Part shown: positions 1 to 64,000 of the stretch, in pieces
Layout of the letters: every line of letters starts with the position of its first letter
Position numbering within the stretch: position 1 is the first letter of the stretch
Origin: Candidatus Limnocylindrales bacterium
Lineage (GTDB): Bacteria; Moduliflexota; Moduliflexia; Moduliflexales; JAUQPW01
Direction: 5' to 3'
NCBI GenBank assembly: GCA_035559535.1
Contig: DATMBG010000022.1
Span: 192,568-256,567, forward strand
Length of the DNA stretch: 64,000 bases
Made by a program: the position numbers and the translations under genes
The notes under the pieces: generated by a model
What the model was told of the DNA's origin: nothing
What the model saw: only the letters and a program-made list of their open reading frames with translations
The model's database searches: none

Positions 1-293
1 GCTTTAAGATCGCATAAAGCGTTGTCGATTCCGGCAATTGCCTGTTGAGCTATTCCGCCGGGATTCTGCCGCATAGCCCGGTACATATCCCAATATAGTT
101 TCTCAATGGGCCTTGGATCCCGACCCAACAAAAGGGGTGTAAGATCCTGAACACAGGCCGCTATGGCAAACGGGGCCCTGGGATTACTAAACTCTCCATA
201 CCCTGTAAGACCTTCATCTGTTTGAATTTTCACGAACGACCACGGTCGCCAACCTGCATCGCAATGAATCGTTTCAACTTTGGTTATTTTCAT
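1..293 (-). CDS. enolase superfamily protein (mandelate racemase/muconate lactonizing enzyme family, sugar-acid dehydratase-like), N-terminal part; CDS runs off the window start
   Basis: The reverse-complement of 1..293 translates to MKITKVETIHCDAGWRPWSFVKIQTDEGLTGYGEF..., a typical MR/MLE N-terminal domain. ATG at 291-293 on the minus strand. Not in the ORF track because it is truncated. Confidence 0.55.
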   Translation of the reverse strand, partial: MKITKVETIHCDAGWRPWSFVKIQTDEGLTGYGEFSNPRAPFAIAACVQDLTPLLLGRDPRPIEKLYWDMYRAMRQNPGGIAQQAIAGIDNALCDLK

Positions 294-352
294 TTAGATA
301 TAAAAATCAAGGATCAGGAGCCGGAATAAAGATGGCTTCTGACCCCTGATTC

Positions 353-1198
353 CTAAAGGAATTCTAAAAGCTTCTCAAGGATAATTTCGGGTTTTTCCTC
401 AGGTAGAAAATGACCGCATTCGGGAATTGCTTCCCCTCGAACATCCTGAGCAAACTCTTGCCAAATTTCAAGGACATTAAAAAGATGGAGGACACTCCCT
501 CCACCCCACAGGACCAGCGTGGGCATTTTCAGTTTCTTACCCACATCCTGTTTATCTTGAGACCAGTCTTCGGAGATTCCGGCCCGGTAATCATTGAAGC
601 CTCCCCGTAAGGCACCGGGTGCAGAATACGTGTGTACGTATTCTGCGATGACTTCAGGTGTGAAAACCGCCCGGTTATAGGCCCAGGTTGTAAAAAAGTA
701 ACGGAGGTAGGCTTCTACATTGGCACCTACCAGGAGCTCGGGTAAATCCGGCACCAGATGAAAGAACCAGTGCCAATAACCCCGGGCGATCTCGGCATTT
801 ACCCGCTCAAAGACAGCTCGGGTAGGTACGATATCCAGGATAACCAGTTTTTCAACTTCCTCGGAATAATCCAGACCGTACCGGTGGGATACGCGTGCTC
901 CTCGATCATGACCCACCAGCTTAATCCGATTATAACCAAGGGACCGAACTAATTCATGGATGTCGGTAGCCATGGTCCGTTTATCATAACCCCCGGCAGG
1001 TTTATCCGAGTAACCGTAACCCCGCAGGTCAGGAGCCACGACGGTATAGTGTTTCGCCAAAGCCGGAATAATCAGCCGCCACTGATACCAGCTTTGAGGC
1101 CATCCATGTAACAAAACCAGCAAGGGACCACTCCCTTGAATAACATAGTGCAATCGAATACCGTTTACATAAGCCATGCGGTGCTGCCATGTTTCCAT
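353..1198 (-). CDS. alpha/beta hydrolase fold protein (epoxide hydrolase / haloalkane dehalogenase-like)
   Basis: HGWPQSWYQW oxyanion-hole motif, nucleophile elbow VGHDRGARV, 281 aa. Confidence 0.8.
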   Translation of the reverse strand: METWQHRMAYVNGIRLHYVIQGSGPLLVLLHGWPQSWYQWRLIIPALAKHYTVVAPDLRGYGYSDKPAGGYDKRTMATDIHELVRSLGYNRIKLVGHDRGARVSHRYGLDYSEEVEKLVILDIVPTRAVFERVNAEIARGYWHWFFHLVPDLPELLVGANVEAYLRYFFTTWAYNRAVFTPEVIAEYVHTYSAPGALRGGFNDYRAGISEDWSQDKQDVGKKLKMPTLVLWGGGSVLHLFNVLEIWQEFAQDVRGEAIPECGHFLPEEKPEIILEKLLEFL

Positions 1199-1235
1199 AT
1201 TTTTTTATTTTTCCCCAAAGGCGCAGAATAACCCA

Positions 1236-2309
1236 CTAGGATCGAATCGGAGATGCATCTACTCCTAATTGTTCTGCAGCCGTTATGATTCCCTTCAAGG
1301 TATCTTCGTTCAGGGGAATTCCTTCCTTTCGATATTTTATCTCGGTTTCCGCTTCTAATTCACCCGGGGAATAGATTCGGTCAAAGCCCGGAGCTTTACG
1401 CCCATGACGAATTTGCCGAATAATTCCATCGACCCGCTGCTTAAATCGGGCCACATCCTCAAAGGCGGCTATTTTCAGGGCCATGAAAAAATGACCATCC
1501 TGCCCGGCCTTTGCTCCTTTTTCCAGATCCCCTAACTCGGTTCCGTAGCTGGCCCCTGACAAGACTGCCGAGAGAATCCCCATGATCAGAGCCAGCGAAG
1601 TTCCTTTGTATTCGCCAATTGGCTGGAGTAGACCCTCCAGGGCCTTCGCCGGATCGGTCGTTGGACGTCCCTCTGCATCAAAGGCCCAGGTGCTGGGAAT
1701 CTGTAAGCCCTTCTGATGATAAACCTCGATCTTACCCCGGGCCGAATAACTAAAGGCAGCATCATAGACAATGGGAATCTCCTCGCCTGCAGGAATGGCT
1801 ACACTCAGTGGATTGATCCCCAGAATTCGGTCTATTCCACCCCATGGAGCCATAGTCGGAAGTGCATTGGTTGTTGCCAGACCGATCATGTCTTCGGGGA
1901 GAGCCATCATGGTATAATAGGCCATCGCTCCACAATGATTACTTCCTCCAACCGCTGCCACAGCTACCCCGGTAGTCCGGGCCCGTTCAATGACCTGACG
2001 CATGGCAAAGGTAGATCCAATCTGCCCCATACTGTTACCCCCATGGATTACCAGGGCAGCCCCGGTATCCTTTACCACCCGGGGTCGTCCTTTTGGATTC
2101 ACCCCTGTCTGCAACCTCTTAACATAGTTGGGTACCCGCATGACCCCATGGGAATGAACCCCCCGCAGGTCCGCTACTACCAATGTCTCGGTTAACAACT
2201 CTGCATCCTCTGCCGACATCCCACAACGTTGGAAAATAGATTGAACGACTTTTTTAAGTGTATCGGCCGGAATTCTCCGTTCTTTTTCGCTTCCAGGATA
2301 TGTCCCCAT
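1236..2309 (-). CDS. Ldh_2 family malate/L-lactate/sulfolactate-type dehydrogenase
   Basis: Ldh_2 family hallmarks: SHGVMRV, GGSNHCG, GINPLSVAIPAG, GHFFMALKIAAF. Confidence 0.75.
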   Translation of the reverse strand: MGTYPGSEKERRIPADTLKKVVQSIFQRCGMSAEDAELLTETLVVADLRGVHSHGVMRVPNYVKRLQTGVNPKGRPRVVKDTGAALVIHGGNSMGQIGSTFAMRQVIERARTTGVAVAAVGGSNHCGAMAYYTMMALPEDMIGLATTNALPTMAPWGGIDRILGINPLSVAIPAGEEIPIVYDAAFSYSARGKIEVYHQKGLQIPSTWAFDAEGRPTTDPAKALEGLLQPIGEYKGTSLALIMGILSAVLSGASYGTELGDLEKGAKAGQDGHFFMALKIAAFEDVARFKQRVDGIIRQIRHGRKAPGFDRIYSPGELEAETEIKYRKEGIPLNEDTLKGIITAAEQLGVDASPIRS

Positions 2310-2533
2310 GTGAATTTTTTTACCTCCCCTTTATACTTTTTAACGTGATAACAACCTGTGTTGTCACATTAGTCCCTTTTCCGGTTAATAAGATGCAAAG
2401 CCCTCCTCTGCTTGGGGCTTTTGAGCAGGTTTCTTACCGCCTTCTGGGGTAACTTAAAGTTTGAGTCCTTTCCTGGATGAGGGAAAGTTTCTTAATCTTC
2501 TTTTGCTTCTTCTGACCGGGTTCAAGGTCTGAT

Positions 2534-2953
2534 TCAGGCCGGTTTTTCGATCTTTCGCTTGATATGGGTTTGAATAAAATGGATGATCTCTTCCAGGGAA
2601 GTTCCTACCGGAAAAATTCCATCCACACCCGATTCCTTCAGCTTAGGAATATCTTGATCTGGAATGGTTCCTCCCAGTACCACCAGCATCTCATCTAAAA
2701 CCCCTTTTTCTTTAAGAAATCCGGTTAACTTGGGAACAAGCCGCATGTGAGCGCCGGAAAGAAGACTTACACCGATTACATCGACATCCTCATGGATAGC
2801 TGCCTGGGCAACCTGATCCGGGGTCAGTCGCATTCCCAGGTAAATAACCTCCATACCGGCATCTCGCAAGGCCTTTGCGATGACCTTTATGCCTCGATCG
2901 TGTCCATCTAAACCGAGCTTTCCTAATAATACTTTAATTGGCCGTTCCGACAT
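2534..2953 (-). CDS. acyl-CoA mutase B12-binding small subunit (methylmalonyl-CoA mutase family, cobalamin-binding domain)
   Basis: IKVLLGKLGLDGHDRG cobalamin-binding DxHxxG motif. Start trimmed to the internal ATG (MSERPIKV) at 2951-2953 because the longer ORF N-terminus is a translation of the heptamer repeat. Confidence 0.8.
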   Translation of the reverse strand: MSERPIKVLLGKLGLDGHDRGIKVIAKALRDAGMEVIYLGMRLTPDQVAQAAIHEDVDVIGVSLLSGAHMRLVPKLTGFLKEKGVLDEMLVVLGGTIPDQDIPKLKESGVDGIFPVGTSLEEIIHFIQTHIKRKIEKPA

Positions 2954-2965
2954 AGGAATAAGCAG

Positions 2966-3138
2966 GAGAGTGTGGGAGTGTGGGAGTATGGAGGTATGGG
3001 AGTAGGGAAGTAGGGAAGTGTGGGAGTGTGGGAGTGTGGAAAGTAAAGTGTTCATACCTCCATACCCCCATACCCCCATACCTCCATACTCCCATACCCC
3101 CATACCTCCATACTCCCACACTCCCGTACTTTCATACC
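2966..3138. repeat. heptamer-repeat palindromic element, copy A1 (G-rich TGGGAGT-like arm / center / C-rich ACTCCCA-like arm)
   Basis: About 10 x 7-nt units RTGGGAG on one side, ~13 nt center, reverse-complement units on the other side. Forms a long imperfect hairpin. Lies between the two mutase subunit genes. Confidence 0.75.
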
Positions 3139-4908
3139 TTAAAAAACGGCGGGATCTTTGTAGTCTCCGTACAATTCTCGAAGTGTACCCATAATTTCCC
3201 CTTCTGTGGCATAAACCTTTACGGCCTCCAAAATCCGAGGCATGAGGTTTTCATTTTTCTCTACCGCCTCTCGTAGTCTATCCAGTGCCTTATCTACTTC
3301 TCTTTGATTTCGGGATTTTTTAACTTCTGCCAATCGTTCCTTTTGTCGGTCTTCTTCTGCCGGGTCGAATTCAAAGACCTCGATGGGTTGTTGAACTTCG
3401 GACTGATAGGCATTTACACCGACGACCAGATAATCCTTTTTTTCGATTTTTTGTTGATACTGATAGGCAGCTTCTGAGATTTCCTTTTCGATATATCCCT
3501 TCTCTATGGCTGTAAGCATCCCTTCGAGCATACTTCCCTTGCCGAGGGTCTCGATTTTTTCTATATACTCTTGGGCTTTTTCTTCCATGGTATTGGTTAG
3601 AGATTCTACGAAATAAGATCCGGCCAGTGGATCAATGGTATTGACGACCCCACTTTCATGTCCGATGATTTGCTGGGTGCGTAAGGATATCATCATGGCC
3701 TCTTCCGAAGGAATATCATAAGCTTCGTCGTATCCACTGACATGGAGAGATTGAGTTCCTCCCAGGACCGCGGCCAGTGCCTGAATGGTTCCCCGGATGA
3801 TGTTATTTTTAGGTTGTTCCCGAACCAGGGTAGAACCCAGGGTCTGGGTATGGAACCGAACCCGCATAGATTCGGCTTTTTTAGCCCCATATCGTTCTTT
3901 CATAATTCTGGCCCACAACCTTCTGGCAGCTCGAAACTTGCTGATCTCCTCAAAAAAATCATTGTGGCAACCGAAGAAGAAGGACAGCCGGGGTGCAAAA
4001 TCGTCTAGGGCGAGGCCGCGTTGAAGACCGCCTTCCACATAAGCCATCCCTTGGGCCAGGGTAAAAGCGAGTTCCTGTACGGCAGTAGACCCGGCCTCAC
4101 GGGTATGATAACCCGAGATGGAAATGGTATTCCAGTTGGGAACATAGCGGGTACAATACTCTACGACATCCAGGGTAATCTTAAAAGCCGGGCGGGGAGG
4201 AAGACCAAAGGTTTTCTGCCCATGGAATTCCTTTAACGAATCGTTCTGGACCGTTCCCCGCAAATCTTCCCATTTAACACCCCGTTTCTCGGCCACAGCC
4301 AATAAAAGACTCAACAACACAATTGCCGGATGGTTGATGGTTAAAGAAATACTCACCCGATCCAGCGGAATTCCTTCAAACAGCTCTTCCATATCCCGAA
4401 GGGTATCAATGGCAACTCCTAATCGTCCCACTTCTCCTTCTGCCAGAGGATGATCTGAATCATAACCTGTGAGAGTCGGATGATCAAAGTCCGTACTAAT
4501 ACCTGTTTGTCCATGCTTGAGAAGGAAGCGGTACCGTTCGTTGGTTGATCGGGCCGTTCCAAATCCGGCAATCTGCCGTCGGGTCCACAGCCGCCCCCGA
4601 TACATGGTGGGATATACCCCTCGGGTAAATGGAAAGGCACCGGGAAAGTTCAGATCCTTCAAATAATCCAGCTCCTTCACATCTTCAGGGGTGTAGACCC
4701 GCTTGACTTCCAGGTCAGAAACAGTTCGAAAGGTTTCACGCTGTTCAGGAGTCTTCTTAAGGACAGGAGCCAGGATCTCCGATTCCCATTTTTCTTGGGT
4801 TTCTTTGATCTGCTCCAGGGCTTTTTCATTAAAAAGTTTAGGGTCCATCTTTAAACCTCCGATTAACAAGGTATTTGGTTTTTTAAATTTCGGCCGTCTG
4901 TCCGCCAT
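3139..4908 (-). CDS. methylmalonyl-CoA mutase family large (catalytic) subunit, split type without B12 domain
   Basis: FTRGVYPTMYRGRLWTRRQIAGFG...TDFDHPTLTGYDSD signature of MCM/ICM catalytic barrel, 589 aa. Co-oriented and adjacent to the separate B12-binding subunit. Confidence 0.85.
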   Translation of the reverse strand: MADRRPKFKKPNTLLIGGLKMDPKLFNEKALEQIKETQEKWESEILAPVLKKTPEQRETFRTVSDLEVKRVYTPEDVKELDYLKDLNFPGAFPFTRGVYPTMYRGRLWTRRQIAGFGTARSTNERYRFLLKHGQTGISTDFDHPTLTGYDSDHPLAEGEVGRLGVAIDTLRDMEELFEGIPLDRVSISLTINHPAIVLLSLLLAVAEKRGVKWEDLRGTVQNDSLKEFHGQKTFGLPPRPAFKITLDVVEYCTRYVPNWNTISISGYHTREAGSTAVQELAFTLAQGMAYVEGGLQRGLALDDFAPRLSFFFGCHNDFFEEISKFRAARRLWARIMKERYGAKKAESMRVRFHTQTLGSTLVREQPKNNIIRGTIQALAAVLGGTQSLHVSGYDEAYDIPSEEAMMISLRTQQIIGHESGVVNTIDPLAGSYFVESLTNTMEEKAQEYIEKIETLGKGSMLEGMLTAIEKGYIEKEISEAAYQYQQKIEKKDYLVVGVNAYQSEVQQPIEVFEFDPAEEDRQKERLAEVKKSRNQREVDKALDRLREAVEKNENLMPRILEAVKVYATEGEIMGTLRELYGDYKDPAVF

Positions 4909-5635
4909 CTACGGCCAGCAGGGCTCCCGTAACAAAGGAAGATTCATGGGAAGCCAGAAACAGAGCCGCATAAGCCAGTTCTTCAGGTCGACCCAGACGT
5001 CCCATGGGAAAAGTGGCTGCAAAGGCCTCTAATTCCTTGGGGGATAAAACTTCCCTCAACATGGGAGTATCGGTAGGCCCCGGACAGAGGGCATTAACCC
5101 GTATTTTGTCTTTAGCGTGATCTATGGCCATGGCTTTGGTAAGCAAAGCCACCCCGCCTTTAGAAGTCACGTAAGCTACGGTGTTTTTAGCTGCGTCATG
5201 GGCTCCGGTTGAGGAAGATACGTTGATAATAGAACCTCCACCGCGTCGAATCATATGAGGAAGTACCGCCTTGCAACATAGGAAGGTCCCCGTCAGGTTA
5301 ACGGAAATTACCCGGTTCCAGGTTTTCTCATCGGTAGTTAAAACGGTGCCGAACGTAAGGATCCCGGCTCCGTTGAACAAAATATCGATACCCCCATAAG
5401 CGTCGAGGGTTGTCTCAACCATCCGTTGGACCTGAGTGAAATCCGAAACATCTACTTCAACAAAAAGAGCTTCTCCTCCGGTATTTTTGATGCTCTGAAC
5501 AGTCTGTTGACCTGCATAGGATTGGGAGTCGGCTACGGTGATCCTGGCCCCTTCTCGGGCAAACAGTTCGGCCGTAGCCCGCCCAATACCAGAACCCCCT
5601 CCGGTTATAATGGCCACTTTATCTTTGAGTCGCAT
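4883..5635 (-). CDS. SDR family NAD(P)-dependent oxidoreductase
   Basis: TGGGSGIGRA Rossmann motif, NGAG, S...YxxxK catalytic tetrad spacing, 250 aa. Confidence 0.85.
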   Translation of the reverse strand: MRLKDKVAIITGGGSGIGRATAELFAREGARITVADSQSYAGQQTVQSIKNTGGEALFVEVDVSDFTQVQRMVETTLDAYGGIDILFNGAGILTFGTVLTTDEKTWNRVISVNLTGTFLCCKAVLPHMIRRGGGSIINVSSSTGAHDAAKNTVAYVTSKGGVALLTKAMAIDHAKDKIRVNALCPGPTDTPMLREVLSPKELEAFAATFPMGRLGRPEELAYAALFLASHESSFVTGALLAVDGGQTAEI

Positions 5636-5735
5636 GGAAAATTACTCCTTCTGTTAAATCTTTTATGGGAAAAGTTTTAATCTTAAGAGAGTTTCTGCAT
5701 GTATCTCTTCGTATTTCTTTGCATTCCTGGGCGTT

Positions 5736-6761
5736 TTATCCATTTTGAGACTGGCGGGTTTCCGTCAGGTAACGCCGATAGGTTTGGATGTATTCGGCCA
5801 CACCGTCACGAATATTCGTAAAACGAGGTTGATAACCGAGCTGTTCCTGTGCATTTTGAATACTTAATATCCCCCTATATCGAATCTCGATTAAATCTGC
5901 TTCAGACAGGCCGGATCCGATCTGGATATCTGCGTCCGGGATCAGGCTTTTAACAATTTCAGCAACCTGCCCGGCTGTAACCAGGGGTTGTCCGGTCGCT
6001 GCATAGAAGATACGGTCTTTTACTTTATCGGCAGGGATTTCAAGGGCTTTTATGGCTAACTGGGTAACATCTTCCACGTGGGTATAGTCCCTCGGGAACT
6101 CCCGACCTTTTTCGAAGCGGGTCGGTAGACCTCGAACCGAGTTTTCAACCATGGGTTTGATGAAGATCGGCCACTGCATACCAAAGCCGTAAACGGCCGA
6201 AGGGCGTAGTGTAATGAAATCGAGTCCAAAGCTCTGATGGTAGGCAAAGCAGAAGGCTTCGCCGGCAACTTTGGAGGCTCCATAAAAACTGGAACCGGGA
6301 CCTTCTTGAGGTAACAGCACCGGATGTGCGGCATCGATGGGCTGGTATTGGACAGAGGGTAATACACCGATGGAACTGAAATACACGATACGTTGGAGTT
6401 TGAAAAGTCGAGCGGCTTCCAGGATATTCATCGTGCCTCCTAAATTGACACGCAGGGCTTCTAGAGGTTCCCGGGACAAATACACCGGATTCACAATGGT
6501 TGCCATATGGATCACTTTTCGTGGGCGATACTCCTGGATAACCTGAAAGAGGCGTGACCAGCTTTCTATACGACCCTGAGCAAAAACAGGAACATGGCGG
6601 ATTTTATCCTTATCCAGAACCGGTTTTAATATCCAGGCAGCTTCAGGACCCGGTTCTTTGATATCGTACATAATCACCGGATACCCCCTCTCGGCCAGGT
6701 GGCGAGTGAGGTAACTCCCGATAAATCCGGTACCTCCTGTAATCAATACTGCTTCATCCAC
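5736..6761 (-). CDS. NAD-dependent epimerase/dehydratase family protein (extended SDR)
   Basis: VLITGGTGFIGSYL N-terminal Rossmann motif, YGASKVAGE catalytic YxxxK. Confidence 0.85.
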   Translation of the reverse strand: MDEAVLITGGTGFIGSYLTRHLAERGYPVIMYDIKEPGPEAAWILKPVLDKDKIRHVPVFAQGRIESWSRLFQVIQEYRPRKVIHMATIVNPVYLSREPLEALRVNLGGTMNILEAARLFKLQRIVYFSSIGVLPSVQYQPIDAAHPVLLPQEGPGSSFYGASKVAGEAFCFAYHQSFGLDFITLRPSAVYGFGMQWPIFIKPMVENSVRGLPTRFEKGREFPRDYTHVEDVTQLAIKALEIPADKVKDRIFYAATGQPLVTAGQVAEIVKSLIPDADIQIGSGLSEADLIEIRYRGILSIQNAQEQLGYQPRFTNIRDGVAEYIQTYRRYLTETRQSQNG

Positions 6762-6777
6762 TTTCCTTTCTCCTTTC

Positions 6778-7632
6778 TTATTTTATAGCCCCTAAAGTTA
6801 AACCGCGAGTTAGATATTTTTGAACCAGCAGGGAAAGGACAAAAATAGGGGCCGATGCAATGACCGAAAGTGCACCGGCTGCCCCCCAGAAGGTAGATTC
6901 GGAACCAAAAAATCCACTCATTTTTACAGGTAGAGTCACCACCTTAGAGCGGGTTAAAATAACGGCGAATAGAAACTCATTCCAACTGAAGATGAAAGTA
7001 AAGACCGTGGTGGCAATCAATCCTGCTGCCGAAAGAGGTAAGGCAATGGACCAAAATACCCGAAAAACCGAGGCGCCATCTACCAGAGCACTCTCTTCCA
7101 CTTCGACAGGTACATCCCGGAAGTATCCTCGCATCATCCAGATAACGTAGGGTGTGTTAAAAGCTGCATAGAGAAGGATCAGGCCGTGGTAGGTATCTAC
7201 CCATTTGAGGGTACGAAAAAGCAGAAAAACAGGAAAGGCAATGGCAATAGGAGGTAGCATTCGTTGGGACAGAACCCAAAAAGCAAAATTCCTTCCCCCT
7301 GTTTTAAAGCGGGCCATACTATAAGCAGCCGGACAACCTATGATCATGGCCAAGATAGTGGCCCCTCCTGCGATCACGAGGCTATTGACCAACGCATCGA
7401 TGGATCGGTTTCTCACCAGGGATTGAAAATGATCGAAGTCTAGGGATCTGGGAAACCAGACCGGAGGATTATGGAAATACTCGCTGGGCCGTTTTACCGA
7501 CATGCTAAAGATCCAGTAAATGGGAAATAAAAAGAACAAAAAGGCCAGGATCATGACCACATATCGTAATCCATACCTTCGGAGAAAGTAGGTGACTCCT
7601 TTATGTTTTGAAGCAACAGCTAAACTCTGCAT
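6778..7632 (-). CDS. carbohydrate ABC transporter permease (MalG-like)
   Basis: Six TM segments, EAA-like loop (ESALVDGASVFRVFWSIALP). Confidence 0.85.
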   Translation of the reverse strand: MQSLAVASKHKGVTYFLRRYGLRYVVMILAFLFFLFPIYWIFSMSVKRPSEYFHNPPVWFPRSLDFDHFQSLVRNRSIDALVNSLVIAGGATILAMIIGCPAAYSMARFKTGGRNFAFWVLSQRMLPPIAIAFPVFLLFRTLKWVDTYHGLILLYAAFNTPYVIWMMRGYFRDVPVEVEESALVDGASVFRVFWSIALPLSAAGLIATTVFTFIFSWNEFLFAVILTRSKVVTLPVKMSGFFGSESTFWGAAGALSVIASAPIFVLSLLVQKYLTRGLTLGAIK

Positions 7633-7695
7633 TGAACCGAAAAAACCTGACCTTCGACTCCTCCCCTGGGGAAGGAAGCCGAAGGGTTGGGTTTT

Positions 7696-8640
7696 CTACT
7701 CCTCACTAAATCGACGAAGGAAAAGGGTCGTTGCGGTAGAGACCAAAATAAGGACAATAAAGGCCATTGCCGCCGTGTAGCCCAGGCGGAAATTTTTAAA
7801 ACCTAAGGTATAGATATAAAAAGTAATGGTTTCCGTAAAGGTCCCCGGTCCGCCCACGGTCAGGGCAAAAATTAGATCGAAGATTTTGAATACATCCAGA
7901 CTTCGAATAATCAAGGCAATGATCATAATCGGTCGAATCAAAGGCAACGTCATATGCCAGAAAGTCTGCCAGGCTGTGGCCCCATCCAGGGCAGCCGCTT
8001 CATAAAGTTCCGGATTAATGGCGCTTAGACCGGCCAGTAAAGCCAGAAACATAAAGGGGGTCCATTGCCAGACTTCCGCTACAATCAGGGAAAAGTACAC
8101 CGTTTTAGGATTGATCAGCCACACCAGGTTGACAGGATGTCCGAGTATCCAACCCAATACCTCATTGATAGGCCCATATTGAGTGTCCCATAGCATACGC
8201 CATCCATATCCTACCACCACCGGACACATAATGGTTGGCAAAATCAGCAGGGGGATGAGGATCTGCTTACCTGGAAGCTTACCCACCAGGACTTGAGCCA
8301 GAAGGAGTCCCAGGATAAGCTCGGCACTGACCGCTACCACCATGATGAACAGAGTGTGTCCCAAGGCTTCCCACATTCGGGTATCCTGAAGGACCTGGAT
8401 GTAATTGCCAAGGCCTATAAAAGGGCGTTCTCTTCGTTGGAAAGTCCAGTCTAAAAAGCTAATCCAGAAAAGGTACAGAATGGGGAAGATGGTAAATGAG
8501 AGGATCAAAATAACCGAGGGAGCCACCAAGAGATATCGAATACCACGTCCCCCCCAGATAAATTTACCCCGTTGCGGGGCTACAGCCTCAACAGATTTTT
8601 TAGATCCGGTGGGTACCACGGGAGTATCGATGATTTGCAT
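7696..8640 (-). CDS. carbohydrate ABC transporter permease (MalF-like)
   Basis: Polytopic. EAAALDGATAWQTFWHMTLPLIRP EAA motif. Confidence 0.85.
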   Translation of the reverse strand: MQIIDTPVVPTGSKKSVEAVAPQRGKFIWGGRGIRYLLVAPSVILILSFTIFPILYLFWISFLDWTFQRRERPFIGLGNYIQVLQDTRMWEALGHTLFIMVVAVSAELILGLLLAQVLVGKLPGKQILIPLLILPTIMCPVVVGYGWRMLWDTQYGPINEVLGWILGHPVNLVWLINPKTVYFSLIVAEVWQWTPFMFLALLAGLSAINPELYEAAALDGATAWQTFWHMTLPLIRPIMIIALIIRSLDVFKIFDLIFALTVGGPGTFTETITFYIYTLGFKNFRLGYTAAMAFIVLILVSTATTLFLRRFSEE

Positions 8641-8738
8641 TTAATTTTTGGTTTATGGTCCATCGTCCGTTGTCCTTTGTGGAGTTTAGTCTATAATTAA
8701 CCTCTGACAACGGACAACGGACTGAGGACTATAGACTC

Positions 8739-10184
8739 CTACCTGGGATAGGCATTAGGTCTGCTGGCCCATTCTTTGTAAGCTTCCCGTTGTTTATCTA
8801 CCCCAAGCCTTTGCGTGATGGCATCCCATTCTGCCGCAGCTTTATCCAAAGCTTCTTTAGGAGGTGTTCCCGCGTAGGCAGCTACGGCTGCTCGATCCAG
8901 AGCTTCTTCATATTCCCGTGCACCGGGTATGGCCAGATCCAGAAGACCTTTTTCGGCTCCGAGTTTGAGGACATCCAGATACTCCCCGGCATTATCCCAT
9001 TGAGATCGATACTCTTTAGATTCATAATGGCTCAAACGGTAGGGATCCCGTAAGGCGTAAGGAAGCATGACCCGTTGGAGGCTGATCTCCTTGCTGGTAA
9101 GCCATTGAATGAAAAGGTAAGCGGCTTCTTTGTTTGGACTATCCGACGATACACCCAGATTGAATCCTGCAGCCAGCTCGGGATGGCCTCCGGGAGGCAA
9201 GGCATAACCAACCTTACCGATAACCTTCGTTTCCGGCATCCATTTAAGTTGCTCGGCCCGATCTCTATAACCTTGCGACCAACGACCGGGGGGTGGCCAA
9301 CTGATAATCATGGCAACCTTACCGTCCATCCAGGCGCTGAAGACTTCGATAAAGCTCCACTTTTCAATTCCAGGGGGCATATTTTTGTTGTTATTTACCA
9401 TGTCCGTAAGGGCCTTAATGGCGGCTTCGCTGTTGATGGTAGCCTTCATGGTTTCAGGATCGAAGAATTTGGCTCCGTAGACTCGAAGCTCTTCTTCGAC
9501 CCAGGGGTAGGTCTGGCCTGCGGCTCGTTGAATAGCACATCCGTGGCCTCCACTGGCGGCTAATCTCTCTTTGAAGAAGGCACAGATTTGATCCCATTCC
9601 TGCCAGGTCTGAGGGGGGCGTAAGTCCTGACCATACTTGGCCTTATAGGCCTCCTGGTTTGCCTTATCCCCAAATAAATCCTTTCGATAATACATGACAA
9701 AGGTGTCCCCATCGTCAAAGATTCCATAATGCTTTCCTTTCCAGACCAGCCACTGTTGATAGGTAGGATGGATATCATCCAGAGCTCCCGGGGGCATATA
9801 CTTATTCATGAAATCATCCAGAGGCTCCAGGGCTCCCGCCTCAACCAGATCCGCCTGCCAGGCCGGGACGTAGTTGATAACATCGAAATCCCCCGACCCG
9901 GCCAGATGGGCAGTTACTATCTTGGAGAAAAGTTCAGGGAAAGGAGTTTCAATGGTCTGGACTTTAATACCCGTTAGCTTCTCCCACAGGGGACCCGAGA
10001 AGACTATAGGGTCCTGCGCCTGCAATCCGGCTTCCCATATTACCCGCAATGTGATTCCTTTGTATTTCTTAGCAGCTTCCACTGCAATATCTGCGGCAGA
10101 TTTCTCTTGACCATAACTTTGCAATCCAAAACTTAGTAGAGCCAAGATAGAAATTACAAATACCGAATGGATTTTCCAGTTCAT
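8739..10184 (-). CDS. ABC transporter substrate-binding protein (extracellular solute-binding family 1, sugar)
   Basis: Sec signal peptide MNWKIHSVFVISILALLSFGLQSYGQ, 481 aa. Directly upstream of the two permeases. Confidence 0.85.
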   Translation of the reverse strand: MNWKIHSVFVISILALLSFGLQSYGQEKSAADIAVEAAKKYKGITLRVIWEAGLQAQDPIVFSGPLWEKLTGIKVQTIETPFPELFSKIVTAHLAGSGDFDVINYVPAWQADLVEAGALEPLDDFMNKYMPPGALDDIHPTYQQWLVWKGKHYGIFDDGDTFVMYYRKDLFGDKANQEAYKAKYGQDLRPPQTWQEWDQICAFFKERLAASGGHGCAIQRAAGQTYPWVEEELRVYGAKFFDPETMKATINSEAAIKALTDMVNNNKNMPPGIEKWSFIEVFSAWMDGKVAMIISWPPPGRWSQGYRDRAEQLKWMPETKVIGKVGYALPPGGHPELAAGFNLGVSSDSPNKEAAYLFIQWLTSKEISLQRVMLPYALRDPYRLSHYESKEYRSQWDNAGEYLDVLKLGAEKGLLDLAIPGAREYEEALDRAAVAAYAGTPPKEALDKAAAEWDAITQRLGVDKQREAYKEWASRPNAYPR

Positions 10185-10334
10185 AGGCTTTGATCTCCCC
10201 TTATTTCACCAAGGTAAAAGCCGAAAATAAAACATTCCTCCCTTTACCTTATATTAATTATTTTATCATTTACCTTATTTTCGTGGTGCTTTTGGGTGAC
10301 GAAGTGTTTTTGTAACAAAGCCGTTAAATGATTT

Positions 10335-12326
10335 TTAACGCCTGTAATCTATTCTCACCAAACCATACGGAAGCATTTCAAATTTTAAATGGCCTTCTTC
10401 TGTTCCCACCTCCTTTCCGTTCTCTTGATAAAAGGTTTCTGGCTCCTGCATGGCCTGTTCGACATTCTGTTCATCTAGAGGCCGAATCCAGACTCTGGAA
10501 GGCAACCCGGCAACGGTCACCTGTTCCGGGACCGGACTAAGATTCATCACGATGAATCGGGTATGTCCATTTTTTCTCAATCCCAGTCCATTGGCCCGTA
10601 GAATGTCACTGGAACGGGTAGGGATGACAGTACCGCCGATAAACTGACCCACATCGGCCAGGACATGGTAAAGGGGAAATACCGTACCCGGTCGTGAAGG
10701 GAACTTTTCCGGTAAGGGAGAACCCTGCTCCGTCTCCATAACCCCTCGCCAGCCGGTCGTTTCATAGTAGGTGACACTGTATATTCCTTCTTCCAGGAGA
10801 TATTTGAGACTTCCCGTGGTCCAACATGCGCCAAACAAAGATGTTTGCCGAACGTCCACCTGGGGGGGAAGTTCTCCTGGAATGGCTTTTGGCTCGGGAG
10901 GCGAACCGTTGGGTTGAAGTCGGGGACGGAGCGTAACCGGACTGATGGCCAACAGTTTATCTCCGATAATTCGACGGGCATTTTGAACGGTTACCCCTTG
11001 GGTCTCCAGGTTTTCTACCAGTGTTGCATCATCAAAGGCGTGAACCTGGGGATTAATGGAATAGCTTACCAAATCGATAAGGGCCACCGGGGGATGACCG
11101 CGGTTTATCTCCGTAAAATAGGCGTTGGTACCTGCACCCACTTTGGCGGCAGGTGCGTATTCTTTCAAGACAGGACGGGCCAGTTGAATCCACTTTTCGG
11201 TGGTTGAACTCTCCCCAATATGGAAGATCAACCAGGTACAAACCCGCGGTTTAATCTGAAATAGTGCGTCCCTCAAGTCCATAAGTTCCTCCCTGGCTAC
11301 ATCCGACAAAATCAATGCCACTTCCAAGTCCACTCCCAGCTTTTCGGCTTCCTCGCCGGCTCGCTGCAATCGATTCCTATAATCTGATTCAAATAAAGGT
11401 AAATCCACCCGAAGATGGGAAAGGTTGAGTAGCTTCAGGCGGGCGATTTCCTTGGGGGTTAAAGATTGACCATGACTGGCCATACCCAGTCCGATACGCG
11501 GTAAGGGGAATGGATTGGCCGTAACCAGCCCCTCTATTCTCAAAGGTTTTGGCTGAGGAGGGGTGAAGAGGGCCGGGGTATGAAAACGTGCCGGATCTTT
11601 CTGTTCTCGAATTTTATCCTCTTCCCCCTCCTGACCATAGTGAAGGAAAAGAGTAACCGACTGGCTAATTTTCTCCCCGGCTTTGACTTCGACAGGACGT
11701 GGTAGCGCAAGGGGGGTACAATAGGTTTTGAAAGAAGCATCTGTCCAGTTACGATGGTCTTCGGTTTCAAATACCTCTCCTTCAAAGCGAACTTCTGCCC
11801 GAATGCCGGGTCGGACTTCATGGATCATACCCTGTAGATCCATAAAAGGTTGATGAGGTGAAATTGCTTTTGGAAACATGCTGCGTTCTCGGGTGCCATC
11901 TTTTTTCAATAATTCAACCGGTAACCCGGCAACCGACATGGGATGAAGTACACAGAAACCGAGACGGGCCCGCCAGAAATTACGATGGGCGATTCCCTCC
12001 ATCGAGAAGCGAATTGTTCCCTGCCGGTCCCCTGTAATATGTCCCTGCCAGGAAAAGTCGATTTCACCTTGTTTATGATCGGCGTCAAAGGTAATTTCAA
12101 AATGATCTTCCTGGCTATCTACCTTCAGGTTGGAAATAACCGGCACCACGGTACTCCAATCCGGCGGACGCAGCGCCATATAGATGTGCCGAAGAACTTC
12201 CTGTTCACCGAGTCGAATATACCTTAGTGTACCTGCTTCAAATTGAAGCGTGAGTGGACCTGCACGAAGTTCAAGCCGTTGCGCGGGAGGTTCGTTGACC
12301 CCACGTAGAAGAATCCAATTTGACAT
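10335..12326 (-). CDS. hypothetical protein (663 aa) heading the sugar-uptake cluster; possible glycan-processing enzyme
   Basis: Long uninterrupted ORF with no motif I can name. First gene of the co-directional cluster. Confidence 0.5.
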   Translation of the reverse strand: MSNWILLRGVNEPPAQRLELRAGPLTLQFEAGTLRYIRLGEQEVLRHIYMALRPPDWSTVVPVISNLKVDSQEDHFEITFDADHKQGEIDFSWQGHITGDRQGTIRFSMEGIAHRNFWRARLGFCVLHPMSVAGLPVELLKKDGTRERSMFPKAISPHQPFMDLQGMIHEVRPGIRAEVRFEGEVFETEDHRNWTDASFKTYCTPLALPRPVEVKAGEKISQSVTLFLHYGQEGEEDKIREQKDPARFHTPALFTPPQPKPLRIEGLVTANPFPLPRIGLGMASHGQSLTPKEIARLKLLNLSHLRVDLPLFESDYRNRLQRAGEEAEKLGVDLEVALILSDVAREELMDLRDALFQIKPRVCTWLIFHIGESSTTEKWIQLARPVLKEYAPAAKVGAGTNAYFTEINRGHPPVALIDLVSYSINPQVHAFDDATLVENLETQGVTVQNARRIIGDKLLAISPVTLRPRLQPNGSPPEPKAIPGELPPQVDVRQTSLFGACWTTGSLKYLLEEGIYSVTYYETTGWRGVMETEQGSPLPEKFPSRPGTVFPLYHVLADVGQFIGGTVIPTRSSDILRANGLGLRKNGHTRFIVMNLSPVPEQVTVAGLPSRVWIRPLDEQNVEQAMQEPETFYQENGKEVGTEEGHLKFEMLPYGLVRIDYRR

Positions 12327-12505
12327 GTCATTTCCTCCTCCGGGTTTTTTAGCAGATTTTCAACAAAACCAGGTAATATTGGCTTAACATACTCTGTCCG
12401 GGCTGGCAAGAAAATTTTAAAAAAATTGTAATCTGAAGGAGGAAGGGAAGGAAATAAGGGGAAAAAACAAAAAGGAGATCTTTAACGATCTCCTTTTTAA
12501 CTCCA

Positions 12506-12579
<74 letters not shown>

Positions 12580-12788
12580 AGATGCCTAGTAAAATTTAGT
12601 GCTTCAAAAACAATTACGCAACAAGAAAAAATTACCGGTTAACCTTCATCCCTTGCTGGACCCCTTCCTTTGTGCATCCCAACAGATGACCCCAGGAGCA
12701 ATACCCTGGGTTAGATTTGGAAAGTATCCAAGGGATGGTTTCATTACTCCCGGCCATAACGGCCCGGAAAGAATCTACCCTGTAAGGT

Positions 12789-13067
12789 TTAAAGAGTCTC
12801 TTCCTCCAGGGCTCTGATTTTCCTCTGCAGAATATCCAGTTGTTTTTGAAACTCCTCCTCACTGGCATTCATATCTAGAAGAATCTCTCCCTCTTGAGGT
12901 ATATCTTTCACTACGTACAAAGAATAATCGGGATATAATATGTCGGCCTCTGGATTTGGACTCTCTAAATCAAATTCCATAAAAGATAGATCTGAGCGTA
13001 AAAGGGATTCTGCAAGCAACATCATAGATTCCCAACCTAGAAAATGATTCCTGAATTTTCGACTCAT
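12789..13067 (-). CDS. hypothetical small acidic coiled-coil protein (doubtful)
   Basis: ORF only, no recognisable motif. Confidence 0.2.
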   Translation of the reverse strand: MSRKFRNHFLGWESMMLLAESLLRSDLSFMEFDLESPNPEADILYPDYSLYVVKDIPQEGEILLDMNASEEEFQKQLDILQRKIRALEEETL

Positions 13068-13166
13068 AAACTTAATAGGCTCACGATTGACTTTATTCTA
13101 TTATTTATCTTATTAATAAAAAAGGCAAATAAAAACAGGCCCGGGAAACTAACTTTTTATGTTGTC

Positions 13167-13859
13167 ATGCAGCTTTCTATGCTAAAGCAAGCTTTGGTGA
13201 TCATGGTTAAGGCACCGGTTCCAGGAAGAGTAAAAACCCGACTCTGTCCCCCTTTGACTCCGGAAATGGCCGCAGAACTTTATCGGTGTTTTCTGATTGA
13301 TATTTTCAGACGAGTGGTCCAACTCCCCCAGGTGAATAAAATTATCGGGTATACCCCTGAGGGAACCTGGCCAATCTTTCGCAGTTTATTACCTTCCGGG
13401 GATTTTGAGTTTATTCCCCAACGGGGTCAGGATCTGGGAGAACGCATGGCCAATCTGTTTAAGGATTTATTTCGATCTGGATACACTTCCATTTCTTTAA
13501 TCGGAAGTGATTGCCCCCATCTCCCCCTAGAGTTTCTACAAAAATCTCTGGATTATTTAAAAAACCCGGAGGTGGAAGTCGTGCTGGGACCCTCAGAAGA
13601 TGGGGGTTATTACTTGGTGGGATTATCCAGATCGCAACCGGAGATCTTTCAAGGAATCACCTGGAGTACCGATAAGGTTCTTACTGAAACCCTGAATCGA
13701 GTCCACCAACTAGGGCTTAAGGTGGCTCTGCTCTCCCCCTGGTATGATCTAGATACACCAGAGGATCTTAAAAAACTTACAAAAGAAGAACTAAAACACC
13801 CCGGGAAAGATTTACCGCTGGAGACCCTGGGCTTTTTGAGAAAGCATTTGAAACTATAA
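13167..13859 (+). CDS. DUF2064 / TIGR04282-type glycosyltransferase-like protein
   Basis: LVIMVKAPVPGRVKTRLCPPLTPEMAAELYRCFLIDIF matches the DUF2064 N-terminus. Start moved to ATG 13167 because the upstream ORF extension is AT-rich and low-complexity. Confidence 0.6.
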   Translation: MQLSMLKQALVIMVKAPVPGRVKTRLCPPLTPEMAAELYRCFLIDIFRRVVQLPQVNKIIGYTPEGTWPIFRSLLPSGDFEFIPQRGQDLGERMANLFKDLFRSGYTSISLIGSDCPHLPLEFLQKSLDYLKNPEVEVVLGPSEDGGYYLVGLSRSQPEIFQGITWSTDKVLTETLNRVHQLGLKVALLSPWYDLDTPEDLKKLTKEELKHPGKDLPLETLGFLRKHLKL

Positions 13860-13864
13860 TACCG

Positions 13865-14040
13865 GATCGTGTCCGGTGCCTCCGGATCCCTTCCCTCGCA
13901 TACTTCTTCAAGTTGAAAATGATCTCCCGAACCTGTCCGTGCAGGCAGGGATAAGGGTAAAGTCGTTTCTTCACTTTACGCCGGGCCTCAGTACGCCTCG
14001 TTCCGTGCAAGGGAAGGGAGACTTTCAAAGGCCCGGGTAT
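13865..14040. repeat. GC-rich hairpin-cluster element bounded by inverted TCCCTTCCCT / AGGGAAGGGA arms
   Basis: Left arm ggatcccttccctcgcata (~13886) pairs with tgcaagggaagggagac (~14000) about 110 nt apart. Related to motifs at 57190-57480. Confidence 0.4.
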
Positions 14041-14209
14041 TTCCCTTGAAACATTCCCTTTACAAGATTACTTTTTCTGAAAATTCAAAGAGATATGATC
14101 TTGTAACTTCTTTTAGTACTCATCTGCCTTTCAGGGAATAATCCCAGGATTGCCGGTCAGGACTGGGTTTAAGTAACTGTATCAATTTAGTAGATGTCCC
14201 TTTTTCTGT

Positions 14210-14290
14210 CTAAACACCCCCCTGGCCCCCCTCCAGGGGGGATTCAGCAGCAACCCTATGTCAGTCCCCCCTGGAGGGGGGCCAGGGGGG
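14210..14290. repeat. perfect 28-bp inverted repeat with 21-nt loop (cacccccctggcccccctccagggggga ... tcccccctggaggggggccaggggggtg)
   Basis: Direct reading: the right arm is the exact reverse complement of the left arm. Confidence 0.7.
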
Positions 14291-14393
14291 TGTTTCTTTT
14301 TCCACCTACTAAATGGATACGGATACCGGGTTTAAAACCTGTCTTTACTTATGAAAGGCAAACGGGTATAAAAAGAAGAAAGGAGGCTATTTC

Positions 14394-15068
14394 ATGGAGC
14401 CCACAGAGTTTAAAAATGCTACCCGAGCCCAGTCTGCTTTCTTGACTTCTGCGGAGCGAAAAGTTCTAAAATGGCTCGCCCGGCGGACACCCCTATGGAT
14501 TCATCCAGATCATCTAACCCTGATAGGCTTTGTAGCCATGTTTTTAGCCGGGGTATTTTATGGTCTCAGCCGGTGGGATGCCCGGTTTCTTCATGGGGTT
14601 AATTTTTGGCTTCTGATTAACTGGCTGGGAGACAGTCTGGATGGTACATTGGCCCGTTACCGAAATAAACAACGACCCAGGTACGGATTTTACGTGGACC
14701 ATATGGTGGACACCTTTGGCACTTTTTTTCTCATAGGTGGACTGGCCTTCTCCGGTTATATGAGCGAACGGATTGCCTTTGGAGTGCTGGTTGTTTATTT
14801 CATGCTGGCCATTCAGGTTTATCTGGCTACCTACACCCTGGGGACCTTTCAATTGTCTTTCTGGAAGTTGGGTCCTACCGAGTTGAGGATACTTCTCGTT
14901 CTGGGAAACCTTGTTCTGCTTTTGTCTCCCCATGCGCAGATTTATGATCGGACTTATTTACTTTACGATGTGGGGGGTATTATGGGTATAGTCGGTATGG
15001 CCTGGACGTTAATCACTTCGGCGATTCGAAATACAAAAATTCTGTATGATTTGGAACAGGTTTCATAA
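14394..15068 (+). CDS. CDP-alcohol phosphatidyltransferase family protein
   Basis: DSLDGTLARYRNKQRPRYGFYVDHMVDTF matches the D-G-x2-A-R-x8-G-x3-D-x3-D motif. Multiple TM segments. Confidence 0.8.
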   Translation: MEPTEFKNATRAQSAFLTSAERKVLKWLARRTPLWIHPDHLTLIGFVAMFLAGVFYGLSRWDARFLHGVNFWLLINWLGDSLDGTLARYRNKQRPRYGFYVDHMVDTFGTFFLIGGLAFSGYMSERIAFGVLVVYFMLAIQVYLATYTLGTFQLSFWKLGPTELRILLVLGNLVLLLSPHAQIYDRTYLLYDVGGIMGIVGMAWTLITSAIRNTKILYDLEQVS

Positions 15069-15163
15069 AGGGGAGCATCTTTTCGCCTTGATTTCGTCTC
15101 GGTAAAGGGTATATTAATACCAGGTAGATTTATTTTTAACCTCTTAACAAAGGACAACTTATT

Positions 15164-15859
15164 ATGTGTGGACGTTATACCCAAACCCGAGAGACGGAAG
15201 CTTTACAGGCCCGTTTTAAATTTGAGCCTACAGACATTGTACTCCATCCCAGATATAATCTGGCCCCGGGACAGGACGCTCCGGTAATTGTCCAGGAGGA
15301 GTCCAGGGTCCTCAAGCTCATGCATTGGGGTCTGGTCCCATCCTGGGCAAAAGAAACCTCCACCGGCTATAAGATGATCAACGCCCGGGCAGAAACCCTT
15401 ACCCAAAAACCCAGTTTTAAGAAGTCTTTTCAGCGCAGGCGTTGCCTGGTTCCGGCCGATGGTTTCTATGAATGGCGTAAAAATGGCGGTCGGGCCAAAA
15501 CTCCTCTACGTTTTGTACTCAAAAGCGGAGACCCTTTCGCTTTTGCAGGTCTCTGGGATATATGGCAGGGATCTGACGAAGACGCAACAGAAGGTAACAA
15601 CCGCTTGTTGCTGCTTTCCTTTACCATCATTACAACAGAAGCCAACGATCTGATTCGTCCGATTCATGATCGAATGCCGGTTATACTCCAACCAAAAGAT
15701 GAAGATACCTGGTTAGATCCGGATTTGAAGGATGTTAACAAACTGGCTTCTCTGTTAGTACCTTATCCATCGGATAAAATGATGGGGTACGAAGTCTCCT
15801 CTCTGGTAAATTCACCTCAAAACGATACCCCTGAGTGCCTGTTAGAAAGGAGGGTATAG
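15164..15859 (+). CDS. SOS response-associated peptidase (SRAP / YedK / HMCES family)
   Basis: N-terminal MCGRY with catalytic Cys2. 231 aa typical. Confidence 0.85.
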   Translation: MCGRYTQTRETEALQARFKFEPTDIVLHPRYNLAPGQDAPVIVQEESRVLKLMHWGLVPSWAKETSTGYKMINARAETLTQKPSFKKSFQRRRCLVPADGFYEWRKNGGRAKTPLRFVLKSGDPFAFAGLWDIWQGSDEDATEGNNRLLLLSFTIITTEANDLIRPIHDRMPVILQPKDEDTWLDPDLKDVNKLASLLVPYPSDKMMGYEVSSLVNSPQNDTPECLLERRV

Positions 15860-15860
15860 A

Positions 15861-16151
15861 ATGAATAATCTCAAACCGGATAGAAGTGAAATCGAGAAAA
15901 ACTGGCGGGCCCGGGGATTTAGCTGTGATCTTTGGGTTGATCCCCCCGGACGGGTCTGGAAAGATTATATTCATTCCGTGGATGAGCTTTTGATGGTCCT
16001 GGAAGGAGAGATTGAACTGGAAATGCAGGGAAAGACCTTTCGTCCCAAGGTAGGGGAGGAAGTACTCATCCCGGCCAGAACCCTGCACACCGTTCGTAAC
16101 GTAGGAAGTACGACTTCCCGATGGCTTTACGGTTATAAGGAGCATCCCTGA
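15861..16151 (+). CDS. cupin domain protein
   Basis: Small beta-barrel-type sequence (GEEVLIPARTLHTVRNVG). The ATG is 1 nt after the SRAP stop, consistent with translational coupling. Confidence 0.55.
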   Translation: MNNLKPDRSEIEKNWRARGFSCDLWVDPPGRVWKDYIHSVDELLMVLEGEIELEMQGKTFRPKVGEEVLIPARTLHTVRNVGSTTSRWLYGYKEHP

Positions 16152-16533
16152 AACCTCTCTGGATCCTGAAAGGAGTCACTCTTGTTCCTGCTTATGGCAG
16201 CAATAGCCGGGACGGGTACCCGGTTAGCCGAAAGCAGAAAAAAGCAGAAGATTTTTAACAGGAAATTTTATCTCCCTGCCGAAGTCCAGATCAGGATGGA
16301 TTCCTGAGAAGGTTAAGACAGGCCGATTATTAAATAACCCTGGGACTCCTGGAATTGTTTACATGGATCTAGAGAGGTGGGTTTCAAACCCTGCTTCTCA
16401 ACATAGGTGGGAAGAGGATAAGCCGGAGTTCCCCTTTGATTTTAACTCAACTCCTTTAACTTCAGCATAATTCATCAAGAAAAAGGATTTTATACTTTCC
16501 CCCTAATATTTCTCTGAGGTTCCATTTTTTTTC

Positions 16534-16562
16534 TTGACAGGGGATTTTGGAGGGAATATAGA
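16534..16562 (+). promoter_or_regulatory. candidate sigma70-type promoter (TTGACA-N17-TATAGA) preceding a ~290-nt structured leader of the PQQ dehydrogenase gene
   Basis: TTGACA at 16534-16539, TATAGA at 16557-16562, preceded by a T-run. Identified by eye only. Confidence 0.25.
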
Positions 16563-16852
16563 ACAGGGTTATCCTCATCCCTCAACCCTTCCTCTAACCG
16601 GAGGGGGATCATACCACCGGAGCGACAAAAGCAGAGATCTACCGTCCACCTGTGGGATAAGGAGTCGAGTCAATTCAATCTTTGGCCATGAGTTAGATCA
16701 CAACCGTCTATCCCTACCTCGTAGGGATAGATCCTTAAACCCATAAGAATCTGTGGTGAGTAGCCCCCGGCTTGTGGGTTTAGACAAAGAGGGTATCTGT
16801 GTACGTTCTATTGAATTTGCACGGATAGAACCCTGAATCAAAGGAGGAAATC

Positions 16853-18550
16853 ATGGACCGTATTTTAAGGAGACTCGCAGTAAAGTATTTTGTTTTAGTG
16901 CTTTTCCTCACAGGTATTACCGGTTGGGTGCACGCACAACCCGTAACAGATATCATGCTGGCGGCTAATCCAGGTGAATCCTGGCTCCATGCCAACGGCA
17001 ACTGGGCAGGACATCGCTACAGTACCTTAACCCAACTAAACCCGGAGAGCATCAAGGGTCTCAAGCTTGCCTGGATTTACTCATTAGGGGGAAAAACCGA
17101 TGCCCAGAATACACCGCTCTATCATGATGGACTGGTATATGTTGCCCAAGACAATACCGTGTTTGCCCTGGATGCCCATTCTGGGAAACGGGTATGGAAG
17201 TATACCCACAAGCTTCCTGAAGATTGGGGTGGATACAACGTTCCCTTCATCACAGGTAAACATCGGGGCTTAGCTATTTACGGGGAATATATTTACTTCC
17301 TGTCTAACGATGCCAAACTCCACGCCATCCATTACAAAACGGGTCAGGCAAAGTTCGTAAAGGATTATCCGGACTTTCCTTACCCCAAGGACTTCGAAAA
17401 ATCTAAGGATGCAAACGGCTATGCAACGACCGTTGGTCCCCTGGCAATCCCTGGCCAGATTATTGTACCTATGAACGGGACAGACTTCGGTGGACTCCCC
17501 GGATATGTGCTGGGTGTAAATCCAGAGAACGGCAACATGTTATGGAAAGCCAACATGATCCCAGGACCGGGGGAAGTAGGATACGAGACCTGGCCTCAGG
17601 GGAGCCATGAGTGGGGTGGAGCAGGTCCCTGGATTACCGGTACCTGGGATCCTGAGCTGAAAATGTACTTTACAGGGACGGCCAATGCTTATCCCTGGAA
17701 TCCTAAAAACCGGGGTAAGGGATTAATGGAAAACCTGGGGGCTGCAGGTATTGTGGCAGTTAATACAGATACCGGCAAGACGGTCTGGCGCTATAGTGCT
17801 GTCCCTGGGGATCCCTGGGACTTTGATACGCCACAGACTCCGTTGATTATAGAGATCGAAGGACGAAAGACCCTTGTCCAGCCAAACAAGACCGGTTTTA
17901 TCCACTATCTGGATCCGAAGACCGGAAAATTCCTGAGAGCCGTACCTTTCGCCGATAAGATTACCTGGATTAAAGGATATGATCCGGAAGGAAAACCCAT
18001 CAGCCAGATCGACCTGCCTGTAGAAGGGGGGCCGACGATTGAGGTATGGCCCAGCTTGCTGGGTGGCGTGAACATGTATCCTTCAGCGTATAATCCTAAG
18101 ACGGGTTATATCTATCTGGCAGCGGTCAATGCCGGAATGAAGTATGGATTCGAGGATATTAAGGTCATCAGCAACGTCCGACATTTCGGTGCGTATCAGG
18201 AATTCATCTGGGGATACGAGGTGGATCAGGCCAGGGACGTCAAGTCGGGTAGAGAAGTCTGGAGGGATCAAAAGAGTAAACATGGATTTGCCGGTGGAAT
18301 GCTGACCACAGCCGGAAATCTGACCTTCTACACAACCCAGGGGGGTGTCTTTCAAGGTGTAAATGCCACTACCGGTGAAATCCTATACGCCTTCAACCTG
18401 GGAACAACAGCTTACTCTGGACCGATTACCTTCATGGTTGATGGTAAACAATGCGTCGTACAGGTAGCCGGAGGATCTCCCGAAAAATTCGGCTACAAGG
18501 AGCACAATCTGGAACACGGCAGCCTGGTTGCAGCATTCTGCCTGGAATAA
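16853..18550 (+). CDS. PQQ-dependent dehydrogenase, methanol/ethanol family (XoxF/ExaF-like)
   Basis: Sec signal peptide. Eight-bladed propeller with Trp-docking motifs. Catalytic region GDPWDFDTPQ carries a D-x-D motif. There is no adjacent Cys-Cys pair anywhere in the 565 aa. Followed by a c-type cytochrome. Confidence 0.85.
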   Translation: MDRILRRLAVKYFVLVLFLTGITGWVHAQPVTDIMLAANPGESWLHANGNWAGHRYSTLTQLNPESIKGLKLAWIYSLGGKTDAQNTPLYHDGLVYVAQDNTVFALDAHSGKRVWKYTHKLPEDWGGYNVPFITGKHRGLAIYGEYIYFLSNDAKLHAIHYKTGQAKFVKDYPDFPYPKDFEKSKDANGYATTVGPLAIPGQIIVPMNGTDFGGLPGYVLGVNPENGNMLWKANMIPGPGEVGYETWPQGSHEWGGAGPWITGTWDPELKMYFTGTANAYPWNPKNRGKGLMENLGAAGIVAVNTDTGKTVWRYSAVPGDPWDFDTPQTPLIIEIEGRKTLVQPNKTGFIHYLDPKTGKFLRAVPFADKITWIKGYDPEGKPISQIDLPVEGGPTIEVWPSLLGGVNMYPSAYNPKTGYIYLAAVNAGMKYGFEDIKVISNVRHFGAYQEFIWGYEVDQARDVKSGREVWRDQKSKHGFAGGMLTTAGNLTFYTTQGGVFQGVNATTGEILYAFNLGTTAYSGPITFMVDGKQCVVQVAGGSPEKFGYKEHNLEHGSLVAAFCLE

Positions 18551-18654
18551 ACCGGAAGATGCCCAGGAGTTTTACTTAAAGTAGAGATGAAAAAGCGCGC
18601 ACAGAGGACTGTGCGCGCTTTTGTGGGATAGGTCAAAAATAAAGGGAGAAAGTA

Positions 18655-19083
18655 ATGAGGAGAATGGGTCAAGGAATTCTGTTAGGGATTTTTATGGTAG
18701 GCTTTATCACCATAAATGGATGGGGCCTGGGGAACGCCCTGGGAGCCGATACAGGAACAGAAATCCCGGCGACAAATCCTTTTTCGGGGAATCAAGCCGC
18801 CATCGAGGAAGGTCGCTCCTGGTACCGCTCTATATGCAGTAATTGTCACGGTGGAAGGGCCGATGGAGCAGGAGAGCGTGGGCATGGTGCCGATCTACGG
18901 GTGTTCAACAAGGGATTCCGGAAATTTGTTGAAACCGTAAAGAATGGAAGAGATACCGGTCGTGCCATGAAAATGCCCAGTTGGGGAAAAGTTTTATCTG
19001 ATGATACTATCTATAAAATCGGAGCCTATCTGGAAACACTGGCCCAGGAAGGAGCTAACTGGAAAGAAGGAGTCAAACAGTAA
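18655..19083 (+). CDS. c-type cytochrome (candidate electron acceptor of the PQQ dehydrogenase, XoxG-like)
   Basis: Signal peptide. Single CSNCH haem-binding motif plus a downstream Met (KMPSW). 142 aa. Confidence 0.8.
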   Translation: MRRMGQGILLGIFMVGFITINGWGLGNALGADTGTEIPATNPFSGNQAAIEEGRSWYRSICSNCHGGRADGAGERGHGADLRVFNKGFRKFVETVKNGRDTGRAMKMPSWGKVLSDDTIYKIGAYLETLAQEGANWKEGVKQ

Positions 19084-19357
19084 CCGCCTGTTAACCTCCA
19101 GCAGGGCGGTACCGATCGTCCTACCGGTTCCAGGTAAACAGAGAAAAATCAAAGTTCCGTTCTCGAACCTCCAGGGCTAATAGGAAAATTAACCGACATG
19201 AAAATGGGGGGGGTAAGGCGTTTGCGCTCCCAGGGAATGGGACCAAACTTTTCTACTTTATCCTGCGCATATAGGAACAACCTGGAGCAGTTGAGAAAAC
19301 CCTAAGGAGGAATTAGAGTGAGCGGCGAGGGCCCCCTCGCCGCCTTGAGAAGTGGGA

Positions 19358-21862
19358 TTATTTTGCCGCAGATACCGGAAGATCTCCCAGCGAACCTACA
19401 GAAACTACAGGAAATACGCCCAAAAATTGAGAAGAAGAAGTAAGAATCCACCACTGCCCCGTAGAAGGTCGAAAGATTCCCAGATCGGTCCGTCCATCTC
19501 CATCATAATCTGCCTGAACCGGAAGATCTCCGGGTTGTCCCCATGCCCTTGTCACGATTCTCCTACTTCTAAGAATACCTATCCAGGTTCCTGTGCTGGG
19601 TCTCCAGACGGCTACATTGGCTAATCCATCTCCATCATAATCCCCAGGTACCGGAAAATCTCCCACAGTTCCTAAAACCCTAATGGTAAGCAGATTATTG
19701 CTAGAATTGGTAATAAACCACTGACCGGTGGAAGGTCTAAAAACAGCAATATCCGTCACACCATCTCCATCATAATCAGCCGGAACAGGGATGTCGCCGG
19801 GCATACCCCAAATTGTGGCTCCAAGGCCACCACTTGAGAAAAGGATCCACCATACACTGCCGAGGGGCCTCCAAACAGCACGATCCGTCAAGCCATCCCC
19901 ATCGTAATCTCCAGGAACCGGAAGATCTCCCGCCTGACCCCAGACCTGAATATCCTCACCGGCTGGAAGAAGAACATGCCACTCGCCGGTGGAAGGCCTA
20001 AAGAAGGCAAAATCGGCGGTTCCATCTCCATCGTAATCACCGGGAGTTGGAATATCTCCCGAAGATCCGAAGGAAACCTTTGAGGTCCTGCCGGATACCG
20101 ACCACTCTCCGGTTGTGGGATTCCAGACGGCAATATCATCATTCAACCCCCCATTGAAATTCGCCTTATCTGCCACAGGAACAGCCGGAATCAAAGGTAA
20201 GGTTTGTTGAATAACCCACACACTCCCGAGAGTTCCGGCATAGAGAATAGAAGGAGTTGTTGGATCTACTGCTAAAGCCTGGATACCCAGATTCGTCAAT
20301 CCTGTATTCATCACGCTCCAGTTTCCTCCTCCATCGAGGCTCTTGAACACACCCTCCAAGGTTCCCGCATAGAGAGTCACAGGGGTCACCGGATCGATAG
20401 CCAGGACTCGAACATCCAGATTCGTCAGTCCAGTACTGATACTGCTCCAACTGCCACCCCCATTGATGCTCTTGAAAATACCGTTACCGACGGTACCTGC
20501 ATACAGAGTTGCAGGGGTCGCCGGATCGATAGCCAAAGCCTGAATATTCAGATTCGTCAATCCCGTATTCATCACACTCCAGCTCCCACCCCCATTGATG
20601 CTCTTGAAAATACCGTTACCGGCAGTGCCCGCATACAGAATTGCAGGGGTCGTCGGATCGATAGCCAGAGCCTGAATATTCAGATTCGTCAGCCCGGTAT
20701 TTATTGCCCTCCAGCTTCCCCCCCCATCGGTACTCTTGAAGATCCCCCCACCTGAAGTCCCCGCATAGACCGTGGAAGGAGTCCCAGGATCGATAACAAG
20801 ATCCCGAATATTGAAGGCCGTCAGTATATCAAAGGCCGTCAGTCCGGTATTTATTGCCTTCCAGCTTCCCCCCCCATCGGTACTCTTGAAGATGCCTCCC
20901 GAAGTTCCTGCATAGACCGTGGAGGGATTTGTAGGATCGATAGCCAGATCCCGAATATTGAAGGCCGTCAGTTTGTTATTTACAGGGTTCCAGTTTACCC
21001 CCCCATCGGTACTCTTGAATACCCCACCATCGATAGTCCCTGCATACACCGTGGAAGGGGTTATGGGATCGATGACCAGAGTAAGAACACTCAGATTGGT
21101 CAATCCGGTATTCGCCACACTCCAGCTCCCCCCGCCATTGGTACTCTTGAAGATACCTCCTCCCAAAGTCCCTGCATACAGGATAGAAGAAGTTTTAGGA
21201 TCCACGGCCAGGATATAAACATCCAGGTTGGTCAGTCCAGTATTTACCGTATTCCAGTTTCCTCCTCCATCGGTACTCTTGAATACCCCACCTGAAGTCC
21301 CTGCATAGAGAATGGAGGAAGTTACAGGATCAACGGCCAGGGCTCGAACCTCCAGATTCGTCAACCCCGTATTTGCCACACTCCAGTTTCCTCCTTCATC
21401 GGTACTCTTGAATACCCCACCTGAAGTCCCTGCATAGAGAACGGAGGGAGTCGAGGGATCAACGGCCAGGGCTCGAACTTCCAGATTCGTCAACCCCGTA
21501 TTTGCCACACTCCAGTTTCCTCCTCCATCGGTACTCTTGAATACCCCACCTCCAAAAGTCCCTGCATAGAGAACGGAGGGGGTCGAGGGATCAACGGCCA
21601 GGGCTTTTATGTTTCCACCTTTCGGTCCATTGGTCGTCCATAGGTTAAACCCGGCAAAAGCCCTGTCTACCCCTAGAGAAAATAGAGTCAATAGAATTCC
21701 CACAAAGAGTATCTGGAGGCGGAGATATAAGGATAAAGTTTTTATCCCTGATTTACAAAAACTATAACGAAAGTCGGAAAGTAAATATTTTTTATCTTGC
21801 TTCTCACTGTTATTGCGTAACAGAGAAAGCAGGTTTTTTATAGATTCCCTTGGAGTTTCCAT
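19358..21862 (-). CDS. large membrane-anchored repeat protein: N-terminal TM, about 12 BNR/Asp-box-like repeats (YAGTxGGGVFKSTDGGGNW), C-terminal FG-GAP/VCBS-like repeats (GDYDGDGxTDxAVWRPSTGxW)
   Basis: Repeat consensus read directly from the translation. 834 aa. Confidence 0.8.
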   Translation of the reverse strand: METPRESIKNLLSLLRNNSEKQDKKYLLSDFRYSFCKSGIKTLSLYLRLQILFVGILLTLFSLGVDRAFAGFNLWTTNGPKGGNIKALAVDPSTPSVLYAGTFGGGVFKSTDGGGNWSVANTGLTNLEVRALAVDPSTPSVLYAGTSGGVFKSTDEGGNWSVANTGLTNLEVRALAVDPVTSSILYAGTSGGVFKSTDGGGNWNTVNTGLTNLDVYILAVDPKTSSILYAGTLGGGIFKSTNGGGSWSVANTGLTNLSVLTLVIDPITPSTVYAGTIDGGVFKSTDGGVNWNPVNNKLTAFNIRDLAIDPTNPSTVYAGTSGGIFKSTDGGGSWKAINTGLTAFDILTAFNIRDLVIDPGTPSTVYAGTSGGGIFKSTDGGGSWRAINTGLTNLNIQALAIDPTTPAILYAGTAGNGIFKSINGGGSWSVMNTGLTNLNIQALAIDPATPATLYAGTVGNGIFKSINGGGSWSSISTGLTNLDVRVLAIDPVTPVTLYAGTLEGVFKSLDGGGNWSVMNTGLTNLGIQALAVDPTTPSILYAGTLGSVWVIQQTLPLIPAVPVADKANFNGGLNDDIAVWNPTTGEWSVSGRTSKVSFGSSGDIPTPGDYDGDGTADFAFFRPSTGEWHVLLPAGEDIQVWGQAGDLPVPGDYDGDGLTDRAVWRPLGSVWWILFSSGGLGATIWGMPGDIPVPADYDGDGVTDIAVFRPSTGQWFITNSSNNLLTIRVLGTVGDFPVPGDYDGDGLANVAVWRPSTGTWIGILRSRRIVTRAWGQPGDLPVQADYDGDGRTDLGIFRPSTGQWWILTSSSQFLGVFPVVSVGSLGDLPVSAAK

Positions 21863-22120
21863 CCTGTCTATCCCTCCTCCCCGGCCCTAAACACCCCCCT
21901 TTACGTCTCTTATTTCTGTAGCGTAATGTAATAAAGTAAGTTAATTTTAAAAATGCTTTTTATATCGGAACAAAACCTGTTTTCCCAAGATTAAGAATAA
22001 TCTATCGAATGGTCTTTATAGGGCCGGGTCAAAGTTAAAATTCATGAACCAATTCCCTTGAGATACGCTATTACACTGTTACCTTAATTTTAGCCTCATA
22101 AAGTAGCTTTCACTTCCCAA

Positions 22121-22245
22121 CGCCCCTCTCCCGCAGCGTGGGAGAGGGGAGAAACTCCCCTTCTCCCGCAGTGACGGGAGAAGGGAGTTGGGGGGCTGAG
22201 GGCAGAGCAAAACACTGCTTCAAATCTAACTTTACAAAGTTAGAA
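22121..22245. repeat. GC-rich palindromic repeat element, family B copy 1 (two tandem hairpins built on CTCCCGCAG..GGGAG)
   Basis: cccctctcccgcagcgtgggagagggg and ccccttctcccgcagtgacgggagaagggag hairpins. Shares motifs with the 40125 and 53060 copies. Confidence 0.6.
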
Positions 22246-22523
22246 AAGTAGGAGATTAAAGGACCTAAATTCTGCTATAAATTCCTGCAAGGGTTATACC
22301 GTTTTGAAAAACAAAGGATAAGTCCAGGATGGGGTGAGCCTGCCCATCGGTTAAACCGTGACCCGGTCGATAAGGAAATTAAAAGATACCCAGGATAAAA
22401 CCCTTAAAGTGCATAAAGGACTATCCACAGCCTGTGATATCCCTTTCCTATTGGGGTAGGGCAAAAGGGTGAGGGTTCCCCTATTCGCCTGGACTCTTTA
22501 ACTTCGGCAGGATGTCCTCCGGC

Positions 22524-22967
22524 CTATATTCCCAAAACCATGACGGATATGGTTCTCTCCCTGGCCCGGTCCAATTCTATAAAAAAAATCCGTTGCCAGG
22601 GACCCAATTGAATCTGTCCGTTCACAAGGTTCAGGGTCTCTGAAGCTCGCAGGAGCATGGCTTTACAATGGGAGTGACCATTATCATATTCCTCAGGACC
22701 CATGTTGACCGTTCGGATGGAAAAGTCGTTATGCCGATACACGGCGTCCTGGGGAACTATATTCTCCAGAATCTTTTTCATATCCTCCAGGAGTAAAGGT
22801 TCGTTTTCATTGATCACAATGGCCGTGGTGGTATGTTTGGTTTGTACGTTGACAAAGCCATTTTGAATTTGAGATTTTTCCACCAGCTCGATGATGATGT
22901 CTGTGAGATCTACAAATTGTAAACATTCTTGAGTTTTTAATGGGATTAACTCATGAAAAACTCTCAT
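22524..22967 (-). CDS. YjbQ/UPF0047 family protein (secondary thiamine-phosphate synthase-like)
   Basis: Family-typical GxVNVQTKHTTTAIVINENE and HNDFSIRT, HSHCKAML motifs. 147 aa. Confidence 0.85.
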   Translation of the reverse strand: MRVFHELIPLKTQECLQFVDLTDIIIELVEKSQIQNGFVNVQTKHTTTAIVINENEPLLLEDMKKILENIVPQDAVYRHNDFSIRTVNMGPEEYDNGHSHCKAMLLRASETLNLVNGQIQLGPWQRIFFIELDRARERTISVMVLGI

Positions 22968-23128
22968 AGCTCCCTATTCCCTTTCCTTTCCAGAAGTTCT
23001 TTTAAACCTGGAAGCTTATTCTTTTGAAGGATAAAGTACTTTGTTTAGTAAAGCAATCGGGTGAAAAAATAAACAAAATATGTAATTTATTTGCTTGCCG
23101 GGGGATAAGCTGCAAGGTCTGAACGGTG

Positions 23129-23509
23129 CTAGGCACGGACCGGTTTTACCCAGGATAAAATCCGGGGTGGGTCTTTTTCGGCAATTATGGCAGATTCTGC
23201 AGCCTTTCGCAGGACTTGTTCCAGGGCTTGCAGATATTCGATAAAGCTCTCACGACCCTGATCAGTAAGAAATACCGTAGTACGAGGTTTGGCTCTGACA
23301 AAGGTCTTTTCAATCTTGATGGCACCGGCTTCTTCTAAGGCTTTCAAATGCCGACTCAGGTTGCCGTCGGTAAGTTTACATTCCTCCTTGAGCTCGTTAA
23401 AAGTCAACCCATCTATGGAACCACAAAGGGCTGATACAATGGCTAAACGATTCGGCTCGTGAAAAATTTGTTTTAAGGCTACATAAGGATTATCGTACTT
23501 GGCGGACAT
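23129..23509 (-). CDS. winged-helix transcriptional regulator (ArsR/MarR-like)
   Basis: LTFNELKEECKLTDGNLSRHLKALEEAGAI helix-turn-helix plus wing. Overlaps the upstream membrane-protein gene by 20 nt. Confidence 0.7.
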   Translation of the reverse strand: MSAKYDNPYVALKQIFHEPNRLAIVSALCGSIDGLTFNELKEECKLTDGNLSRHLKALEEAGAIKIEKTFVRAKPRTTVFLTDQGRESFIEYLQALEQVLRKAAESAIIAEKDPPRILSWVKPVRA

Positions 23510-24143
23510 GGTTGTTCTCCTTTATTTTAAAGAAACTACTTAAGGAAGTGGGGGTTGCCCCATCGTAATGCAAAATGATTCCCCCGGCCCATTCCCCGAC
23601 AAAAAAGACCATGGCTGCCGGCCATGGATTTAAAAAAGAATTATGGGGAGTCAGCAGATAAATAGTGCCACAGATAATGTAAAACCAACCCACCTGACAA
23701 ATCTGTTTCGGCAGAACATGGCGTGAGGCCAGGTTGGCCAATCCAAACAAACACATCCATACGCCAAATAAGTATTTATGGAGCCCATCCCTCATTAAGA
23801 TTAAGGTTAGGACTCCTCCCACAAAAAGAGGGGGGAGTACATCAATGGTCGGTTTAAGCCGGCGGATATCCCGCTTCACACAGGGATCAAAAAAGAACCA
23901 GTAAACCAGGGATCCAAAATTTAAAAGAATGGCAAGGACAAAGACAGTTCCCCAGCCAACGGCATGGGCGGTGATGGTTTTCGGAAAATAGTCGGAAGAC
24001 ATAACCGGAGCAGCCAGTAAAGCAAGGGTCCCAGAAATGGCTCGGGCACGCCCCGAATAGCCTTTAAAACGTTGTTTTTCCAATACCTTCTGTTGTAATT
24101 CCTGAACCTGGGCAAGTGCATGGTGAATAGGATTGGTCATCAT
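23490..24143 (-). CDS. polytopic membrane protein of unknown function (co-transcribed with the wHTH regulator)
   Basis: Five to six hydrophobic segments. Start placed at the ATG preceded by GGAGGAAGAAACC, where the longer ORF would begin at 24167. Confidence 0.6.
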   Translation of the reverse strand: MMTNPIHHALAQVQELQQKVLEKQRFKGYSGRARAISGTLALLAAPVMSSDYFPKTITAHAVGWGTVFVLAILLNFGSLVYWFFFDPCVKRDIRRLKPTIDVLPPLFVGGVLTLILMRDGLHKYLFGVWMCLFGLANLASRHVLPKQICQVGWFYIICGTIYLLTPHNSFLNPWPAAMVFFVGEWAGGIILHYDGATPTSLSSFFKIKENNHVRQVR

Positions 24144-24184
24144 GGTTTCTTCCTCCTTTTCTAACAAAATATACTTGACAAATT

Positions 24185-24201
24185 ACTTTGCAATACAAAG
24201 T
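24185..24201. promoter_or_regulatory. perfect palindrome ACTTTGCAATACAAAGT in the divergent intergenic region, adjacent to a TTGACA hexamer (24175-24180); candidate operator
   Basis: Read directly. Lies between the regulator/membrane operon and the VIT-PEP-CTERM/exosortase operon. Confidence 0.3.
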
Positions 24202-24315
24202 TTTTATTTTAAATGTTAAAAAATCACTTGCTTTTCGGAATAGATGCGTTAGGCTGGTCGAATCGTTATTTCAATACACCTTTATTTTTATGCAAAGAAA
24301 AAAGAGAGGGAAAAT

Positions 24316-27069
24316 ATGATCCCATGGACCCAATCCGCAAAGGAAGAATTAGATCGTTATTCCGACCAAATTCGGCGTACGGTGGAATCATCGGGAGCCG
24401 ATCCTTCGATATTTATCACAGACATTTATCGGTACGTTGATGAAGCTATTGCTGCTTCTCACCTTCAGGTGGTAACGGAGGAGGATATCCGGCGAATCTT
24501 ATCCCAGATAGGCTTGCCTGGCTCCGATTCCATGGGATGGAAGAGAGATTTTGAACCTGAAATTCCTGTTCAAACAAATCCTTTCCATTCTGGGACAGAT
24601 CCTGGGACAGAAGTACCGAAGAGTCCAGGGATAAAGTCTTTACAAAGGTCGGATTTTAACCGGATTTACAAGAGGCCATCCGGTCTGTTTATTCTTTTGT
24701 TTGGTGTTGTACTTCCTCTGATAACTCTTGGGGTTGAATTAAGCACCCATCTATGTGCCAACGAATTTTTCGATCCGATTCCGACGACCTGGCATATTCT
24801 TTTGGTCGGGTTTGTGCCCCTTGCGAATCTTTTAGTTTGGCTGGCCGTCTGGAAGGGTAAAACCTCCTATCGACGGAAATTGGGATTAATCAATGGAATT
24901 GCACTGGGTGTGGCATTTTTTTACACACTCCCCTTTATTCCTCTCCTTCCCCTGAGTGTTTTTGCAATTATTTATTTTGGTATAGGATTGTTACCCATGG
25001 CGCCTCTTTTCTCTTTCATTTCAGCCGTCCTTTGTCGCCGTTACCTTCGACAGATGACCCTCGAGGCAACGCCCAGGAAGGTCCCAGGTCTTGGATGGGG
25101 GATTCTTTTAGCTCTCGTAGCTTTTGTGGCCGCCGATTTGCCAATTGTTCTCACCCGAATCGGTATACAGATGGCTGCTTCCCCTTCTTCCGAGATCAGC
25201 CTTCGAGGGATTCGATGGCTCCGGGCCATAGGGGATAAAGACCTTCTACTACAGGCCTGTTATCGGCGCCCTGCAAGGATATCGGATTTCTTCAGTTTTA
25301 TGGTTTCCATGGGAAATCTTCCTACCCCCGAAGAAGTCCGCAAGATTTACTACCGTGTTATGGGGAAGCCCTTTAACGCAGTTCCTCCACCAAAACTTGT
25401 TACCTTTGATCGTTGGAGTTTCTGGGACGAGCTTGATTTTGACCGGGATCAGGGTGGGGCTGTGGTGGGAGAACGGATAAAAGGACTTTCCCTGGTCGGC
25501 TCTCGACTGGATGGATCTTTGGATCCTGATGCCGTTTTGGTTTATACCGAATGGATCCTTATTCTCAAGAACAATTCCAATCGGCAACATGAAGCAAGAG
25601 CTCAAATCGCTCTCCCTCCAGGGGGAGTAGTTTCACGCGTAACGCTCTGGATCAACGGAGAGGAGCAAGAAGCCGCCTTTGGATCGCGAGGGAAGGTGCG
25701 GCAGACCTATGAACAGATCGTTCGACAACGGCGAGATCCTGTTCTCGTTACCACCAGCGGCCCTGATCGTGTCTTAGTCCAGTGTTTTCCTGTACCTCCA
25801 GGCGGAGAGATGAAAGTTCGAATTGGGATTACCGCACCACTTTTGTTGGAAACCAGGGACCGGGGGCTTTTTCGTTTACCTTACTTTTTGGAACGTAACT
25901 TTAGTATCTATGAAGAAGGTTCCCATTCTGTCTGGTTTGAATCGAGAAAGCCCATGGAAACCCTCAGCAAAACTCTTAAATTAGAACATTCCGACAACAA
26001 CCTCTATACCATCCGAGGAACCATGTCGGATCCCGATCTGACAACATCCCAGGCTATTATCCATGTGGGTCGGTCTGGAGAGGTCGTGCAGGCCTGGACC
26101 CCAGATCCTGTAAGCAAAAAGGAACAGATCATTCGTCAGATCATCCAAGAGAGGGAACCTCAGTCTCCGGCCCGGGTTATCCTTGTCGTTGATGGCTCTC
26201 AAGGTATGCAAGGGTTTCTTCCAGAAGTTATCGATGCCCTCTCCGGGCTCCCGGAAGGCATCGAATTGGGTTTGATCTTTGCCTCAGATGACGTTCGTCT
26301 CCTGGCAGGGTCGATACAAAAAGTTACAGCCGAATGGTATAGAACTCTTGCCGATCACCTGAAGAAAGAGAATTTTGAAGGAGGCCAGGATAACATCCCG
26401 GCCCTGATCAAGGGTTGGGACCTTGCAACGGAGCATCCAGATGGTATCATCCTGTGGATTCATGGACCCCAACCCATTCTTTTGCAAACAACAGAAGAAA
26501 TTCGGCAGAGATGGGAAAGACGACCTGACTCCCCTCATCTTTATGAGATCCAGGCCGGAGGTGGACCCAACCGTATCGTTGAGCAACTCGATGGGATCCC
26601 AGCCATAAAATCCATTCCACACCTGGGAAGTTTATCCGATGATTTGAAAAGACTGTTCTCCCCATGGCGTGGTGAGTCAAAAGAATGGGTGTTATTCCGT
26701 GAAAGAGTTACCCGAGAAAGCCTGGACGATTCGATCCCGGGTAAAGAGACCTCTGCCCATCTGGCTCGACTTTGGGCGAAGGATGAAATTCTGAAACGTG
26801 TTGTTTTCAAAGGGAGACCTGAATCTTCGAGTCCGAACCTGATAGAGGAAGCTCTTCAGCTTGCAATCAGCTATCAACTGGTAACTCCCCTTAGTGGAGC
26901 GGTTGTTCTGGAAACCCAGCAGCAATACCAACAAATGAATCTTGAGCCGGTCAAACCGGGTACAGTTCCAACCATCCCTGAACCGGAGACCTGGATGCTC
27001 CTGCTGGTGGTTGCTACGGTCCTGATAGGGGTCTTTTACCGATGGAAGATCTTGCCCGTTAGAGAATAG
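24316..27069 (+). CDS. PEP-CTERM-anchored protein with N-terminal polytopic membrane domain, VIT (vault protein inter-alpha-trypsin) domain and VWA domain; XrtN-system-like exosortase target
   Basis: C-terminus IPEPETWMLLLVVATVLIGVFYRWK is PEP followed by a TM helix and basic tail. A VIT-like block lies around AQIALPPGGVVSRVTLWINGEE...VQCFPVPPGGEMKVRIG. A VWA-like block lies around RVILVVDGSQGM. About six TM helices sit in residues ~120-290. Confidence 0.8.
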   Translation: MIPWTQSAKEELDRYSDQIRRTVESSGADPSIFITDIYRYVDEAIAASHLQVVTEEDIRRILSQIGLPGSDSMGWKRDFEPEIPVQTNPFHSGTDPGTEVPKSPGIKSLQRSDFNRIYKRPSGLFILLFGVVLPLITLGVELSTHLCANEFFDPIPTTWHILLVGFVPLANLLVWLAVWKGKTSYRRKLGLINGIALGVAFFYTLPFIPLLPLSVFAIIYFGIGLLPMAPLFSFISAVLCRRYLRQMTLEATPRKVPGLGWGILLALVAFVAADLPIVLTRIGIQMAASPSSEISLRGIRWLRAIGDKDLLLQACYRRPARISDFFSFMVSMGNLPTPEEVRKIYYRVMGKPFNAVPPPKLVTFDRWSFWDELDFDRDQGGAVVGERIKGLSLVGSRLDGSLDPDAVLVYTEWILILKNNSNRQHEARAQIALPPGGVVSRVTLWINGEEQEAAFGSRGKVRQTYEQIVRQRRDPVLVTTSGPDRVLVQCFPVPPGGEMKVRIGITAPLLLETRDRGLFRLPYFLERNFSIYEEGSHSVWFESRKPMETLSKTLKLEHSDNNLYTIRGTMSDPDLTTSQAIIHVGRSGEVVQAWTPDPVSKKEQIIRQIIQEREPQSPARVILVVDGSQGMQGFLPEVIDALSGLPEGIELGLIFASDDVRLLAGSIQKVTAEWYRTLADHLKKENFEGGQDNIPALIKGWDLATEHPDGIILWIHGPQPILLQTTEEIRQRWERRPDSPHLYEIQAGGGPNRIVEQLDGIPAIKSIPHLGSLSDDLKRLFSPWRGESKEWVLFRERVTRESLDDSIPGKETSAHLARLWAKDEILKRVVFKGRPESSSPNLIEEALQLAISYQLVTPLSGAVVLETQQQYQQMNLEPVKPGTVPTIPEPETWMLLLVVATVLIGVFYRWKILPVRE

Positions 27070-27180
27070 TAGAAGGGTGGGGGTGTGGGAGGGTGGGGGT
27101 AGATGTAAATTCTCCCATACTTTTACGCTCCTTTCTACCCTTCCATACTCCCATACTCCCACACCCTCATACTTCCCTCT
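27070..27180. repeat. heptamer-repeat palindromic element, copy A2
   Basis: gggtgggggtgtgggagggtggggg / center agatgtaaatt / ctcccatac...ccatactcccatactcccacaccctcatac. Sits in the 112-nt gap between the PEP-CTERM gene and the exosortase gene. Confidence 0.7.
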
Positions 27181-27181
27181 G

Positions 27182-27991
27182 ATGAACAACCAGAGTTTCC
27201 TTTTTATTCTCCAGTTTCTTGCCTTTTGGCCGGTTTGGAAATGGTATGTTCTCAGGCTGATAGATTCTCCCCAGGAACTATTTGGCTTAATCGCTTTAGG
27301 TACCGCGGGAGGATTTATTTTATGGAGAAGGCCTGATTTAAGTTCCGCCAAATCCCGTCTGATTTTGCCGGCCGTTTTTGTGCTTCTCTATACGGTGACT
27401 TACCCTTTTCTTCCATTCCTGATAAAGGCTGCTATTGCGCTCGTTGCCATAGGTTGTACCCTAAGTTCCTATCGATGGGGGATATCTTTTCATCCTGGAA
27501 TCTGCGGGCTTCTCCTCCTATCCCTCCCCGTTATCCCCTCTCTACAATTCTACCTGGGATATCCACTCCGTGTGTTAACAGGTATCCTAGCGGTTCCTCT
27601 CCTTCAATTGGGAGGTTTTACCGTAGTTCGAGAAGGAACTTCCTTAAATTGGGATGGTCAACTCATCTTAATTGATGCACCTTGTAGTGGGGTTCGGATG
27701 TTATGGTCGGCCCTTTATCTCACTTTTACCTTGACCTGTTTCTACGGATTTAATACAGGAAAAACCTGTCTGGCCGTTCTTCTCTCATTCCTGGGGATTA
27801 TTGCAGGAAATGCGCTCCGTTCGGCTGCCTTATTCTATCCTGAGGCCCATACCCTTGCTCTCCCCTCCTGGACCCACGAAGGGATTGGGATGGTCGTATT
27901 TTTCTTCACAGCCATTTTTATTGTGGGAGGTATTCGGTGGATTCGAAAAAAATTTCCATTGGTCAAGCGGGTGGTCAAGCGGGACGCTTAA
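27182..27991 (+). CDS. exosortase (small EpsH/Xrt family, XrtN-like)
   Basis: Eight TM helices. Conserved LIDAPCSGVRMLW with the catalytic Cys, and a conserved Arg in AGNALRSAAL. Start trimmed to ATG 27182 because the upstream ORF extension is repeat sequence. Confidence 0.85.
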   Translation: MNNQSFLFILQFLAFWPVWKWYVLRLIDSPQELFGLIALGTAGGFILWRRPDLSSAKSRLILPAVFVLLYTVTYPFLPFLIKAAIALVAIGCTLSSYRWGISFHPGICGLLLLSLPVIPSLQFYLGYPLRVLTGILAVPLLQLGGFTVVREGTSLNWDGQLILIDAPCSGVRMLWSALYLTFTLTCFYGFNTGKTCLAVLLSFLGIIAGNALRSAALFYPEAHTLALPSWTHEGIGMVVFFFTAIFIVGGIRWIRKKFPLVKRVVKRDA

Positions 27992-28509
27992 CCTACCTGA
28001 CCCTTCCCATTTATATCATTTCCTGTGGGTTAGCCACCATAGTACCCCTGGTAGTTGCTACTCCTGATTTCAAGCCCAATTTTGTCTCGTTCCCCGGCTG
28101 GCCAAATCAATTTGAAGACCGCCCTTTGATGGAGTTACCTTTATCCAAACGTGAGAGGCGCTTTAACAATGATTTTCCAGGGCGTATCGCAAGGTTCACA
28201 GATGGAACCCGTGAGTTTGTGATCCGATGGGTGATCCAAGAAACGAGAAAACTCCATCCCGGTGCCGATTGTTTCAAAGGAATCGGCTATTTTATTCAAC
28301 CTATCTCCCTCCGAATCGATATCAACGGCTACTCCTGGGGTTGTTTTGAAGCTACACGGGGTGAGGAAAGACTCAGAGTCTGCGAAAGGATCTACGATGA
28401 AGCAGGAAATAGTTGGACTGATGTGTCTGACTGGTATTGGGCAGCTCTTCTAGGAAGAACGCAAGGACCCTGGTGGGTCATCACCGTTGCCGAGAATCTA
28501 CAGGAATAA
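27937..28509 (+). CDS. exosortase-associated EpsI-like protein (N-terminal TM anchor plus periplasmic domain); assignment tentative
   Basis: 190-aa ORF overlapping the exosortase 3' end by 55 nt, with a single N-terminal hydrophobic helix. Position and size match EpsI-type partners. Confidence 0.4.
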   Translation: MDSKKISIGQAGGQAGRLTYLTLPIYIISCGLATIVPLVVATPDFKPNFVSFPGWPNQFEDRPLMELPLSKRERRFNNDFPGRIARFTDGTREFVIRWVIQETRKLHPGADCFKGIGYFIQPISLRIDINGYSWGCFEATRGEERLRVCERIYDEAGNSWTDVSDWYWAALLGRTQGPWWVITVAENLQE

Positions 28510-28660
28510 GGTTAAGAGCCCAACTTTACCATTCAGGTAGTCGCTTTTACAGATTTATATCAGATCAACTTGAAATGGGGTGTAATTCCCACATGCGAGG
28601 AGGGAAAAGGAGCTTTCAAGGACAGATTTTTTCTCCTCTAACCCCTTTCCTGCTGTCAAA

Positions 28661-29557
28661 CTAAAAACGTTGTTCTTCTAAGAGTTGGATGAGTTCATCG
28701 ACAGAAAATGTTTCCCTGGATAAGAAAAGGGCTTTTATGCCAGAGGCTTGAAATTGCTCTAAGCAGTAAGCTTGTTCCCGGCGTTTTTGATCTTCTACCA
28801 GGTTTAACCAGGCTTTAGCATCTACCTTCCCAAACTCTCCACTTTCGATGTCTCGATAGGTCAAAACCCCCACCGAAGAGATGAGACTCTCTGGAATTCT
28901 TTCTTCGAGGAAAATAGGAAAGATAGGATTATGGGCTCCAATCCGTTGGACTACTGGAATCCAATCCTCATCGGTTTCAAAATCCGAGATCAGGATGATA
29001 AGCTGTTTTTTATTGGGCAGGCCTGCGCCTTTACGGGCTTCAAAGAACTGAAGGACCGGGAGTAGAGAGGTTTTTTCGCCCACAGCCGGTTGGAAGTCCC
29101 AGATGGTTTGCAGGAGGTTTACAAGGGTTTTTTCAGAGCGAAAGGGAGAGAGAACCGTTCGAAGGGTAGAATCAAACCCGATAAAACCCATAAGATCCTG
29201 TTGGCGAATAATCGAACGGCCCAGTATGGCCAAAATATCTAAGAGGAGGCGATGCTTAGATTTTTCTTCTGAGAATCCGATGAACATGGAAGCACTGAGA
29301 TCTGCAACCATCCAGACTTCGAGAACCCGTTCCTCCCGAAGTTTCCGTACGAGAAACCCCCCTTCTAAGCGTTCACTGGCTTTCCAGTCGATATGGCTGG
29401 TCTCTTCGCCCACCGTGTACTGTTGGAAAAAATCAAAATCTTCTCCGCGTCCACGGAAGGTACTCCGATGCATGCCCTGCATGAGGGTCTGAACCCGGTC
29501 CCGTATCCGTAAATCCACCCTTCGGGTTATTTGAGCATACCATTCACCAAAATCCAT
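28661..29557 (-). CDS. DUF58 domain protein (VWA-like, MoxR/BatA-system type)
   Basis: HRSTFRGRGEDFDFFQQYTVGEETSHIDWKASER matches the DUF58 core. 298 aa. Confidence 0.8.
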   Translation of the reverse strand: MDFGEWYAQITRRVDLRIRDRVQTLMQGMHRSTFRGRGEDFDFFQQYTVGEETSHIDWKASERLEGGFLVRKLREERVLEVWMVADLSASMFIGFSEEKSKHRLLLDILAILGRSIIRQQDLMGFIGFDSTLRTVLSPFRSEKTLVNLLQTIWDFQPAVGEKTSLLPVLQFFEARKGAGLPNKKQLIILISDFETDEDWIPVVQRIGAHNPIFPIFLEERIPESLISSVGVLTYRDIESGEFGKVDAKAWLNLVEDQKRREQAYCLEQFQASGIKALFLSRETFSVDELIQLLEEQRF

Positions 29558-29772
29558 AAAATGAGTCTAAAGTTTAAAATAGCTTCGATAAAGCCAATCT
29601 CTCAGGGTACTTTTTCTTCGGTTAAGCAAGTATTTATTCTCATAGAGAAGCCTTGAAACCATTCCCCCTAAGCTTTAGACTATACTCATAGGTAGGGATC
29701 CTGTCAAGGATTGCAATAAAATTTAACAGGCAAATGTTATCCAAAGATCATCTTTTCTTTTAAAAGGAAGGT

Positions 29773-30693
29773 ATGTCGACCCAACGTATTGTATCTTTAA
29801 TTCCCAGTGGTACAGAAATTGTTTGCGCACTCGGTTTTGAAGCCCAACTGGTCGGACGTTCCCACGAGTGTGACTTTCCCGAATCGGTTAAGCGATTACC
29901 GGTTTGTACTGAGCCCAAGTTCAACCCGGAGGGTACCAGTTATCAAATTGATCAGCGGGTCAAAGCCATTTTGCAGGAGTCTTTGTCGGTGTATCGGGTT
30001 TATGCCGAAAAATTGAGGCAATTACAACCGGATGTCATTGTGACCCAATCTCAGTGCGAAGTTTGTGCCGTCAGTCTACAGGAGGTAGAACAAGCTGTTT
30101 GCGATTGGTTGGATTTTCGTCCTCACATAGTTTCACTGGCACCGGCTACCCTTTCCGATATCTGGGCCGATATAGCCCGTGTGGCAGAAGTTCTGGAAGC
30201 TCCTCAACGAGGCAGGGAGCTTATCCAGCGATTAAAGCAACGGGTAGAAGCCATTACCGAGAAGACCCGTGCCCTATCTGAACGACCCACCGTTGCCTGT
30301 ATTGAGTGGATCGAGCCTTTGATGGCTACCGGCAACTGGATGCCTGAACTGATTGAAAGGGCTGGTGGGGTGAATTTGTTTGGTGAGGCCGGTAAACATT
30401 CCCCCTGGATGGCCTGGGAGCAGTTATTGGAAAAAGATCCGGACGTTATCCTGGTTTTACCCTGCGGGTTTGATATGCCACGAACCCGCGAGAATATATC
30501 TGTTTTAATGCAAAAGTCGGGTTGGTCTGATCTGCAAGCCGTACGCAGAGGACAGGTTTACCTGGCCGATGGGAATCAATACTTTAATCGTCCAGGGCCC
30601 CGGGTTGTAGAGTCGTTGGAAATTCTGGCCGAAATCTTACACCCGGATCGGTTCCGGTTTGGACATAAAGGGACCGGATGGCAACACCTTTAG
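29773..30693 (+). CDS. BtuF/TroA-like periplasmic-binding-protein-fold protein (cobalamin/iron-siderophore class); no obvious signal peptide
   Basis: IVSLIPSGTEIVCALGF...VGRSHECDFP N-terminus typical of BtuF-like class III binding proteins. Confidence 0.65.
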   Translation: MSTQRIVSLIPSGTEIVCALGFEAQLVGRSHECDFPESVKRLPVCTEPKFNPEGTSYQIDQRVKAILQESLSVYRVYAEKLRQLQPDVIVTQSQCEVCAVSLQEVEQAVCDWLDFRPHIVSLAPATLSDIWADIARVAEVLEAPQRGRELIQRLKQRVEAITEKTRALSERPTVACIEWIEPLMATGNWMPELIERAGGVNLFGEAGKHSPWMAWEQLLEKDPDVILVLPCGFDMPRTRENISVLMQKSGWSDLQAVRRGQVYLADGNQYFNRPGPRVVESLEILAEILHPDRFRFGHKGTGWQHL

Positions 30694-31838
30694 AGTCGAT
30701 GATCCAGCAGCTCCGCTAAAAACGCCAGTACCTGCTCATAAACTGTATCATGACCGAGAATTTCCAGTTCCTGGCTCAGGAGTCTTGTTTCACTTTCTTT
30801 ATTCAGGCAGGTGATCTTTCCGGCTACGGGAGCTCCCCCAAATTCTACATGGGTTTGTAAATAAGGGCAATGGGAAGATCCATCTCTACCTGTAACTACA
30901 AATTGTGCCGGCGGATCACTTTCCGTGATGAGCTTAAGTGAACGAAGATCTGCCCGGCCGGAGTTTATAGCCGGAGAAGTTTTAACCTGGATGAGAATGG
31001 TTCGATTCAGGGCGGCCAGTTTCATCTGGTAGATATGCCGCTCCGTCCATCGGGGCCTTGAGACAGGATGCCATTTCAATCGACTGGCCAGCCAGCCAAT
31101 AATAAGAAGCGCCTGACTGGAAATGGAATCCATGGAATCGGAGTTGCATTCAATTTCTACAAAACTCAGTCGGTTCAGGCAAGATAGCCGGTCTGGAGCA
31201 TCAAAGAGTCCGGCCACTGCAACCCGCCAGGGGGTTAAACGAGACCAGTTCAGGTCGCTAAAGGCCACCCAGGGAAATTCACGCCGAATGAAAGCTGCTA
31301 GTTCCATAAGTCCCTCTTCCGGATTGGGCAGGCGTGCGGAGTCGATAATTACGCGATCGGAGGTCTCAACCAGCTCTTTAAACAATCGATTCCCGAGAGC
31401 CGGAACATCCCGCCACCATAAAACAACTGGCAGATCCGATACCAAAAGCGACCTCACAATACTCGGTAACCGAAAGATTCCTTCCCCCTCAGCAGTTACC
31501 ATGATCTGCTCACAGCAAACTTGCTTACGACCTCCCACAGAGACATGGCACTGGGCAGTCACCCAGGCGTGGACGACCGAGGAAGGAGCTTCGGGTTTCG
31601 GAAGCATCACAATACCCCGGCTCGGATGTTCTGGGGAGACCTCTGCCATAATTTTACTTATCTCTCCGGCACTTCCCGAGCCGGGCGCATAGATCAGGAG
31701 ATTCAAGACACATACCCGCAGAACCATCTGCTGACCTTCTGCCTGGGCTGCCTCAGCCATCTGCTTCCATAATTCCTGTAAATCTCGCTCGATTTCCACG
31801 GCATTTACACCGTTTGAAATGTGGAATTCAGTATGCAA
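30690..31838 (-). CDS. hypothetical protein, possibly glucose-6-phosphate dehydrogenase assembly protein OpcA-like
   Basis: Last gene of the co-directional gnd-zwf-prx cluster. N-terminal LRVCVLNLLIYAP resembles the OpcA N-terminal motif. Assignment rests on context. Confidence 0.4.
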   Translation of the reverse strand: MHTEFHISNGVNAVEIERDLQELWKQMAEAAQAEGQQMVLRVCVLNLLIYAPGSGSAGEISKIMAEVSPEHPSRGIVMLPKPEAPSSVVHAWVTAQCHVSVGGRKQVCCEQIMVTAEGEGIFRLPSIVRSLLVSDLPVVLWWRDVPALGNRLFKELVETSDRVIIDSARLPNPEEGLMELAAFIRREFPWVAFSDLNWSRLTPWRVAVAGLFDAPDRLSCLNRLSFVEIECNSDSMDSISSQALLIIGWLASRLKWHPVSRPRWTERHIYQMKLAALNRTILIQVKTSPAINSGRADLRSLKLITESDPPAQFVVTGRDGSSHCPYLQTHVEFGGAPVAGKITCLNKESETRLLSQELEILGHDTVYEQVLAFLAELLDHRL

Positions 31839-32223
31839 CTGCTTAAATCAAGAACCGGAAATCAGAAATCAAAGTACCGGGAGTTAGCCGTTAGCTTGAC
31901 TTCTCACTTCCGACTCCTGGTTCCGTTTGTAACGGTTCGCCCTTACCCCGACCTCCCATAGGCGCCAGGTTAAGGTACCCCCTTCCTGTCCCTCCCCCGT
32001 TTCCCAAGGGAGGGAACTTCACTTCAAAGTTCCTTCCTCTGCCAAGCGGGGGAAGATGAGTAGGTTAAACGTCTCGTTTGACATTAAGGAGACCCTCCTC
32101 AGGGATCTCACTCTTATCCTGGCGCGTAGGCCCCGACCCCTCCTATGCACCGGGATAAGTCCAGAAGGAATTACTTTACTAACCCCAACACCCCCTGCCT
32201 CTCCCATTTGAGGGTTAGAGCTG

Positions 32224-32853
32224 TTATTTTTCTAAATCTTCCAGGGCTTTTAAGAGAGGTTCCAGCGCAGGAGCTTCTCGAATGTCATGGACATCAATAT
32301 AACGAAGGATACCCTGCTTATCCACAACGAATATAGCACGCTCATTGGCCAGTCTCACCTGGTCTGCATAATTTTCATCCCGGAAGATCCCGTACTTTTT
32401 GGCGACTTCATTGTTGAAATCACTTAGCAAGGGATAAGATAATTTAAGGGATTCTGCCCAAACCTTATGGGCGAAGACGCTATCAGCACTTATACCCAGT
32501 ACCTGGGCATTTTTTTCTTCAAACCGGGAAAGTTCTTTCTGGAATGAAGAAACCTGCTGAATTCAAACAGGGGTCCAATCCAGAACATGAAAGGAGAGAA
32601 CGACATTTTTCTTTCCCTTAAACTGGCTTAGAGTAACCTTTTCTTTACCGTCGACTGGCATACTGGCCGGCAGGGTAAAGTCCGGGGCAGGCTCTCCAAC
32701 CTTGAGATGCGTTTGAGTTCTAACCGGAATCCGTTCATCGGCGCTGTAGGCGTAGGGGATCAAGGTACCCAGACTTAACATTAAAATAACTAGTAGGTCA
32801 ATCGTCTTGACAGTCAAATAATGTACTTTTTTTCTCATTCTAGAACTTCTCAA
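32224..32853 (-). CDS. candidate selenocysteine-containing peroxiredoxin (PrxQ/Bcp-like, exported) with in-frame TGA at the peroxidatic Cys position
   Basis: ORFs 32563..32853 and 32224..32430 are in the same frame, separated only by TGA at complement(32563..32565). Translation reads ...VVLSFHVLDWTPV-[TGA]-IQQVSSFQKELSRFEEKNAQVLGISADSVFAHKVWAESLKLSYPLLSDFN..., which is collinear with PrxQ ...DFTPVC-TTE...VLGVS.D....H.AW....L.FPLLSD. N-terminal signal peptide present. Confidence 0.6.
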
Positions 32854-32906
32854 AGGTCAGAAGTCAGAGCAATTCCTGGCTTCTAACTTTTGAGGGTTAA
32901 TAATCT

Positions 32907-34463
32907 TTACAGTCGTCTCCATCTTCGACCATCTTTTTGAATCAGCTCATCGGCTTCTTTAGGTCCCCAGGTTCCCGCTTCATAATTAGGAAACTGGGGG
33001 GTTGTTTGTTGCCAGGCCTTCAAGATGGGCATGACTAACTGCCAGGAAACTTCTACCATATCACCTCGGGCGAAGAGAGTAGAATCTCCCAGCATGGCAT
33101 CGAGTAGGAGTCGTTCGTAGGCTTCAGGGGACTTCTTTCCAAAGGAAGTTCCGTATTGAAAATCCATATTGACTGGGCGGATATGAATGGCCTGGCCGGG
33201 TAATTTAGCTTCAAACTTGAGGGAGATACCTTCATCGGGCTGAATGCGCAGGATCAGGGTATTAGGTTCCAGAGGTCCTTCGGCGGCATTTTTGAAAAGG
33301 AGGTGGGGGACCTGGCGGAACTGGATAGCGATTTCAGTCACCCGTTTGGGTAAACGCTTACCGGCCCGGACGTAAAAAGGGACCTCGGCCCATCGCCAGT
33401 TATCGATGAGGAATTTAACCGCCGCGTAGGTTTCCGTATTAGACTTGGGATTTACATTTTCTTCCTGCCGATAACCTTTAACCCTTTGTCCACCCACGGA
33501 GCCTTCTCCATATTGCCCCCGGACTGCCACTTTATTCACCTCCTGGATCAGGCATTCCGGATCTGTTGGGAGAGGACGAACGGCCCGCAACACCTTTGTT
33601 TTTTCATCTCGCACGTCATCGGCTTTTAAAGAAATGGGGGGTTCCATGGCAACCAGGGCCAGAAGTTGGAGCATATGATTTTGGATCATATCCCGAAGGG
33701 CTCCGGCCTGCTCATAGTAACCACCCCGGTTTTCTACTCCGATAGTCTCGGCGGCGGTGATTTGTATGTGGTCAATATAACGTCGATTCCAGAGAGGTTC
33801 GAAAATACCGTTGGCGAATCGCAGGACCATGATATTTTGAACAGTTTCCTTACCCAGATAGTGGTCGATCCGGTAGACCTGATCCTCGGTAAAAACCTTC
33901 AGAACTTCCCGGTTTAACGCCCGTGCACTTTCCAGATCATAACCGATGGGTTTTTCGATGATGATTCGGACCCAGCTCCCCGGGTTAGAGCGGTTTAGTC
34001 CGATAGCGCCCAGCATTTGGATAATATCTGTATAGAGGCTGGGAGGCGTAGAGAGGTAAAACAATCTATTGCCACAGGTTCCACGCTCGCGATCTATTTG
34101 AGCCAATAACCCGGCCAGCATTTGGTAATTGTCCTGATTTTTATAATCCATGGGGAGGTAAAATAAACCTGCGGCAAAATTTTCCCAAAGGGTGGGATCG
34201 ACCGGGCCCCCTTCATAGAATTGGTGGACGGCGTTGCGCATAGCGGCACGGAAGGTATCGTGGGTCATAGGGGTACGGGCTGCCCCCACAACGGAAAATC
34301 CTTCACCCAGCAAATTTTGCTGCGCCAGACTATAAAGGGCTGGAACGAGCTTACGTTTAGTTAAATCTCCTGAGGCTCCAAAGATGACCACCACACAAGG
34401 TTCTGCTACCCGCTGCAGGCGTAAACCCTCTCGAAGAGGGTTTTCAGAGAGAGTTGCTTCCAT
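32907..34463 (-). CDS. zwf: glucose-6-phosphate 1-dehydrogenase
   Basis: GASGDLTKRKL NADP-binding motif. RIDHYLGKE active-site motif. 518 aa. Confidence 0.95.
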   Translation of the reverse strand: MEATLSENPLREGLRLQRVAEPCVVVIFGASGDLTKRKLVPALYSLAQQNLLGEGFSVVGAARTPMTHDTFRAAMRNAVHQFYEGGPVDPTLWENFAAGLFYLPMDYKNQDNYQMLAGLLAQIDRERGTCGNRLFYLSTPPSLYTDIIQMLGAIGLNRSNPGSWVRIIIEKPIGYDLESARALNREVLKVFTEDQVYRIDHYLGKETVQNIMVLRFANGIFEPLWNRRYIDHIQITAAETIGVENRGGYYEQAGALRDMIQNHMLQLLALVAMEPPISLKADDVRDEKTKVLRAVRPLPTDPECLIQEVNKVAVRGQYGEGSVGGQRVKGYRQEENVNPKSNTETYAAVKFLIDNWRWAEVPFYVRAGKRLPKRVTEIAIQFRQVPHLLFKNAAEGPLEPNTLILRIQPDEGISLKFEAKLPGQAIHIRPVNMDFQYGTSFGKKSPEAYERLLLDAMLGDSTLFARGDMVEVSWQLVMPILKAWQQTTPQFPNYEAGTWGPKEADELIQKDGRRWRRL

Positions 34464-34519
34464 AACCGCCAGAAGACAGAATTCAGAATTTTTCTATTCT
34501 GGTTCCTGTCTTCTGATTT

Positions 34520-35995
34520 TTACTGTTGTCCGGTAATGCTTGCCCAGTCCGTATGGATCGGGCCAAGCTCAGGTTTATCGATACGTTCATAAAGGTGAGC
34601 CCCGAAGAAGTCCCGCTGGGCCTGGGTTAAGTTCTGGGGTAGATGGGCCGTACGATAAGTATCAAAGTAGGCCAGGCTGGCCGACATGGCCATCAGGGGG
34701 ATACCCAGGTTCTGAGCCAGCGAAACCGTTTGTCGCCAGCGGGGTTGTGCTTCGCTTACCCAGGTTCGAAAGTCAGGATCCAAAAGGAGATTGGGTAAAT
34801 CCGGTCTACGTTGGTAGGCCTGTTTAATCTTATCCAGAAACTGCGCCCGAATGATGCATCCCCCCTTCCAGATCCGACTTATCTCCCCCAGGTTAATATG
34901 CCATTGATACCTGTTCGAGCCTGCCCGAATCAGCGCCATCCCTTGGGCATAAGAGCAAATCTTACTGGCATATAGGGCATCATGAACGGCGGAGATCAAC
35001 TCCTTTTTATTTCCCGTGTAGGAGGAAAGAGAAATCCCCGGATCTCCGGTTTGCGGGCCGGGGATCTGCTGACTTGCCTGGACCCGTTCTTCTTTGAGAT
35101 TGGAAAGTAAGCGGGCTTCAATGGCTGCATGGATCGTTGGAATGGCAACCCCTAAGTCCAATGCCACATGGGAGGTCCACAGGCCGGTCCCCTTCTGACC
35201 GGCCTTGTCCAGAATCAAATCAACCAGTGGCTTGCCGGTTTCTGGATCTTTCACCGTGAAGATTTTTGCCGTAATCTCGATCAGGTAGGAGTTAAGTAAA
35301 CCTTTATTCCACTGAAAGAAGATGTCGGCCAGCTCATCGGCTCCCAGGCCTAAGACCCGTCGCAGGATATCATAGGCTTCAGCAATAAGCTGCATGTCCC
35401 CGTATTCGATACCGTTATGAATCATTTTGACAAAATGGCCTGCACCGTCCGGACCCACATAGGTCACACAGGGACCATCGTCTACTTTGGCCGCGATAGC
35501 TTCAAAGATCGGACGGATCTCCTCGTAAGCTTCCCGTTCTCCACCCGGCATCAAGGAAGGCCCCCACAATGCTCCCATCTCACCCCCGGAGACACCGGAA
35601 CCGATAAAGCGGAGACCTTCTGCGGCCAGTTCTTTTTCACGCCGTTGGGTATCTTGAAAGTAAGAATTACCCCCGTCAATAATAATATCCCCTGGCTCCA
35701 GATACGGCTTTATCTGACCGATAGTCCAATCTACAGGATCACCGGCCTTGACCAGAAGCATAATTTTGCGAGGTCTCTCCAACGCTTGAACAAAATCCCG
35801 AATCGACCTGGTTCCTATGATTTTCTTTCCCTGTGCCTTGGTCCGTAAAAATTCATCTACTACCTCCGGAGTACGATTCCATACCACAACCGAATAACCA
35901 TGACGTTCGATATTGAGAACCAGATTTTGTCCCATTACAGCGAGTCCTATCAGGCCAAACTGGGCTTTTCCAATCTCTGTTTTTGCGGTAGACAT
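34520..35995 (-). CDS. gnd: 6-phosphogluconate dehydrogenase (decarboxylating)
   Basis: GLIGLAVMGQNLVLN N-terminus. Conserved C-terminal domain. 491 aa. Confidence 0.95.
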   Translation of the reverse strand: MSTAKTEIGKAQFGLIGLAVMGQNLVLNIERHGYSVVVWNRTPEVVDEFLRTKAQGKKIIGTRSIRDFVQALERPRKIMLLVKAGDPVDWTIGQIKPYLEPGDIIIDGGNSYFQDTQRREKELAAEGLRFIGSGVSGGEMGALWGPSLMPGGEREAYEEIRPIFEAIAAKVDDGPCVTYVGPDGAGHFVKMIHNGIEYGDMQLIAEAYDILRRVLGLGADELADIFFQWNKGLLNSYLIEITAKIFTVKDPETGKPLVDLILDKAGQKGTGLWTSHVALDLGVAIPTIHAAIEARLLSNLKEERVQASQQIPGPQTGDPGISLSSYTGNKKELISAVHDALYASKICSYAQGMALIRAGSNRYQWHINLGEISRIWKGGCIIRAQFLDKIKQAYQRRPDLPNLLLDPDFRTWVSEAQPRWRQTVSLAQNLGIPLMAMSASLAYFDTYRTAHLPQNLTQAQRDFFGAHLYERIDKPELGPIHTDWASITGQQ

Positions 35996-36198
35996 ATCTG
36001 AGACGTAAAATGTAAAACATAAAAGGATGCCAATACCTTCTATTATGTTTTAGATTTTACCTTGTTTTACTTTGAGGTTAATAGGTGTGAGTTCCATATT
36101 GAGATCTCCAATTTAAGCCCGGGATTTGGGTCATCCTGAGGGTCTATAAGTTTAGTTATCGGATACTATTTCAAGGATATGGAAATAAGGAGGAATTG

Positions 36199-36525
36199 TC
36201 AAGGTGATACGTTTAGCCCCTTTGATTTCTTAAATCTTACCGATTGAGCAGGAACTTTGAGCTCATCCCGTGGCAGTGAGATCCCCTCACTTTGTGGCCT
36301 ATCCATTTTCTTTACAGCCCCTAACCGGCCTTGTTTCTTCTCCCAGATTACGATTAACAGACTGGCCCCAATGATCAATGCAATAAGTAATATACCCATA
36401 ACGACCCAGGTACCCGATTTTCTGAAAGTTTTACTCAGCAACCCTGGGGATGGAGCTTGAGAGCTTTGTTTGGAAGGATGGGGTTCCATTTTCAAAAGCA
36501 GTTTATTATCCAGCCGGAAAATCAA
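36199..36525 (-). CDS. hypothetical small membrane protein
   Basis: One TM helix (WVVMGILLIALIIGASLLIVIW). No other support. Confidence 0.3.
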   Translation of the reverse strand: MIFRLDNKLLLKMEPHPSKQSSQAPSPGLLSKTFRKSGTWVVMGILLIALIIGASLLIVIWEKKQGRLGAVKKMDRPQSEGISLPRDELKVPAQSVRFKKSKGLNVSP

Positions 36526-36759
36526 GGATCCTATAATGCCATAAATCTTCCTTCAAAATACATGGATTCTATGTAAACCATACCTTATAAAGGAGAATTG
36601 TCAAGGGCTGTGTGATAATTTTATGGAAAGTCGAAACTGATAACATCATCTTTCATTTCAAAAGACTTTCAGAAGCAACATCCTTTAAACAGGTCGCCCC
36701 GCTGGGGCTAACCTTCCTATCCTGGTTCGTAGGGTGATGAGGTAGGGTGAGGACAGGAT

Positions 36760-36950
36760 ACCAGTCTATAGCCTGGCCAGCTCCCGTTTGGCCCTATCCG
36801 GCTCTATCCAAGTACCTAACTGTTCAAAGATTTCCAGGGCTTTGGTTAAATATTTCCGAGCCTGGGCGGTATTCCCTTACTGTTTGTAGAACCGTCCATA
36901 GCCTGTGCAAGTTCGGGCTAATTCACTCTCGGTACCCTGCAAGGTAAAGA
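36760..36950 (-). pseudogene. degraded TPR-repeat gene fragment
   Basis: Minus-strand translation gives ...GRFYKQ*GNTAQARKYLTKALEIFEQLGTWIEPDRAKRELAR, a TPR-like helix pair interrupted by a stop. No intact ORF. Confidence 0.3.
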
Positions 36951-36953
36951 ATC

Positions 36954-38309
36954 CTATAGATCTTGCAAGGAGTTTTCCAGTCTTTGATTGAGCTGATTAC
37001 ACAACCCTTTCAACCGATTTACCTCTGCTTCGCCTAAAAAACGGCTGGAGAATACCGTCTTATTATGCCATAAAGGCTCATCCAGATCGACCCATGGACG
37101 GCACGACTCTCCATCTGGAGTCCCAGGAATCGGTGAAAATTCCGATAACATCAATCGAATCCCCAGGCTATGGGCAAAATACATGGAAGCCTCAACATGC
37201 TGTTGATCTGCTTGTGGGTGGGCAATGATAAGGTACGCGGTGATGTGGTTCAAGTCGGCTCCTGCCCAGGTCAGGTTATCTACGGCCCGAATCAGTTCTT
37301 CGGAATAAACCTTTCCTCCTGTTCGCCGTTGCCATTCGTAGGCGCTACTCTCAAATCCGAGATAAAATGTCTTAAAACCTGCCTGAATCATGAGCTTTGC
37401 CAGCTCTTTGGTAATAAACCGTGCATTGAGGGCATTGGGGGTATGGAAGTAAACTTCTCTCTCCTTCTTCAGAACCTGCTGCAAGAACGGAATCAATATT
37501 TTGTCGGACCGAAAAAGGAGGGCATCATCATAAAAGACCACATTCTGAACTTCACGTTGATGAAGGAAATCAAGTTCTGCCAGAGAATATTCCAGGGATC
37601 GACCTTGAAACTTAGGATAAACTTGCGGTACCGAACAGTACGTACAACGAAAAGGGCATCCATCGGCCAGTTTTAAAACCCCTACCTTTAAATTTTCGTA
37701 CCCTTCCCAAAACGGAAGTTCTTGCAGATCTGGAGCTATCTTTAAAAAGCGCCACAGCGGCTCCAGCTCCAACCCATCGATGACCAGGTCGGCTCCCAGA
37801 CCCTGGGCGTGTTGTGGACAGAGGGTTGCGTAAACTCCTCCCAGTACAATTTTGGTTTGGGGTGAGAAGGTTCGGATATCCTCAATGACCTCCCGGACTC
37901 CCAAATACCAGTAGGTCATTACGGTCTGAACCAGAGCGAAATCAAAAGGACCCTCTTGCATTAAAAAGGTTTGAAAGTATTTCCTTGGAAGTCCAAACCG
38001 ACGGTAATTCCTTGGAATTTGAGAAAACGGAGCGGGTCTTGGAATTATCTCTGAATAAAATTGCCCCCGTCCCCAGGGATCGGAGCGAAGTCTTTTAGAA
38101 TTCGGTACCTGGGGATGAAAGCGATCCAGGTAATCAAAGAGACGAAGCTCCCCTTTTCCACGGAGATAACCTGCCACCCGAAGGAGTCCATAGGGTTTCA
38201 GCCAGAAATCGTAAGCAGAGAAATCGTAAATAGGAGGATTTACAAGCAGGATCTTATACCCTTTCCCCATTAAAACATGACCCGGGCCGTCCCAGGGATG
38301 AAAATCCAT
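36954..38309 (-). CDS. B12-binding domain-containing radical SAM protein
   Basis: CPFRCTYC (CxxxCxxC) radical SAM cluster motif preceded by an N-terminal B12-binding-like domain (KILLVNPP...). 451 aa. Confidence 0.8.
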   Translation of the reverse strand: MDFHPWDGPGHVLMGKGYKILLVNPPIYDFSAYDFWLKPYGLLRVAGYLRGKGELRLFDYLDRFHPQVPNSKRLRSDPWGRGQFYSEIIPRPAPFSQIPRNYRRFGLPRKYFQTFLMQEGPFDFALVQTVMTYWYLGVREVIEDIRTFSPQTKIVLGGVYATLCPQHAQGLGADLVIDGLELEPLWRFLKIAPDLQELPFWEGYENLKVGVLKLADGCPFRCTYCSVPQVYPKFQGRSLEYSLAELDFLHQREVQNVVFYDDALLFRSDKILIPFLQQVLKKEREVYFHTPNALNARFITKELAKLMIQAGFKTFYLGFESSAYEWQRRTGGKVYSEELIRAVDNLTWAGADLNHITAYLIIAHPQADQQHVEASMYFAHSLGIRLMLSEFSPIPGTPDGESCRPWVDLDEPLWHNKTVFSSRFLGEAEVNRLKGLCNQLNQRLENSLQDL

Positions 38310-38329
38310 TTACCTGGAAGGAATGGGTA

Positions 38330-38704
38330 TTAGAGGCCATTCTTATCTGGAATTTCTTTTATTTCTGTCTTTACCGAAAAAGAAGTAAAGCCAGGTCTGG
38401 TATAAACCCAGATTGCTTCTTTCATCACCGTTTGGTAAAACCTTCTTCCTTCCTGACCGAGTTTTTTCCATTCCTCCCTGGTATAAACCAAAAGATCCAC
38501 CGGCACGGGAAGTTCCCCGGTATCCCATGTAAGCGTGCGTTTCTCAAAGGGTTGGTCTGAACTTTCCAGGATAACAATCAAATCAAGATCACTTCCTACC
38601 CCCCAATCCCCACGGGCATAGGAACCAAAATAACCTATCTGTAATATTTCTTTTCGACTTTGTACAATCTTTTCGGCCCAGGAACGTATGGCCCGGTCGA
38701 CCAT
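38330..38704 (-). CDS. nucleotidyltransferase (MNT-type, Pol-beta superfamily) antitoxin-like
   Basis: GSYARGDWGVGSDLDLIVIL motif. Start placed at ATG 38704 (MVDRAIRSW), which gives the typical ~124 aa and an 11-nt overlap with the HEPN stop. The longer ORF would overlap HEPN extensively. Confidence 0.7.
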   Translation of the reverse strand: MVDRAIRSWAEKIVQSRKEILQIGYFGSYARGDWGVGSDLDLIVILESSDQPFEKRTLTWDTGELPVPVDLLVYTREEWKKLGQEGRRFYQTVMKEAIWVYTRPGFTSFSVKTEIKEIPDKNGL

Positions 38705-38711
38705 TTCAGCG

Positions 38712-39125
38712 TCAGGCCATTTGAAAACGGACGAATTCAAGGATCTCACGGGCATATCGAATCGCCTCTTCGCTTTGTAGGGGACCATAATGTTCAAAGG
38801 GTGCTCCCTCGGGATGCCCATTGGGATAACGGGAAGGTATGTAAAAATTATCAAGAAAGCGCCCTTTCTCCACCAGCCCTTGGGGAACGGGCACAGTTGC
38901 CGGTAACTCTTGAAGGAGTCTGGCTATTGCGTGTCCCCAGGCTTCCTGTCCCAGGTAAAGGTGTAAAGCCTTCACAGCTTTTTCTGCAGATTGTTGAGCA
39001 GCAAAGCATGCCCACTCATGACGCTCCGCCCGGCGGGAATCTTCAGCCTGTTCTAAATCTCGCAACGCTTGATTCAACCAGTCTCGGCTACGATTAGGCA
39101 TGATCCCTCTCCTTCTGAAGGGCAT
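38712..39125 (-). CDS. HEPN domain protein (toxin-like partner of the MNT)
   Basis: YIPSRYPNGHP carries the R-x4-6-H HEPN motif. 137 aa. Confidence 0.8.
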   Translation of the reverse strand: MPFRRRGIMPNRSRDWLNQALRDLEQAEDSRRAERHEWACFAAQQSAEKAVKALHLYLGQEAWGHAIARLLQELPATVPVPQGLVEKGRFLDNFYIPSRYPNGHPEGAPFEHYGPLQSEEAIRYAREILEFVRFQMA

Positions 39126-39147
39126 AACCCATCCTATGCATACTTTC

Positions 39148-40047
39148 CTATGGTTTTGGAATCTCGATGGGCAGATCCAGCCGATCTCCCCACTCTTTCC
39201 ACGACCCTATGTAGTTGTGGAGCTTCGGATAACCGATGAGTCGCAAAGCTAAATAGGCGTGGGAAGAACGGTATCCACCCTGGCAATACGAGACGATATC
39301 TTTCTCCGGGGTCACACCGGCAGCTTCATACATGGCTTTTAATTCGTCGGCGGGTTTGAAGGCCCCTTTTTCATCCAGGTTATGGGTCCATTCCAGGTGG
39401 ACTGCCCCCGGAATAGCCCCTCCACGGGCAGCACGTACGTTACGAGCGTAATACTCCTCCTCACTCCTCGTATCCAGAATTACGGTATCAGGATCGTGGA
39501 GGTGTTTGAGAACTTCCTCGGCATTCCAGAAAAGCTCAGGTTTGGGTCTGGCCTGGAAATGAGACGCCTTAGGCTCTGTCACTTCTGTCGTTACAGGATA
39601 ACCGGCTGCAACCCAGGCGTTAAATCCGCCATCCAGGACATGCACATCTTCATGGCCGAAGTATTCCAGAAACCAAAACCCACGGGCAGCTTTCATACCG
39701 CTGATATTCTCATAAAAAACAACCGTTTTATCGAAATCGACCCCTCGATGTTGAAGGAGGTACTGATACATCCACATGAAGGCCCGAGAAGCCTCAGGGC
39801 CTGTATCGATAAGACTGATTCCGTAAAGATCAAAATGGATGGCTCCCGGGATATGTCCCCGGGCGAACTCGTGGGACAATCGAACATCGATCAGGCACAA
39901 TCTGGGATCCTTCAACCGTGTAAAGAGTTGGGTTGGGGTAAAGAGCAACTGAGGATGGGTATAGCCTTTGCTGTTCAAAAGTTCATCTATACGATCTGGC
40001 CATCGTGAATAGATCGATGAGGAATTTAGATTGGTTTCATCACCCAT
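39148..40047 (-). CDS. rhodanese-domain sulfurtransferase (tandem rhodanese domains)
   Basis: Active-site loop YCQGGYRSS in the C-terminal domain. 299 aa. Confidence 0.85.
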   Translation of the reverse strand: MGDETNLNSSSIYSRWPDRIDELLNSKGYTHPQLLFTPTQLFTRLKDPRLCLIDVRLSHEFARGHIPGAIHFDLYGISLIDTGPEASRAFMWMYQYLLQHRGVDFDKTVVFYENISGMKAARGFWFLEYFGHEDVHVLDGGFNAWVAAGYPVTTEVTEPKASHFQARPKPELFWNAEEVLKHLHDPDTVILDTRSEEEYYARNVRAARGGAIPGAVHLEWTHNLDEKGAFKPADELKAMYEAAGVTPEKDIVSYCQGGYRSSHAYLALRLIGYPKLHNYIGSWKEWGDRLDLPIEIPKP

Positions 40048-40124
40048 AAATCTTTCCTTTCTCAGAATCTGATAGGGGGAGCCGGTTATAGAAATAAGGC
40101 CCGATAATTCCCCTTCTCATCTCT

Positions 40125-40250
40125 TGGCCCTCACCCCCAGCTCCCTCCCTCTCCTCCCTCCCCGTCCACGGGGAGGGAGGGGGTGGGAGTGGAGAGGGGA
40201 GTTGGGGAGTGAAAGCAGCCCTATGAGCCAAAATTAGGTAAACAGTTTAC
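40125..40250. repeat. GC-rich palindromic repeat element, family B copy 2 (hairpin plus conserved ggggagtgaaagcaRccctatgagNcaaaattaRgtaaacagt module)
   Basis: ctccctccccgtccacggggagggag hairpin. The 3' module is near-identical to the one at 53100-53150. Confidence 0.65.
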
Positions 40251-40257
40251 TACCTGC

Positions 40258-41166
40258 TTACAACTGGTTATTTTGATGACCACCTACTCGAATTCCGGCC
40301 AGAGCCTCGATGGCATGAATAACCGAGGATACATCTTCTTCCCCGTGACCGAGGGCACGGGCTGCTTTGAACATTTCAAGGGCTGTTGCAGCCAGGGGAA
40401 GGGGGACTCCGAGTTCATCTCCCGTTGCTAAAACCAGCTTCAGATCCTTGCACATATGTTTGAGGGCAAAGTGGGTTTCAAAGTCCCGGTTGATAATTTT
40501 AGGGCCTCGCATCTCCATATTACCCGTTTTAGCACCTCCGGCCAGGGTACACTCCTTAAGATCGTTCAGGTTAAGTCCCGCTTTGGCACCCAGGGCTAAG
40601 CATTCGGCAACGGCTTCCATGGTTGCCCCCACCATCAACTGGATACACATTTTCGTGTAAGCGCCCATACCCTGGCCTCCCATGTAAGTTATCTTTTTCC
40701 CCATAGCCTGGAAAATTTCCAGACAGTCTTCAAAGATCTTTCGATCCCCACCGACCATAATCCCTAGACTGGCTTCCTCGGCTGCCTTTTTACTTCCTAC
40801 CACCGGAGCATCCAACAGGTAACAACCTCTGGCTTTGACCTGTTCTGCAATCTCCTTGCTGACCATAGGGGAAATGGTACTCATATCAATAATAATAGTC
40901 CCTTTCTTGGCCCCCTGGAGCACGCCCTGATCCCCTAAAATAACCTCCTTCACGTCGGGGGAATCGGAAACCATGGTAATGACAACGTCTGCGTTCTCTC
41001 CAACAGCCCTGGGAGAATTCACAGCTATTGCACCTGAGGACACCAGTTCTCGGGTTTTTTCTTGGGTTCGATTATAAACCGTCAGAGGGAAACCCGCCTT
41101 TAAAATATTTCTGGCCATGGGCCTTCCCATAACTCCCAGTCCGATGAATCCGACTCTTTTCTTCAT
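40258..41166 (-). CDS. NAD(P)-dependent beta-hydroxyacid dehydrogenase (3-hydroxyisobutyrate dehydrogenase / tartronate semialdehyde reductase family)
   Basis: VGFIGLGVMGRPMARN Rossmann motif. Start trimmed to ATG 41166 (MKKRVGFIGLG). Confidence 0.85.
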   Translation of the reverse strand: MKKRVGFIGLGVMGRPMARNILKAGFPLTVYNRTQEKTRELVSSGAIAVNSPRAVGENADVVITMVSDSPDVKEVILGDQGVLQGAKKGTIIIDMSTISPMVSKEIAEQVKARGCYLLDAPVVGSKKAAEEASLGIMVGGDRKIFEDCLEIFQAMGKKITYMGGQGMGAYTKMCIQLMVGATMEAVAECLALGAKAGLNLNDLKECTLAGGAKTGNMEMRGPKIINRDFETHFALKHMCKDLKLVLATGDELGVPLPLAATALEMFKAARALGHGEEDVSSVIHAIEALAGIRVGGHQNNQL

Positions 41167-41281
41167 ATCTCTCTGTTCCGGAAGCAATGGGGATAGGTAG
41201 CGGATCATAAACAACGGACCACAAACACTTCTTATCGGCCTCCCTTTACTGCCTGCTGCCTATCGCCCACCACCCGCTTTT

Positions 41282-42574
41282 TTAAGACCGCGCCTCTATA
41301 GGTACATAATCACGTTTTTGTGGACCTATGTAAATCTGTCGAGGACGGCTGATCTTCTGTTCCTTATCCAGAAGCATCTCTTCCCACTGGGCAAGCCACC
41401 CCACCGTCCGCGCAATGGCAAAGAGCACCGGAAACATATCTACAGGAAATCCCATGGCCTGATAAATGATCCCCGAGTAAAAATCGACGTTAGGATATAA
41501 TTTTCTGGTTACAAAATAATCATCTTCCAGAGCGATCCGCTCCAACTCCAGGGCAATATCCAACAGTGGGTTCCTTCCGGTTACCTCAAAGACCTCATCT
41601 GCAATCTTTTTGATAATTTTAGCTCTGGGATCATAGGATTTGTAAACCCGATGTCCGAATCCCATCAGACGGCCTTCTCCGGCTTTAACGTGCTTAATAA
41701 ATTCAGGAACCCGACTTTTGGAGCCAATCTGGTTTAGCATTTTTAATACTTCTTCATTGGCTCCACCATGTAAAGGGCCATACAAAGCAGCAATGGCTGC
41801 AGCAACGGCTGAATAAGGATCTACATGGGAGCTGCCTACTGTTCGCATGGCATTGGTACTACAGTTCTGTTCATGGTCTGCATGAAGGATAAACAGAACA
41901 TCCAAAGCCCTTTCGAGAACCGGATGAGGTTGGTACTTAAGTTCGGTCATCTTAAACATCATGTTCAAAAAGTTACCGGTATAGGAGAGATCGTTATCCG
42001 GATAAGAGTAGGGCATTCCAATTCCATGGCGATAGGCAAAGGCGGCAATGGTGGGTATCTTTGCAATGAGGCGATGAATTTGAATCTCTCTAATCTTGGG
42101 ATCGAAAATATTTTTAGCCTCCGGATAAAACGTAGAGAGGGCTCCTACTGTACTCAACAACATTCCCATGGGGTGGGCATCATAACGAAATCCATCCATG
42201 AACTTACGGATATTTTCGTGAACCATGGTATGATGGGTAATAATGTAGACAAATTCTTCATATTGAGATCGGGTTGGTAGCTCTCCATAGAGGAGTAAAT
42301 AAGCAGTCTCCAAATAAGTACTCTTCTCGGCCAGTTGTTCAATGGGATAACCCCGGTACCATAAAATTCCCTTTTCCCCATCAATGAAGGTGATTCGGCT
42401 TTGACAGTAAGCAGTATTCATAAAGGCCGGATCGTACGTCATCAACCCAAAATCATCCTCCGATACCTTAATCTGCCTTAAATCAAGAGCACGAATAGCT
42501 CCATGGGTAATCGGGATCTCATATGTTTTCCCCGTACGATTATCCGTGATGGTTAGCGTTTCTTTCGGTGCCAT
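41282..42574 (-). CDS. gltA: citrate synthase
   Basis: GFGHRVYKSYDPRA with the catalytic His and Asp. 430 aa. Confidence 0.95.
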   Translation of the reverse strand: MAPKETLTITDNRTGKTYEIPITHGAIRALDLRQIKVSEDDFGLMTYDPAFMNTAYCQSRITFIDGEKGILWYRGYPIEQLAEKSTYLETAYLLLYGELPTRSQYEEFVYIITHHTMVHENIRKFMDGFRYDAHPMGMLLSTVGALSTFYPEAKNIFDPKIREIQIHRLIAKIPTIAAFAYRHGIGMPYSYPDNDLSYTGNFLNMMFKMTELKYQPHPVLERALDVLFILHADHEQNCSTNAMRTVGSSHVDPYSAVAAAIAALYGPLHGGANEEVLKMLNQIGSKSRVPEFIKHVKAGEGRLMGFGHRVYKSYDPRAKIIKKIADEVFEVTGRNPLLDIALELERIALEDDYFVTRKLYPNVDFYSGIIYQAMGFPVDMFPVLFAIARTVGWLAQWEEMLLDKEQKISRPRQIYIGPQKRDYVPIEARS

Positions 42575-42688
42575 ACACCCTCCTTATAGTTGCAAAAACA
42601 CCCCTTCAACCCTTTAAGTAAATTTCTAGTCGATATTTATAGTATACCTCTATTTAGACAAAATCCATAGAACTATTTTATTTAAAAG

Positions 42689-42818
42689 TATGGGAGTGTG
42701 GGAGTATGGGGGTAGGGAAGTGGGGAAGTATGGGGGTAGGGAAGTGGGAAAGATAGAACTCCCATACTCCTACACTCCCACACTCCCATACTCCCATACT
42801 CCCACACTTCCACACTCT
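42689..42818. repeat. heptamer-repeat palindromic element, copy A3
   Basis: tatgggagtgtgggagtatgggggtagggaag... / center agatagaa / ctcccatactcctacactcccacactcccatactcccatactcccac. In the divergent promoter region between gltA and the lipoprotein gene. Confidence 0.75.
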
Positions 42819-42841
42819 TACTTAGATTCTATTCGAAGGAC

Positions 42842-44251
42842 ATGAAACCCTGGGTCACTTTTTTGCTAGAACTGCTTGCCCTGGCGGGAATGTTGAGCTG
42901 TAGTACGTCTGAAAAACAAAGTTATGTGGCGCCAAAGGAAACTCCAACAACCCCTACGGAAAGGGATATATTACCCAAAAGTAGCGTGAATTGGATTGGA
43001 CATTGGTTGGGTCAGGATAAACGTGAAACCCTTGTAAGGGAAGTAGCTCGGGAATTCGAGTTTTTGAATCCGGAGATAGAGGTTAATCTCAAATTCCCTC
43101 AAGAGATATTCGGAAATCGTAGCAAGGCTTTAATCGCCAAACAGTATGCCGACAGGATTCGTAAAGGTAACCTGGATTGGGATGTTATCTGGATGGATCC
43201 CGGAATTTATCAATTGGTGGCCCAGGATCTGGGGGATGCCGAGTGGGGAAAAAAGTATCTGGTTAACTTTGAGGAGGTGGATGGCTTTAAGGAAACGCAG
43301 AAGCCTTTTATTCTGGAAGACCCTATCTATAAGAATCAAACCGGTGGTATACTCATCGGACCTTTTATAGAAGGATTCTATTGGGCCCTTTTTTATAATA
43401 CGGAAGTTGCCAAAAGAATAGGAATAGAAATTAAGCAAGAAGATATGACTTTCGACGATCTGTTAGGATATGTTAAAAAGGTTTACGAATACAGGCAGAA
43501 GAACCACGTGGATATCGCGGCATTTTATGAGGCCAGGGATGCATTTTCCTTGGGGGTTCTGTTTCAAAGCCTGGTCACCTCAGAGCTTAGGGATTTTCGT
43601 AAAGTAAAAGAAGAGGTAACCTCGGAAGAAAAATGTGCAGCGTTACTGAAGACTTTTCGAGCCTTTGAAGAGTTAGGGAAATATGATCCCTTAATCCCTT
43701 CCCATGCCAGTAATCTCTGGTTTGAAACGAAGCATCTTGCCTTAGAGGATAAGGTACTTTTCCAGATCGGGGGAACCTGGATGTACAATACCTGGCGTCA
43801 GATATCCGAAGACAAAATGAAGAAGATGATTCCTGCTGAGTTACCCGTTTTTCAGGAAGTGAATTATTATCCCGGTGGCTATATCCCAACCTGGGCGGTG
43901 TTTAAAGATGCACCCCATCGGGATAACGGCATTAAGTTACTGTTATTCTGGAGTACACCCAAGGTAGCCGAAAAGTGGGTACGGTATACGAAAAGTCCAA
44001 CGGGTTTACGAGGTCATTTCTCCACTCCGGAAATTGGAGCCGATGTGTTTGAAAAATTTCAACATAGAATCACAACCAAATACGGTAAAAATGTTTTGGC
44101 AGTTTCCAATGCCGGGTATTTATTAGGAAAGGAAAACAGGCTCCTTTTGAAGGACATATCCGAAAAAATTATAGAACTCCTGGAAGGCCGAACAACGGCA
44201 GAGACGGCATATCACGAAGTCATCGTAAAAGCCGGATTGGAGAAAAATTAG
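42842..44251 (+). CDS. extracellular solute-binding-like lipoprotein (lipobox LSC), likely sensory partner of the downstream two-component system
   Basis: Signal peptide with LAGMLSCS lipobox. SBP family 1-like composition. Immediately upstream of the kinase. Confidence 0.65.
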   Translation: MKPWVTFLLELLALAGMLSCSTSEKQSYVAPKETPTTPTERDILPKSSVNWIGHWLGQDKRETLVREVAREFEFLNPEIEVNLKFPQEIFGNRSKALIAKQYADRIRKGNLDWDVIWMDPGIYQLVAQDLGDAEWGKKYLVNFEEVDGFKETQKPFILEDPIYKNQTGGILIGPFIEGFYWALFYNTEVAKRIGIEIKQEDMTFDDLLGYVKKVYEYRQKNHVDIAAFYEARDAFSLGVLFQSLVTSELRDFRKVKEEVTSEEKCAALLKTFRAFEELGKYDPLIPSHASNLWFETKHLALEDKVLFQIGGTWMYNTWRQISEDKMKKMIPAELPVFQEVNYYPGGYIPTWAVFKDAPHRDNGIKLLLFWSTPKVAEKWVRYTKSPTGLRGHFSTPEIGADVFEKFQHRITTKYGKNVLAVSNAGYLLGKENRLLLKDISEKIIELLEGRTTAETAYHEVIVKAGLEKN

Positions 44252-44268
44252 ACGCTGAATTAAAGGAC

Positions 44269-46155
44269 ATGCCAAAGACAAAGAGGTTTCAGGATAGTTT
44301 AATCTTTAAAATAGGAGTCGTTATTGTTGCGGTAGAATCTATCATCCTTTTTGCCCTGGGTTTTTATTATATTAATCGATTTTCCAACGAGATTGATGAA
44401 AGGATTCACCGACAACTCCAAATTCCGGGGATTCTCATGGGCAAAGGTTTATTAAATTATGAATCGGTAGAGGATAAAAAAACCATGGAACAATTGGTTG
44501 GGGAAACATTGATAGATGCCCTGTTGATCGGTATTAACCACAAAGTATTTTACTCCCTCAATGGGGATTATGTGGGACGAAAAATTACGGAAATACCCGA
44601 CATAAAGTTCATGGACAGACTGGATGAAACCCTGACAGAGATTGAAGAAATGAAGATATCGGAAGGTCAGAAGAACTATCGAATCAGTATAGCCCCTATT
44701 CGCCTGGAAGATGGGAAAATGGTTGGCTTTTTGTATATTAAGGCCGGAACCGATCAACTGGAACATAAAAAAAAGATCCTTACAATGGTTTTTGTAGCTG
44801 GCTCTCTTTTTTGTATTCTACTTACAACCTGTGCTACCGTTTGGTTACTCCATTGGATTATCTCTAAAAGGATTCAAAATACCCTGGCCTATTTAAAGAG
44901 GGTGGAGGCGGGCCATCTGGAAACAAGAATAGATCCTATCTTATCTCAAGATGAAATAGGCCTTCTCCAAAAAGGCATTAATTCCATGGTATCGGAAATA
45001 GAAGAACAGACCAGAGCACTTCAGGAAAGCGAAGATCGGTATAAAGGCCTGGTGGAGTCCTGCCCGGATGCTATTTTTGTCGAACAGGAGGGAAAAATAG
45101 TTTATGTAAATCCGGCGGGTTTGGATCTTTTCGGTTATAAAGCCATATTTGAGTTAAAGGGATATGGCCTTCAGGATTTATTCATTCGGCAAGATGATAA
45201 TCCCATCGAAAAATGGATAAGCTCCACCTCTGAGACCCGATCTTCTTTTATGGAGGGGAAACTGACTCGAAAGGATGGAGAACTCATCGATGTGGAAGTA
45301 ATACTTACCCTTACCCGGTATCAGGGTAAACCGGCCGTACAAATAATGGTTCGAGATGTCACCGAGATAAAGAATCTCAGACAAAAGACCCAGAGAATGA
45401 AACAACTTGCGGATTTGGGACAGCTTTCCGCAACCATCGCCCATGAAATTCGTAATCCCCTGGCGTCTATCCGTTTAGGTCTTGAGAGGCTTTCCGACCG
45501 GCTGGCGATTCCTGAAGCTTATAAAACTATTTTTAGCAATATTGAGCAAGGTATCTCACGAATCCAGGCCATCATCGATGGAATTTTAGACTTTACCCGC
45601 CCGGTAATACCCGATTTAAAGAAAGTAAACCTTCATGATCTATTAGATAGCAGTCTTTCTTCGGTACAGAACGAGTTGGAACAGGCCAGGATAATTATTA
45701 TAAAAATTTACATGCCGATTCAACCCTACGTTCTTGTAGATCCTTATCAAATGATCCAGGTCTTTATTAATCTCTTTCTGAACGCAAAACAGGCCATGCC
45801 ATCCGGTGGAAAGCTTACAATCCGTACGATTCTTCGAATTCCTCCGGCCAATCGCAGGGCAAGCTTCGGCTCAACCCAGGACAAACTCCCTCAAGATATC
45901 ACCGACCGGGTCCCTCTTATAGAAGTTCAAATTGAGGATACGGGAAAAGGAATCCCTCCGGAGAATCTGGATAAGATTTTTACTCCCTTCTTTACTACAC
46001 GGGCCAATGGAATCGGTTTAGGACTGGCCGTAGTTTCTCGAATTCTTGAACAACATCAAGCTCAAATATGTGTTGAAAGTCAGGTTGGAGTTGGCACAAA
46101 ATTTATCATAAAACTTCCTTTCCCAGGAGACGACTATGAAAAAAGCTACTCGTAA
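44269..46155 (+). CDS. sensor histidine kinase (two TM, HAMP, PAS, HisKA, HATPase_c)
   Basis: H-box ATIAHEIRNPLASI. N/G1/G2 boxes (DTGKGIPPEN, GIGLGLAV). Confidence 0.85.
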   Translation: MPKTKRFQDSLIFKIGVVIVAVESIILFALGFYYINRFSNEIDERIHRQLQIPGILMGKGLLNYESVEDKKTMEQLVGETLIDALLIGINHKVFYSLNGDYVGRKITEIPDIKFMDRLDETLTEIEEMKISEGQKNYRISIAPIRLEDGKMVGFLYIKAGTDQLEHKKKILTMVFVAGSLFCILLTTCATVWLLHWIISKRIQNTLAYLKRVEAGHLETRIDPILSQDEIGLLQKGINSMVSEIEEQTRALQESEDRYKGLVESCPDAIFVEQEGKIVYVNPAGLDLFGYKAIFELKGYGLQDLFIRQDDNPIEKWISSTSETRSSFMEGKLTRKDGELIDVEVILTLTRYQGKPAVQIMVRDVTEIKNLRQKTQRMKQLADLGQLSATIAHEIRNPLASIRLGLERLSDRLAIPEAYKTIFSNIEQGISRIQAIIDGILDFTRPVIPDLKKVNLHDLLDSSLSSVQNELEQARIIIIKIYMPIQPYVLVDPYQMIQVFINLFLNAKQAMPSGGKLTIRTILRIPPANRRASFGSTQDKLPQDITDRVPLIEVQIEDTGKGIPPENLDKIFTPFFTTRANGIGLGLAVVSRILEQHQAQICVESQVGVGTKFIIKLPFPGDDYEKSYS

Positions 46156-47509
46156 AAAGATCTTACTTGTAGAAGATGACAGATTATTCCAACAGATGGT
46201 GAAGGATTTCCTTGTAGATTTCTACGAAGTGATACCTTCTGAGTCCGCCGAGAGTGCGTTGAATATTTTAAGGAAAACCGTTCCAGATTTGATTTTGCTG
46301 GATATTCGATTACCTGAAATGGACGGTATAGAAGCTTTAAAAAGAATCAAAACTCTTTGGCCCGATATACCCATTTTAATGTTAACGGCAGTAGATCGAG
46401 TAGCAACGGTGGTCGAGGCTATGAAATTAGGTGCCTATGATTATCTGACCAAACCCCTGGTCGGCAAAGAACTCTTGATAAAGATCGACCGGGCTTTGGA
46501 ATCCCTGGAGATTAAGCGAGAACTCGAACGGCGTCGGAAGTTGCAACTGGCTACAAATAGAGAGTATCGGCTTATAGGAGTTAGTGCAGCTTTAGAAAAG
46601 GTAAGGGAACAAATACAAATTGCAGCGGTTTCCGATATCACTGTTTTAATCCAGGGCGAAACGGGAACCGGTAAGGAACTGGTTGCTCGAGAGATTCATG
46701 CTCGTAGTTCCCGTGCCGATGAGCCTTTTGTGGCTGTGAATTGTGGAGCTATTCCTAAAGATTTGATAGAATCAGAATTCTTTGGTTATAAAAAAGGAGC
46801 TTTTACGGGAGCTCAGAGAAATGAAGTGGGAAAATTTCAGTTGGCGGACCGTGGAACGCTACTGCTGGATGAAATTAGCGAGTTACCCCTCGATGCGCAA
46901 ACCAGGCTTTTACGGGTTTTGGAAGAGGAAGAATTTTACCCGGTCGGCAGTACCGAGCTTGTGAGAGTGGATGTTCGAATCATAGCCTCAACCAACAAAA
47001 ATTTGAAACACCTGATGGAACAGAGAGCTTTTAGAGAAGACCTGTTTTTCCGCTTGAACGTGTATCCCATTTTCCTTCTACCCCTTCGGGAACGTCCGGA
47101 GGATATTATTCCTCTGGCCGAATATTTTATGGAACGTTTTAGTACCAAATTTGGTAAGAATTTCACGGCGATTAGTCCAGAAGCCAAAGAGATCCTGCTA
47201 AAATATCCCTGGAGGGGAAATGTTCGAGAACTTCGCAACGTCATCGAACGGGTGGTCATCTCCGAGAAAGGAACCCTCATTGAAAAAGAACATCTCTCCT
47301 TCATCGAGACCCTTTCTCCCATCGAGCTCTCCAAAGACTCTCTTAAACTTCCCGAGATCGGTTTAGATAGGATGTTAGAAGAAACAGAAAAAAGGTTACT
47401 ACTCGAAGCCCTGGAACTTGCCAGGGGAAGCAAACCCAAAGCCGCCGAATTGTTAAAGATCTCTCCCCCCTCCTTTTATTACCGTTTAGAGAAATATGGA
47501 CTACACTAG
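46136..47509 (+). CDS. sigma-54-dependent response regulator (NtrC family: REC + AAA+ + Fis-type HTH)
   Basis: Receiver domain with the phospho-acceptor Asp. GETGTGKELVAREIH Walker A. GAFTGA sigma-54 contact motif. C-terminal HTH. Confidence 0.9.
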   Translation: MKKATRKKILLVEDDRLFQQMVKDFLVDFYEVIPSESAESALNILRKTVPDLILLDIRLPEMDGIEALKRIKTLWPDIPILMLTAVDRVATVVEAMKLGAYDYLTKPLVGKELLIKIDRALESLEIKRELERRRKLQLATNREYRLIGVSAALEKVREQIQIAAVSDITVLIQGETGTGKELVAREIHARSSRADEPFVAVNCGAIPKDLIESEFFGYKKGAFTGAQRNEVGKFQLADRGTLLLDEISELPLDAQTRLLRVLEEEEFYPVGSTELVRVDVRIIASTNKNLKHLMEQRAFREDLFFRLNVYPIFLLPLRERPEDIIPLAEYFMERFSTKFGKNFTAISPEAKEILLKYPWRGNVRELRNVIERVVISEKGTLIEKEHLSFIETLSPIELSKDSLKLPEIGLDRMLEETEKRLLLEALELARGSKPKAAELLKISPPSFYYRLEKYGLH

Positions 47510-47925
47510 GTCAGGACCGATCGCCATAAATATGCGCTGGGTTTCTTGGAGGGGCCATATTCGTACTATTTATTTTCAATTCCTATGGACCTATGGGGTC
47601 GTATCTTCAAGTCCTGCTTCTCTCAGAACCTGTTCTAAAAGTTGGAAAACTCCCCGAGATTGAGCTCCTCGCTTCAGATATTCATAATCCAGTGTATCAC
47701 GCTGAACTTGCAAGACGCCTAACACATCGTTCCATTGCCGTATAGGAGATATCAAGCTGCTTTAATACCTCAGCAACGCGCTGAGGAATGCAAAGGGGTT
47801 CTGCAAGCATCCTCCTAGAACCTATCCGACAAAGTCCTGATCTCGATACACCAGGCTTCGATGCACTTTGCTACTTAACCACCGGTACTTCATCAACGAA
47901 TTTTTCGGATAGTTCCTTAATAGCC

Positions 47926-48210
47926 CTATTGTTCGGGATCCCAGTGAGAGACCCGTATCATGGTTTCTCCTGGTAGCCAAAGTGCAGCTAAGCGAAGTTG
48001 TTGCTCTCGCTCTGAAATTTCTCCGTATTGTTTTCGAATACGAGCCAGTGCAAGCTGCTGAACCGCTTTTGTTAGTTCGTTGACCCGTTGTAGCTTTTGT
48101 TGGGGGGTCATCTTACGATAGCCAGCAATCAATATCTTTTGTATAGAAACAGGCGTATCCAGATTTTTGAAGGTTCTACGGCTTTCTAAAACATTTTTAT
48201 TCGGAAACAT
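47926..48210 (-). CDS. hypothetical protein (doubtful; lies in a region of apparent gene decay)
   Basis: ORF only. Confidence 0.2.
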   Translation of the reverse strand: MFPNKNVLESRRTFKNLDTPVSIQKILIAGYRKMTPQQKLQRVNELTKAVQQLALARIRKQYGEISEREQQLRLAALWLPGETMIRVSHWDPEQ

Positions 48211-48499
48211 AATAACGTATGAATGGTAAGGGAAAGTACACTTTTTACAATTCTAACTTTAATATAGTTGCGAGATTGATGCCAATCCGCAAATCCTTTG
48301 TTAGGACAACTGCTGGCGAGTCGGACTAAGCGGACGTAGTTAGGGTTTATGATGAAATTGAAGGAGCTACTTTTTTATTGACAAGAGCTTTTTTCTCAAA
48401 ATATTCTTTTTTATCCCAACAAGGTATCAGGATTTCCTATACCTCTAATCCCCTGTCGTTACTGCGTTGCAAATCTCTAGTTATCAAGTTTTCCGGCAG

Positions 48500-48610
48500 T
48501 GAGAGTACGGGAGTGGGGAGGTATGGGAGTGTGGGAGTTCTATCTTCCCCACTTCCATACCCCCATACTTCCCCACTCCCATCCTTCCATACTTCCATAC
48601 TAAAAGTATA
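48500..48610. repeat. heptamer-repeat palindromic element, copy A4
   Basis: gtgagagtacgggagtggggaggtatgggagtgtgggag / center ttctatctt / ccccacttccatacccccatacttccccactcccatccttccatacttccatac. Confidence 0.7.
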
Positions 48611-48623
48611 GCCGTCCCCTTGA

Positions 48624-50321
48624 CTATTGGAGATTTGTCGCCCGCAGAAAATCAAAATCAACCCCTTCGTGGGCCTGGAGGACGTGGTCCAGGTAGAGTT
48701 TTTCATAACCTCGATCGTAGGGGGGTTTTGGAGGTTTCCAGGCAGCCAGACGGCGGTTAATTTCCTCATCGGAAACTAAGAGATTGATCTTCCGGTTGGG
48801 AACGTCCAGTTCGATCAGGTCTCCGTTCTGGACAATGGCCAAAGGCCCCCCCACAGCCGATTCAGGGGAGATATGTAAAACCACCGTTCCGTAACTGGTC
48901 CCACTCATACGGGCATCGCTGATCCGGACCATATCTTCAACCCCTTTTCGCAATAATTTCGAAGGGATCGGTAGCTGCCCCCATTCCGGCATACCCGGGC
49001 CTCCTTTGGGACCTGCATTCTTTAATACCAGTACGCAGGTTTCATCCACATCCAGGTTGGGATCGTCAACACGCTGACGCATCTCCTCATAATTCTCAAA
49101 TACGACGGCTCGTCCCCGATGTTTCAGCAGCTTGGGATCTGCAGCCGTCTGCTTGATGACGGCCCCGTGGGGAGCCAGATTTCCGTAAAGAATGACGGTA
49201 CCTCCCTCCCCATGGATGGGATTATCCATAGATCGAATAACTTCAGAGTTGTAACATCTGGCATTCTTAATATTTTCGCCTATCGTCTTGCCTGTCACGG
49301 TCATGGCGTCCAGATGAAGCAGAGAGGAGATCTCTTTCATAACGGCGGGAATCCCCCCGGCATAGAAAAAATCTTCCATCAAGTATTTTCCCGAGGGTCG
49401 TACATTGGCAATAAAGGGGGTTCTTCTGGAAATCTCATCAAAGAGGGATAGAGGCAGTTTAATGCCCAGACGTCCTGCAATGGCAATCAGATGGATAATG
49501 GCGTTGGTAGAACCTCCGATTGCCATATCTACGGTAATCGCGTTTTCAATGGCCTTCTGGGTCATGATGTCGGAAGGTTTCAAATCCTCATATACCATTT
49601 CTACAATTCGGCGTCCGCTGGCTTCGGCAAAAGCATAGCGCCGGGAATCGGGGGCGGGAATATTGGCACACCCGGTAAGGGTCATTCCCAGAGCTTCGGC
49701 GAGACTGGTCATGGTAGAAGCCGTTCCCATAACCATACAATGACCTGCACTCCGAGAAATACTTCCCTCGATCTCACACCATTCTTCTTCACTGATTCTC
49801 CCGGCCCGCAGTTCATCCCAGTACTTCCAGACATCGGTTCCCGACCCAATCTCCTTTCCGCGCCACATTCCTCGTAACATGGGACCTCCTGGCACTACAA
49901 TCGCAGGAATATTAACACTGGCAGCTCCCATGAGCTGGGCCGGGGTCGTTTTATCACAACCACATAACAGAACCACTCCATCCAGAGGATTTGCACGAAT
50001 AGAGGACTCCACATCCATGGCCATGAGATTCCGATAAAGCATAGTGCTCGGTCTCATAACCGCCTCACCCAGGGAGATGGTTGGAAATTCCAATGGAAAT
50101 CCTCCTGCCTGCCAGACACCTCGTTTAACCGCCTCGGCAACCAGACGAAGGTGGGCATTGCAATTGGTTAATTCACTCCAGGAGTTGCAAATTCCAATGA
50201 CCGGTTTATTTTGAAAGACCTGTTCGTGAAACCCCTCGGCTCGCATCCAGGCTCGATGAATCATTCCCTGCTCATCCTTGCGCCCAAACCAATCTTGACT
50301 GCGTAGTCTCTTTTTCTCCAT
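48624..50321 (-). CDS. IlvD/EDD family dehydratase (dihydroxy-acid or sugar-acid dehydratase)
   Basis: CDKTTP and SAGHCMVMGTAST Fe-S cluster ligand regions. 565 aa. Confidence 0.85.
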   Translation of the reverse strand: MEKKRLRSQDWFGRKDEQGMIHRAWMRAEGFHEQVFQNKPVIGICNSWSELTNCNAHLRLVAEAVKRGVWQAGGFPLEFPTISLGEAVMRPSTMLYRNLMAMDVESSIRANPLDGVVLLCGCDKTTPAQLMGAASVNIPAIVVPGGPMLRGMWRGKEIGSGTDVWKYWDELRAGRISEEEWCEIEGSISRSAGHCMVMGTASTMTSLAEALGMTLTGCANIPAPDSRRYAFAEASGRRIVEMVYEDLKPSDIMTQKAIENAITVDMAIGGSTNAIIHLIAIAGRLGIKLPLSLFDEISRRTPFIANVRPSGKYLMEDFFYAGGIPAVMKEISSLLHLDAMTVTGKTIGENIKNARCYNSEVIRSMDNPIHGEGGTVILYGNLAPHGAVIKQTAADPKLLKHRGRAVVFENYEEMRQRVDDPNLDVDETCVLVLKNAGPKGGPGMPEWGQLPIPSKLLRKGVEDMVRISDARMSGTSYGTVVLHISPESAVGGPLAIVQNGDLIELDVPNRKINLLVSDEEINRRLAAWKPPKPPYDRGYEKLYLDHVLQAHEGVDFDFLRATNLQ

Positions 50322-50339
50322 AAATTTTCAAGGGTTCGA

Positions 50340-50460
50340 TCAAACCCCCAAGGATCCCTTTTGAGACCCGGAGACCCGGAGAAATTTCTCCGCGTCCCCA
50401 TGTCTCCGCGTCTCCGTGTCCCCATGTCTCCGCGTCTCAAAAGGGGTCCTTGGGTCTTCC
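50340..50460. repeat. tandem direct repeats of a ~16-nt unit TCTCCGCGTCYCCRTG (about 3 copies), preceded by an inverted GAGACCCGGAGAAATTTCTCCGCG palindrome
   Basis: Read directly: ccggagacccggagaaatttctccgcgtccccatgtctccgcgtctccgtgtccccatgtctccgcgtctc. Located in a divergent promoter region. Confidence 0.6.
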
Positions 50461-50685
50461 TGCCTTTATAGCTGAAAGATTTAAGTTTTATCAGGTTTAA
50501 AATCTGATATAATAAAAAAATTGGTCCCGAAGGGCTTATTTTTCAACCTCTAAAATTTTCTTCTTGACTTCTCTTATCTTCTCCTATTTATTCTTTTCCA
50601 GGCTGTTTTATCAGGAACTCTTTTTCCTCGGGGATTCTTCTAAATCAATCACCTTAACCCTTGTTATCCGTCGTAGAGGTGCCTT

Positions 50686-52905
50686 ATGAATCGAAGGCGG
50701 CGGTTAGGAGAGGTTTTAGTCGAAGCTTGTCTGATAAGCCCGGAACAACTGGATCGGGTCCTGGCCATCCAACAGCATGAACAAAAGCCTTTGGGAAGAA
50801 TTCTCATGGAACAGGGATGGGTCGAAGAAAAAGATATCTATAAGGCCCTCTCAGAAATCTGGGGGATCGAATACGTGGATATTTCCCAGGTCATGATCAG
50901 TCCCCAGGTTCTGCAGATTGTACCGGAAGAAATAGCTAAAAGATATCTGGTCTTCCCTCTTTTTCTCCAGGATAAACTCCTTTACCTGGCCATGGAAAAT
51001 CCTCTCCAATTGGAGCCTATTCAGCTTATCGAATTTAAGACCCGGTTACGGGTTAAACCCTTACTGGCAAGCCGAAGCAAAATCCAGGAAGCCTTGAATC
51101 GCCACTTCAATATGGATAACTATGTAGAAAAAATCCTGGCCCAAGTTCAATCTAAAGAGAAAATTCAGGTGATCCAAAACCCCGAAGAAGAAGAGGATCT
51201 TAGTAAACTTGAAAAGTCCACCGAAGGAAGTCAGATCCTGCAACTGGTCAATCTGATTCTGGTCAATGCCATCAAAAAGCGGACCTCCGATATTCATATT
51301 GAACCGGCCGAGAGCCTGGTGGGAATTCGATACCGTATCGATGGACTCCTTTCAGATCCTATCCGGCTTCCCAAACCATTTCAACAACCTCTTGTCTCCC
51401 GAATCAAAGTTATGGCGAATCTGGATATTGCCGAGAAGCGAAGACCCCAAGATGGTAAAATTACCATCCACTTCTCGGGTCGGCCCATCGATCTGCGGGT
51501 CTCTACCTTACCGACCAATTTTGGGGAAAAGGTGGTTATACGCATCCTGGATAAGAAAGCAGCCCTTCATAACCTTGCCAGCCTGGGTATGTCAGAGACT
51601 CAACTGACCATTTTTCAGCAGGCCTTAAGTCAACCCCAAGGACTCATTCTGGTGACCGGTCCGACCGGTAGTGGAAAAACAACGACCCTTTATGCCGGCC
51701 TCAATGCGCTCCGGGATAAAACTAAGAATATCGTTACCATCGAAGACCCTATTGAATATCAACTGGAGGGTATCAATCAGGTACAGGTTAATAGAAAGGC
51801 GGGGGTTACCTTTGCCAGTGTTCTTCGATCCGTTTTACGTCAGGACCCCAATGTTATTCTGGTAGGAGAGATTCGAGATTCAGAAACTGCCGAGATTGCC
51901 ATCCAGGCTTCCCAAACAGGTCACCTGGTTCTGAGTACTTTACATACCAACGATGCCGTAGCGACGGTAACCCGGTTGCTCAATCTGGGAATAGCTCCAG
52001 ATCAAGTTGCTTCGAATCTCATTCTGGCCCTGGCTCAAAGACTTATTCGCCGGATCTGCCCGGCATGTAAAAAAAGTTATGTTCCTTCTTTTGAAGAGTT
52101 AAAAAAGTTTGGTCTTGGCAAGCCATCGGCAACGTCCTTTTCTACCCTGTATCGAGGAACCGGATGCGAGCAGTGTAGAAATATAGGCTATTATGGGCAG
52201 GTCGGTATTTTCGAGATGCTGGTTCCGGGAAATGATCTAAAACTTGCCATTTCAAATAAAACTTCGGAAACAATTCTAAAAAAAGTAGCTATAGAACAGG
52301 GGATGGCAACCCTCTTGCAGGATGGATTGAGTAAAGTCCGACAGGGAATCACCACCCTGGACGAAATAGCCCGGGTCTGCTATGTCCAGGAAGGCTTAAC
52401 CGGGGAATCCCCCGGACTTAGAGAACTTTGCCGTACCTGCCAAAAGGAGTTGGATCCGAACTGGAAGTTGTGTCCTTATTGCGGGACTCCTAAACTTCCG
52501 GAACCCCCCGAAAGTTCCCAAAGGGTTTATAAGATTCTGGTTGCCGATGATGATGACCGCATTGGCGAAACCCTTGTGGCGATTCTGGAAGATCGGGGGT
52601 ATCAGATCATACGAGCTTCCAACGGAGTAGAAACCCTGGATAAGGTTCAAAAAGAAAATCCGGATCTTGTGCTTCTAGATATTGGGATGCCCCTGAAGAC
52701 GGGGTTTGAAGTTTGCGAGGAACTCCGTGCTTCGGTAGATACAATGTTTATTCCCATCATCATGTTGACGGCACAGACTTCCATTTCCGAGAAATTAAAA
52801 GGGCTCAGTCTGGGGGCCGATGATTATATCACAAAGCCATTTAACGGGGAAGAGTTAGTTGAAAGGATCAGAGCCGTTTTACGGCGGTCTTATCATACCC
52901 TTTAA
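50686..52905 (+). CDS. GspE/PilB-family secretion ATPase with N-terminal T2SSE_N/MshEN-like domain and C-terminal response-regulator receiver (REC) domain fusion
   Basis: Walker A GPTGSGKTTT. Asp box, Walker B and His box (LVLSTLHTND). Tetracysteine CPAC...CEQC plus an extra CRTC...CPYC zinc ribbon. C-terminal ILVADDDD...DLVLLDIGMP...KP is a canonical REC domain. Confidence 0.85.
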   Translation: MNRRRRLGEVLVEACLISPEQLDRVLAIQQHEQKPLGRILMEQGWVEEKDIYKALSEIWGIEYVDISQVMISPQVLQIVPEEIAKRYLVFPLFLQDKLLYLAMENPLQLEPIQLIEFKTRLRVKPLLASRSKIQEALNRHFNMDNYVEKILAQVQSKEKIQVIQNPEEEEDLSKLEKSTEGSQILQLVNLILVNAIKKRTSDIHIEPAESLVGIRYRIDGLLSDPIRLPKPFQQPLVSRIKVMANLDIAEKRRPQDGKITIHFSGRPIDLRVSTLPTNFGEKVVIRILDKKAALHNLASLGMSETQLTIFQQALSQPQGLILVTGPTGSGKTTTLYAGLNALRDKTKNIVTIEDPIEYQLEGINQVQVNRKAGVTFASVLRSVLRQDPNVILVGEIRDSETAEIAIQASQTGHLVLSTLHTNDAVATVTRLLNLGIAPDQVASNLILALAQRLIRRICPACKKSYVPSFEELKKFGLGKPSATSFSTLYRGTGCEQCRNIGYYGQVGIFEMLVPGNDLKLAISNKTSETILKKVAIEQGMATLLQDGLSKVRQGITTLDEIARVCYVQEGLTGESPGLRELCRTCQKELDPNWKLCPYCGTPKLPEPPESSQRVYKILVADDDDRIGETLVAILEDRGYQIIRASNGVETLDKVQKENPDLVLLDIGMPLKTGFEVCEELRASVDTMFIPIIMLTAQTSISEKLKGLSLGADDYITKPFNGEELVERIRAVLRRSYHTL

Positions 52906-53059
52906 AGGAAGGGATGAAAATTAAAATGCCTCTACAGATTTCTTGGATGGGTAGCTCATTCAGGCAGTAAATTAAGGAACAAAGGGATCTTTCAGAAACT
53001 TCCAGAAGAAGAAGGAACAAGTAGTACTTTGTTTACTTAGTTTTGTTTAACGTTTAAGT

Positions 53060-53201
53060 GGCCCTCACCCCCGGCCCCTCTCCCACGCTGGGGAGAGGGG
53101 AGCTGGGGAGTGAAAGCAACCCTATGAGGTCAAAATTAAGTAAACAGTAGTAGGATAACGCTTTAAGATTCTACAGTAGTAGGATAACGCTTTAAGATTC
53201 T
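53060..53201. repeat. GC-rich palindromic repeat element, family B copy 3, plus an adjacent 28-nt tandem duplication (cagtagtaggataacgctttaagattct x2)
   Basis: cccctctcccacgctggggagagggg hairpin followed by the conserved module ggggagtgaaagcaaccctatgaggtcaaaattaagtaaacagt. The direct duplication lies at 53146-53201. Confidence 0.65.
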
Positions 53202-53510
53202 TTTTCCTATCCACCCTGATGCGCAGGGACGATGGGGGTAGTTGGTAGGGCATCCTGAAGGCCGGTACTAAATACGTACCTACCAGCCATCTTTCCTTGT
53301 ATGTACCCGCGGGCTGATCATCGAGGGGTTTATACCTGCAGCCCGCATTTTACAATGTTGGTTCGTGAGAGTAGGCTCCACCTATCTACTCTCACGGCCT
53401 GGAACAGGCCCTGGAGGAGAGAATAAGGTAAGTTTCCCCTCTGAAAGGGAAACCTGACAAATCCCTTTTAGGACGAGGTCTTAGCGACCTCTTCCTCCTG
53501 GGTAGGGGAT

Positions 53511-53996
53511 TTACATTTGATATTTACTGAAATCTTCAGGCTTTAAATTCTCCAACCACTCTTTCAGCTTTTCGGTATCTTCCGACTCCTGATTCATATC
53601 GATGCTTTTGGCCTTTTCGATGACTTCTCGAGCAACGTAGATGGGCGCACCGACCCTGAGCGCCAGGGCAATGGCATCACTGGGTCTGGAGTCAATCACG
53701 ATTTTATTTCCGTTGGTCGTTAACTGAATGGTTGCGTAGAAGGTATTATTTTTAAGGTCATTTACCACGATTTTATTAACCGTTGCATTCAGACCTTCGA
53801 TGATGTCCTTCATCAGATCGTGGGTCATGGGTCTTGGAGTGCTGATTTTTTCCAATTCCAGTGCGATAGCATTCGCTTCAAATAACCCAACCCAAATCGG
53901 CAGAGCCTTTTTATCTTCTAAATCCCTTAGAATAACAATGGGCATATTGGTTAAGGGATCCAATGTAAGTCCTTTGACTTTCATTTCTAAATACAT
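53511..53996 (-). CDS. bifunctional nuclease family protein (DUF151/BFN domain)
   Basis: [19 protein letters not shown]...[11 protein letters not shown] core motifs. Start may be the internal ATG at 53984. Confidence 0.75.
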
Positions 53997-54143
53997 AAGT
54001 CCTATCCCCCTTATTTAGATGACTGGTTAGTCGTTATGCCCTGCAGAGCTGTAAACTACTACTACTATAAATCTTTTTTATTTAAATATCAAGAGGTATT
54101 TAAAAATTGTACTGACTCCCAAACCAGAGGTCCGGAGTCATAG

Positions 54144-55514
54144 CTAACTTCTGACTTCTGATGAAGTTAACCTACCTGCCAATCGATAAGGATAGGCTTC
54201 TGTAATTTCAACATGGACTAAACGCCCCAGTAATTCAGGGCCTCCAGGTAAAGTCACAATATGATTGGTTCGGGTTCGCCCGGTAACCTTTCCTGGAAAT
54301 TTAGGATTAAGTTCATCTACGAGAACTTCCTGGATCTGCCCCAGCAAGGATTTATTTTTCTCGAGACTGATCTTCTTCTGAAGATCTAAGACCCTCTGCA
54401 ATCGTTCTTCCTTAACCTCCTCGGGAACCGGGTTAGGTAATTCCGGAGATTTGGTATAGGGGCGATCCGAATATTTGAAAGCGAAGCAGCCATCGTATTG
54501 GACTTTTTCCATTACATCCAGAGTATCCTGGAAATCTTCTTCGGTTTCTCCCGGAAATCCCACAATGATATCGGTGGTGATACTAATGTGGGGGATTTCT
54601 TGTTTAAGCTGCTGGATTTTCTCCAGATATTGCTCCTTTGTATATTTCCGATTCATATCCTTTAAAACTTTGGACGAACCGGCTTGTACCGGGAGATGGA
54701 TATGTTCGCAAACTTTGGGGAGATCCCGAATGGCGGCAATCAGTTCCTGGGACAGATCCCGGGGATGAGGGGTTGTATATCGAATGCGTTGAAGCCCTTT
54801 CACCTCATTCAGTGCAGCCAGGAGTTCTGGAAACGACAGATCATCTCGAATTCTTTCTCCATGGGAGATAACCCGTTTTCCATAAGAGGTTACATTTTGT
54901 CCCAGCAGCATGATCTCAATAACCCCTCGATCGGCCAACAGTTGAGCTTCTCGGAGGATATCCTTGCTGGGTCTACTCTCTTCTCGACCTCGGGTGAAGG
55001 GAACCACACAGAAAGTACAGAATTTATCGCACCCCCGCATGATGGTTATATAGGCCTTGAAGCGGTTTTCTCGAACCACATTTGCTTCAGGCTCTTGCCA
55101 GTCCATATTGGAAAGGTCCACTACCCGCGCGGGACGCCCTGAACTCTTTCGGCTTTGTTGAAGTTCTTCGAGTAATTGAGGAAGCTTGGGAATCGTGTTG
55201 GTTCCAAAGACCAGATCTACATGGAAGGCCTTCTTAAGGATATTTTCGCCTTCTTGTTGGGCCACACACCCACAAACCCCAATAATAAGATCCGGATTCC
55301 GGGCTTTGAGAGATTTTAATTGCCCCAGCTTACTGTATAACTTATGCTCGGCTTTTTCCCGAACACTACAGGTGTTTAAAAGAATAAAATCCGCCTCTTC
55401 CAGGTTTTGAGTTAATTCGTACTCCGGTTGGAGTAGACCCGCTATTTTCTCAGAATCATGGACATTCATCTGGCAACCGTAAGTAATAATATGAAGCCGC
55501 TTTTGTTTTTCCAT
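54144..55514 (-). CDS. miaB: tRNA (N6-isopentenyladenosine37-C2)-methylthiotransferase MiaB
   Basis: N-terminal MTTase domain with YGCQMN. Radical SAM CDKFCTFC. C-terminal TRAM domain. 456 aa. Confidence 0.85.
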   Translation of the reverse strand: MEKQKRLHIITYGCQMNVHDSEKIAGLLQPEYELTQNLEEADFILLNTCSVREKAEHKLYSKLGQLKSLKARNPDLIIGVCGCVAQQEGENILKKAFHVDLVFGTNTIPKLPQLLEELQQSRKSSGRPARVVDLSNMDWQEPEANVVRENRFKAYITIMRGCDKFCTFCVVPFTRGREESRPSKDILREAQLLADRGVIEIMLLGQNVTSYGKRVISHGERIRDDLSFPELLAALNEVKGLQRIRYTTPHPRDLSQELIAAIRDLPKVCEHIHLPVQAGSSKVLKDMNRKYTKEQYLEKIQQLKQEIPHISITTDIIVGFPGETEEDFQDTLDVMEKVQYDGCFAFKYSDRPYTKSPELPNPVPEEVKEERLQRVLDLQKKISLEKNKSLLGQIQEVLVDELNPKFPGKVTGRTRTNHIVTLPGGPELLGRLVHVEITEAYPYRLAGRLTSSEVRS

Positions 55515-55911
55515 AAATTTTTTTACCTTCTTCGAAGAAACAAGATCTAAACAGAATAAAAATGATTGATCAGGTTGAGAAAAAACCTGATCCCCCTTCC
55601 TCCGTAAAGGGGGTTAGACCTCTTAACCCCGTGTATGCAGGACTACTCCTATTTTAAGATAGGAGTTTGTTGCTGAGTTAGTCAAGGGCTTACAGAATTT
55701 TCTCATCCCTAAAGGGAACGGTATGACGTGGCTTGTCAAAGGAGATTTCGTTACCCTTTAATAAACTTGTTGACAATCCAGGTTAAAGATGATAGCAGAA
55801 AGAGTTTAGAAAATAAGTCGTAGATTCATTTCTCCATGGGGAGAAATGAATAGGAATTAAAAGGTGGGTAATGGACCAAGGTGGGATGGAATAAAAGGAA
55901 GGGAGGTTTAG

Positions 55912-57180
55912 ATGAGTCAGGAGGGCCTAAAAAGAAGCCTGGAAGAATGGATGACGACCAAAAGAGGGTCGCCTACCTCTTCTTCAGAGCAATCCAATAT
56001 CGGGAGATTACTTCAGAAAGTTAATCTCTCGGACATTGAAATGTCAGATTCACCTTTCGCTTTAAGGGGGAAAACCGATTGGCCCACGCTCAAAAATTCC
56101 CTCAAGGATCAAGGGCAAAAATACCCTATTATCTTGAAAAGAGAAGAGGGCAGATACCGAATCGTTGCCGGATTCAGACGGCTAAAAGCCTTGAATGAGC
56201 TGGGCTATAGCTCCGTGATGGCCGTGGTATATGATAAGCTGACAGACGAAGAAATGGAGCTATTTTACCTCATGGATGTTCTTCTCTATCAAGAAACCGA
56301 CCTTTTGCGTCTATCCGAGTTACTGTCTGAAAAAGACGAAATTCTGGCCAAAAGTCTGGGTATTCCCCAGGCACTGTATGATTCCTTTGTAAAAATCGCC
56401 CTGGCCTCTGAAGAGATCAAAGAAGCTTTATCTCGTCAAGATATCAGCCTGAAACAGCTCCTGGAAATTCTTAAATCCGATCATCCCCAAGAATTGTTGG
56501 AAGAACTCTTAGCCTCTCAAGTTACTTCCCGAGAAATGAACCTCCTGAATCAGCTTATTTCTTTGAGAAAAGTCATGCCGGTCTCTGGAGAGGAAATTCA
56601 AAAGTGGATTGATATCGAAAGCCTGGCCATCCGGGTCTATAAAGATTTGAAACATCTATCTGAGAAAATTAAGATTCTAAAGGAGGTTTATCCCCAAATT
56701 CCCTTAGATATCCGGAAATATCTGGTAACTGAACTTAAAGAGCTGGAAGAGACCGGAATCTTTAATATCATCCATCAGCATCCGGGCGCAGAACATCTCT
56801 ATGAAGAGGTGACCGGGGAAGATTATGAGGAGATTAAAATCCTCTCGGACGAGATTTTTAATACCCAGATCCTTAATTCGGAAATCCCGGTTGTGGTTAA
56901 TCTGAATCTGGCAGGGTATCCTCCCTGTGAAGAACTTCAGCAGGCCCTGGGGATGTTACAGGCTAAATATCACGATAAACTTAGGTTCTATGCTGTTAAC
57001 ATCATGGAATCAGACTTAGGAGGTCGATTGCCCCATTTGGTTAAAATCGGAAAAGATTTTATGGTCAAAAACCTCCCTCGCATTATGATCTTTTGGAAGG
57101 GTAAGAAAGTAGCAGAGTCTAACAAGATTGATGATCTGGAAGAGGTCTTCAGGCTGGTTCGATCGGTTATAAAGGCGTGA
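55912..57180 (+). CDS. ParB/Srx-like N-terminal domain protein fused to a C-terminal thioredoxin-fold-like domain
   Basis: ParB N-domain motif YRIVAGFRRLKA. C-terminal ~110 aa resembles a Trx fold (GYPPCEEL at the CxxC-equivalent position, LPRIMIFWKGKKV). Confidence 0.55.
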   Translation: MSQEGLKRSLEEWMTTKRGSPTSSSEQSNIGRLLQKVNLSDIEMSDSPFALRGKTDWPTLKNSLKDQGQKYPIILKREEGRYRIVAGFRRLKALNELGYSSVMAVVYDKLTDEEMELFYLMDVLLYQETDLLRLSELLSEKDEILAKSLGIPQALYDSFVKIALASEEIKEALSRQDISLKQLLEILKSDHPQELLEELLASQVTSREMNLLNQLISLRKVMPVSGEEIQKWIDIESLAIRVYKDLKHLSEKIKILKEVYPQIPLDIRKYLVTELKELEETGIFNIIHQHPGAEHLYEEVTGEDYEEIKILSDEIFNTQILNSEIPVVVNLNLAGYPPCEELQQALGMLQAKYHDKLRFYAVNIMESDLGGRLPHLVKIGKDFMVKNLPRIMIFWKGKKVAESNKIDDLEEVFRLVRSVIKA

Positions 57181-57189
57181 CCCTGTCTG

Positions 57190-57480
57190 TTGTCCGTTGT
57201 TTTTAAGATCACCCCGGAAACTACCCCGGATTCCCGACTCAGGTTGCCATTTCCTCCCCCTTCAGGGGAAGGGTGCTTTCAGAGGTAGGTTTTTTAACCT
57301 GATCCCGCTCCCTTTTCCCCCGCTCACGGGGGAATTCCTCCCGTGGACGGGGGGAAGGGGGAAGGAGGAGCCGATCGTTGCCGGGCTCCTTGATTCTCCC
57401 TTCCCTTCAAGGGAAGGGGAGTTAGAGGGGATAGGTTTTAAAAAATGCCCTTGAAAGGAAAGGGTAAGGGGACAGCAGAC
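57190..57480. repeat. cluster of GC-rich short hairpins (cccttc/gaaggg and cccg-tgga-cggg types) related to repeat families B and C
   Basis: ctcccttcccttcaagggaaggggag, cccccgctcacggggg and ctcccgtggacgggggg hairpins read directly. Confidence 0.45.
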
Positions 57481-57503
57481 AACGGCCAACAGGTTATGGA
57501 TCC

Positions 57504-59702
57504 ATGAATCTGGAACAAGAGTTGAATCCTGTACAATTGGAAGCGGTATTGCATACCGAAGGACCCCTTCTTATTTTAGCCGGGGCCGGGAGTGGAAAAA
57601 CGCGGGTCATTACCTATCGAATTGCCCATCTTATCAGAGATAAAGGTGTAAAGCCCTGGAATCTCCTTGCGGTTACTTTTACCAATAAGGCCGCCCGGGA
57701 GATGCAAGAACGAGTTAAATCTCTTCTCCAGGTCTCTTCCCTCTCTAATCTCTGGATCAGTACGTTTCACGCTGCCTGTGTTCGGATTTTAAGAAAAAAT
57801 ATTCACCATCTGGGATTCAAATCCCACTTTGTCATTTATGATACGGCCGACCGGCTGGCCCTGCTCAAGGAATGTGAAAAAGATCTTAATATCGATGAAA
57901 AAACCCTGGCCCCTAAATTAATCTCCTCGCGAATCAGCAATGCTAAAAGCTGTCTTTGGACTCCTGAAGAGTACAAACAACGGGCGACTCAATTTCTAGA
58001 TGAAAAAATTGCCCAGGTCTATCAGCTTTATCAACAAAAGCTGAAACAAAACAATGCCCTGGATTTCGATGATCTGTTAATGGTTACCGTTCAGCTATTC
58101 CAGGAAATCCCAGAAGTGCTCCACTACTACCAGGAGCTTTTTAAATATATTCTGGTCGATGAATATCAAGACACGAATCATGCCCAGTATCGATGGATTT
58201 CTCATCTGGCACAAAAACATCGAAATCTTTGTGTGGTTGGAGATGATGATCAGTCTATTTATGCATTCCGTATGGCGGATATTCGAAACATCCTGGACTT
58301 TGAGAAAGATTATCCAGAGGCCAGACTGATCAAGTTGGAGCAAAATTATCGGTCCACACAAAACATCCTCGATGCAGCCTGGAGTGTAGTGGTCAACAAC
58401 CGCAACCGGAAGCAGAAACGCCTCTGGACGGATAAAGGATCCGGCCATAAGATACTTCTTTATACGGCTTACAATGAATCCGATGAAGCCCGTTTTGTTT
58501 GTGAAACCATCTCTCAGCTTCATCGGCAGGAATCCCGGGATTACAGTCATTTTGCTATCCTCTACCGGATTAATGCTCAGTCCCGATCCTTTGAAGAAAG
58601 CCTGATAAGAGCCAATATTCCCTATACCCTGGTCGGCGGGCTTAAATTCTACGATCGTAAGGAAATTAAAGATTTACTGGCCTATCTGCGGGTTATTGCA
58701 AATTCAAATGATCCCCTGGCTCTCAAGCGGATCCTCAATGTACCTGCCCGCCATATCGGCGAAAAGACCCTGGAGAAAATAGAAAATTTTGCGCGGCAGC
58801 AAGGCTATTTTCTTTTTCAGGCTATGAAAGAGATGGCTAAAACCGACTTACTCCCCTCCAGGGCTTTAAAAGCCATCCATCAGTTCATCCAGCTCATCGA
58901 TGATCTTAAGCTCTATGCAGAGACCCATACCGTTTCCCAGGTTCTCCAACGCCTCCTGGAGGTTACCTCTTACCGAGAGTGGCTCAAGGAAGAAGATCCT
59001 CTGGATGCAGAAAATCGTATTGAAAATATTCAAGAACTTCTTGCGGCTACTTTAGAATTTGAGCAAAATGCCTCGGATAAAAGTCTGCTGGCTTTTCTGG
59101 ACCAGGCTGCCCTCACTTCCGATGTGGATACTTACCAGGCCCAGGCGGGAATGGTAACCCTGATGACTCTGCATAGTGCCAAGGGATTAGAATTTCCCGT
59201 TGTATTCATGGTTGGCATGGAAGAAGGTTTGCTTCCCTATTATCACGGTTCTTCCAACTTTTATCTCAGTGAAGCAGAACGGGAAGAAGAACGGAGGCTT
59301 TGTTATGTAGGTATGACCCGAGCTAAGGAGCGTCTCATTTTAACCCTGGCTAACTCCCGACGCTTTTATGCTTCAGATGGCTGGCAGAGACAACCTTCCA
59401 GTTTTATTGAGGAAATTCCATCTTTTCTTCTGGAAAAAGTATCCCTTTCTGGGATTGAAGTTCAGGGGACCTGGAATCCAGAAGTACAGGAATATAGGAG
59501 GGGCCAGGAACCCCTTACTCCCTCCTACGCCCCTTCGTCCAACAGTTTCCAGGTCGGAGACGAAGTGCGCCATGCTAAATTCGGTAGAGGAGTGGTCCGA
59601 AATATAGAGGGGCAGGGAGATAACCAAAAGGTTATCGTATACTTTTACGATTTCGGTAGAAAAGTCCTCTTGGCTAAACAGGCCAGGTTAGAGCATGTTT
59701 AA
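57504..59702 (+). CDS. ATP-dependent DNA helicase, UvrD/PcrA/Rep family
   Basis: LNPVQLEAV...GPLLILAGAGSGKTRV motif I. Conserved helicase motifs. C-terminal FQVGDEVRHAKFGRGVV Tudor-like domain. 732 aa. Confidence 0.9.
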   Translation: MNLEQELNPVQLEAVLHTEGPLLILAGAGSGKTRVITYRIAHLIRDKGVKPWNLLAVTFTNKAAREMQERVKSLLQVSSLSNLWISTFHAACVRILRKNIHHLGFKSHFVIYDTADRLALLKECEKDLNIDEKTLAPKLISSRISNAKSCLWTPEEYKQRATQFLDEKIAQVYQLYQQKLKQNNALDFDDLLMVTVQLFQEIPEVLHYYQELFKYILVDEYQDTNHAQYRWISHLAQKHRNLCVVGDDDQSIYAFRMADIRNILDFEKDYPEARLIKLEQNYRSTQNILDAAWSVVVNNRNRKQKRLWTDKGSGHKILLYTAYNESDEARFVCETISQLHRQESRDYSHFAILYRINAQSRSFEESLIRANIPYTLVGGLKFYDRKEIKDLLAYLRVIANSNDPLALKRILNVPARHIGEKTLEKIENFARQQGYFLFQAMKEMAKTDLLPSRALKAIHQFIQLIDDLKLYAETHTVSQVLQRLLEVTSYREWLKEEDPLDAENRIENIQELLAATLEFEQNASDKSLLAFLDQAALTSDVDTYQAQAGMVTLMTLHSAKGLEFPVVFMVGMEEGLLPYYHGSSNFYLSEAEREEERRLCYVGMTRAKERLILTLANSRRFYASDGWQRQPSSFIEEIPSFLLEKVSLSGIEVQGTWNPEVQEYRRGQEPLTPSYAPSSNSFQVGDEVRHAKFGRGVVRNIEGQGDNQKVIVYFYDFGRKVLLAKQARLEHV

Positions 59703-59705
59703 AAA

Positions 59706-60848
59706 ATGAAAGTAATTTTGGTTTTCCTTATAATTCTTTTGCTTCTGATTGAGTTTCTCATCATCCGAAAAGGTTTGAGGTCTGCGAAGCGGCAGAGGAC
59801 TTATTATAATCTCTTGAGAAATCAACCTGGTGATTTCGAAAGAACGATTTCGTCGGATAAGGAAGACTGGATCCCTTCTTTTAACTTTACCGACCAAAAA
59901 AAATCCTCCCGACGTAATTCTACGTTACAAGAAGAAATCCAGGAGACCCAACAAACCCAGGTGATCGATGAGTTGGGAGAATTGGAAGAAGTTTCTGAAG
60001 AGGAGGTGATGGATCTCGAAGGGAGTGCTGCTGAATCCCAGGGAGATATTGAACTGGAATCGGAGCTTGAGCCTTCCATTGTATCTCAAGAAGATCAAGA
60101 ACCGGCCCAAGAGGGACATGCTTCCACGCCGGAAGAACATCTGAAAATGGGAATCGAATTGCTCCGGGAGAATAACCTGGAGGCCGGAATCCAGGAGATT
60201 CAAACGGCCATTCGACTTCAGCCTAATCTGGCCGATGCGCATTTTAACCTGGGCCTAGCCTATAGCCTACAGAATAATCCCGAGGCGGCCATGGAGGCCT
60301 ATCAACAGGCGATTCGATTAGACCCCAAATACGGGAAAGCCTATTTTAATCTGGGAACTCTTTTTTTAAAAAAAGGAGAACTCCTGGCGCCGGATTCGCC
60401 CGACTTACCCGATGTTTTGGCTAAAGCAGTAGAATGCCTGGAATATGCCGTCCGATACCTGCCGGATTCAACCAAAGCCCTTTGGAACCTTTATGAAGCT
60501 TATCGACTCAATGCCCAATTCGATAAAGCCCTGGCCATTTTGCTTAAACTTAAAGAAATTGAATCGGAAGATGCCTCCCTCATGAACCATCTGGGAATTT
60601 GTTATGCAAAGCTTGGAGATTACGATCACGCCATTGAATCCTGGGAAAAAGCGTTGGCCCTTAAAGCTCCCTCTCAACTTATTTATTACAATTTGGGAAA
60701 AGCCTATGAAACAAAGGGGGTAGTGGAAAAAGCCATGAGTAATTACAGGCGCTTTATTGCGCTGGCTTCTACTTCCCCGGAACGCAGGTATCTTGTCAGT
60801 GAAGCCAAACAACGCCTGGAAAGCCTGCGAGGATCCGCTCAAGGTTAA
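59706..60848 (+). CDS. tetratricopeptide (TPR) repeat protein with N-terminal TM anchor and acidic linker
   Basis: Five to six TPR units (AHFNLGLAYS..., AYFNLGTLF..., AIESWEKALAL...). Confidence 0.75.
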   Translation: MKVILVFLIILLLLIEFLIIRKGLRSAKRQRTYYNLLRNQPGDFERTISSDKEDWIPSFNFTDQKKSSRRNSTLQEEIQETQQTQVIDELGELEEVSEEEVMDLEGSAAESQGDIELESELEPSIVSQEDQEPAQEGHASTPEEHLKMGIELLRENNLEAGIQEIQTAIRLQPNLADAHFNLGLAYSLQNNPEAAMEAYQQAIRLDPKYGKAYFNLGTLFLKKGELLAPDSPDLPDVLAKAVECLEYAVRYLPDSTKALWNLYEAYRLNAQFDKALAILLKLKEIESEDASLMNHLGICYAKLGDYDHAIESWEKALALKAPSQLIYYNLGKAYETKGVVEKAMSNYRRFIALASTSPERRYLVSEAKQRLESLRGSAQG

Positions 60849-60929
60849 GCAATCTTTCCGGTCGGCAGGGGCGATCCTTGTGGCCTCCTCAAAACAATTT
60901 TATAGCCTGCAAAGTTTATCGGATTCTTT

Positions 60930-62657
60930 ATGTCCACGGAAGATAAAAATAAAACAAAGGACCACTCCCTTAAACCCTCCAGAGGGTTTTCAAAAACCCA
61001 CCCTGTTCTGCAAGAACAAATCGAAAGGGTACTGTACGAAAGTGAAGCCCACTATCGGGCTATTGTTGAAGAGCAAACGGAGCTTGTTTGTCGTTGGTTT
61101 CCGGATGGAACCCTGACCTTTGTCAATGAAGCCTATTGCCGTTATTTCGGCAAAAAACGGGAAGAGTTAATCGGACGTAGCTTTATGCCCTTAATCCCCT
61201 GGGAAGATTACGAAAAATTCCAAAAACACTTTAAGTCCCTCAATCCAGAAAATCCGGTGGGTGTGATTGAGCATCGGGTTCTGTTACCCCATGGGGAAAT
61301 CCGCTGGCAACAATGGGTAGATCGAGCGATCTTTGATGATCAGGGTTGTCTGGTCGAATTTCAATCGGTAGGACGGGATATCACCGAACAGAAGAGGACT
61401 GAAGAGAAACTGCGCCAGTGGAATGCCTACTTAGAAGCCTTGCATGAAACTGCAATAGAATTGATAAACCGGCTGGATTTGACCGATTTACTCCAGGCCA
61501 TTGTTACCCGAGCCGGAGCCCTTGTGGGGACCCAACATGGATATATGCTTTTGGTTGAGGGAACCGAAATGGTAGTGAAGGTGGCCGTGGGAGTAAACAG
61601 TGAATTTATCGGATACCGTATAAAGCTGGAGGAAGGTATGGCCGGAAGAGTCTGGCAGACCGGTCAACCCCTAACTGTAAAGGATTATCGTACCTGGCCT
61701 CATCGTTTGCCTGACCCTCGGTTTGATATCTTCCATGCCGTAGTCACCGTGCCCCTCAAATCCGGTTCACAAGTCGTAGGGGTCCTTACCCTCAACCACC
61801 TGGAAGAAGGCTTAACCTTTGGAGAGGATGAAATCATGATATTGAGTCGGTTCGCTGAACTGGCCTCTATCGCCCTGGATAATGCCCGATTGTATACCTC
61901 CGTTCAACAGGAATTGGCTGAGCGCAAACGGATAGAAGAGGCCTTGCGAGAAAGTGAAGAACATTACCGGATATTACTTAACCAGGCCTGTGAAATGCAA
62001 GAAACTTTACGGAGTTTGTCTAAAGAGGTTTTGCGATTACAAGAAGAGGAACGAAAACGAATCAGCCGCGAGCTTCATGATGAAATCGGACAGGCCTTGA
62101 CTGCCATCAATATGAATCTGGAGATGATGAAAAAAGAAATAGAACCGTATAAAAAAAATCTCCATAAAAGAATCACGGACACCCAAAATTTAGTTGCCCA
62201 GATGATGGAAAGTATCCATCGATTTTCCCGTGAGCTGCGTCCGGCCATATTGGATGATCTGGGACTTATCCCGGCCCTTCGGTCTTATACGAAAAGTTTT
62301 GCAGAACGCACAGGCATCCGGGTTTACCTTCGAACTACGTCGGCTGTGGAAAAACTGGATAGTGAGCGGAAAACCGTTCTTTATCGTATTATTCAAGAAA
62401 GCTTAACCAACGTCTCCAAGCATGCACAGGCCCATAAGGTAAATATTGGAATCAGGAACCTTAAAGGTCGTATATGCCTAGTCATCCAAGATGATGGTAA
62501 AACAGCCCGGATGGGCCAACAGGTGTTCTTATCCAGGCAGGAGAAAAGACTGGGGCTTCTGGGTATGCAAGAACGGGTACGATACGTGAATGGGGAGTTT
62601 TCCGTAGAATCGGAACCCGGAAAAGGGACCACGATCCGGGTGGAGATTCCTTTTTAA
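60930..62657 (+). CDS. cytoplasmic sensor histidine kinase (PAS-GAF-HisKA_3-HATPase)
   Basis: HisKA_3 H-box RELHDEIGQALTA. GAF region. G-boxes at the C-terminus (DDG, GLLGMQER, GKGT). Confidence 0.85.
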   Translation: MSTEDKNKTKDHSLKPSRGFSKTHPVLQEQIERVLYESEAHYRAIVEEQTELVCRWFPDGTLTFVNEAYCRYFGKKREELIGRSFMPLIPWEDYEKFQKHFKSLNPENPVGVIEHRVLLPHGEIRWQQWVDRAIFDDQGCLVEFQSVGRDITEQKRTEEKLRQWNAYLEALHETAIELINRLDLTDLLQAIVTRAGALVGTQHGYMLLVEGTEMVVKVAVGVNSEFIGYRIKLEEGMAGRVWQTGQPLTVKDYRTWPHRLPDPRFDIFHAVVTVPLKSGSQVVGVLTLNHLEEGLTFGEDEIMILSRFAELASIALDNARLYTSVQQELAERKRIEEALRESEEHYRILLNQACEMQETLRSLSKEVLRLQEEERKRISRELHDEIGQALTAINMNLEMMKKEIEPYKKNLHKRITDTQNLVAQMMESIHRFSRELRPAILDDLGLIPALRSYTKSFAERTGIRVYLRTTSAVEKLDSERKTVLYRIIQESLTNVSKHAQAHKVNIGIRNLKGRICLVIQDDGKTARMGQQVFLSRQEKRLGLLGMQERVRYVNGEFSVESEPGKGTTIRVEIPF

Positions 62658-62851
62658 GATTTAATAACGTCCCTTTATGGCAGAATGAAACCTTCTTGTT
62701 GCCGGACTAAAACCCGAGAATAGCGCCGGACCCATAGTATCTCCCCGGATCCTTAAAAAATTATAGATAAAAATAGAACGACCTTGCGAGGAACTTCTTG
62801 ATTCAAGATAAGATAAACGGGTAAGTAAAAGCAATCTTTTGGATCTTATCT

Positions 62852-63508
62852 ATGCAAAAAACCACGATTATCCTGGCCGATGACCACACCATAGTTCGAC
62901 AGGGATTACGTGCCCTGTTAGAAGCAGAGCGTGATATGAAAGTAGTGGGAGAAGCAGAAAACGGAAGACAGGCCGTACAATTAACCAAAAAGCTTCAACC
63001 GGATGTAGTGGTCATGGATATTGCGATGCCTTTACTCAATGGAATTCAGGCAGCCCGACAAATAAGAAAACACAACGCTTCTACCAAAGTGCTCATTCTT
63101 TCCATGTATCAGGACGATGAATATGTATACCAGGCAGTTCAGGTGGGTGTTGCAGGGTACCTGGTTAAACAAACTGCGGCCAATGAATTATTAACGGCCA
63201 TCCGAGAAGTGAAAAAAGGTCACGCTTTTTTCAGTCCTTCTATCTCCAGGCTTTTGGTTGATCAGTATCGAGAAACCTGTGAAAGAAAAATTTTTAAAAA
63301 GAAAGTTAATATCCTTACTCCTCGCGAGTTGGAAGTACTCCAGCTCATTGCAGAAGGCCAATCTAACAAACAAATCGCCGGAGAGCTTTCCATCAGTGTT
63401 AAAACCGTTGAGAAACACCGCCAGCAGATCATGGATAAATTAAGTATACATGATGTGGCAGGTCTCACCCGCTATGCCATTGCAAAGGGAATCATAAAAA
63501 GTAAATAG
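62852..63508 (+). CDS. NarL/FixJ-family response regulator (REC + LuxR-type HTH)
   Basis: DVVVMDIAMP receiver. LTPRELEVLQLIAEGQSNKQIAGELSISVKTVEKHR HTH. Confidence 0.9.
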   Translation: MQKTTIILADDHTIVRQGLRALLEAERDMKVVGEAENGRQAVQLTKKLQPDVVVMDIAMPLLNGIQAARQIRKHNASTKVLILSMYQDDEYVYQAVQVGVAGYLVKQTAANELLTAIREVKKGHAFFSPSISRLLVDQYRETCERKIFKKKVNILTPRELEVLQLIAEGQSNKQIAGELSISVKTVEKHRQQIMDKLSIHDVAGLTRYAIAKGIIKSK

Positions 63509-63830
63509 TCTTCTCAGGTCTTCTGCTACCCTCTGGGGTCTTTTCCTCCCCCCTATTTCAGGTCTTTACCCCATTCACAAAATGGATCGTCCCGGTTTAA
63601 TTTAACAGTAATCCTATTTAATTTTAAGACCTGGTAAACCTTAAATATAGTCATATTTAATACTATTCTTTTAATACTATTCTGGGCTGAGGAGGAGTAT
63701 TTTCTCACCTCGAGACGGATACTTTAAGAATGTCTTTGCCCATGACAACCAGAGCGAAGTTATTTTGTTGGGTAAAGAGACGGTTTCGTCCTCTTTGTTT
63801 TGTTCTGGGTTTTGGCTCATGCCGTTTGTA

Positions 63831-64000
63831 ATGAAATGGTCTATTGAAACAAAAATAGGTAGCGGATTTAGTATAGCCCTGATGTTGATTATTTTTATAG
63901 GAATAGTCTCATATCGGAGTATGGTAAAACTCATGGAAACTGCTAACTGGGTGACCCATACTTACGAAGTTCTTGAAAATCTGGAAGGTTTGTTTTCCTC
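63831..64000 (+). CDS. N-terminus of a CHASE3-domain sensor protein (CDS runs off the window end)
   Basis: Translation MKWSIETKIGSGFSIALMLIIFIGIVSYRSMVKLMETANWVTHTYEVLENLEGLFS gives a TM helix followed by the typical CHASE3 start. Shorter than the ORF-track cutoff, so not listed there. Confidence 0.45.
   Translation, partial: MKWSIETKIGSGFSIALMLIIFIGIVSYRSMVKLMETANWVTHTYEVLENLEGLFS

Follow-up and report, generated by a model that had tools for sequence, protein, structure and literature searches.

Four tandem-repeat hairpins were located in the 64-kb window, the whole stretch of DNA analysed here, at 2966-3138, 27070-27180, 42689-42818 and 48500-48610, where the original prediction had placed them, and their gene contexts were likewise as it had described. 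Copy 1 lies between the N-domain and B12-domain genes of an acyl-CoA mutase, copy 2 between a gene for a VIT-domain sorting-target-like protein and an exosortase gene, copy 3 in the intergenic region of divergent citrate synthase and solute-binding-protein genes, and copy 4 past the end of an ilvD-family gene. When the window was searched with RTGGGAGTRTGGGAG allowing up to two mismatches, 32 matches were obtained, every one within these four loci, against a mean of 0.53 and a maximum of 3 in shuffled sequence.

The layout proposed for the copies, a G-rich arm followed by a short centre and a complementary C-rich arm, was seen in each of them, with spacers of 12-38 nt and 3-10 units per arm. 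The repeat unit, originally read as a heptamer, proved to be the octamer RTGGGAGT / ACTCCCAY; Tandem Repeats Finder returned a period of 8 for every arm, besides super-periods of 16 and 24 nt. On the plus strand, copy 1 comprises a G-rich arm at 2964..3035 (about nine units of period 8, such as GTGGGAGT, ATGGAGGT and AGGGAAGT), a loop at 3036..3055 (gtggaaagtaaagtgttcat) and a C-rich arm at 3056..3135 (about ten units, such as ACCTCCAT, ACCCCCAT and ACTCCCAC). The arms of copy 2 occupy 27077..27100 (G-rich, three units) and 27139..27178 (C-rich, five units), and degenerate C-type units are also present in the spacer between them (27101-27138). Those of copy 3 occupy 42690..42745 (G-rich, seven units) and 42758..42821 (C-rich, eight units). 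Copy 4 reads on the plus strand as a G-rich arm at 48499..48538 (4-5 units), which is the distal C-rich arm in the sense of ilvD, and a C-rich arm at 48551..48598 (six units), which is G-rich in that sense. The original prediction overlooked a fifth octamer hairpin, which is built from another unit and lies at 50340..50460 between the ilvD gene and a PilB-like ATPase gene; its arrays, GAGACCCG x2.5 at 50363-50382 and TCTCCGCG x6.5 at 50387-50438, are enclosed by an outer inverted repeat of about 20 nt.

The arms were found to abut the neighboring coding regions closely. The genes around copy 1 are read from the minus strand, on which 3056..3135 becomes the G-rich arm; it begins 3 nt past the stop codon of the mutase large subunit (3139-3141), and 10 nt separate the end of the opposite arm from the ATG of the B12 subunit (2953). 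Similarly, the G arm of copy 2 begins 7 nt past the stop codon of the VIT-domain gene (gene end 27069) and its C arm stops 3 nt short of the ATG of the exosortase gene (27182), and the G-rich arm of copy 4, in ilvD sense, begins 25 nt past the ilvD-family stop codon (48624). The distances from a sense stop codon to the G-rich arm in the window are thus 3, 7 and 25 nt. Copy 3, the C arm of which ends 20 nt before an ATG at 42842, has no stop codon nearby.

A 22-mer of the window copies was recovered at at least 120 loci; these belong to about 60 assemblies, which bear at least 13 different phylum-level labels. Among the matches listed, arm pairs lying within 200 nt of each other were ordered G then C in 46 cases and C then G in none, and for 89 of 209 arms a sense-strand stop codon lay within the 30 nt preceding the G-rich arm, with a mode of 7 nt. 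Across loci, solo arms were common, arm lengths were highly variable, and outer units were more degenerate than inner ones. We consider it very probable that the window elements are octamer foldback elements of a class widespread in bacterial phyla. Spread by phages was considered and rejected, viral contigs having given just three matches. We also rejected the idea that a cargo is enclosed by G and C arms separated by 1-2 kb: ordinary host genes lie between what are two independent arrays, each attached to a stop codon, and at this range the two orders were equally common (G then C in 8 cases versus C then G in 7). Loop cargo behaviour was confined to PF05635 genes.

Comparison with relatives revealed a rapid turnover of the elements. 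The site of copy 1 was empty, with a 20-nt spacer, in an 89% relative carrying the same operon (L121), and its array was rearranged in a 97% relative (L123), while the site of copy 2 in a 91% relative (L213) was occupied by a different sequence. In L124, the closest relative (about 94% nucleotide identity), the site of copy 4 retains one arm only; the arm 48499..48538 is missing and about 730 nt of other sequence stands in its stead, and the arm at the site of 48551..48598 has a different unit order. The whole region 42680-45070, copy 3 included, is deleted in L124, which is accounted for by CTATTTT microhomology. Structural differences from L124 begin exactly at array edges. At protein identities of 91-97%, or nucleotide identities of about 94%, relatives vary in arms and unit order, and such quick turnover is more readily reconciled with selfish or neutral elements than with conserved regulators.

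Presence or absence among relatives, many dispersed copies and inverted ends would also be expected of conventional MITEs that depend in trans on a transposase gene located elsewhere, with the arrays serving as terminal inverted repeats, and a shared terminal repeat would account for the fixed polarity as well. We nevertheless regard this as highly improbable, given that the filled and empty sites of copy 1, the one such pair compared, displayed no target-site duplication, and that the window and the surroundings of the arrays yielded neither a transposase nor any other machinery for dispersal. The variable arm lengths, the frequent solo arms, and the occurrence under so many phylum-level labels with very few viral-contig matches also speak against it. 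In architecture, the elements recall the Foldback (FB) transposons of eukaryotes, which have long terminal inverted repeats of short tandem units, variable arms and an optional central cargo; these are eukaryotic, much larger and transposase-associated, and the resemblance is architectural only.

PF05635 / TIGR02436 is the four-helix-bundle gene family of the intervening sequences (IVS) of 23S rRNA; it is very abundant in bacteria, and we know of no function for it outside diversity-generating retroelements. In two of the related loci (L010 and L006), a PF05635 gene was found between the G and C arms. Among 80 PF05635 loci from metagenomes, a sample of one subfamily at 52-70% identity to the query, arrays of period 8, 16 or 24 lay within 200 nt upstream in 46, downstream in 50 and on both sides in 37, those upstream being G- or purine-rich and those downstream C-rich. 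Array density was 107 per 30 kb near the PF05635 gene versus 28 per 129 kb farther off, and an alignment score of at least 30 was reached between inverted flanks at 48 of 70 loci versus 11 of 70 for direct flanks. The register of these arrays was nearly always 8 nt and their unit sequences were many; some, such as GAGACTKA, GAAAGAAC and GGTGACAG, contain no GGG tract and still keep the register and the polarity. The unit of the fifth hairpin likewise flanks PF05635 genes, in L162 and L180. PF05635 protein identity correlated with unit similarity (r = -0.24, permutation p ~0.001), a relation that could stem from shared host ancestry. None of 40 PF05635 loci lay within rRNA. Conversely, only 6 of about 120 RTGGGAGT loci (among the matches listed) carried a PF05635 gene, and neither the gene nor a remnant of it was detected by jackhmmer or tblastn in the window or in the ORF-less hairpins.

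The strict 8-nt register, whatever the unit sequence, and the correlation between protein and unit raise the question of whether the arrays are binding sites, either for the PF05635 protein, with one protomer per 8 nt, or for a nucleoid protein or global regulator. The latter has been proposed in Geobacter metallireducens, which has tandem octanucleotide sites paired across opposite strands, in sets of 24 and 21 pairs; they lie 3' of genes, are missing from a sister species and received the annotation of putative binding sites for IHF/HU or a global regulator (PMC2700814). Those sites resemble the present elements in having three or four tandem units of 8-9 nt per strand, paired at variable spacing 3' of genes. 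Their class 2 consensus TCTCCGTS (PMC2700814) is the unit of the fifth hairpin only (50387-50438), whereas GTTGCTYN, the unit of class 1, bears no relation to RTGGGAGT, and the published account of these sites includes no rule of polarity and no analysis of folds or cargo (PMC2700814). As an explanation of the window copies, binding-site arrays appear quite unlikely, because the units differ greatly between lineages, with two families in the window alone, the window is devoid of a PF05635 gene, and both the G-then-C polarity and the proximity to stop codons would be left unexplained.

The GGG tract in each unit means that four units make up a G3N5 quadruplex motif, and the arrays could thus be G-quadruplex simple-sequence repeats acting through G4 or i-motif structures in DNA or RNA near gene ends. 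The mode of unit number across loci was indeed 4 (73 of 200 arms, among the matches listed), although this count is biased by the database scan, which needed about three units per array. Close parallels, reported by Rehm et al. 2015 (PMC4692102), are the GGGAATC / GGGGAYT heptamer arrays of Xanthomonas and Nostoc, which carry one GGG tract per unit, prefer four units and fold into G4 in vitro, and which in Xanthomonas (GGGAATC) are arranged near stop codons as 70-75 inverted pairs that converge (PMC4692102). They also share with the octamers the potential to form stem-loops from convergent pairs and length differences between close relatives, and, as in the GGGNATC arrays, convergent pairing (46:0) and stop codons close by (89/209 arms within 30 nt, again among the matches listed) were observed for the octamers. 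The heptamers differ in their period of 7, their restriction to particular genera and the lack of a reported cargo-gene link (PMC4692102). The window units do show the G3N5 spacing, yet the unit is 8 nt long, and the four-unit mode is a property of the loci at large and not of the window, where arms hold 3-10 units. In addition, a fully complementary partner arm would outcompete G4, and many of the octamers flanking PF05635 genes keep register and polarity without GGG. Taking these points together, we judge a quadruplex function to be improbable.

The cyanobacterial STRR have the units CCCCAGT, TTGGTCA and CAACAGT, and the ending AGT is common to the window units and to STRR1 and STRR3 (CCCCAGT, CAACAGT). 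Between hupS and hupL lie hairpins formed by STRR heptamer arrays, for which a role in transcript stability or translational coupling was proposed, and like the window copies the STRR are short tandem intergenic units with many copies per genome and potential inter-cistron hairpins (PMC2670836). They differ in that their units are of 7 nt, as against the period of 8 and the unit RTGGGAGT of the window arms, and in that they were described only in heterocystous cyanobacteria, as against the at least 13 phylum-level labels of the octamer; in the literature searched, no link of STRR to PF05635 genes was reported. Together with the Xanthomonas GGGAATC arrays (PMC4692102) and the Geobacter octanucleotide pairs (PMC2700814), the STRR (PMC2670836) are precedents for an architecture that the original prediction had called unusual and had not recognised as a described family. 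A literature search for the repeat sequence itself returned unrelated primers only. On the other hand, the contention that the copies form a dispersed hairpin-repeat family in short intergenic gaps, distinct from REP/BIME, HIP1 and classical MITEs, was upheld, and no Rfam match was obtained. REP, BIME and REPIN elements of Proteobacteria are similar in being dispersed, abundant, non-autonomous extragenic palindromes, often intra-operonic and possibly acting as 3' exonuclease barriers; they are single imperfect palindromes of 20-40 nt, whereas the window arms are tandem octamer arrays of variable length. REPs are mobilised by RAYT transposases (PMC3116915), and neither a RAYT gene nor a REP consensus was seen within the 64-kb window.

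RNA folding predictions agreed well with the hairpins that had been proposed. The four copies gave very stable folds of -51 to -125 kcal/mol, namely -125 kcal/mol (z -12.6) for copy 1, -51 kcal/mol (z -4.8) for copy 2, -86 kcal/mol (z -9.6) for copy 3, and -54 and -61 kcal/mol on the two strands of copy 4, and the fifth hairpin gave -69 kcal/mol (z -8.5). An intrinsic terminator, that is, a GC-rich stem with a T/U run, was rejected, as no terminator-like site overlapped any copy and no terminator-like T tail was seen at any of them. A known RNA family was likewise ruled out by the lack of an Rfam match to the copies at gathering score; the single match in the window was a tRNA at 12506-12579. 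The fold energies of the two strands were compared, since a G:U pair on one strand corresponds to an A:C mismatch on the other. The sense strand folded better in four co-directional cases and the antisense strand in five, and this absence of bias gave no sign of selection on the structure of the sense-strand RNA. Furthermore, within a genome the G arm paired equally well with the C arm of another element as with its own, indicating that in most cases there is no element-specific covariation of the arms; private unit variants common to both arms were found in a few elements (L009, L015 and L097).

A role in mRNA stability or attenuation, as predicted earlier, is plausible for the copies. Its strong form, in which they would be host-beneficial post-transcriptional regulators that set operon subunit ratios like REP/BIME through 3' exonuclease protection or read-through attenuation, is in our estimation unlikely. 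Two copies do lie between operon cistrons and one just past a stop codon, the predicted stems are very stable, and a similar idea has been put forward for the STRR hairpins between hupS and hupL (PMC2670836). Against this, L121, the 89% relative, has the same operon without copy 1, the relatives vary in arms and unit order at the identities given above, T tails are lacking, fold energy shows no sense-strand bias, and one copy is located in a divergent promoter region.

We consider that the best overall explanation, to which we assign a probability of roughly one half, is that the hairpins are IVS-like foldback elements that lack an ORF and are tolerated within transcription units. The IVS of rRNA consist of inverted-repeat stems with an optional S23p ORF, are excised by RNase III, and are sporadic in distribution and regarded as selfish; that of Coxiella has short tandem repeats 5' of the ORF (GACAGAT x3) (PMC4990558). 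The octamer hairpins that bear an ORF share with them the layout of a stem enclosing a PF05635 ORF. All window copies possess the stem and none the ORF, which is found in related loci. The IVS sit in helix 9, 25 or 45 of 23S rRNA, whereas the window copies sit between protein-coding genes, and the Rfam scan detected no rRNA gene in the window. Several observations count against the best explanation: the scarcity of PF05635, absent from the window and from the ORF-less hairpins, the position of copy 3 in a divergent promoter region without a nearby stop codon, the lack of a sense-strand bias in folding and of element-specific covariation in most cases, and the failure to find a target-site duplication, a transposase or other means of dispersal.

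According to the explanation just given, the four loci and the fifth, with its other unit, would be ORF-less foldback elements in the fixed order G then C, and the ORF-bearing members of the class would be those with a PF05635 / TIGR02436 four-helix-bundle gene between the arms. The elements would be selfish or near-neutral DNA that turns over quickly via slippage and the gain or loss of arms, and their tolerance inside transcription units may be owed to RNA folding. The mechanism that we propose at the RNA level is tentative. The G-rich arm would be transcribed first, so that the C-rich arm is paired at once as it emerges and offers no loading site to Rho. Moreover, the stem would span from a few nucleotides past the upstream stop codon to just before the next start codon; with its ends so close to both, the insert might be looped out and the two cistrons stay adjacent. 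A stem of 30-70 bp would also be a likely substrate of RNase III or a barrier to exonucleases, as in rRNA intervening sequences, and through this a copy could secondarily alter the relative stability of the flanking cistrons. What the analysis demonstrates is the architecture, the 8-nt register, the polarity, the closeness to stop codons, the turnover among relatives, the spread over phyla and the association with PF05635; the avoidance of Rho, processing by RNase III, possible effects on expression and the mode by which the copies disperse are inferences.

The polarity could also have arisen in another manner, which we regard as very remote and which is entirely speculative. The arrays would then be repair scars, formed by templated repeat addition to broken 3' ends, of a telomerase-like or reverse-transcriptase kind, and subsequent joining. 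Head-to-head joining of repeat-tipped ends would yield the G-then-C order, which equals a head-to-head fusion of G-strand 3' ends, and the greater degeneracy of the outer units as well as the onset of structural differences from L124 exactly at array edges would be in line with it, as would the homology of PF05635 to Avd, the partner of retroelement reverse transcriptases (PMC10053308). On the opposite side, neither a reverse transcriptase nor a template RNA came to light, microhomology accounts for the deletion at copy 3, and proximity to stop codons is not predicted.

The octamer class overlaps the STRR, G-rich-heptamer and paired-octanucleotide repeats, which were noticed earlier yet left unexplained; short tandem-repeat hairpins of this sort (STRR, Xanthomonas heptamers, Geobacter pairs) have been known from single genomes for decades. 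The cross-phylum octamer, its strict G-then-C polarity, its adjacency to stop codons and its bracketing of PF05635 genes unite these observations and make them testable. It is possible, if doubtful, that the foldback elements described here are the ORF-less majority of pan-bacterial in-transcript elements, the complete form of which would be a PF05635 gene within inverted 8-nt arrays and of which the 23S IVS would be the rRNA-resident minority. If that holds, the register of 8 nt and the G-first order of the arms would be due either to the manner in which the protein of the element binds the arrays or to the manner in which the arrays are copied, and the long-orphan PF05635 family and the decades-old STRR-type repeats would share one explanation.

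For annotation, it is of relevance that the arrays break short-read assemblies. In addition, direct reading of the sequence revealed that all six of their reading frames are free of stop codons, and false N-terminal extensions of open reading frames arise for this reason; the spurious extensions of the MGVWEYGG type pointed out in the original prediction were confirmed to be real.

The positions predicted for the four hairpin copies were confirmed by inspection of each site, and all were found to share one layout, in which a G-rich tandem array is followed by a spacer of 12-38 nt and a reverse-complementary C-rich array: copy 1 (G arm 2964-3035, C arm 3056-3135), copy 2 (27077-27100, 27139-27178), copy 3 (42690-42745, 42758-42821) and copy 4 (48499-48538, 48551-48598). 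A scan of the window with the two-unit motif RTGGGAGTRTGGGAG, allowing at most two mismatches, yielded 32 matches against 0.53 expected, all of them within these copies. The elements of the original prediction were thus real, but the 7-nt period ascribed to them was not: Tandem Repeats Finder reported period 8 in every arm, with super-periods of 16 or 24 nt, and the repeat unit is RTGGGAGT/ACTCCCAY. As had been anticipated from the paired arms, the predicted RNA folds were far more stable than those of shuffled sequences, at -125 kcal/mol (z -12.6) for copy 1, -51 kcal/mol (z -4.8) for copy 2 and -86 kcal/mol (z -9.6) for copy 3; copy 4 gave -54 and -61 kcal/mol, one value per strand. None of the four copies carries a terminator-like T tail, and an Rfam scan of the window returned no match to the arrays. 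The sole Rfam match was a tRNA gene at 12506-12579 (-). Since the octamer arrays lack stop codons in all six frames, they give rise to spurious N-terminal ORF extensions of the MGVWEYGG type, as the original prediction had noticed.

Searches against Pfam and NCBIfam bore out the neighboring genes. Copy 1 lies between the genes for the acyl-CoA mutase N-terminal domain (3139-4908, -) and the B12-binding domain (2534-2953, -), copy 2 between a VIT-domain protein resembling exosortase-sorted proteins (24316-27069) and the exosortase (27182-27991), copy 3 between the divergently oriented genes for citrate synthase and a solute-binding protein, and copy 4 at the 3' side of an ilvD-family gene (48624-50321, -). 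Read in the direction of the gene that precedes them, copies 1, 2 and 4 have a G-rich arm beginning 3, 7 and 25 nt after the stop codon, respectively, and the next start codon follows the stem end after 10 nt in copy 1 and 3 nt in copy 2.

The claim that the family falls outside REP, BIME, HIP and MITE was judged to be right, and no paper naming the RTGGGAGT octamer was found in the literature search; even so, repeats of this type have been noticed previously, and the family is an octamer variant of them. In heterocystous cyanobacteria, hairpins can arise from STRR heptamer arrays located between hupS and hupL, for which roles in transcript stability or translational coupling have been proposed (PMC2670836), and an adaptive regulation of mRNA was accordingly considered for the present elements as well. 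However, no fold-energy advantage of the sense strand was seen (sense versus antisense, 4 versus 5 co-directional cases), and within a genome the G arm showed no preference for its own partner, pairing equally with the C arms of other elements; both tests for RNA-level selection were therefore negative. G-quadruplex repeats were weighed as a further explanation: in Xanthomonas and Nostoc, Rehm et al. reported intergenic arrays of the heptamers GGGAATC and GGGGAYT, which are situated no more than 50 bp from the sense stop codon, prefer four units, include 70-75 convergent inverted pairs and form G-quadruplexes in vitro (PMC4692102). Arrays bound by a protein were considered likewise, as in Geobacter metallireducens the octanucleotide GTTGCTYN occurs as 24 pairs of tandem four-unit arrays and the TCTCCGTS repeat as 21 pairs, with the paired arrays on opposite strands; both are situated 3' of genes, are absent from G. 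sulfurreducens and were read by the authors as regulator or IHF sites (PMC2700814).

In a search of one-genome-per-species contigs, the exact array 22-mer TGGGAGTRTGGGAGTRTGGRRG was recovered from at least 120 loci in about 60 assemblies, where about one was expected by chance. Among the matches listed, the labels comprised Bacteroidota, Rhodothermota, Planctomycetota, Verrucomicrobiota/PVC, Lentisphaerota, Acidobacteriota, Chloroflexota, Armatimonadota, Cyanobacteriota (including the complete genome of Calothrix PCC 7716), Gemmatimonadota, Ignavibacteriota, Desulfobacterota, Pseudomonadota and Marinimicrobia. In viral contigs, three matches were found. Across the listed loci of the genome contigs, arms at most 200 nt apart ran G then C in 46 cases and C then G in none, and both orders were equally common at distances above 340 nt; a sense-strand stop codon preceded the G-rich arm by 30 nt or less in 89 of 209 arms, the distances peaking sharply at 7 nt, and four was the modal number of units (73 of 200 arms), the scan itself requiring about three. 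The outer units are degenerate but keep the AGT ending. In a few elements, unit variants private to the element recur in both arms, e.g., GTGGTAGT/ACTACCAC in locus L009 of the comparison set, which suggests from the sequences that an arm can be copied from its partner. The RTGGGAGT arrays of Bacteroidota, Planctomycetota and others often precede arrays built from different short units (GTCAACG, GCCAACC, TACGCTT, TTGCAAGT, GGGAGTTC and GGAAGGGA; loci L002, L029, L050, L035, L005, L019 and L001), and intergenic regions can thus carry several layers of different tandem repeats.

At two of the comparison loci, L010 and L006, a gene of 140-150 aa lies between the G and C arms; it matches the 23S rRNA intervening-sequence (IVS) protein PF05635 (E 1e-30) and the four-helix-bundle family TIGR02436, and more weakly the DGR protein Avd. 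Such a gene adjoined the array at six of about 120 array loci among the matches listed; no PF05635 gene or remnant was found in the window. rRNA intervening sequences are inverted-repeat stems with an optional S23p (PF05635) ORF, are excised by RNase III and are regarded as selfish, and in the Coxiella IVS tandem heptamers immediately precede the ORF (PMC4990558). The literature search disclosed no paper tying PF05635 genes to tandem-repeat arms. In the reverse survey, an alignment of the array-linked proteins was used to fetch 80 metagenome loci, which represent one subfamily (52-70% identical to the query). Arrays of period 8, 16 or 24 were present within 200 nt upstream of the gene at 46, downstream at 50 and on both sides at 37 of the 80 loci, many of whose contigs end short. 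These arrays are G- or purine-rich upstream and C-rich downstream, their periods being 8 (66), 16 (32) and 24 (9) versus 7 (10) and 9 (11), and their density was 107 per 30 kb near the gene versus 28 per 129 kb farther off. The flanks reached a complementarity score of at least 30 at 48 of 70 loci, compared with 11 of 70 for direct similarity at the same level. The 8-nt register is kept even though the unit sequences vary widely (e.g., GTGTGGGT, GAGACTKA, GAAGGGGT, GGGACGGA, GGTGACAG, GAAAGAAC, RTGGGAGT and TCTCCGCG). Protein identity and unit similarity were correlated (r = -0.24, permutation p about 0.001), which fits co-inheritance of gene and arrays but could also result from shared host ancestry. 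Of the 40 loci checked, none was located in an rRNA gene. The PF05635 genes at L133-L212 (metagenomes) and at L010, L006, L030, L001, L012 and L064 are usually bracketed by such arrays. One octamer across phyla, its strict polarity and stop-codon proximity, and the 8-nt arrays bracketing PF05635 genes make the family more interesting than a single-genome curiosity.

Comparison with relatives revealed differences at all four copies. Copy 1 is absent from L121 (mutase 89% identical), in which just 20 nt separate the two mutase genes; the mutase C-terminus and native stop codon are identical in both, and hence copy 1 directly follows the stop. Classical MITEs and break-repair scars were also weighed as readings. 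No target-site duplication was detected between the filled site of the window and the empty site of L121, and in L124, a ~94% identical relative of the same lineage as GCA_030550175.1, the copy 3 region is deleted via CTATTTT microhomology, the left end lying 10 nt from the array. At the copy 4 site, only the arm beside the ilvD stop codon is present in L124; ~730 nt of different sequence come next, and homology to the window restarts precisely where copy 4 has its outer edge. L123 (97% relative) has an array with a different unit order at the position of copy 1, and in L213 (91% relative) the copy 2 site is occupied, with a shorter and different C arm. These differences indicate that the elements are dynamic and that an arm can occur by itself or be replaced. 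The short-read contigs of L123 (at its end) and L213 (at its start) break inside arrays; the elements therefore fragment assemblies, and they are probably under-counted in draft genomes. The L124/L125 relative differs from the window over 42680-45070 and 45210-47045, is without the solute-binding-protein gene and part of a 628-aa ORF (44269-46155), and has lost the N-terminal part of a sigma-54 activator, of which a 166-aa fragment remains. The taxonomic label of the window is uncertain, as the exosortase is 100% identical to a MAG protein labeled Candidatus Limnocylindrales (Chloroflexota) and the best named mutase match carries the label Nitrospira sp.

We read the window copies as ORF-less foldback elements of an IVS-like class, selfish or near-neutral, whose folding lets transcription units tolerate them. 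The observed elements of this reading are the architecture, the 8-nt register, polarity, proximity to stop codons, turnover, spread across phyla and the PF05635 association. Because the G arm precedes it in the transcript, the C-rich arm would already be paired on emerging and offer no Rho loading site, which would account for a polarity that is absolute on either strand. Through the stem, the insert would be looped out, keeping the stop codon adjacent to the following start codon. With the long stem as a potential RNase III substrate or exonuclease barrier, single copies may also shift cistron ratios.

A fifth octamer hairpin with a different unit (GAGACCCG/TCTCCGCG) was located at 50340-50460, between the ilvD and PilB-like ATPase genes. 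It consists of 2.5 copies of GAGACCCG and then 6.5 copies of TCTCCGCG within an outer inverted repeat of ~20 nt, and its predicted RNA fold was -69 kcal/mol (z -8.5). Its unit matches TCTCCGTS, the class 2 paired-site sequence of Geobacter, and TCTCCGCG is also found in arrays adjoining PF05635 genes at L162 and L180. In a block-level alignment, the block containing this hairpin is colinear with L124 at 93% identity.

A second dispersed repeat family has three copies, at 22070-22215 (-), 40120-40262 (+) and 53050-53160 (+), each with a C-rich then G-rich hairpin, the reverse of the octamer-element order, and a conserved tail GTGAAAGCARCCCTATGAG..CAAAATTARGTAAACAGT. Directly after the last of these, a 29-nt unit, ACAGTAGTAGGATAACGCTTTAAGATTCT, is perfectly duplicated in tandem (53144-53201), and the surrounding stretch, 52997-53307, gave no alignment to L124. 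An 834-aa ORF at 19358-21862 (-) contains long coding tandem repeats at 20274-21604, whose periods are 129-147 nt (about 44-49 aa).

Follow-up and report, generated by a model that had tools for sequence, protein, structure and literature searches.

The 64-kb window (64,000 nucleotides, the whole stretch of DNA that was analysed) carries a two-gene locus that probably encodes a PQQ dehydrogenase-cytochrome module: a secreted eight-bladed PQQ quinoprotein dehydrogenase, from a distinct clade of the methanol/ethanol-dehydrogenase superfamily, with a monohaem cytochrome c as partner and, because of the additional aspartate D325 at the metal site, a lanthanide as the most likely metal. The locus is an interesting variant within a known enzyme type and not a new kind of system. 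Its features are as follows:

16527..16562, plus strand: sigma-70-type promoter, read from the sequence, with a T-run, a -35 box TTGACA (16534-16539), a 17-nt spacer and a -10 box TATAGA (16557-16562)
16569..16852, plus strand: non-coding 5' leader of approximately 283 nt, kept in the closest lineages only
16665..16688, plus strand: most conserved leader block (tcgAGTCAatTCAATcTTTggCcA), near-invariant in four lineages (alignments A3 and A4)
16709..16729, plus strand: perfectly paired 10-bp hairpin (tatccctac-ctc-gtagggata), specific to its lineage and shared by the window and L001
16735..16783, plus strand: long leader hairpin (AAACCCAUAAG...CUUGUGGGUUU; consensus helices 8 and 9), the best-supported structural element
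16842..16847, plus strand: Shine-Dalgarno sequence AGGAGG, 5 nt before the ATG, read from the sequence
16853..18550, plus strand: PQQ-type eight-bladed propeller dehydrogenase of 565 residues with a signal peptide at approximately residues 1-28 (ORF and PF01011)
18591..18622, plus strand: terminator-like hairpin (AAAAGCGCGCACAG-AGGA-CUGUGCGCGCUUUUG) between the dehydrogenase and cytochrome genes (terminator scan)
18655..19083, plus strand: monohaem class-I c-type cytochrome of 142 residues with a signal peptide, a CSNCH haem motif and an MPSWG Met ligand (PF13442)

A preliminary description of this DNA correctly recognised the 565-residue product as a PQQ propeller protein with a WDFDTP motif, which lies at residues 322-327. 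The protein matches PF01011 in Pfam with an E-value of 3.5e-51. Among the NCBIfam models it scores 337.3 bits with TIGR03075 (methanol/ethanol family), under the curated cut-off of 480, and 317 bits with TIGR04528 (acido-empty-quinoprotein group A). In a Foldseek search with the AlphaFold2 model (pLDDT 84, pTM 0.87), the best match was PedH (6zcv; TM 0.82), and the top 30 matches were all PQQ ADH or MDH structures with TM values of 0.71-0.83. PedH is the nearest solved structure by sequence as well (E 6.5e-72, approximately 31-35% identity). Close relatives are named merely "PQQ-binding-like beta-propeller repeat protein" by NCBI, and JGI labels them as "alcohol dehydrogenase (cytochrome c)" or as members of the methanol/ethanol family.

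Active-site residues were assigned by alignment to MDH-W3A1 after a check of the numbering, in which all 15 of the 15 active-site positions bore the expected residue in the reference. The dehydrogenase retains the equivalents of R109, T153, W237, N255, D297 and N387. R324 is replaced by Lys, as in ADH-IIB, A299 by Asp, E171 by Asp and C103-C104 by Phe-Ile, and the equivalents of the PQQ-contacting tryptophans W467 and W531 are lost. In the numbering of the dehydrogenase itself, the site residues are F132/I133 (in place of Cys-Cys), R138, T193, D211, W260, N278, D323, D325, K346 and N407. The catalytic Asp, the stacking Trp and the four other PQQ contacts (Arg, Thr, Asn, Lys) do not vary across phyla, suggesting that R138, T193, W260, N407 and K346 have been retained to hold PQQ. 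In the 117 homologues, the retained residues and the Lys and Asp replacements are invariant.

The preliminary description had proposed a rare-earth-dependent enzyme on the grounds of the D-x-D motif. Its reading of the motif was right, since the alignment places D325 in the metal-ligand column, at the position of Asp301 of SolV XoxF; this column holds Asp in XoxF1, XoxF5 and PedH as well, Ala in MxaF and Thr in ADH-IIB. D325 is invariant in 117/117 homologues, as are the catalytic Asp D323 and the Asn ligand N278 in the family. What had been missed is that Asp211 stands where the canonical metal Glu would be expected, again in 117/117 family sequences, so that the site is not of the 2D-1E-1N type found in XoxF and PedH but "3D-1N". 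The predicted metal site would thus consist of D211, N278, D323 and D325, for which there is no biochemical precedent. According to a 2026 preprint, the second Asp alone is an unreliable lanthanide diagnostic and no longer accepted as proof; purely from modelling, lanthanide binding is predicted for the 3D-1N motif, and many D-x-D proteins that lack the coordinating Glu, the 2D-1N proteins, are predicted calcium binders (10.64898/2026.07.14.738520).

The absence of an adjacent Cys pair, which had also been pointed out before, turns out to be family-wide. Cys-Cys occurs in 0/117 members, and in 64/117 the mature protein is entirely free of cysteine; the only two cysteines of the 565-residue protein, C534 and C563, are neither adjacent nor conserved. 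At the disulfide position of the 117 homologues, an invariant Phe132 is followed by Ile or Phe at 133. These two residues may replace the disulfide that caps PQQ, with Phe132 conceivably stacking on the cofactor, in a loop that AlphaFold2 models with a pLDDT of only 62-74. The vicinal disulfide ring of ExaA is reportedly required for electron transfer to cytochrome c, and for this reason cytochrome coupling without the disulfide is a tentative proposal.

Phylogenetic placement among the PQQ-ADH clades, which had been suggested as a check, put the family neither inside XoxF nor inside ExaF/PedH but in a deep clade of its own. The family forms the longest internal branch of the tree and lies outside the XoxF/MxaF clade, a placement that is approximate because the tree is a neighbour-joining tree without bootstrap. 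Identity is at least approximately 50% inside the family and at most 37% to anything else: family representatives score approximately 600 bits at 52-53% identity, and the next matches fall to 268 bits. Members come from uncultured bacteria only, namely Rokubacteria, Entotheonella, Burkholderiales and marine Alphaproteobacteria MAGs, and all of the genome loci (78/78) are from MAGs. Citrate synthase did not help to place the window taxonomically, as its matches at 80-82% carry the mixed labels Thermodesulfobacteriota, Binatia, Methylomirabilales, Acidobacteria and "bacterium HR11"; the sole label on a near-identical protein, "Ca. Limnocylindrales", is one that we regard as doubtful. By these comparisons the clade is large and sharply separated, and it is known from sequences alone.

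The dehydrogenase resembles PedH/ExaF (6zcv) in its eight-bladed propeller, a W-D-F-D motif whose second Asp occupies the lanthanide-ligand column, the Asn ligand, the catalytic Asp, the stacking Trp and a Gln at the Glu55 position, and also in being a soluble periplasmic protein paired with a probable electron acceptor, a small cytochrome of the c550 type (PedF being the best NCBIfam match of the neighbouring cytochrome). It differs from PedH/ExaF in having Phe-Ile for Cys-Cys, preceded by a 4-residue insertion, Asp for the metal Glu and Lys for the Arg at the PQQ C9 carboxylate position, and in forming a deep clade under the TIGR03075 cut-off. We also compared soluble PQQ dehydrogenases without the disulfide: L-sorbose dehydrogenase (4mh1), the Pseudogluconobacter ADH (4cvb), the DON dehydrogenases (7wmd/22vi) and 9m2c. 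These share with the family an eight-bladed fold, the lack of Cys-Cys before the conserved Arg and K-T-G at the Arg324 position; however, they have Gln/Ala(Gly)/Asp-x-Glu at the site and, within the Glu loop, a C-x5-C pair, they are approximately 24% identical to the dehydrogenase and they cluster apart from the family. An extra Asp without a disulfide has been seen before, in Cys-Cys-less D-Y-D quinoproteins of heterotrophic marine Thaumarchaeota (PMC11845868), and fungal and bacterial PQQ-8-beta proteins of the "3D-1N" type, with Asp for the coordinating Glu, are predicted to bind lanthanides (10.64898/2026.07.14.738520). Both belong to different lineages and are likened to the present family by motif and prediction only, and neither a linked cytochrome c nor the intercistronic hairpin is described for them. 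Loss of Cys-Cys and the Glu-to-Asp change occur together in 33 of the 119 distant relatives sampled.

The downstream gene encodes, as had been described, a cytochrome with a signal peptide and a single CxxCH motif (CSNCH). It matches PF13442 with an E-value of 7.6e-12 (45.8 bits against a cut-off of 27), and its best NCBIfam match is cytochrome c-550 PedF (TIGR04494), at 54.3 bits and thus under the cut-off of 122. The gene starts 104 nt downstream of the dehydrogenase ORF; across the family the median gap is 91 nt. Among the 139 family loci with room for a downstream cytochrome gene, 95 have a homologue at this place, or 97 if any CxxCH ORF is counted. Approximately 30% of the family loci are without an adjacent cytochrome, including L005, one of the nearest relatives (84% protein identity) that do not belong to the lineage of the window itself. 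Neighbour clustering over 88 dereplicated loci, with Pfam searches on the recurrent clusters, identified the cytochrome as the sole strongly recurrent neighbour; the others (TPR, TetR, ExbB-like and AMP-binding proteins and small unknown proteins) each occur in at most 12 of the 88. The reported absence of mxaI, xoxJ and pqq genes holds for ORFs of at least 150 residues, among which no PqqB/C/E, XoxJ-like or MxaI-like genes were found in the window. No lanthanide-handling genes (lanM, a lut-type TonB receptor or xoxJ) turned up, either within the window or in the set of recurrent neighbours, and there are no C1-assimilation genes near the dehydrogenase locus.

The two genes are separated by the terminator-like hairpin, and simple co-expression is for this reason not assured. 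A hairpin of -20 kcal/mol or below is present in 83/85 distinct dehydrogenase-cytochrome spacers, compared to 16/85 shuffled ones, and the stem sequences vary from locus to locus. The hairpin may terminate transcription fully. It was absent from the earlier reading of the sequence, and the terminator scan lists it on both strands.

Upstream of the dehydrogenase gene lies a non-coding spacer of 701 nt (16152-16852), without any ORF conserved across lineages. The preliminary description had put a TTGACA-N17-TATAGA promoter in this stretch, and it lies exactly where it was reported. The T-run, the TTGACA box and a TATA(G/C/A)A box are kept in L001, L005/L006 and L174, giving conservation in four lineages with that of the window; sequence further upstream is unalignable. 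Our promoter scan omits the 16534-16562 site because it accepts only second hexamers that end in T. From its sequence, this promoter is the probable start of transcription.

The structured leader of approximately 290 nt that had been proposed to follow is approximately 283 nt long, conserved in the same four lineages and predicted to be structured (fold z = -3.55). In nhmmer searches it was found only upstream of orthologues whose proteins are 98%, 86% and 84% identical, the profile matching L001-4, L011, L082, L005/6 and L174 only. Between the window and L001, identity is 92.6% in the leader versus 80.7% at 4-fold degenerate sites of the coding sequence. RNAalifold predicted 53 pairs, 13 of them with compensatory changes, which was matched by 0/500 shuffles, in a comparison of four closely related lineages that amount to approximately three independent sequences. 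Of the two palindromes singled out earlier, the second (arms 16737-16742/16776-16781) falls within the long hairpin, which has 18 pairs, 5 of them changed on both sides, including two stacked A-U pairs that are G-C in L005 and L174. Conservation of the first, by contrast, does not extend to L005 or L174, where a consensus helix of only 3 bp remains. A small conserved ORF within the leader was considered and rejected because the reading frames are broken between lineages. An Rfam 15 search of 15800-19500 returned nothing in 16152-16852; its sole match, STnc320 on the minus strand (18584-18636), is at chance level (E 0.05, 26.8 bits against 50). With a covariance model for the core of the leader (R1), the window itself was the single match among 38 sources.

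That the leader might mediate metal-responsive control, as had been suggested, found no link to metal sensing in our analysis, and a lanthanide-sensing riboswitch controlling the operon is highly improbable. The leader is a conserved non-coding stretch with a predicted structure and some compensatory changes, and its 5' end (UCCUC) pairs with the Shine-Dalgarno sequence in the minimum-energy fold of the window, all of which would suit such a switch. AGGAGG is invariant in all four leaders, but the helix that would sequester it shows no covariation and is missing from the L005 fold, in which it is not paired with UCCUC. Moreover, the leader is restricted to one narrow lineage and absent upstream of all other family members, it has no Rfam match, the independent sequences are few, and known lanthanide switches act via two-component systems (PMC11845868). 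A methylotrophic role for the enzyme, as a XoxF-type methanol dehydrogenase, is likewise highly improbable. The D-x-D motif, the Asn ligand and catalytic Asp, the downstream monohaem cytochrome c gene (as in xoxF-xoxG) and the JGI labels of the relatives are all XoxF-like, but identity to solved XoxF structures (4mae, 6oc5, 6dam, 7o6z) is 24-26%, with scores weaker than those to PedH and type II ADHs. The tree position outside the XoxF/MxaF clade, the missing Glu ligand, the lack of xoxJ and of a methylotrophy context, and the absence of the Cys-Cys pair typical of all true MDHs (PMC11845868) argue in the same direction.

Whether the propeller is active at all bears on a further reading, namely that it is an "empty" quinoprotein-like protein without PQQ, with a non-redox role or another cofactor, like the acidobacterial homologues from genomes without PQQ synthesis. 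The near-equal scores with TIGR04528 and TIGR03075, the lost disulfide, metal Glu and pair of PQQ-contacting Trp residues, and the absence of pqq genes among the window's ORFs of at least 150 residues are compatible with this. We nevertheless regard it as improbable: the TIGR04528 score is far under the cut-off of 650 bits, invariance across phyla extends to the catalytic Asp, the Asn and Asp ligands of the metal and the remaining PQQ contacts, and a dedicated c-type cytochrome is linked in approximately 70% of the loci. PQQ can also be imported by PqqU-type transporters (PMC12124388). A more serious contender, though still an unlikely one, is that the PQQ dehydrogenase works but, its D-x-D motif notwithstanding, takes calcium or another divalent ion, the shortened Asp211 ligand shifting the geometry such that the extra Asp would no longer be lanthanide-selective. 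The frequent prediction of calcium binding for D-x-D proteins without the Glu, the unreliability of the second Asp (10.64898/2026.07.14.738520) and the lack of lanM, lut-type receptor and xoxJ genes would fit with this. On the other hand, the same preprint places 3D-1N sites among the predicted lanthanide binders and the calcium binders among 2D-1N proteins, D325 is invariant throughout the family, and the nearest solved relative, PedH, is lanthanide-dependent. Lanthanide dependence of the dehydrogenase is plausible from the site residues, with calcium as the main alternative.

On the main reading, the two genes would form a self-contained periplasmic oxidation module in which the dehydrogenase oxidises an alcohol, an aldehyde or a sugar-like substrate and passes electrons to the PedF-like monohaem cytochrome c and on to the respiratory chain. 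Transcription would begin at the conserved sigma-70 promoter and run through the structured, lineage-specific leader, whose role is probably in mRNA stability or translation control, and the intercistronic hairpin would probably allow just a fraction of the transcripts to extend into the cytochrome gene. More broadly, and quite tentatively, the clade might represent widespread quinoproteins of uncultured soil, sponge and marine bacteria that use rare earths (or another high-coordination metal) and dispense with two features considered essential, having an all-Asp/Asn site in place of Glu and a Phe cap in place of the disulfide ring while still delivering electrons to a dedicated cytochrome c, the pair being tuned by an attenuator hairpin and, in this lineage, by an undescribed structured leader RNA.

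A single Asp is at present the basis for predicting lanthanide use, and here is a clade of hundreds of sequences that has this Asp in a different coordination sphere and no disulfide. Testing one member would tell whether 3D-1N binds lanthanides and whether an aromatic cap can take the place of the disulfide, and either outcome would improve the prediction of metal preference for thousands of environmental PQQ enzymes. Such a test might also uncover a new class of substrates in bacteria that are abundant but uncultured, such as Rokubacteria, Entotheonella and marine Alphaproteobacteria, and the near-universal hairpin between enzyme and cytochrome offers a simple, testable example of stoichiometry control in a two-gene redox module. 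Elsewhere in the window, a second ORF of 565 residues (48624-50321, minus strand) was considered as a paralogue of the dehydrogenase and proved to be an IlvD/Edd dehydratase.

A dehydrogenase gene and a cytochrome c gene lie on the same strand, with a hairpin in the spacer between them:

16853..18550, + strand: PQQ dehydrogenase ORF, 565 aa; Pfam PF01011 (PQQ propeller), E 3.5e-51
18591-18622, both strands listed by the scan: terminator-like GC-rich hairpin, AAAAGCGCGCACAG-AGGA-CUGUGCGCGCUUUUG, in the dehydrogenase-cytochrome spacer
18655..19083, + strand: class I cytochrome c ORF, 142 aa; PF13442, E 7.6e-12

The dehydrogenase has the 565-aa length originally assigned to it, and WDFDTP, reported from the catalytic region, occupies residues 322-327. 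The preliminary description took the second Asp of this motif to favour a rare-earth-dependent enzyme, a reading that hinged on the alignment column into which it falls. In MAFFT alignments with 117 homologues, D323 is placed on the catalytic Asp and D325 on the lanthanide Asp, and pairwise HMMER comparison aligns the WDFD of the query onto that of PedH (6zcv, E 6.5e-72). By contrast, the column of D325 holds Ala in MxaF and Thr in ADH-IIB. References were rebuilt from printed alignments (XoxF SolV, 4mae; XoxF1 AM1, 6oc5; 2 MxaF, 1g72 and 4tqo; PedH; ADH-IIB, 1kv9) and extended with one XoxF5, named by PGAP. For the active site we used the MDH-W3A1 numbering, with which 15 of 15 positions showed the expected residue in the reference sequence. 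A change absent from the preliminary description is that the query, like 117 of 117 family members, has Asp211 in place of the bidentate metal-ligand Glu (E171 in W3A1, E172 in SolV), so that the metal site reads D211-N278-D323-D325.

The query has no adjacent cysteines, as originally noted: C534 and C563, the only 2 present, are far apart, and neither is conserved. At the position of the vicinal disulfide, the family has an invariant Phe132 followed by Ile, Phe or Val133, with a 4-residue insertion just before. An AlphaFold2 model built from a 38-sequence alignment has a pLDDT of 84 and a pTM of 0.87, with values of only 62-74 for residues 121-140, the loop in place of the disulfide; Phe132 may stack over PQQ. 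Foldseek ranked PedH top for this model (TM 0.82), with type II/III ADHs, ExaA and XoxF coming next. Overall, the query retains 51 of the 78 columns that are invariant among eight references, and the departures are concentrated around the pocket.

How unusual is this combination? Among 119 distant full-length representatives, absence of the disulfide together with D-N-D-D occurs in 33 (10 of them from the query's own family) and the disulfide together with E-N-D-D in 38, while the mixed combinations are found in 13 (no disulfide, Glu) and 7 (disulfide, Asp). These counts indicate that disulfide loss and the Glu-to-Asp change tend to co-occur; both are common in uncharacterised relatives. Disulfide-less D-Y-D quinoproteins with no assigned role are known from heterotrophic marine Thaumarchaeota (PMC11845868). 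The solved enzymes 4mh1, 4cvb, 7wmd, 22vi and 9m2c also lack the disulfide, like the query, but their site is Gln/Ala/Asp-x-Glu, unlike its D-N-D-D. Since disulfide-less D-x-D relatives and solved disulfide-less enzymes exist, we regard the query as a variation inside a known enzyme type.

Among 5.8 billion proteins searched, 628 matched the query; the best 120 are approximately 560-570 aa long and 62-98% identical to the query. In an exhaustive phmmer search of 1.84 billion cluster representatives, a sharp score gap separates the family (approximately 600 bits, 52-53% identity) from the next matches (268 bits, at most 37%). The placement among PQQ dehydrogenase clades proposed as a check could be made approximately: in a neighbour-joining tree of 136 sequences, built without bootstrap, the family has the longest internal branch and is separate from the PedH, type II ADH, XoxF/MxaF and sorbose-DH groups. 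The nearest relative (98% identity) is from the MAG GCA_030550175.1, and MAGs account for 78 of 78 genome loci, with Rokubacteria, Acidobacteria, Entotheonella, Burkholderiales, Gamma- and Alphaproteobacteria, SAR324, Latescibacterota and a "Pelagibacterales" bin as sources. Three to five dispersed copies are present per Entotheonella chromosome (OZ244252.1, OX639990.1, OZ250173.1; loci L033, L036-L041, L063, L067 and L068), and tandem duplicates are found in Burkholderiales MAGs (L020, 154-3798; L119, 2977-6638). At the locus of a 78%-identical relative (L007, 4157-6882; also L008), the family member adjoins a different, divergently oriented 590-aa PQQ dehydrogenase that has its own 151-aa cytochrome c and a 132-aa gene.

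Most likely, the query is a periplasmic PQQ dehydrogenase of a distinct clade, with a non-canonical, possibly lanthanide-binding site; it would pass electrons to a dedicated cytochrome c, and expression of the pair would be shaped by a lineage-specific leader and the family-wide intercistronic hairpin. The main rival is that the enzyme depends on calcium. The D-N-D-D class, termed "3D-1N" in a July 2026 preprint, is predicted there to bind lanthanides on the basis of modelling only, which speaks against calcium; however, the same work finds the second Asp by itself an unreliable diagnostic, a point in calcium's favour (10.64898/2026.07.14.738520). An "empty" propeller is unlikely; the PQQ contacts R138, T193, W260, N407 and K346 are retained, the last as a Lys also in ADH-IIB, although W467 and W531 have no counterparts. 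It is also unlikely that the query is a true XoxF methanol dehydrogenase. The protein scores below the cut-offs of both TIGR03075 (337 versus 480 bits) and TIGR04528 (317 versus 650 bits) and therefore belongs to neither.

The cytochrome itself is as first described, with a single CSNCH and a signal peptide, and also has an MPSWG Met-ligand motif. Its best NCBIfam match is PedF, at 54 bits versus a cut-off of 122. PedF is the electron acceptor for PedE/PedH. Where at least 650 nt are available downstream of a family gene (n = 139), a same-strand homologous cytochrome follows in 95 cases and any CxxCH ORF in 97, with a median gap of 91 nt. Tandem dehydrogenase copies take its place at some loci, and at L005, the locus of an 84%-identical orthologue, the downstream gene encodes an unrelated secreted 127-aa protein. 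Clustering of the neighbours of 88 dereplicated loci identified the cytochrome as the sole strongly recurrent partner, and no recurrent pqq, xoxJ, lanM or TonB-receptor genes were found among them. The reported absence of pqq, xoxJ and mxaI from the window also held, with no PqqB/C/E-, XoxJ- or MxaI-like gene among ORFs of at least 150 aa. Work cited in PMC8546591 reported that ExaA needs its disulfide ring in order to transfer efficiently to cytochrome c550; the point of biochemical interest here is an enzyme that is probably coupled to a cytochrome and lacks this ring.

Upstream lie genes for a sugar transporter, an epimerase and an SDR, which do not belong to the conserved neighbourhood. 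A small cupin gene (15861-16151, +) lies directly upstream of the dehydrogenase, as it does at L001, where the protein is 98% identical, and at L176 (530-934), an 80%-identical relative of a GC-rich lineage; it is missing from L005, L174 and L175, near which FGE-sulfatase and sCache_2 genes recur.

Across phyla, 83 of 85 distinct dehydrogenase-cytochrome spacers contain a hairpin of -20 kcal/mol or lower within 44 nt, compared to 16 of 85 shuffled sequences. The hairpins begin approximately 26 nt past the dehydrogenase stop codon, and most have a U-rich tail. Stem sequences vary among loci, and many have GCGCGCAC...GUGCGCGC in common across phyla (spacers of L001-L176). The cytochrome ATG follows only approximately 33 nt after the hairpin, leaving no room for a separate cytochrome promoter. 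We infer that the hairpin acts as a partial terminator or 3'-end stabiliser, holding cytochrome mRNA below dehydrogenase mRNA. The preliminary description did not include this element.

The non-coding stretch upstream of the dehydrogenase, put at 700 nt, spans 701 nt (16152-16852), and the candidate promoter is located where it was described, with TTGACA at 16534-39, 17 nt, and TATAGA at 16557-62. Relative to L001, the spacer is conserved for 85 nt after the cupin gene, dissimilar for approximately 230 nt, and conserved again from approximately 16470 to the ATG. The dissimilar middle (16290-16500 versus L001 9480-9640), just upstream of the promoter, looks like a replacement or insertion. An equivalent promoter and leader precede the orthologues at L005/L006 (84%) and L174 (86%) and were found nowhere beyond these and the window and L001 lineages; all four lineages share the T-run, the TTGACA and a TATA(G/C/A)A box. 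The leaders of the window and L001 are 92.6% identical, whereas their 4-fold sites in the CDS are 80.7% identical; the excess is small for L005 (58 versus 47%) and L174 (56 versus 51.5%).

The predicted fold of the leader RNA has a z-score of -3.55. Its RNAalifold consensus has 53 pairs, 13 with compensatory changes, a result equalled by 0 of 500 shuffles (slid controls, 3-7); support is modest because the structure was derived from and scored on the same four sequences, representing approximately three independent lineages. Both palindromes noted earlier are in place (16709-16729 and 16737-42/16776-81); the first is not conserved, and the second belongs to the long hairpin 16735-16783, the best-supported element. 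The leader has no conserved ORF and no Rfam match, and the suggested metal-responsive control gained no backing, as nothing was found connecting the leader with metals. The most conserved block (16665-16688), tcgAGTCAatTCAATcTTTggCcA, with tandem TCAAT, could be a protein-binding site and not an RNA element.

Elsewhere in the window, 5736-12326 (-) encodes a sugar-type ABC transporter (SBP_bac_1 and two permeases), an epimerase and a 663-aa protein without a Pfam match; judging by gene order and gene sizes, L001 probably has the epimerase but neither the transporter nor the 663-aa gene. Convergent to the cytochrome gene, 19358-21862 (-) encodes an 834-aa secreted repeat protein with Sortilin/BNR-type repeats, then FG-GAP; its L001 homologue has 875 aa and no precomputed Pfam match. 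A toxin-antitoxin-like HEPN/nucleotidyltransferase pair at 38330-39100 (-), seen at L012 (1082-1853), adjoins a 451-aa radical SAM gene whose context is not PqqE-like. The stretch 24316-27991 (+) encodes a 917-aa VIT-domain protein and, after it, an exosortase of the EpsH family, suggesting a PEP-CTERM-type sorting system; the equivalent L001 region differs.

Follow-up and report, generated by a model that had tools for sequence, protein, structure and literature searches.

A dedicated exosortase beside its single VIT-domain PEP-CTERM target in a widespread family without a curated name

Does the small exosortase encoded in this 64-kb window (the whole stretch of DNA analysed here) serve the one VIT-domain protein encoded beside it and, if so, does the pair belong to a system that already has a name? 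The initial annotation proposed a dedicated pairing of the exosortase N (XrtN) type. We find that the dedicated pairing stands: one VIT-domain PEP-CTERM target adjoins its own small exosortase, which is followed by a co-translated single-TM partner, in a one-to-one system. The XrtN name does not stand, and the exosortase belongs to a widespread family that no curated model names.

A three-gene cassette conserved across bacterial phyla

The ORF list of the window places three genes on the + strand at 24316-28509, each where it had first been reported: the target (24316-27069, 917 aa), the exosortase (27182-27991, 269 aa) and the partner (27937-28509, 190 aa). The ATG start of the exosortase is backed by an identical NCBI protein (P0001), also of 269 aa, and by the N-termini of homologues. 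The partner gene opens with a GTG, preceded at 6-7 nt by GGGAGG, and shares its first 55 nt with the exosortase gene; among unfused loci, 59 of 67 show such an overlap of the two ORFs.

Comparison with other genomes bears out the cassette. Among 80 loci from about ten phyla, retrieved with the exosortase as the sole query, 72 keep the order target, exosortase, partner, an arrangement far beyond chance given that the search used one gene of the three. Phyla and classes carrying it include Acidobacteriota, Planctomycetota, Desulfobacterota, Bacillota, Gammaproteobacteria, Verrucomicrobiota, Melainabacteria and Kiritimatiellae, among others. Of the eight exceptions, most are truncated where the contig stops and one has a deletion; in the closest relative, L040, a single 2.9-kb deletion took out the target along with the 5' end of the exosortase. 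No conserved fourth gene was found among the compared loci. The cassette is real, widespread and conserved over many bacterial phyla.

The 112-nt spacer between target and exosortase (27070-27181) holds a hairpin element, as had been noticed, with a repeat unit that is an octamer and not a heptamer. An inverted repeat search places its arms on the + strand at 27072-27101, (GGGTGGGG/GGGAGTGT)n, and at 27146-27175, (ACTCCCAT)n. The inverted repeat is 30 nt long and 80% complementary, the spacer RNA has a minimum free energy of -54.1 kcal/mol (z -4.7), and the hairpin has no T-tract terminator. Further copies of the octamer repeat at 2960-3145, 42680-42825 and 48500-48605 bring the total to at least four, all intergenic, which removes the reason for calling the hairpin unusual. 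In other loci the target ORF overlaps the exosortase match or stops a few to several tens of nucleotides before it. The hairpin is an inserted copy of a genome-dispersed repeat and no conserved part of the cassette. The adjoining DUF58 gene, also singled out at first, is a coincidental neighbour, present beside the cassette in the nearest relative (L040) and absent beside the other 79 loci.

Upstream, a divergent module on the - strand (23129-24167) encodes a 225-aa membrane protein (23490-24167) and then a winged-helix regulator (23129-23509). The regulator is of the HTH_34/ArsR type (HTH_34, 83.9 bits) with a weak PadR match in Pfam (E 0.004), and three other loci (L041, L065 and L075) have similar modules 1-3 kb upstream of the cassette. 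We tentatively consider this module a candidate regulator of the cassette.

Architecture of the target and a possible link to signalling

The target comprises, in order, a HAAS-like cytoplasmic domain, a disordered linker, a five-TM bundle, a periplasmic ectodomain of VIT and vWA-like domains, and a PEP-CTERM signal. It is one ORF with a confident full-length AlphaFold model (pLDDT 85.9), and its TM region does not belong to a separate upstream gene, a possibility that the initial annotation had raised. Its 1694 relatives are named just "VIT domain-containing protein" or hypothetical.

The polytopic N-terminus had been recognised correctly, with about six helices; hydropathy, AlphaFold helices and the positive-inside rule give five, at residues 120-285 (24673-25170, +). 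They also place the N-terminus inside and the C-terminus outside: lysines plus arginines number 4 in the loop at 181-189 and 5 in that at about 240-258, against 0 in those at 145-157 and 213-221. This membrane block, at first thought unusual, is a family feature, conserved in all orthologues and aligned to positions 206-316 of the MSEP-CTERM model TIGR04286 and 87-194 of the XrtN-target model TIGR04477. That PEP-CTERM proteins can be polytopic was on record by 2006 (PMC1569441).

The VIT beta-sandwich (residues about 391-530; 25486-25905, +) is apparent in the modelled beta strands and, as predicted, passes Pfam PF08487 (aa 411-503, 43.3 bits against a cutoff of 26.5); positions 335-449 of TIGR04477 score 85 bits over it. 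The vWA-like alpha/beta domain (residues about 620-800; 26173-26715, +) is found by fold and by a weak profile match, but not by Pfam VWA models, none of which matches the target. The best PDB fold match of the target is ITIH1 (6FPY, E 1.4e-20 over about 600 columns), and the vWA-like domain matches the vWA domains of ITIH1, 4fx5, TRAP and collagen VI; the profile match, to ITIH4 (E 5e-7), aligns VvlvvDgSrsM with VVFVIDKSGSM. The MIDAS is non-canonical, with D626-G-S628-Q-G, GGQDN at 689-693 and H716, and 60 sequences show no variation at D626, G689, G690 or H716.

The sorting signal (residues 884-917 plus stop; 26965-27069, +) consists of VPTIPEPE, a TM helix and RWK, the C-terminus reading ...VPTIPEPETWMLLLVVATVLIGVFYRWKILPVRE. 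The three elements of the textbook signal claimed at first are plain in the sequence, although the Pfam PF07589 score (16.3 bits) lies just under the 20.7 cutoff. In our census of exosortases and PEP-CTERM proteins, which covers the 64-kb window, it is the sole PEP-CTERM-like tail. Of 74 targets with an adjacent exosortase, 60 share the identical VPTIPEPE, and four long-form relatives without one carry the relaxed motifs VPAVPEPS, VPTVPEPR, VPMVPEPQ and VPVIPEPG.

At the other end, residues 1-70 (24316-24525, +) are modelled as three helices (6-26, 30-47 and 55-65; pLDDT 83-97 per 10-residue block) ending in G66-L-P68, a GxP motif. The window N-terminus has no direct match to Pfam HAAS (PF22564), but 13 of 20 homologous N-termini do (best E 9.8e-7), P0342 passes the 27-bit cutoff with 32.8 bits, and the window sequence is 29-50% identical to the other aligned N-termini, most of them HAAS-matching. 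In seven independent long-form loci the gene immediately upstream, on the same strand, encodes PadR, and these PadR proteins are 58-78% identical across phyla. These data suggest that one branch of the cassette, including the window copy, is linked to a transcription-factor signalling module. Since the target of the window clade carries a HAAS-like domain, it may report its own state to a winged-helix transcription factor.

Pressed further, the same features would make the cassette mainly a transmembrane signalling device, in which the target is a HAAS-type receptor controlling a winged-helix factor and exosortase processing activates or matures it. The GxP helices, the HAAS matches and the PadR neighbours all fit such a device, as does the fusion of the partner domain to a GGDEF cyclase in one protein (P0415), and the HAAS-PadR dyad has been put forward in print as a signalling system (PMC11237479). 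That signalling is itself a prediction, however, and the short-form members, the majority of the family at about two thirds of the top matches, lack the HAAS domain altogether, which rules signalling out as the core function of the family. The window target, besides falling short of a direct HAAS match, has no adjoining PadR and just the divergent HTH_34-type regulator two genes away. We regard this alternative as rather unlikely; it extends the dedicated processing system that we favour and is compatible with it.

An exosortase family without a curated name

The exosortase is polytopic and contains LILIDAPCSGVRMLW, in which the cysteine of the DAPCSG motif is residue 168. Its predicted catalytic residues Cys168 (codon 27683-27685), Arg213 and His232 are invariant in 68 orthologues and correspond to the Cys/Arg/His triad proposed as the catalytic set of exosortases and archaeosortases (Haft preprint, 10.1101/2023.06.07.544157). 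The protein passes Exosortase_EpsH PF09721 (82.4 bits against 25.7) and TIGR04178 (43.6 bits), confirming its first assignment as an exosortase with the conserved Cys motif. Published exosortase biochemistry is sparse, and we found no solved exosortase structure.

Among subfamilies, exosortase Q (XrtQ, NF012182) scores best, with 177 bits against a cutoff of 270, and it is the top match for all 68 orthologues, every one of them below that cutoff. Because no orthologue passes any specific cutoff, the family is unnamed; it appears to be a sister of XrtQ, set apart by curated cutoffs alone. The cutoff could instead be conservative and the orthologous group simply a divergent XrtQ system. Such a reading draws on the unanimous top match, on similar lengths and on an alignment that spans almost all of the model (positions 10-246 of 256), but even the best orthologue, at about 200 bits (E 8.8e-60), stays 70 bits short. 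NCBI gives these proteins the generic name "exosortase/archaeosortase family protein", we found no mention of XrtQ in the literature, and the comparison is one of model scores. We judge this identity improbable.

The partner crosses the membrane with a single helix near its N-terminus (aa 22-39) and folds beyond it into a periplasmic alpha/beta domain (AlphaFold pLDDT 89.7). It has no match in Pfam and no significant fold or sequence match in the PDB. Its homology is to the C-terminal domain of XrtT and XrtO, both fused exosortases, and all 46 partner orthologues match just the XrtT C-terminal region. Eleven loci carry exosortase and partner as one fused protein, and the same fusion occurs in about half of the 150 top-ranked representatives of the partner domain (974 in all). 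It had been called EpsI-like, which is apt for its position and its tendency to fuse but not for its sequence: TIGR02914 at E<=0.1 and the EpsI Pfam models at E<=10 each match 0 of 46 orthologues. The partner is thus not detectably EpsI, and the homology to XrtT/XrtO stands in its place.

Were the target and exosortase neighbours by chance, the C-terminal helix would be a sixth anchor and the enzyme would serve PEP-CTERM proteins encoded elsewhere. Cleavage of the target is a prediction and the window tail is under the Pfam PEP-CTERM cutoff, yet synteny holds over about ten phyla, the 8-residue motif is almost invariant exactly at the presumed cut site and relaxes where no exosortase adjoins, and L040 lost both genes together; we consider chance adjacency very unlikely. 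The XrtN-type system first proposed, exosortase N with its own VIT-domain target, deserves scarcely any credence and is ruled out by HMM scores, for although the target's best NCBIfam match is TIGR04477 (139 bits), colinear over TM block, VIT and C-terminus, neither it nor any of 41 orthologues reaches the cutoff of 250, the exosortase has 30 bits against 200 for TIGR04476, all 68 orthologues do far better against XrtQ (best E 9e-60 against 5e-18), and the XrtN model spans 406 positions against a 269-aa enzyme with a separate partner gene.

We therefore favour, with a probability of about 0.8, a dedicated one-enzyme, one-substrate exosortase system in a widespread family without a curated name. 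The target is an inner-membrane protein with a large ITIH-like ectodomain of VIT and vWA, flanked N-terminally by the 5-TM bundle and C-terminally by the VPTIPEPE, TM helix and basic cluster, and the partner's periplasmic domain is, in many genomes, the C-terminal part of the same polypeptide as the exosortase. We infer from these sequence features that the exosortase cleaves the target. Complexed with the partner domain, it would recognise VPTIPEPE at the outer face of the membrane and remove the C-terminal helix through an acyl-enzyme intermediate at Cys168, which would then be hydrolysed or would pass the new C-terminus to an acceptor. One end of the ectodomain would be freed or re-attached and, since the 5-TM anchor is kept, processing would not release the target and would amount to maturation, not export. 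In the window clade, the target may also report its state to a winged-helix transcription factor through the HAAS-like domain.

The host MAG carries a Chloroflexota label; should this be right, an outer membrane may be absent, unlike in the classical PEP-CTERM setting.

Relation to known systems

The XrtN system (TIGR04476/TIGR04477) shares the pairing of a dedicated exosortase with a single VIT-domain protein, and homology to its target runs colinearly through TM block, VIT and C-terminal signal region; it differs in the scores and model length given above and in the separate partner gene of the window. Exosortase Q is the closest subfamily, with near full-length alignment and about 256-269 aa, but the family scores at least 70 bits under its curated cutoff, a distance measured by model score alone. 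XrtT (NF033770) and XrtO (TIGR04489) have C-terminal domains homologous to the partner (46/46, best E 8e-14), and fused members of the window family align over both domains; scores reach at most 97 bits against a cutoff of 250, and the window encodes the two domains in distinct genes that overlap.

In the XrtA-type EpsH/EpsI system (TIGR02914), EpsI is encoded just downstream of the exosortase and elsewhere fused to its C-terminus (Haft 2006, PMC1569441), much as the partner is here. The partner differs in having no detectable EpsI sequence homology, and the window system lies outside an EPS locus and is one-to-one, not one-to-many. MSEP-CTERM/XrtK (TIGR04286), TIGR02921 "PEP_integral" and TIGR03788, a marine proteobacterial sortase target, are likewise large proteins with N-terminal TM helices and/or VIT-vWA, a C-terminal signal and a dedicated enzyme. 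Target orthologues show weak, consistent homology to them (41/41, 20/41 and 20/41, respectively) but fall far below their cutoffs, and the sorting signals and enzymes are others. [quoted passage not shown] 2024, PMC11237479) offers the same three-helix GxP domain fused to a multi-TM protein and a standalone PadR gene immediately upstream, as in the seven long-form relatives. The window differs in its lack of an adjacent PadR and in an N-terminus under the Pfam HAAS threshold, and a HAAS fusion to VIT-vWA-PEP-CTERM is not among the architectures quoted from that paper.

ITIH heavy chains (ITIH1, 6FPY; ITIH4, 9C4F) combine VIT, vWA and a post-vWA helical region as the target does. They are secreted and soluble, with a canonical MIDAS and with neither TM bundle nor exosortase, whereas the window target is non-canonical at the MIDAS (DGSQG, GGQDN, His716). 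ITIH precursors shed a propeptide from the C-terminus, and the end thus exposed becomes linked to a glycosaminoglycan by an ester bond. By analogy, this loss offers a suggestive parallel to the predicted removal of the sorting signal from the window target.

A conserved three-gene exosortase cassette

We identify a real and well-conserved dedicated exosortase system at 24316-28509, where three ORFs lie on the plus strand as the initial annotation had placed them; its idea of a dedicated system likewise proved right, as synteny across relatives indicates. The target ORF (24316-27069) encodes 917 aa with the C-terminal end ...VPTIPEPETWMLLLVVATVLIGVFYRWKILPVRE, the exosortase ORF (ATG at 27182) encodes 269 aa and contains LILIDAPCSGVRMLW, and the partner ORF, gene 3 (27937-28509), encodes 190 aa from a GTG start with GGGAGG before it, overlapping the exosortase by 55 nt. 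A 304-aa exosortase with a GTG start was rejected: it would traverse a repeat element, and the 269-aa form is backed by an identical NCBI entry and by where its homologues begin.

Using an alignment of exosortase relatives alone as the query, we fetched 80 genomic loci of 406 confirmed matches, drawn from Acidobacteriota, Planctomycetota, Desulfobacterota, Bacillota/Heliobacteriaceae, Gammaproteobacteria, Verrucomicrobiota, Melainabacteria, Kiritimatiellae, Riflebacteria, and others. All three genes recur in identical order and strand, at 35-60% identity, in 72 of the 80 loci, and a contig end cuts most of the loci that lack the full cassette. No conserved fourth cassette gene was found across the 80 fetched loci. 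Of 67 unfused loci, 59 have overlapping reading frames for exosortase and gene 3; in 11 loci the two are fused into one ORF. The closest relative, in MAG JZ-2.bins.100 (locus L040; ~88% nucleotide identity, identical flanking genes), carries at 9950-10020 a clean 2.9-kb deletion corresponding to window 24383-27280, by which the target and the first ~33 exosortase codons were lost together. The junction joins target codon ~23 to exosortase codon ~34, and the rest of the exosortase and gene 3 ORFs look fragmented; these frameshifts could be errors of a 1.5x coverage assembly, and the deletion itself is unlikely to be one.

The target tail, VPTIPEPE-TWMLLLVVATVLIGVFY-RWK, has a PEP motif that runs straight into a TM helix, with a basic cluster closing the protein, and is the one PEP-CTERM-like tail in the 64-kb window. 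The same tail architecture is present in 117 of 120 relatives, and exact VPTIPEPE, followed by the TM helix and basic cluster, in 60 of 74 targets. Against PF07589, the tail in the window reaches 16.3 bits (E 0.01), below the gathering score of 20.7; among relatives, protein P0342 reaches 21.9 bits, and proteins P0250 and P0358 carry a precomputed match. Haft's criterion for a dedicated one-to-one sorting system is that enzyme and target are encoded by consecutive genes (10.1101/2023.06.07.544157). Given the synteny, the constant signal, the fusions, the joint loss in L040, and the lone tail in the window, the cassette therefore counts, by this gene-order criterion, as a dedicated system in Haft's sense.

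Enzyme, substrate and partner among known families

The exosortase passes the superfamily models PF09721 (82.4 bits vs 25.7) and TIGR04178 (43.6 bits vs 23) and is polytopic, with several hydrophobic spans. C168 (in DAPCSG), R213, and H232 are invariant across 68 orthologues, and Cys, Arg, and His form the proposed catalytic triad of exosortase/archaeosortase proteins (10.1101/2023.06.07.544157). The XrtN-type assignment originally proposed does not hold for the enzyme, which scores 30.1-30.9 bits against a TIGR04476 cutoff of 200, the best E among the 68 orthologues being 5e-18. XrtQ (NF012182) is the top match for all 68; the window protein scores 176-177 bits against a cutoff of 270, and the best orthologue (E 8.8e-60, ~200 bits) is also under it. 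Nor does the target reach the cutoff of the XrtN target family. TIGR04477 is its best model, at 139.4 bits vs 250, and none of 41 orthologues passes (best E 8.3e-48, ~163 bits), in an NCBIfam scan of 41 sequences from a 61-sequence alignment. The TIGR04477 alignment is colinear across the N-terminal TM block, VIT, and the C-terminal signal region, with target aa 152-261, 404-513, and 810-909 corresponding to profile positions 87-194, 335-449, and 716-819 of 822. MSEP-CTERM, the XrtK target, is matched weakly by all target orthologues, and TIGR02921 and the marine sortase target family are matched weakly by half of them. XrtQ-named proteins are absent among the matches listed, and a literature search on XrtQ and XrtN returned only irrelevant papers; public names are "exosortase/archaeosortase family protein", "VIT domain-containing protein", and "hypothetical protein". 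Because enzyme and target both score below the specific cutoffs and carry generic public names, the family is unnamed; judged by sequence, it falls within a known kind, its enzyme nearest XrtQ and its substrate nearest the XrtN target.

In the AlphaFold model of the target (pLDDT 85.9), three helices form the N-terminal domain (aa 1-65), and a disordered linker at aa 71-118 leads to five TM helices (~aa 120-285) and juxtamembrane helices; next come a VIT-containing beta-sandwich region, an alpha/beta domain (~aa 620-800), a helical region, and the last helix at aa 892-912. Loops 181-189 and 240-258 are rich in basic residues, of which loops 145-157 and 213-221 have zero, and the TM bundle is therefore predicted to be N-in/C-out. 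The ectodomain then lies beyond the cytoplasmic membrane, and the RWK cluster on its inner side, where a PEP-CTERM signal needs it. From the model and the basic-residue loops, the N-terminal membrane block described in the initial annotation is present, with five helices instead of about six. Anchoring at both ends had been read as unusual; since the TM block is kept in every orthologue and reports of polytopic PEP-CTERM proteins go back to 2006 (PMC1569441), it is a family trait and not a quirk of the window copy.

The VIT domain is confirmed at aa 411-503 (PF08487, 43.3 bits vs 26.5). The VWA domain suggested beside it is right at the level of fold but not of Pfam assignment, with no VWA model matching at E<=0.01 for the whole target or at E<=1 for aa 530-917. 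By Foldseek, the whole ectodomain matches ITIH1 (6FPY; E 1.4e-20, ~600 columns), and the vWA-like region also matches 4fx5, TRAP, and collagen VI vWA domains; at sequence level, the target family profile aligns with ITIH4 across the VIT, vWA, and post-vWA blocks. The canonical MIDAS metal-site motif (DxSxS...T...D) is absent, its place being taken by D626-G-S628-Q-G630, GGQDN without Thr, and WIH716G replacing Asp, with D626 and H716 invariant. A second target in Acidobacteria loci was considered and rejected: the matches 4-6 kb upstream come from a 740-aa VIT protein that is unrelated, lies on the opposite strand, and lacks a PEP-CTERM tail. In several Pyrinomonadaceae loci, a second, unrelated VIT protein of ~740 aa is encoded 3-6 kb upstream in the opposite direction (L031 2237-4453, L045 2265-4493, L046 1750-4017, L064 2249-4477; - strand); its ~20% identity is confined to VIT, and it too lacks a PEP-CTERM tail.

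Gene 3 is modelled as one TM helix plus a compact alpha/beta domain (AlphaFold, pLDDT 89.7), and matches no Pfam family, no PDB fold significantly, and no PDB sequence relative. It had been taken for an EpsI-like partner. Tested against the EpsI models TIGR02914 and PF11984, none of 46 orthologues matches at E<=0.1 (NCBIfam) or at E<=10 (Pfam); for all 46, the sole match is to the XrtT C-terminal region (best E 8e-14), and fused family members align with XrtT and XrtO over both domains. An exhaustive profile search recovered 974 cluster representatives of the gene 3 domain at 50% identity, and in about half of the best 150 of these 974 it is the C-terminal domain of exosortase-sized fusions of 440-520 aa. 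EpsI shows the same stand-alone-or-fused pattern in the EpsI/EpsH pair, just downstream of, or fused C-terminally to, the exosortase (PMC1569441). As gene 3 shares this pattern and lacks the sequence match, it is EpsI-like in position and fusion logic, and homology to EpsI is unproven. Two further proteins carry this domain alongside others. The 452-aa protein P0415 joins it (aa 3-162) to a GGDEF diguanylate cyclase domain (aa 286-449), which hints at a ligand- or partner-binding role; the fold appears to be reused there as an extracytoplasmic sensor module. In a Riflebacteria MAG, a single 937-aa ORF truncated by the start of its contig (L047 1-2814, protein P0396) encodes in order a VWA region (249 bits, TIGR03788, marine sortase target), an exosortase (aa 494-736), and a gene 3 domain (aa 766-933), and is either a substrate-enzyme-partner triple fusion or the product of a lost stop codon.

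N-terminal domain, regulators and neighbouring features

Roughly one in three of the top-ranking target relatives, the window protein included, carry an extra N-terminal domain, with ~120-150 residues before the first conserved TM motif in these long forms vs ~41 in short forms. HAAS, a three-helix cytoplasmic domain (PF22564), is matched by 13 of 20 long-form N-termini (best E 9.8e-7), P0342 passing with 32.8 vs 27. The window N-terminus gives no PF22564 match at E<=1 and is 29-50% identical to other long-form N-termini; AlphaFold places helices at 6-26, 30-47, and 55-65, then G66-L-P68, N-terminal to the multi-TM region. Long-form N-termini all share G66, and at least 90% of them keep P68. 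A published study describes HAAS as three-helix, GxP-kinked, N-terminal to multi-TM sensors, and always beside a stand-alone PadR-like winged-helix (wHTH) regulator, and proposes the HAAS-PadR pair as an alternative to two-component signalling (PMC11237479). The HAAS/PadR connection of the exosortase cassette was previously unremarked, and the N-terminal domain had not been seen in the initial annotation.

Seven independent long-form loci carry PadR as the gene immediately upstream of the target, in the same orientation: L006 (Planctomycetota), L084 (Elusimicrobia), L086 (Phycisphaerae), and those of proteins P0274, P0330, P0346, and P0265. Four of the seven lack an adjacent exosortase, and their motifs are relaxed (VPAVPEPS, VPTVPEPR, VPMVPEPQ, VPVIPEPG), a pattern consistent with strict VPTIPEPE having co-evolved with the dedicated enzyme. 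The long-form relatives at the P0274 locus, L088 3660-6664, L089 2160-5164, and L090 3658-6640 combine PadR with a HAAS-VIT-vWA-PEP-CTERM protein and have no adjacent exosortase or gene 3; these targets carry VPxVPEP then S, R, Q, or G, as if served by a general exosortase encoded elsewhere.

In the window, no PadR gene adjoins the target. A divergent module upstream (22524-24167, - strand) encodes a 225-aa membrane protein, then an HTH_34-type wHTH. This nearest wHTH (23129-23509), of HTH_34/ArsR type, is one gene removed from the target and matches PadR weakly (E 0.004). Modules of a ~200-225-aa membrane protein and an HTH_34 wHTH also occur 1-3 kb upstream of the cassette at L041 3995-5864, L065 5699-6728, and L075 3222-4203, in MAGs labelled Heliobacteriaceae, Bryobacterales, and Verrucomicrobiota, and YjbQ adjoins the module in both the window and L041. 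These co-occurrences in distant lineages are suggestive only, and may reflect a loose functional association between module and cassette. A DUF58 gene, noted just downstream of the cassette, adjoins it only in L040 among the 80 loci, and a link between the two was rejected. Farther upstream, an 834-aa protein (19358-21862, - strand) has BNR/Sortilin-Vps10-type repeats and C-terminal FG-GAP repeats, is encoded in part by a tandem array of ~130-nt units (20274-21604), and passes the F510_1955 glycosylhydrolase model (200 bits vs 175).

The 112-nt spacer between target and exosortase contains an octamer-array hairpin (-54 kcal/mol, z -4.7); in other loci the gap between the two ORFs is a few to several tens of nt, or they overlap. 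The hairpin had been singled out as an unusual feature of the cassette, and turns out to be an inserted genome-wide repeat, of which the window holds at least three other intergenic copies. The element does not belong to the system, and might modulate the relative expression of target and exosortase. An intrinsic terminator was also considered and rejected, no T-tract site being reported there. The dispersed intergenic copies (2960-3145, 27070-27180, 42680-42825, 48500-48605) consist of tandem (GGGAGTRT)n, a short loop, and complementary (AYACTCCC)n, folding at -51 to -121 kcal/mol. The G-rich arm comes first on the plus strand in all four, an orientation that is constant regardless of flanking-gene direction. 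Two other intergenic hairpins may belong to related classes: a C/T-rich plus G/A-rich element at 40135-40200 (near-perfect 30-bp stem, -57 kcal/mol) and one of GAGACCCG/TCTCCGCG octamers at 50355-50445 (-42 kcal/mol).

Proposed mechanism and wider relevance

We propose, by analogy with archaeosortase and sortase chemistry (10.1101/2023.06.07.544157), that a complex of exosortase and partner would recognise VPTIPEPE at the membrane surface and remove the C-terminal helix via a thioacyl intermediate, which would then be hydrolysed or would transfer the new C-terminus to an acceptor. Because the 5-TM anchor stays, the ectodomain would be matured or tethered and would not be released. In HAAS-bearing members, the state of the ectodomain could, speculatively, be relayed to a wHTH regulator. 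Taken to its full extent, this reading makes the cassette a processing-gated transmembrane receptor, in which an ITIH-like VIT-vWA ectodomain anchored at both ends would be cut at VPTIPEPE by the exosortase and its partner domain and perhaps joined covalently to an envelope polymer, as ITIH heavy chains are to a glycan, the change being relayed through the five TM helices to HAAS and on to a PadR-like or other wHTH protein. We consider this improbable, with a chance of roughly one in seven. If true, the cassette would give an exosortase substrate a signalling output, and a HAAS-PadR dyad an assigned sensory input, each for the first time.

Exosortases are very common in environmental bacteria, and their substrates, cut sites, and attachment partners are largely inferred. 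The cassette offers a good minimal test system, with one substrate, one small enzyme, one accessory domain, and a near-invariant 8-residue motif. Its substrate would stay membrane-anchored after the predicted cleavage, so that the product and any adduct should be recoverable. The family is large: its exosortase relatives exceed 1,400, its target relatives number ~1,700, and its partner domain has 974 representatives (50% identity). It extends across many phyla, and the lack of a specific curated model means that genome annotation reduces its proteins to generic names. The partner domain defines an uncharacterised fold family without a Pfam model and may explain the C-terminal domains of XrtT and XrtO. 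The HAAS/PadR coupling in one clade links exosortase sorting with HAAS-PadR signalling, both so far described by comparative genomics only.

The source MAG is labelled Chloroflexota (Candidatus Limnocylindrales) by NCBI, and several cassette MAGs (those of loci L025, L028, L036, L041, and L056) are labelled Bacillota/Heliobacteriaceae. If those labels are right, the exosortase system works in hosts that may have no outer membrane, in keeping with a target that stays in the cytoplasmic membrane.

The ITIH heavy chains are VIT-vWA proteins from which a C-terminal propeptide is removed before esterification to a glycan. They share the VIT-vWA arrangement with the target, and the removal of their propeptide may find its parallel in the predicted removal of the C-terminal sorting signal.
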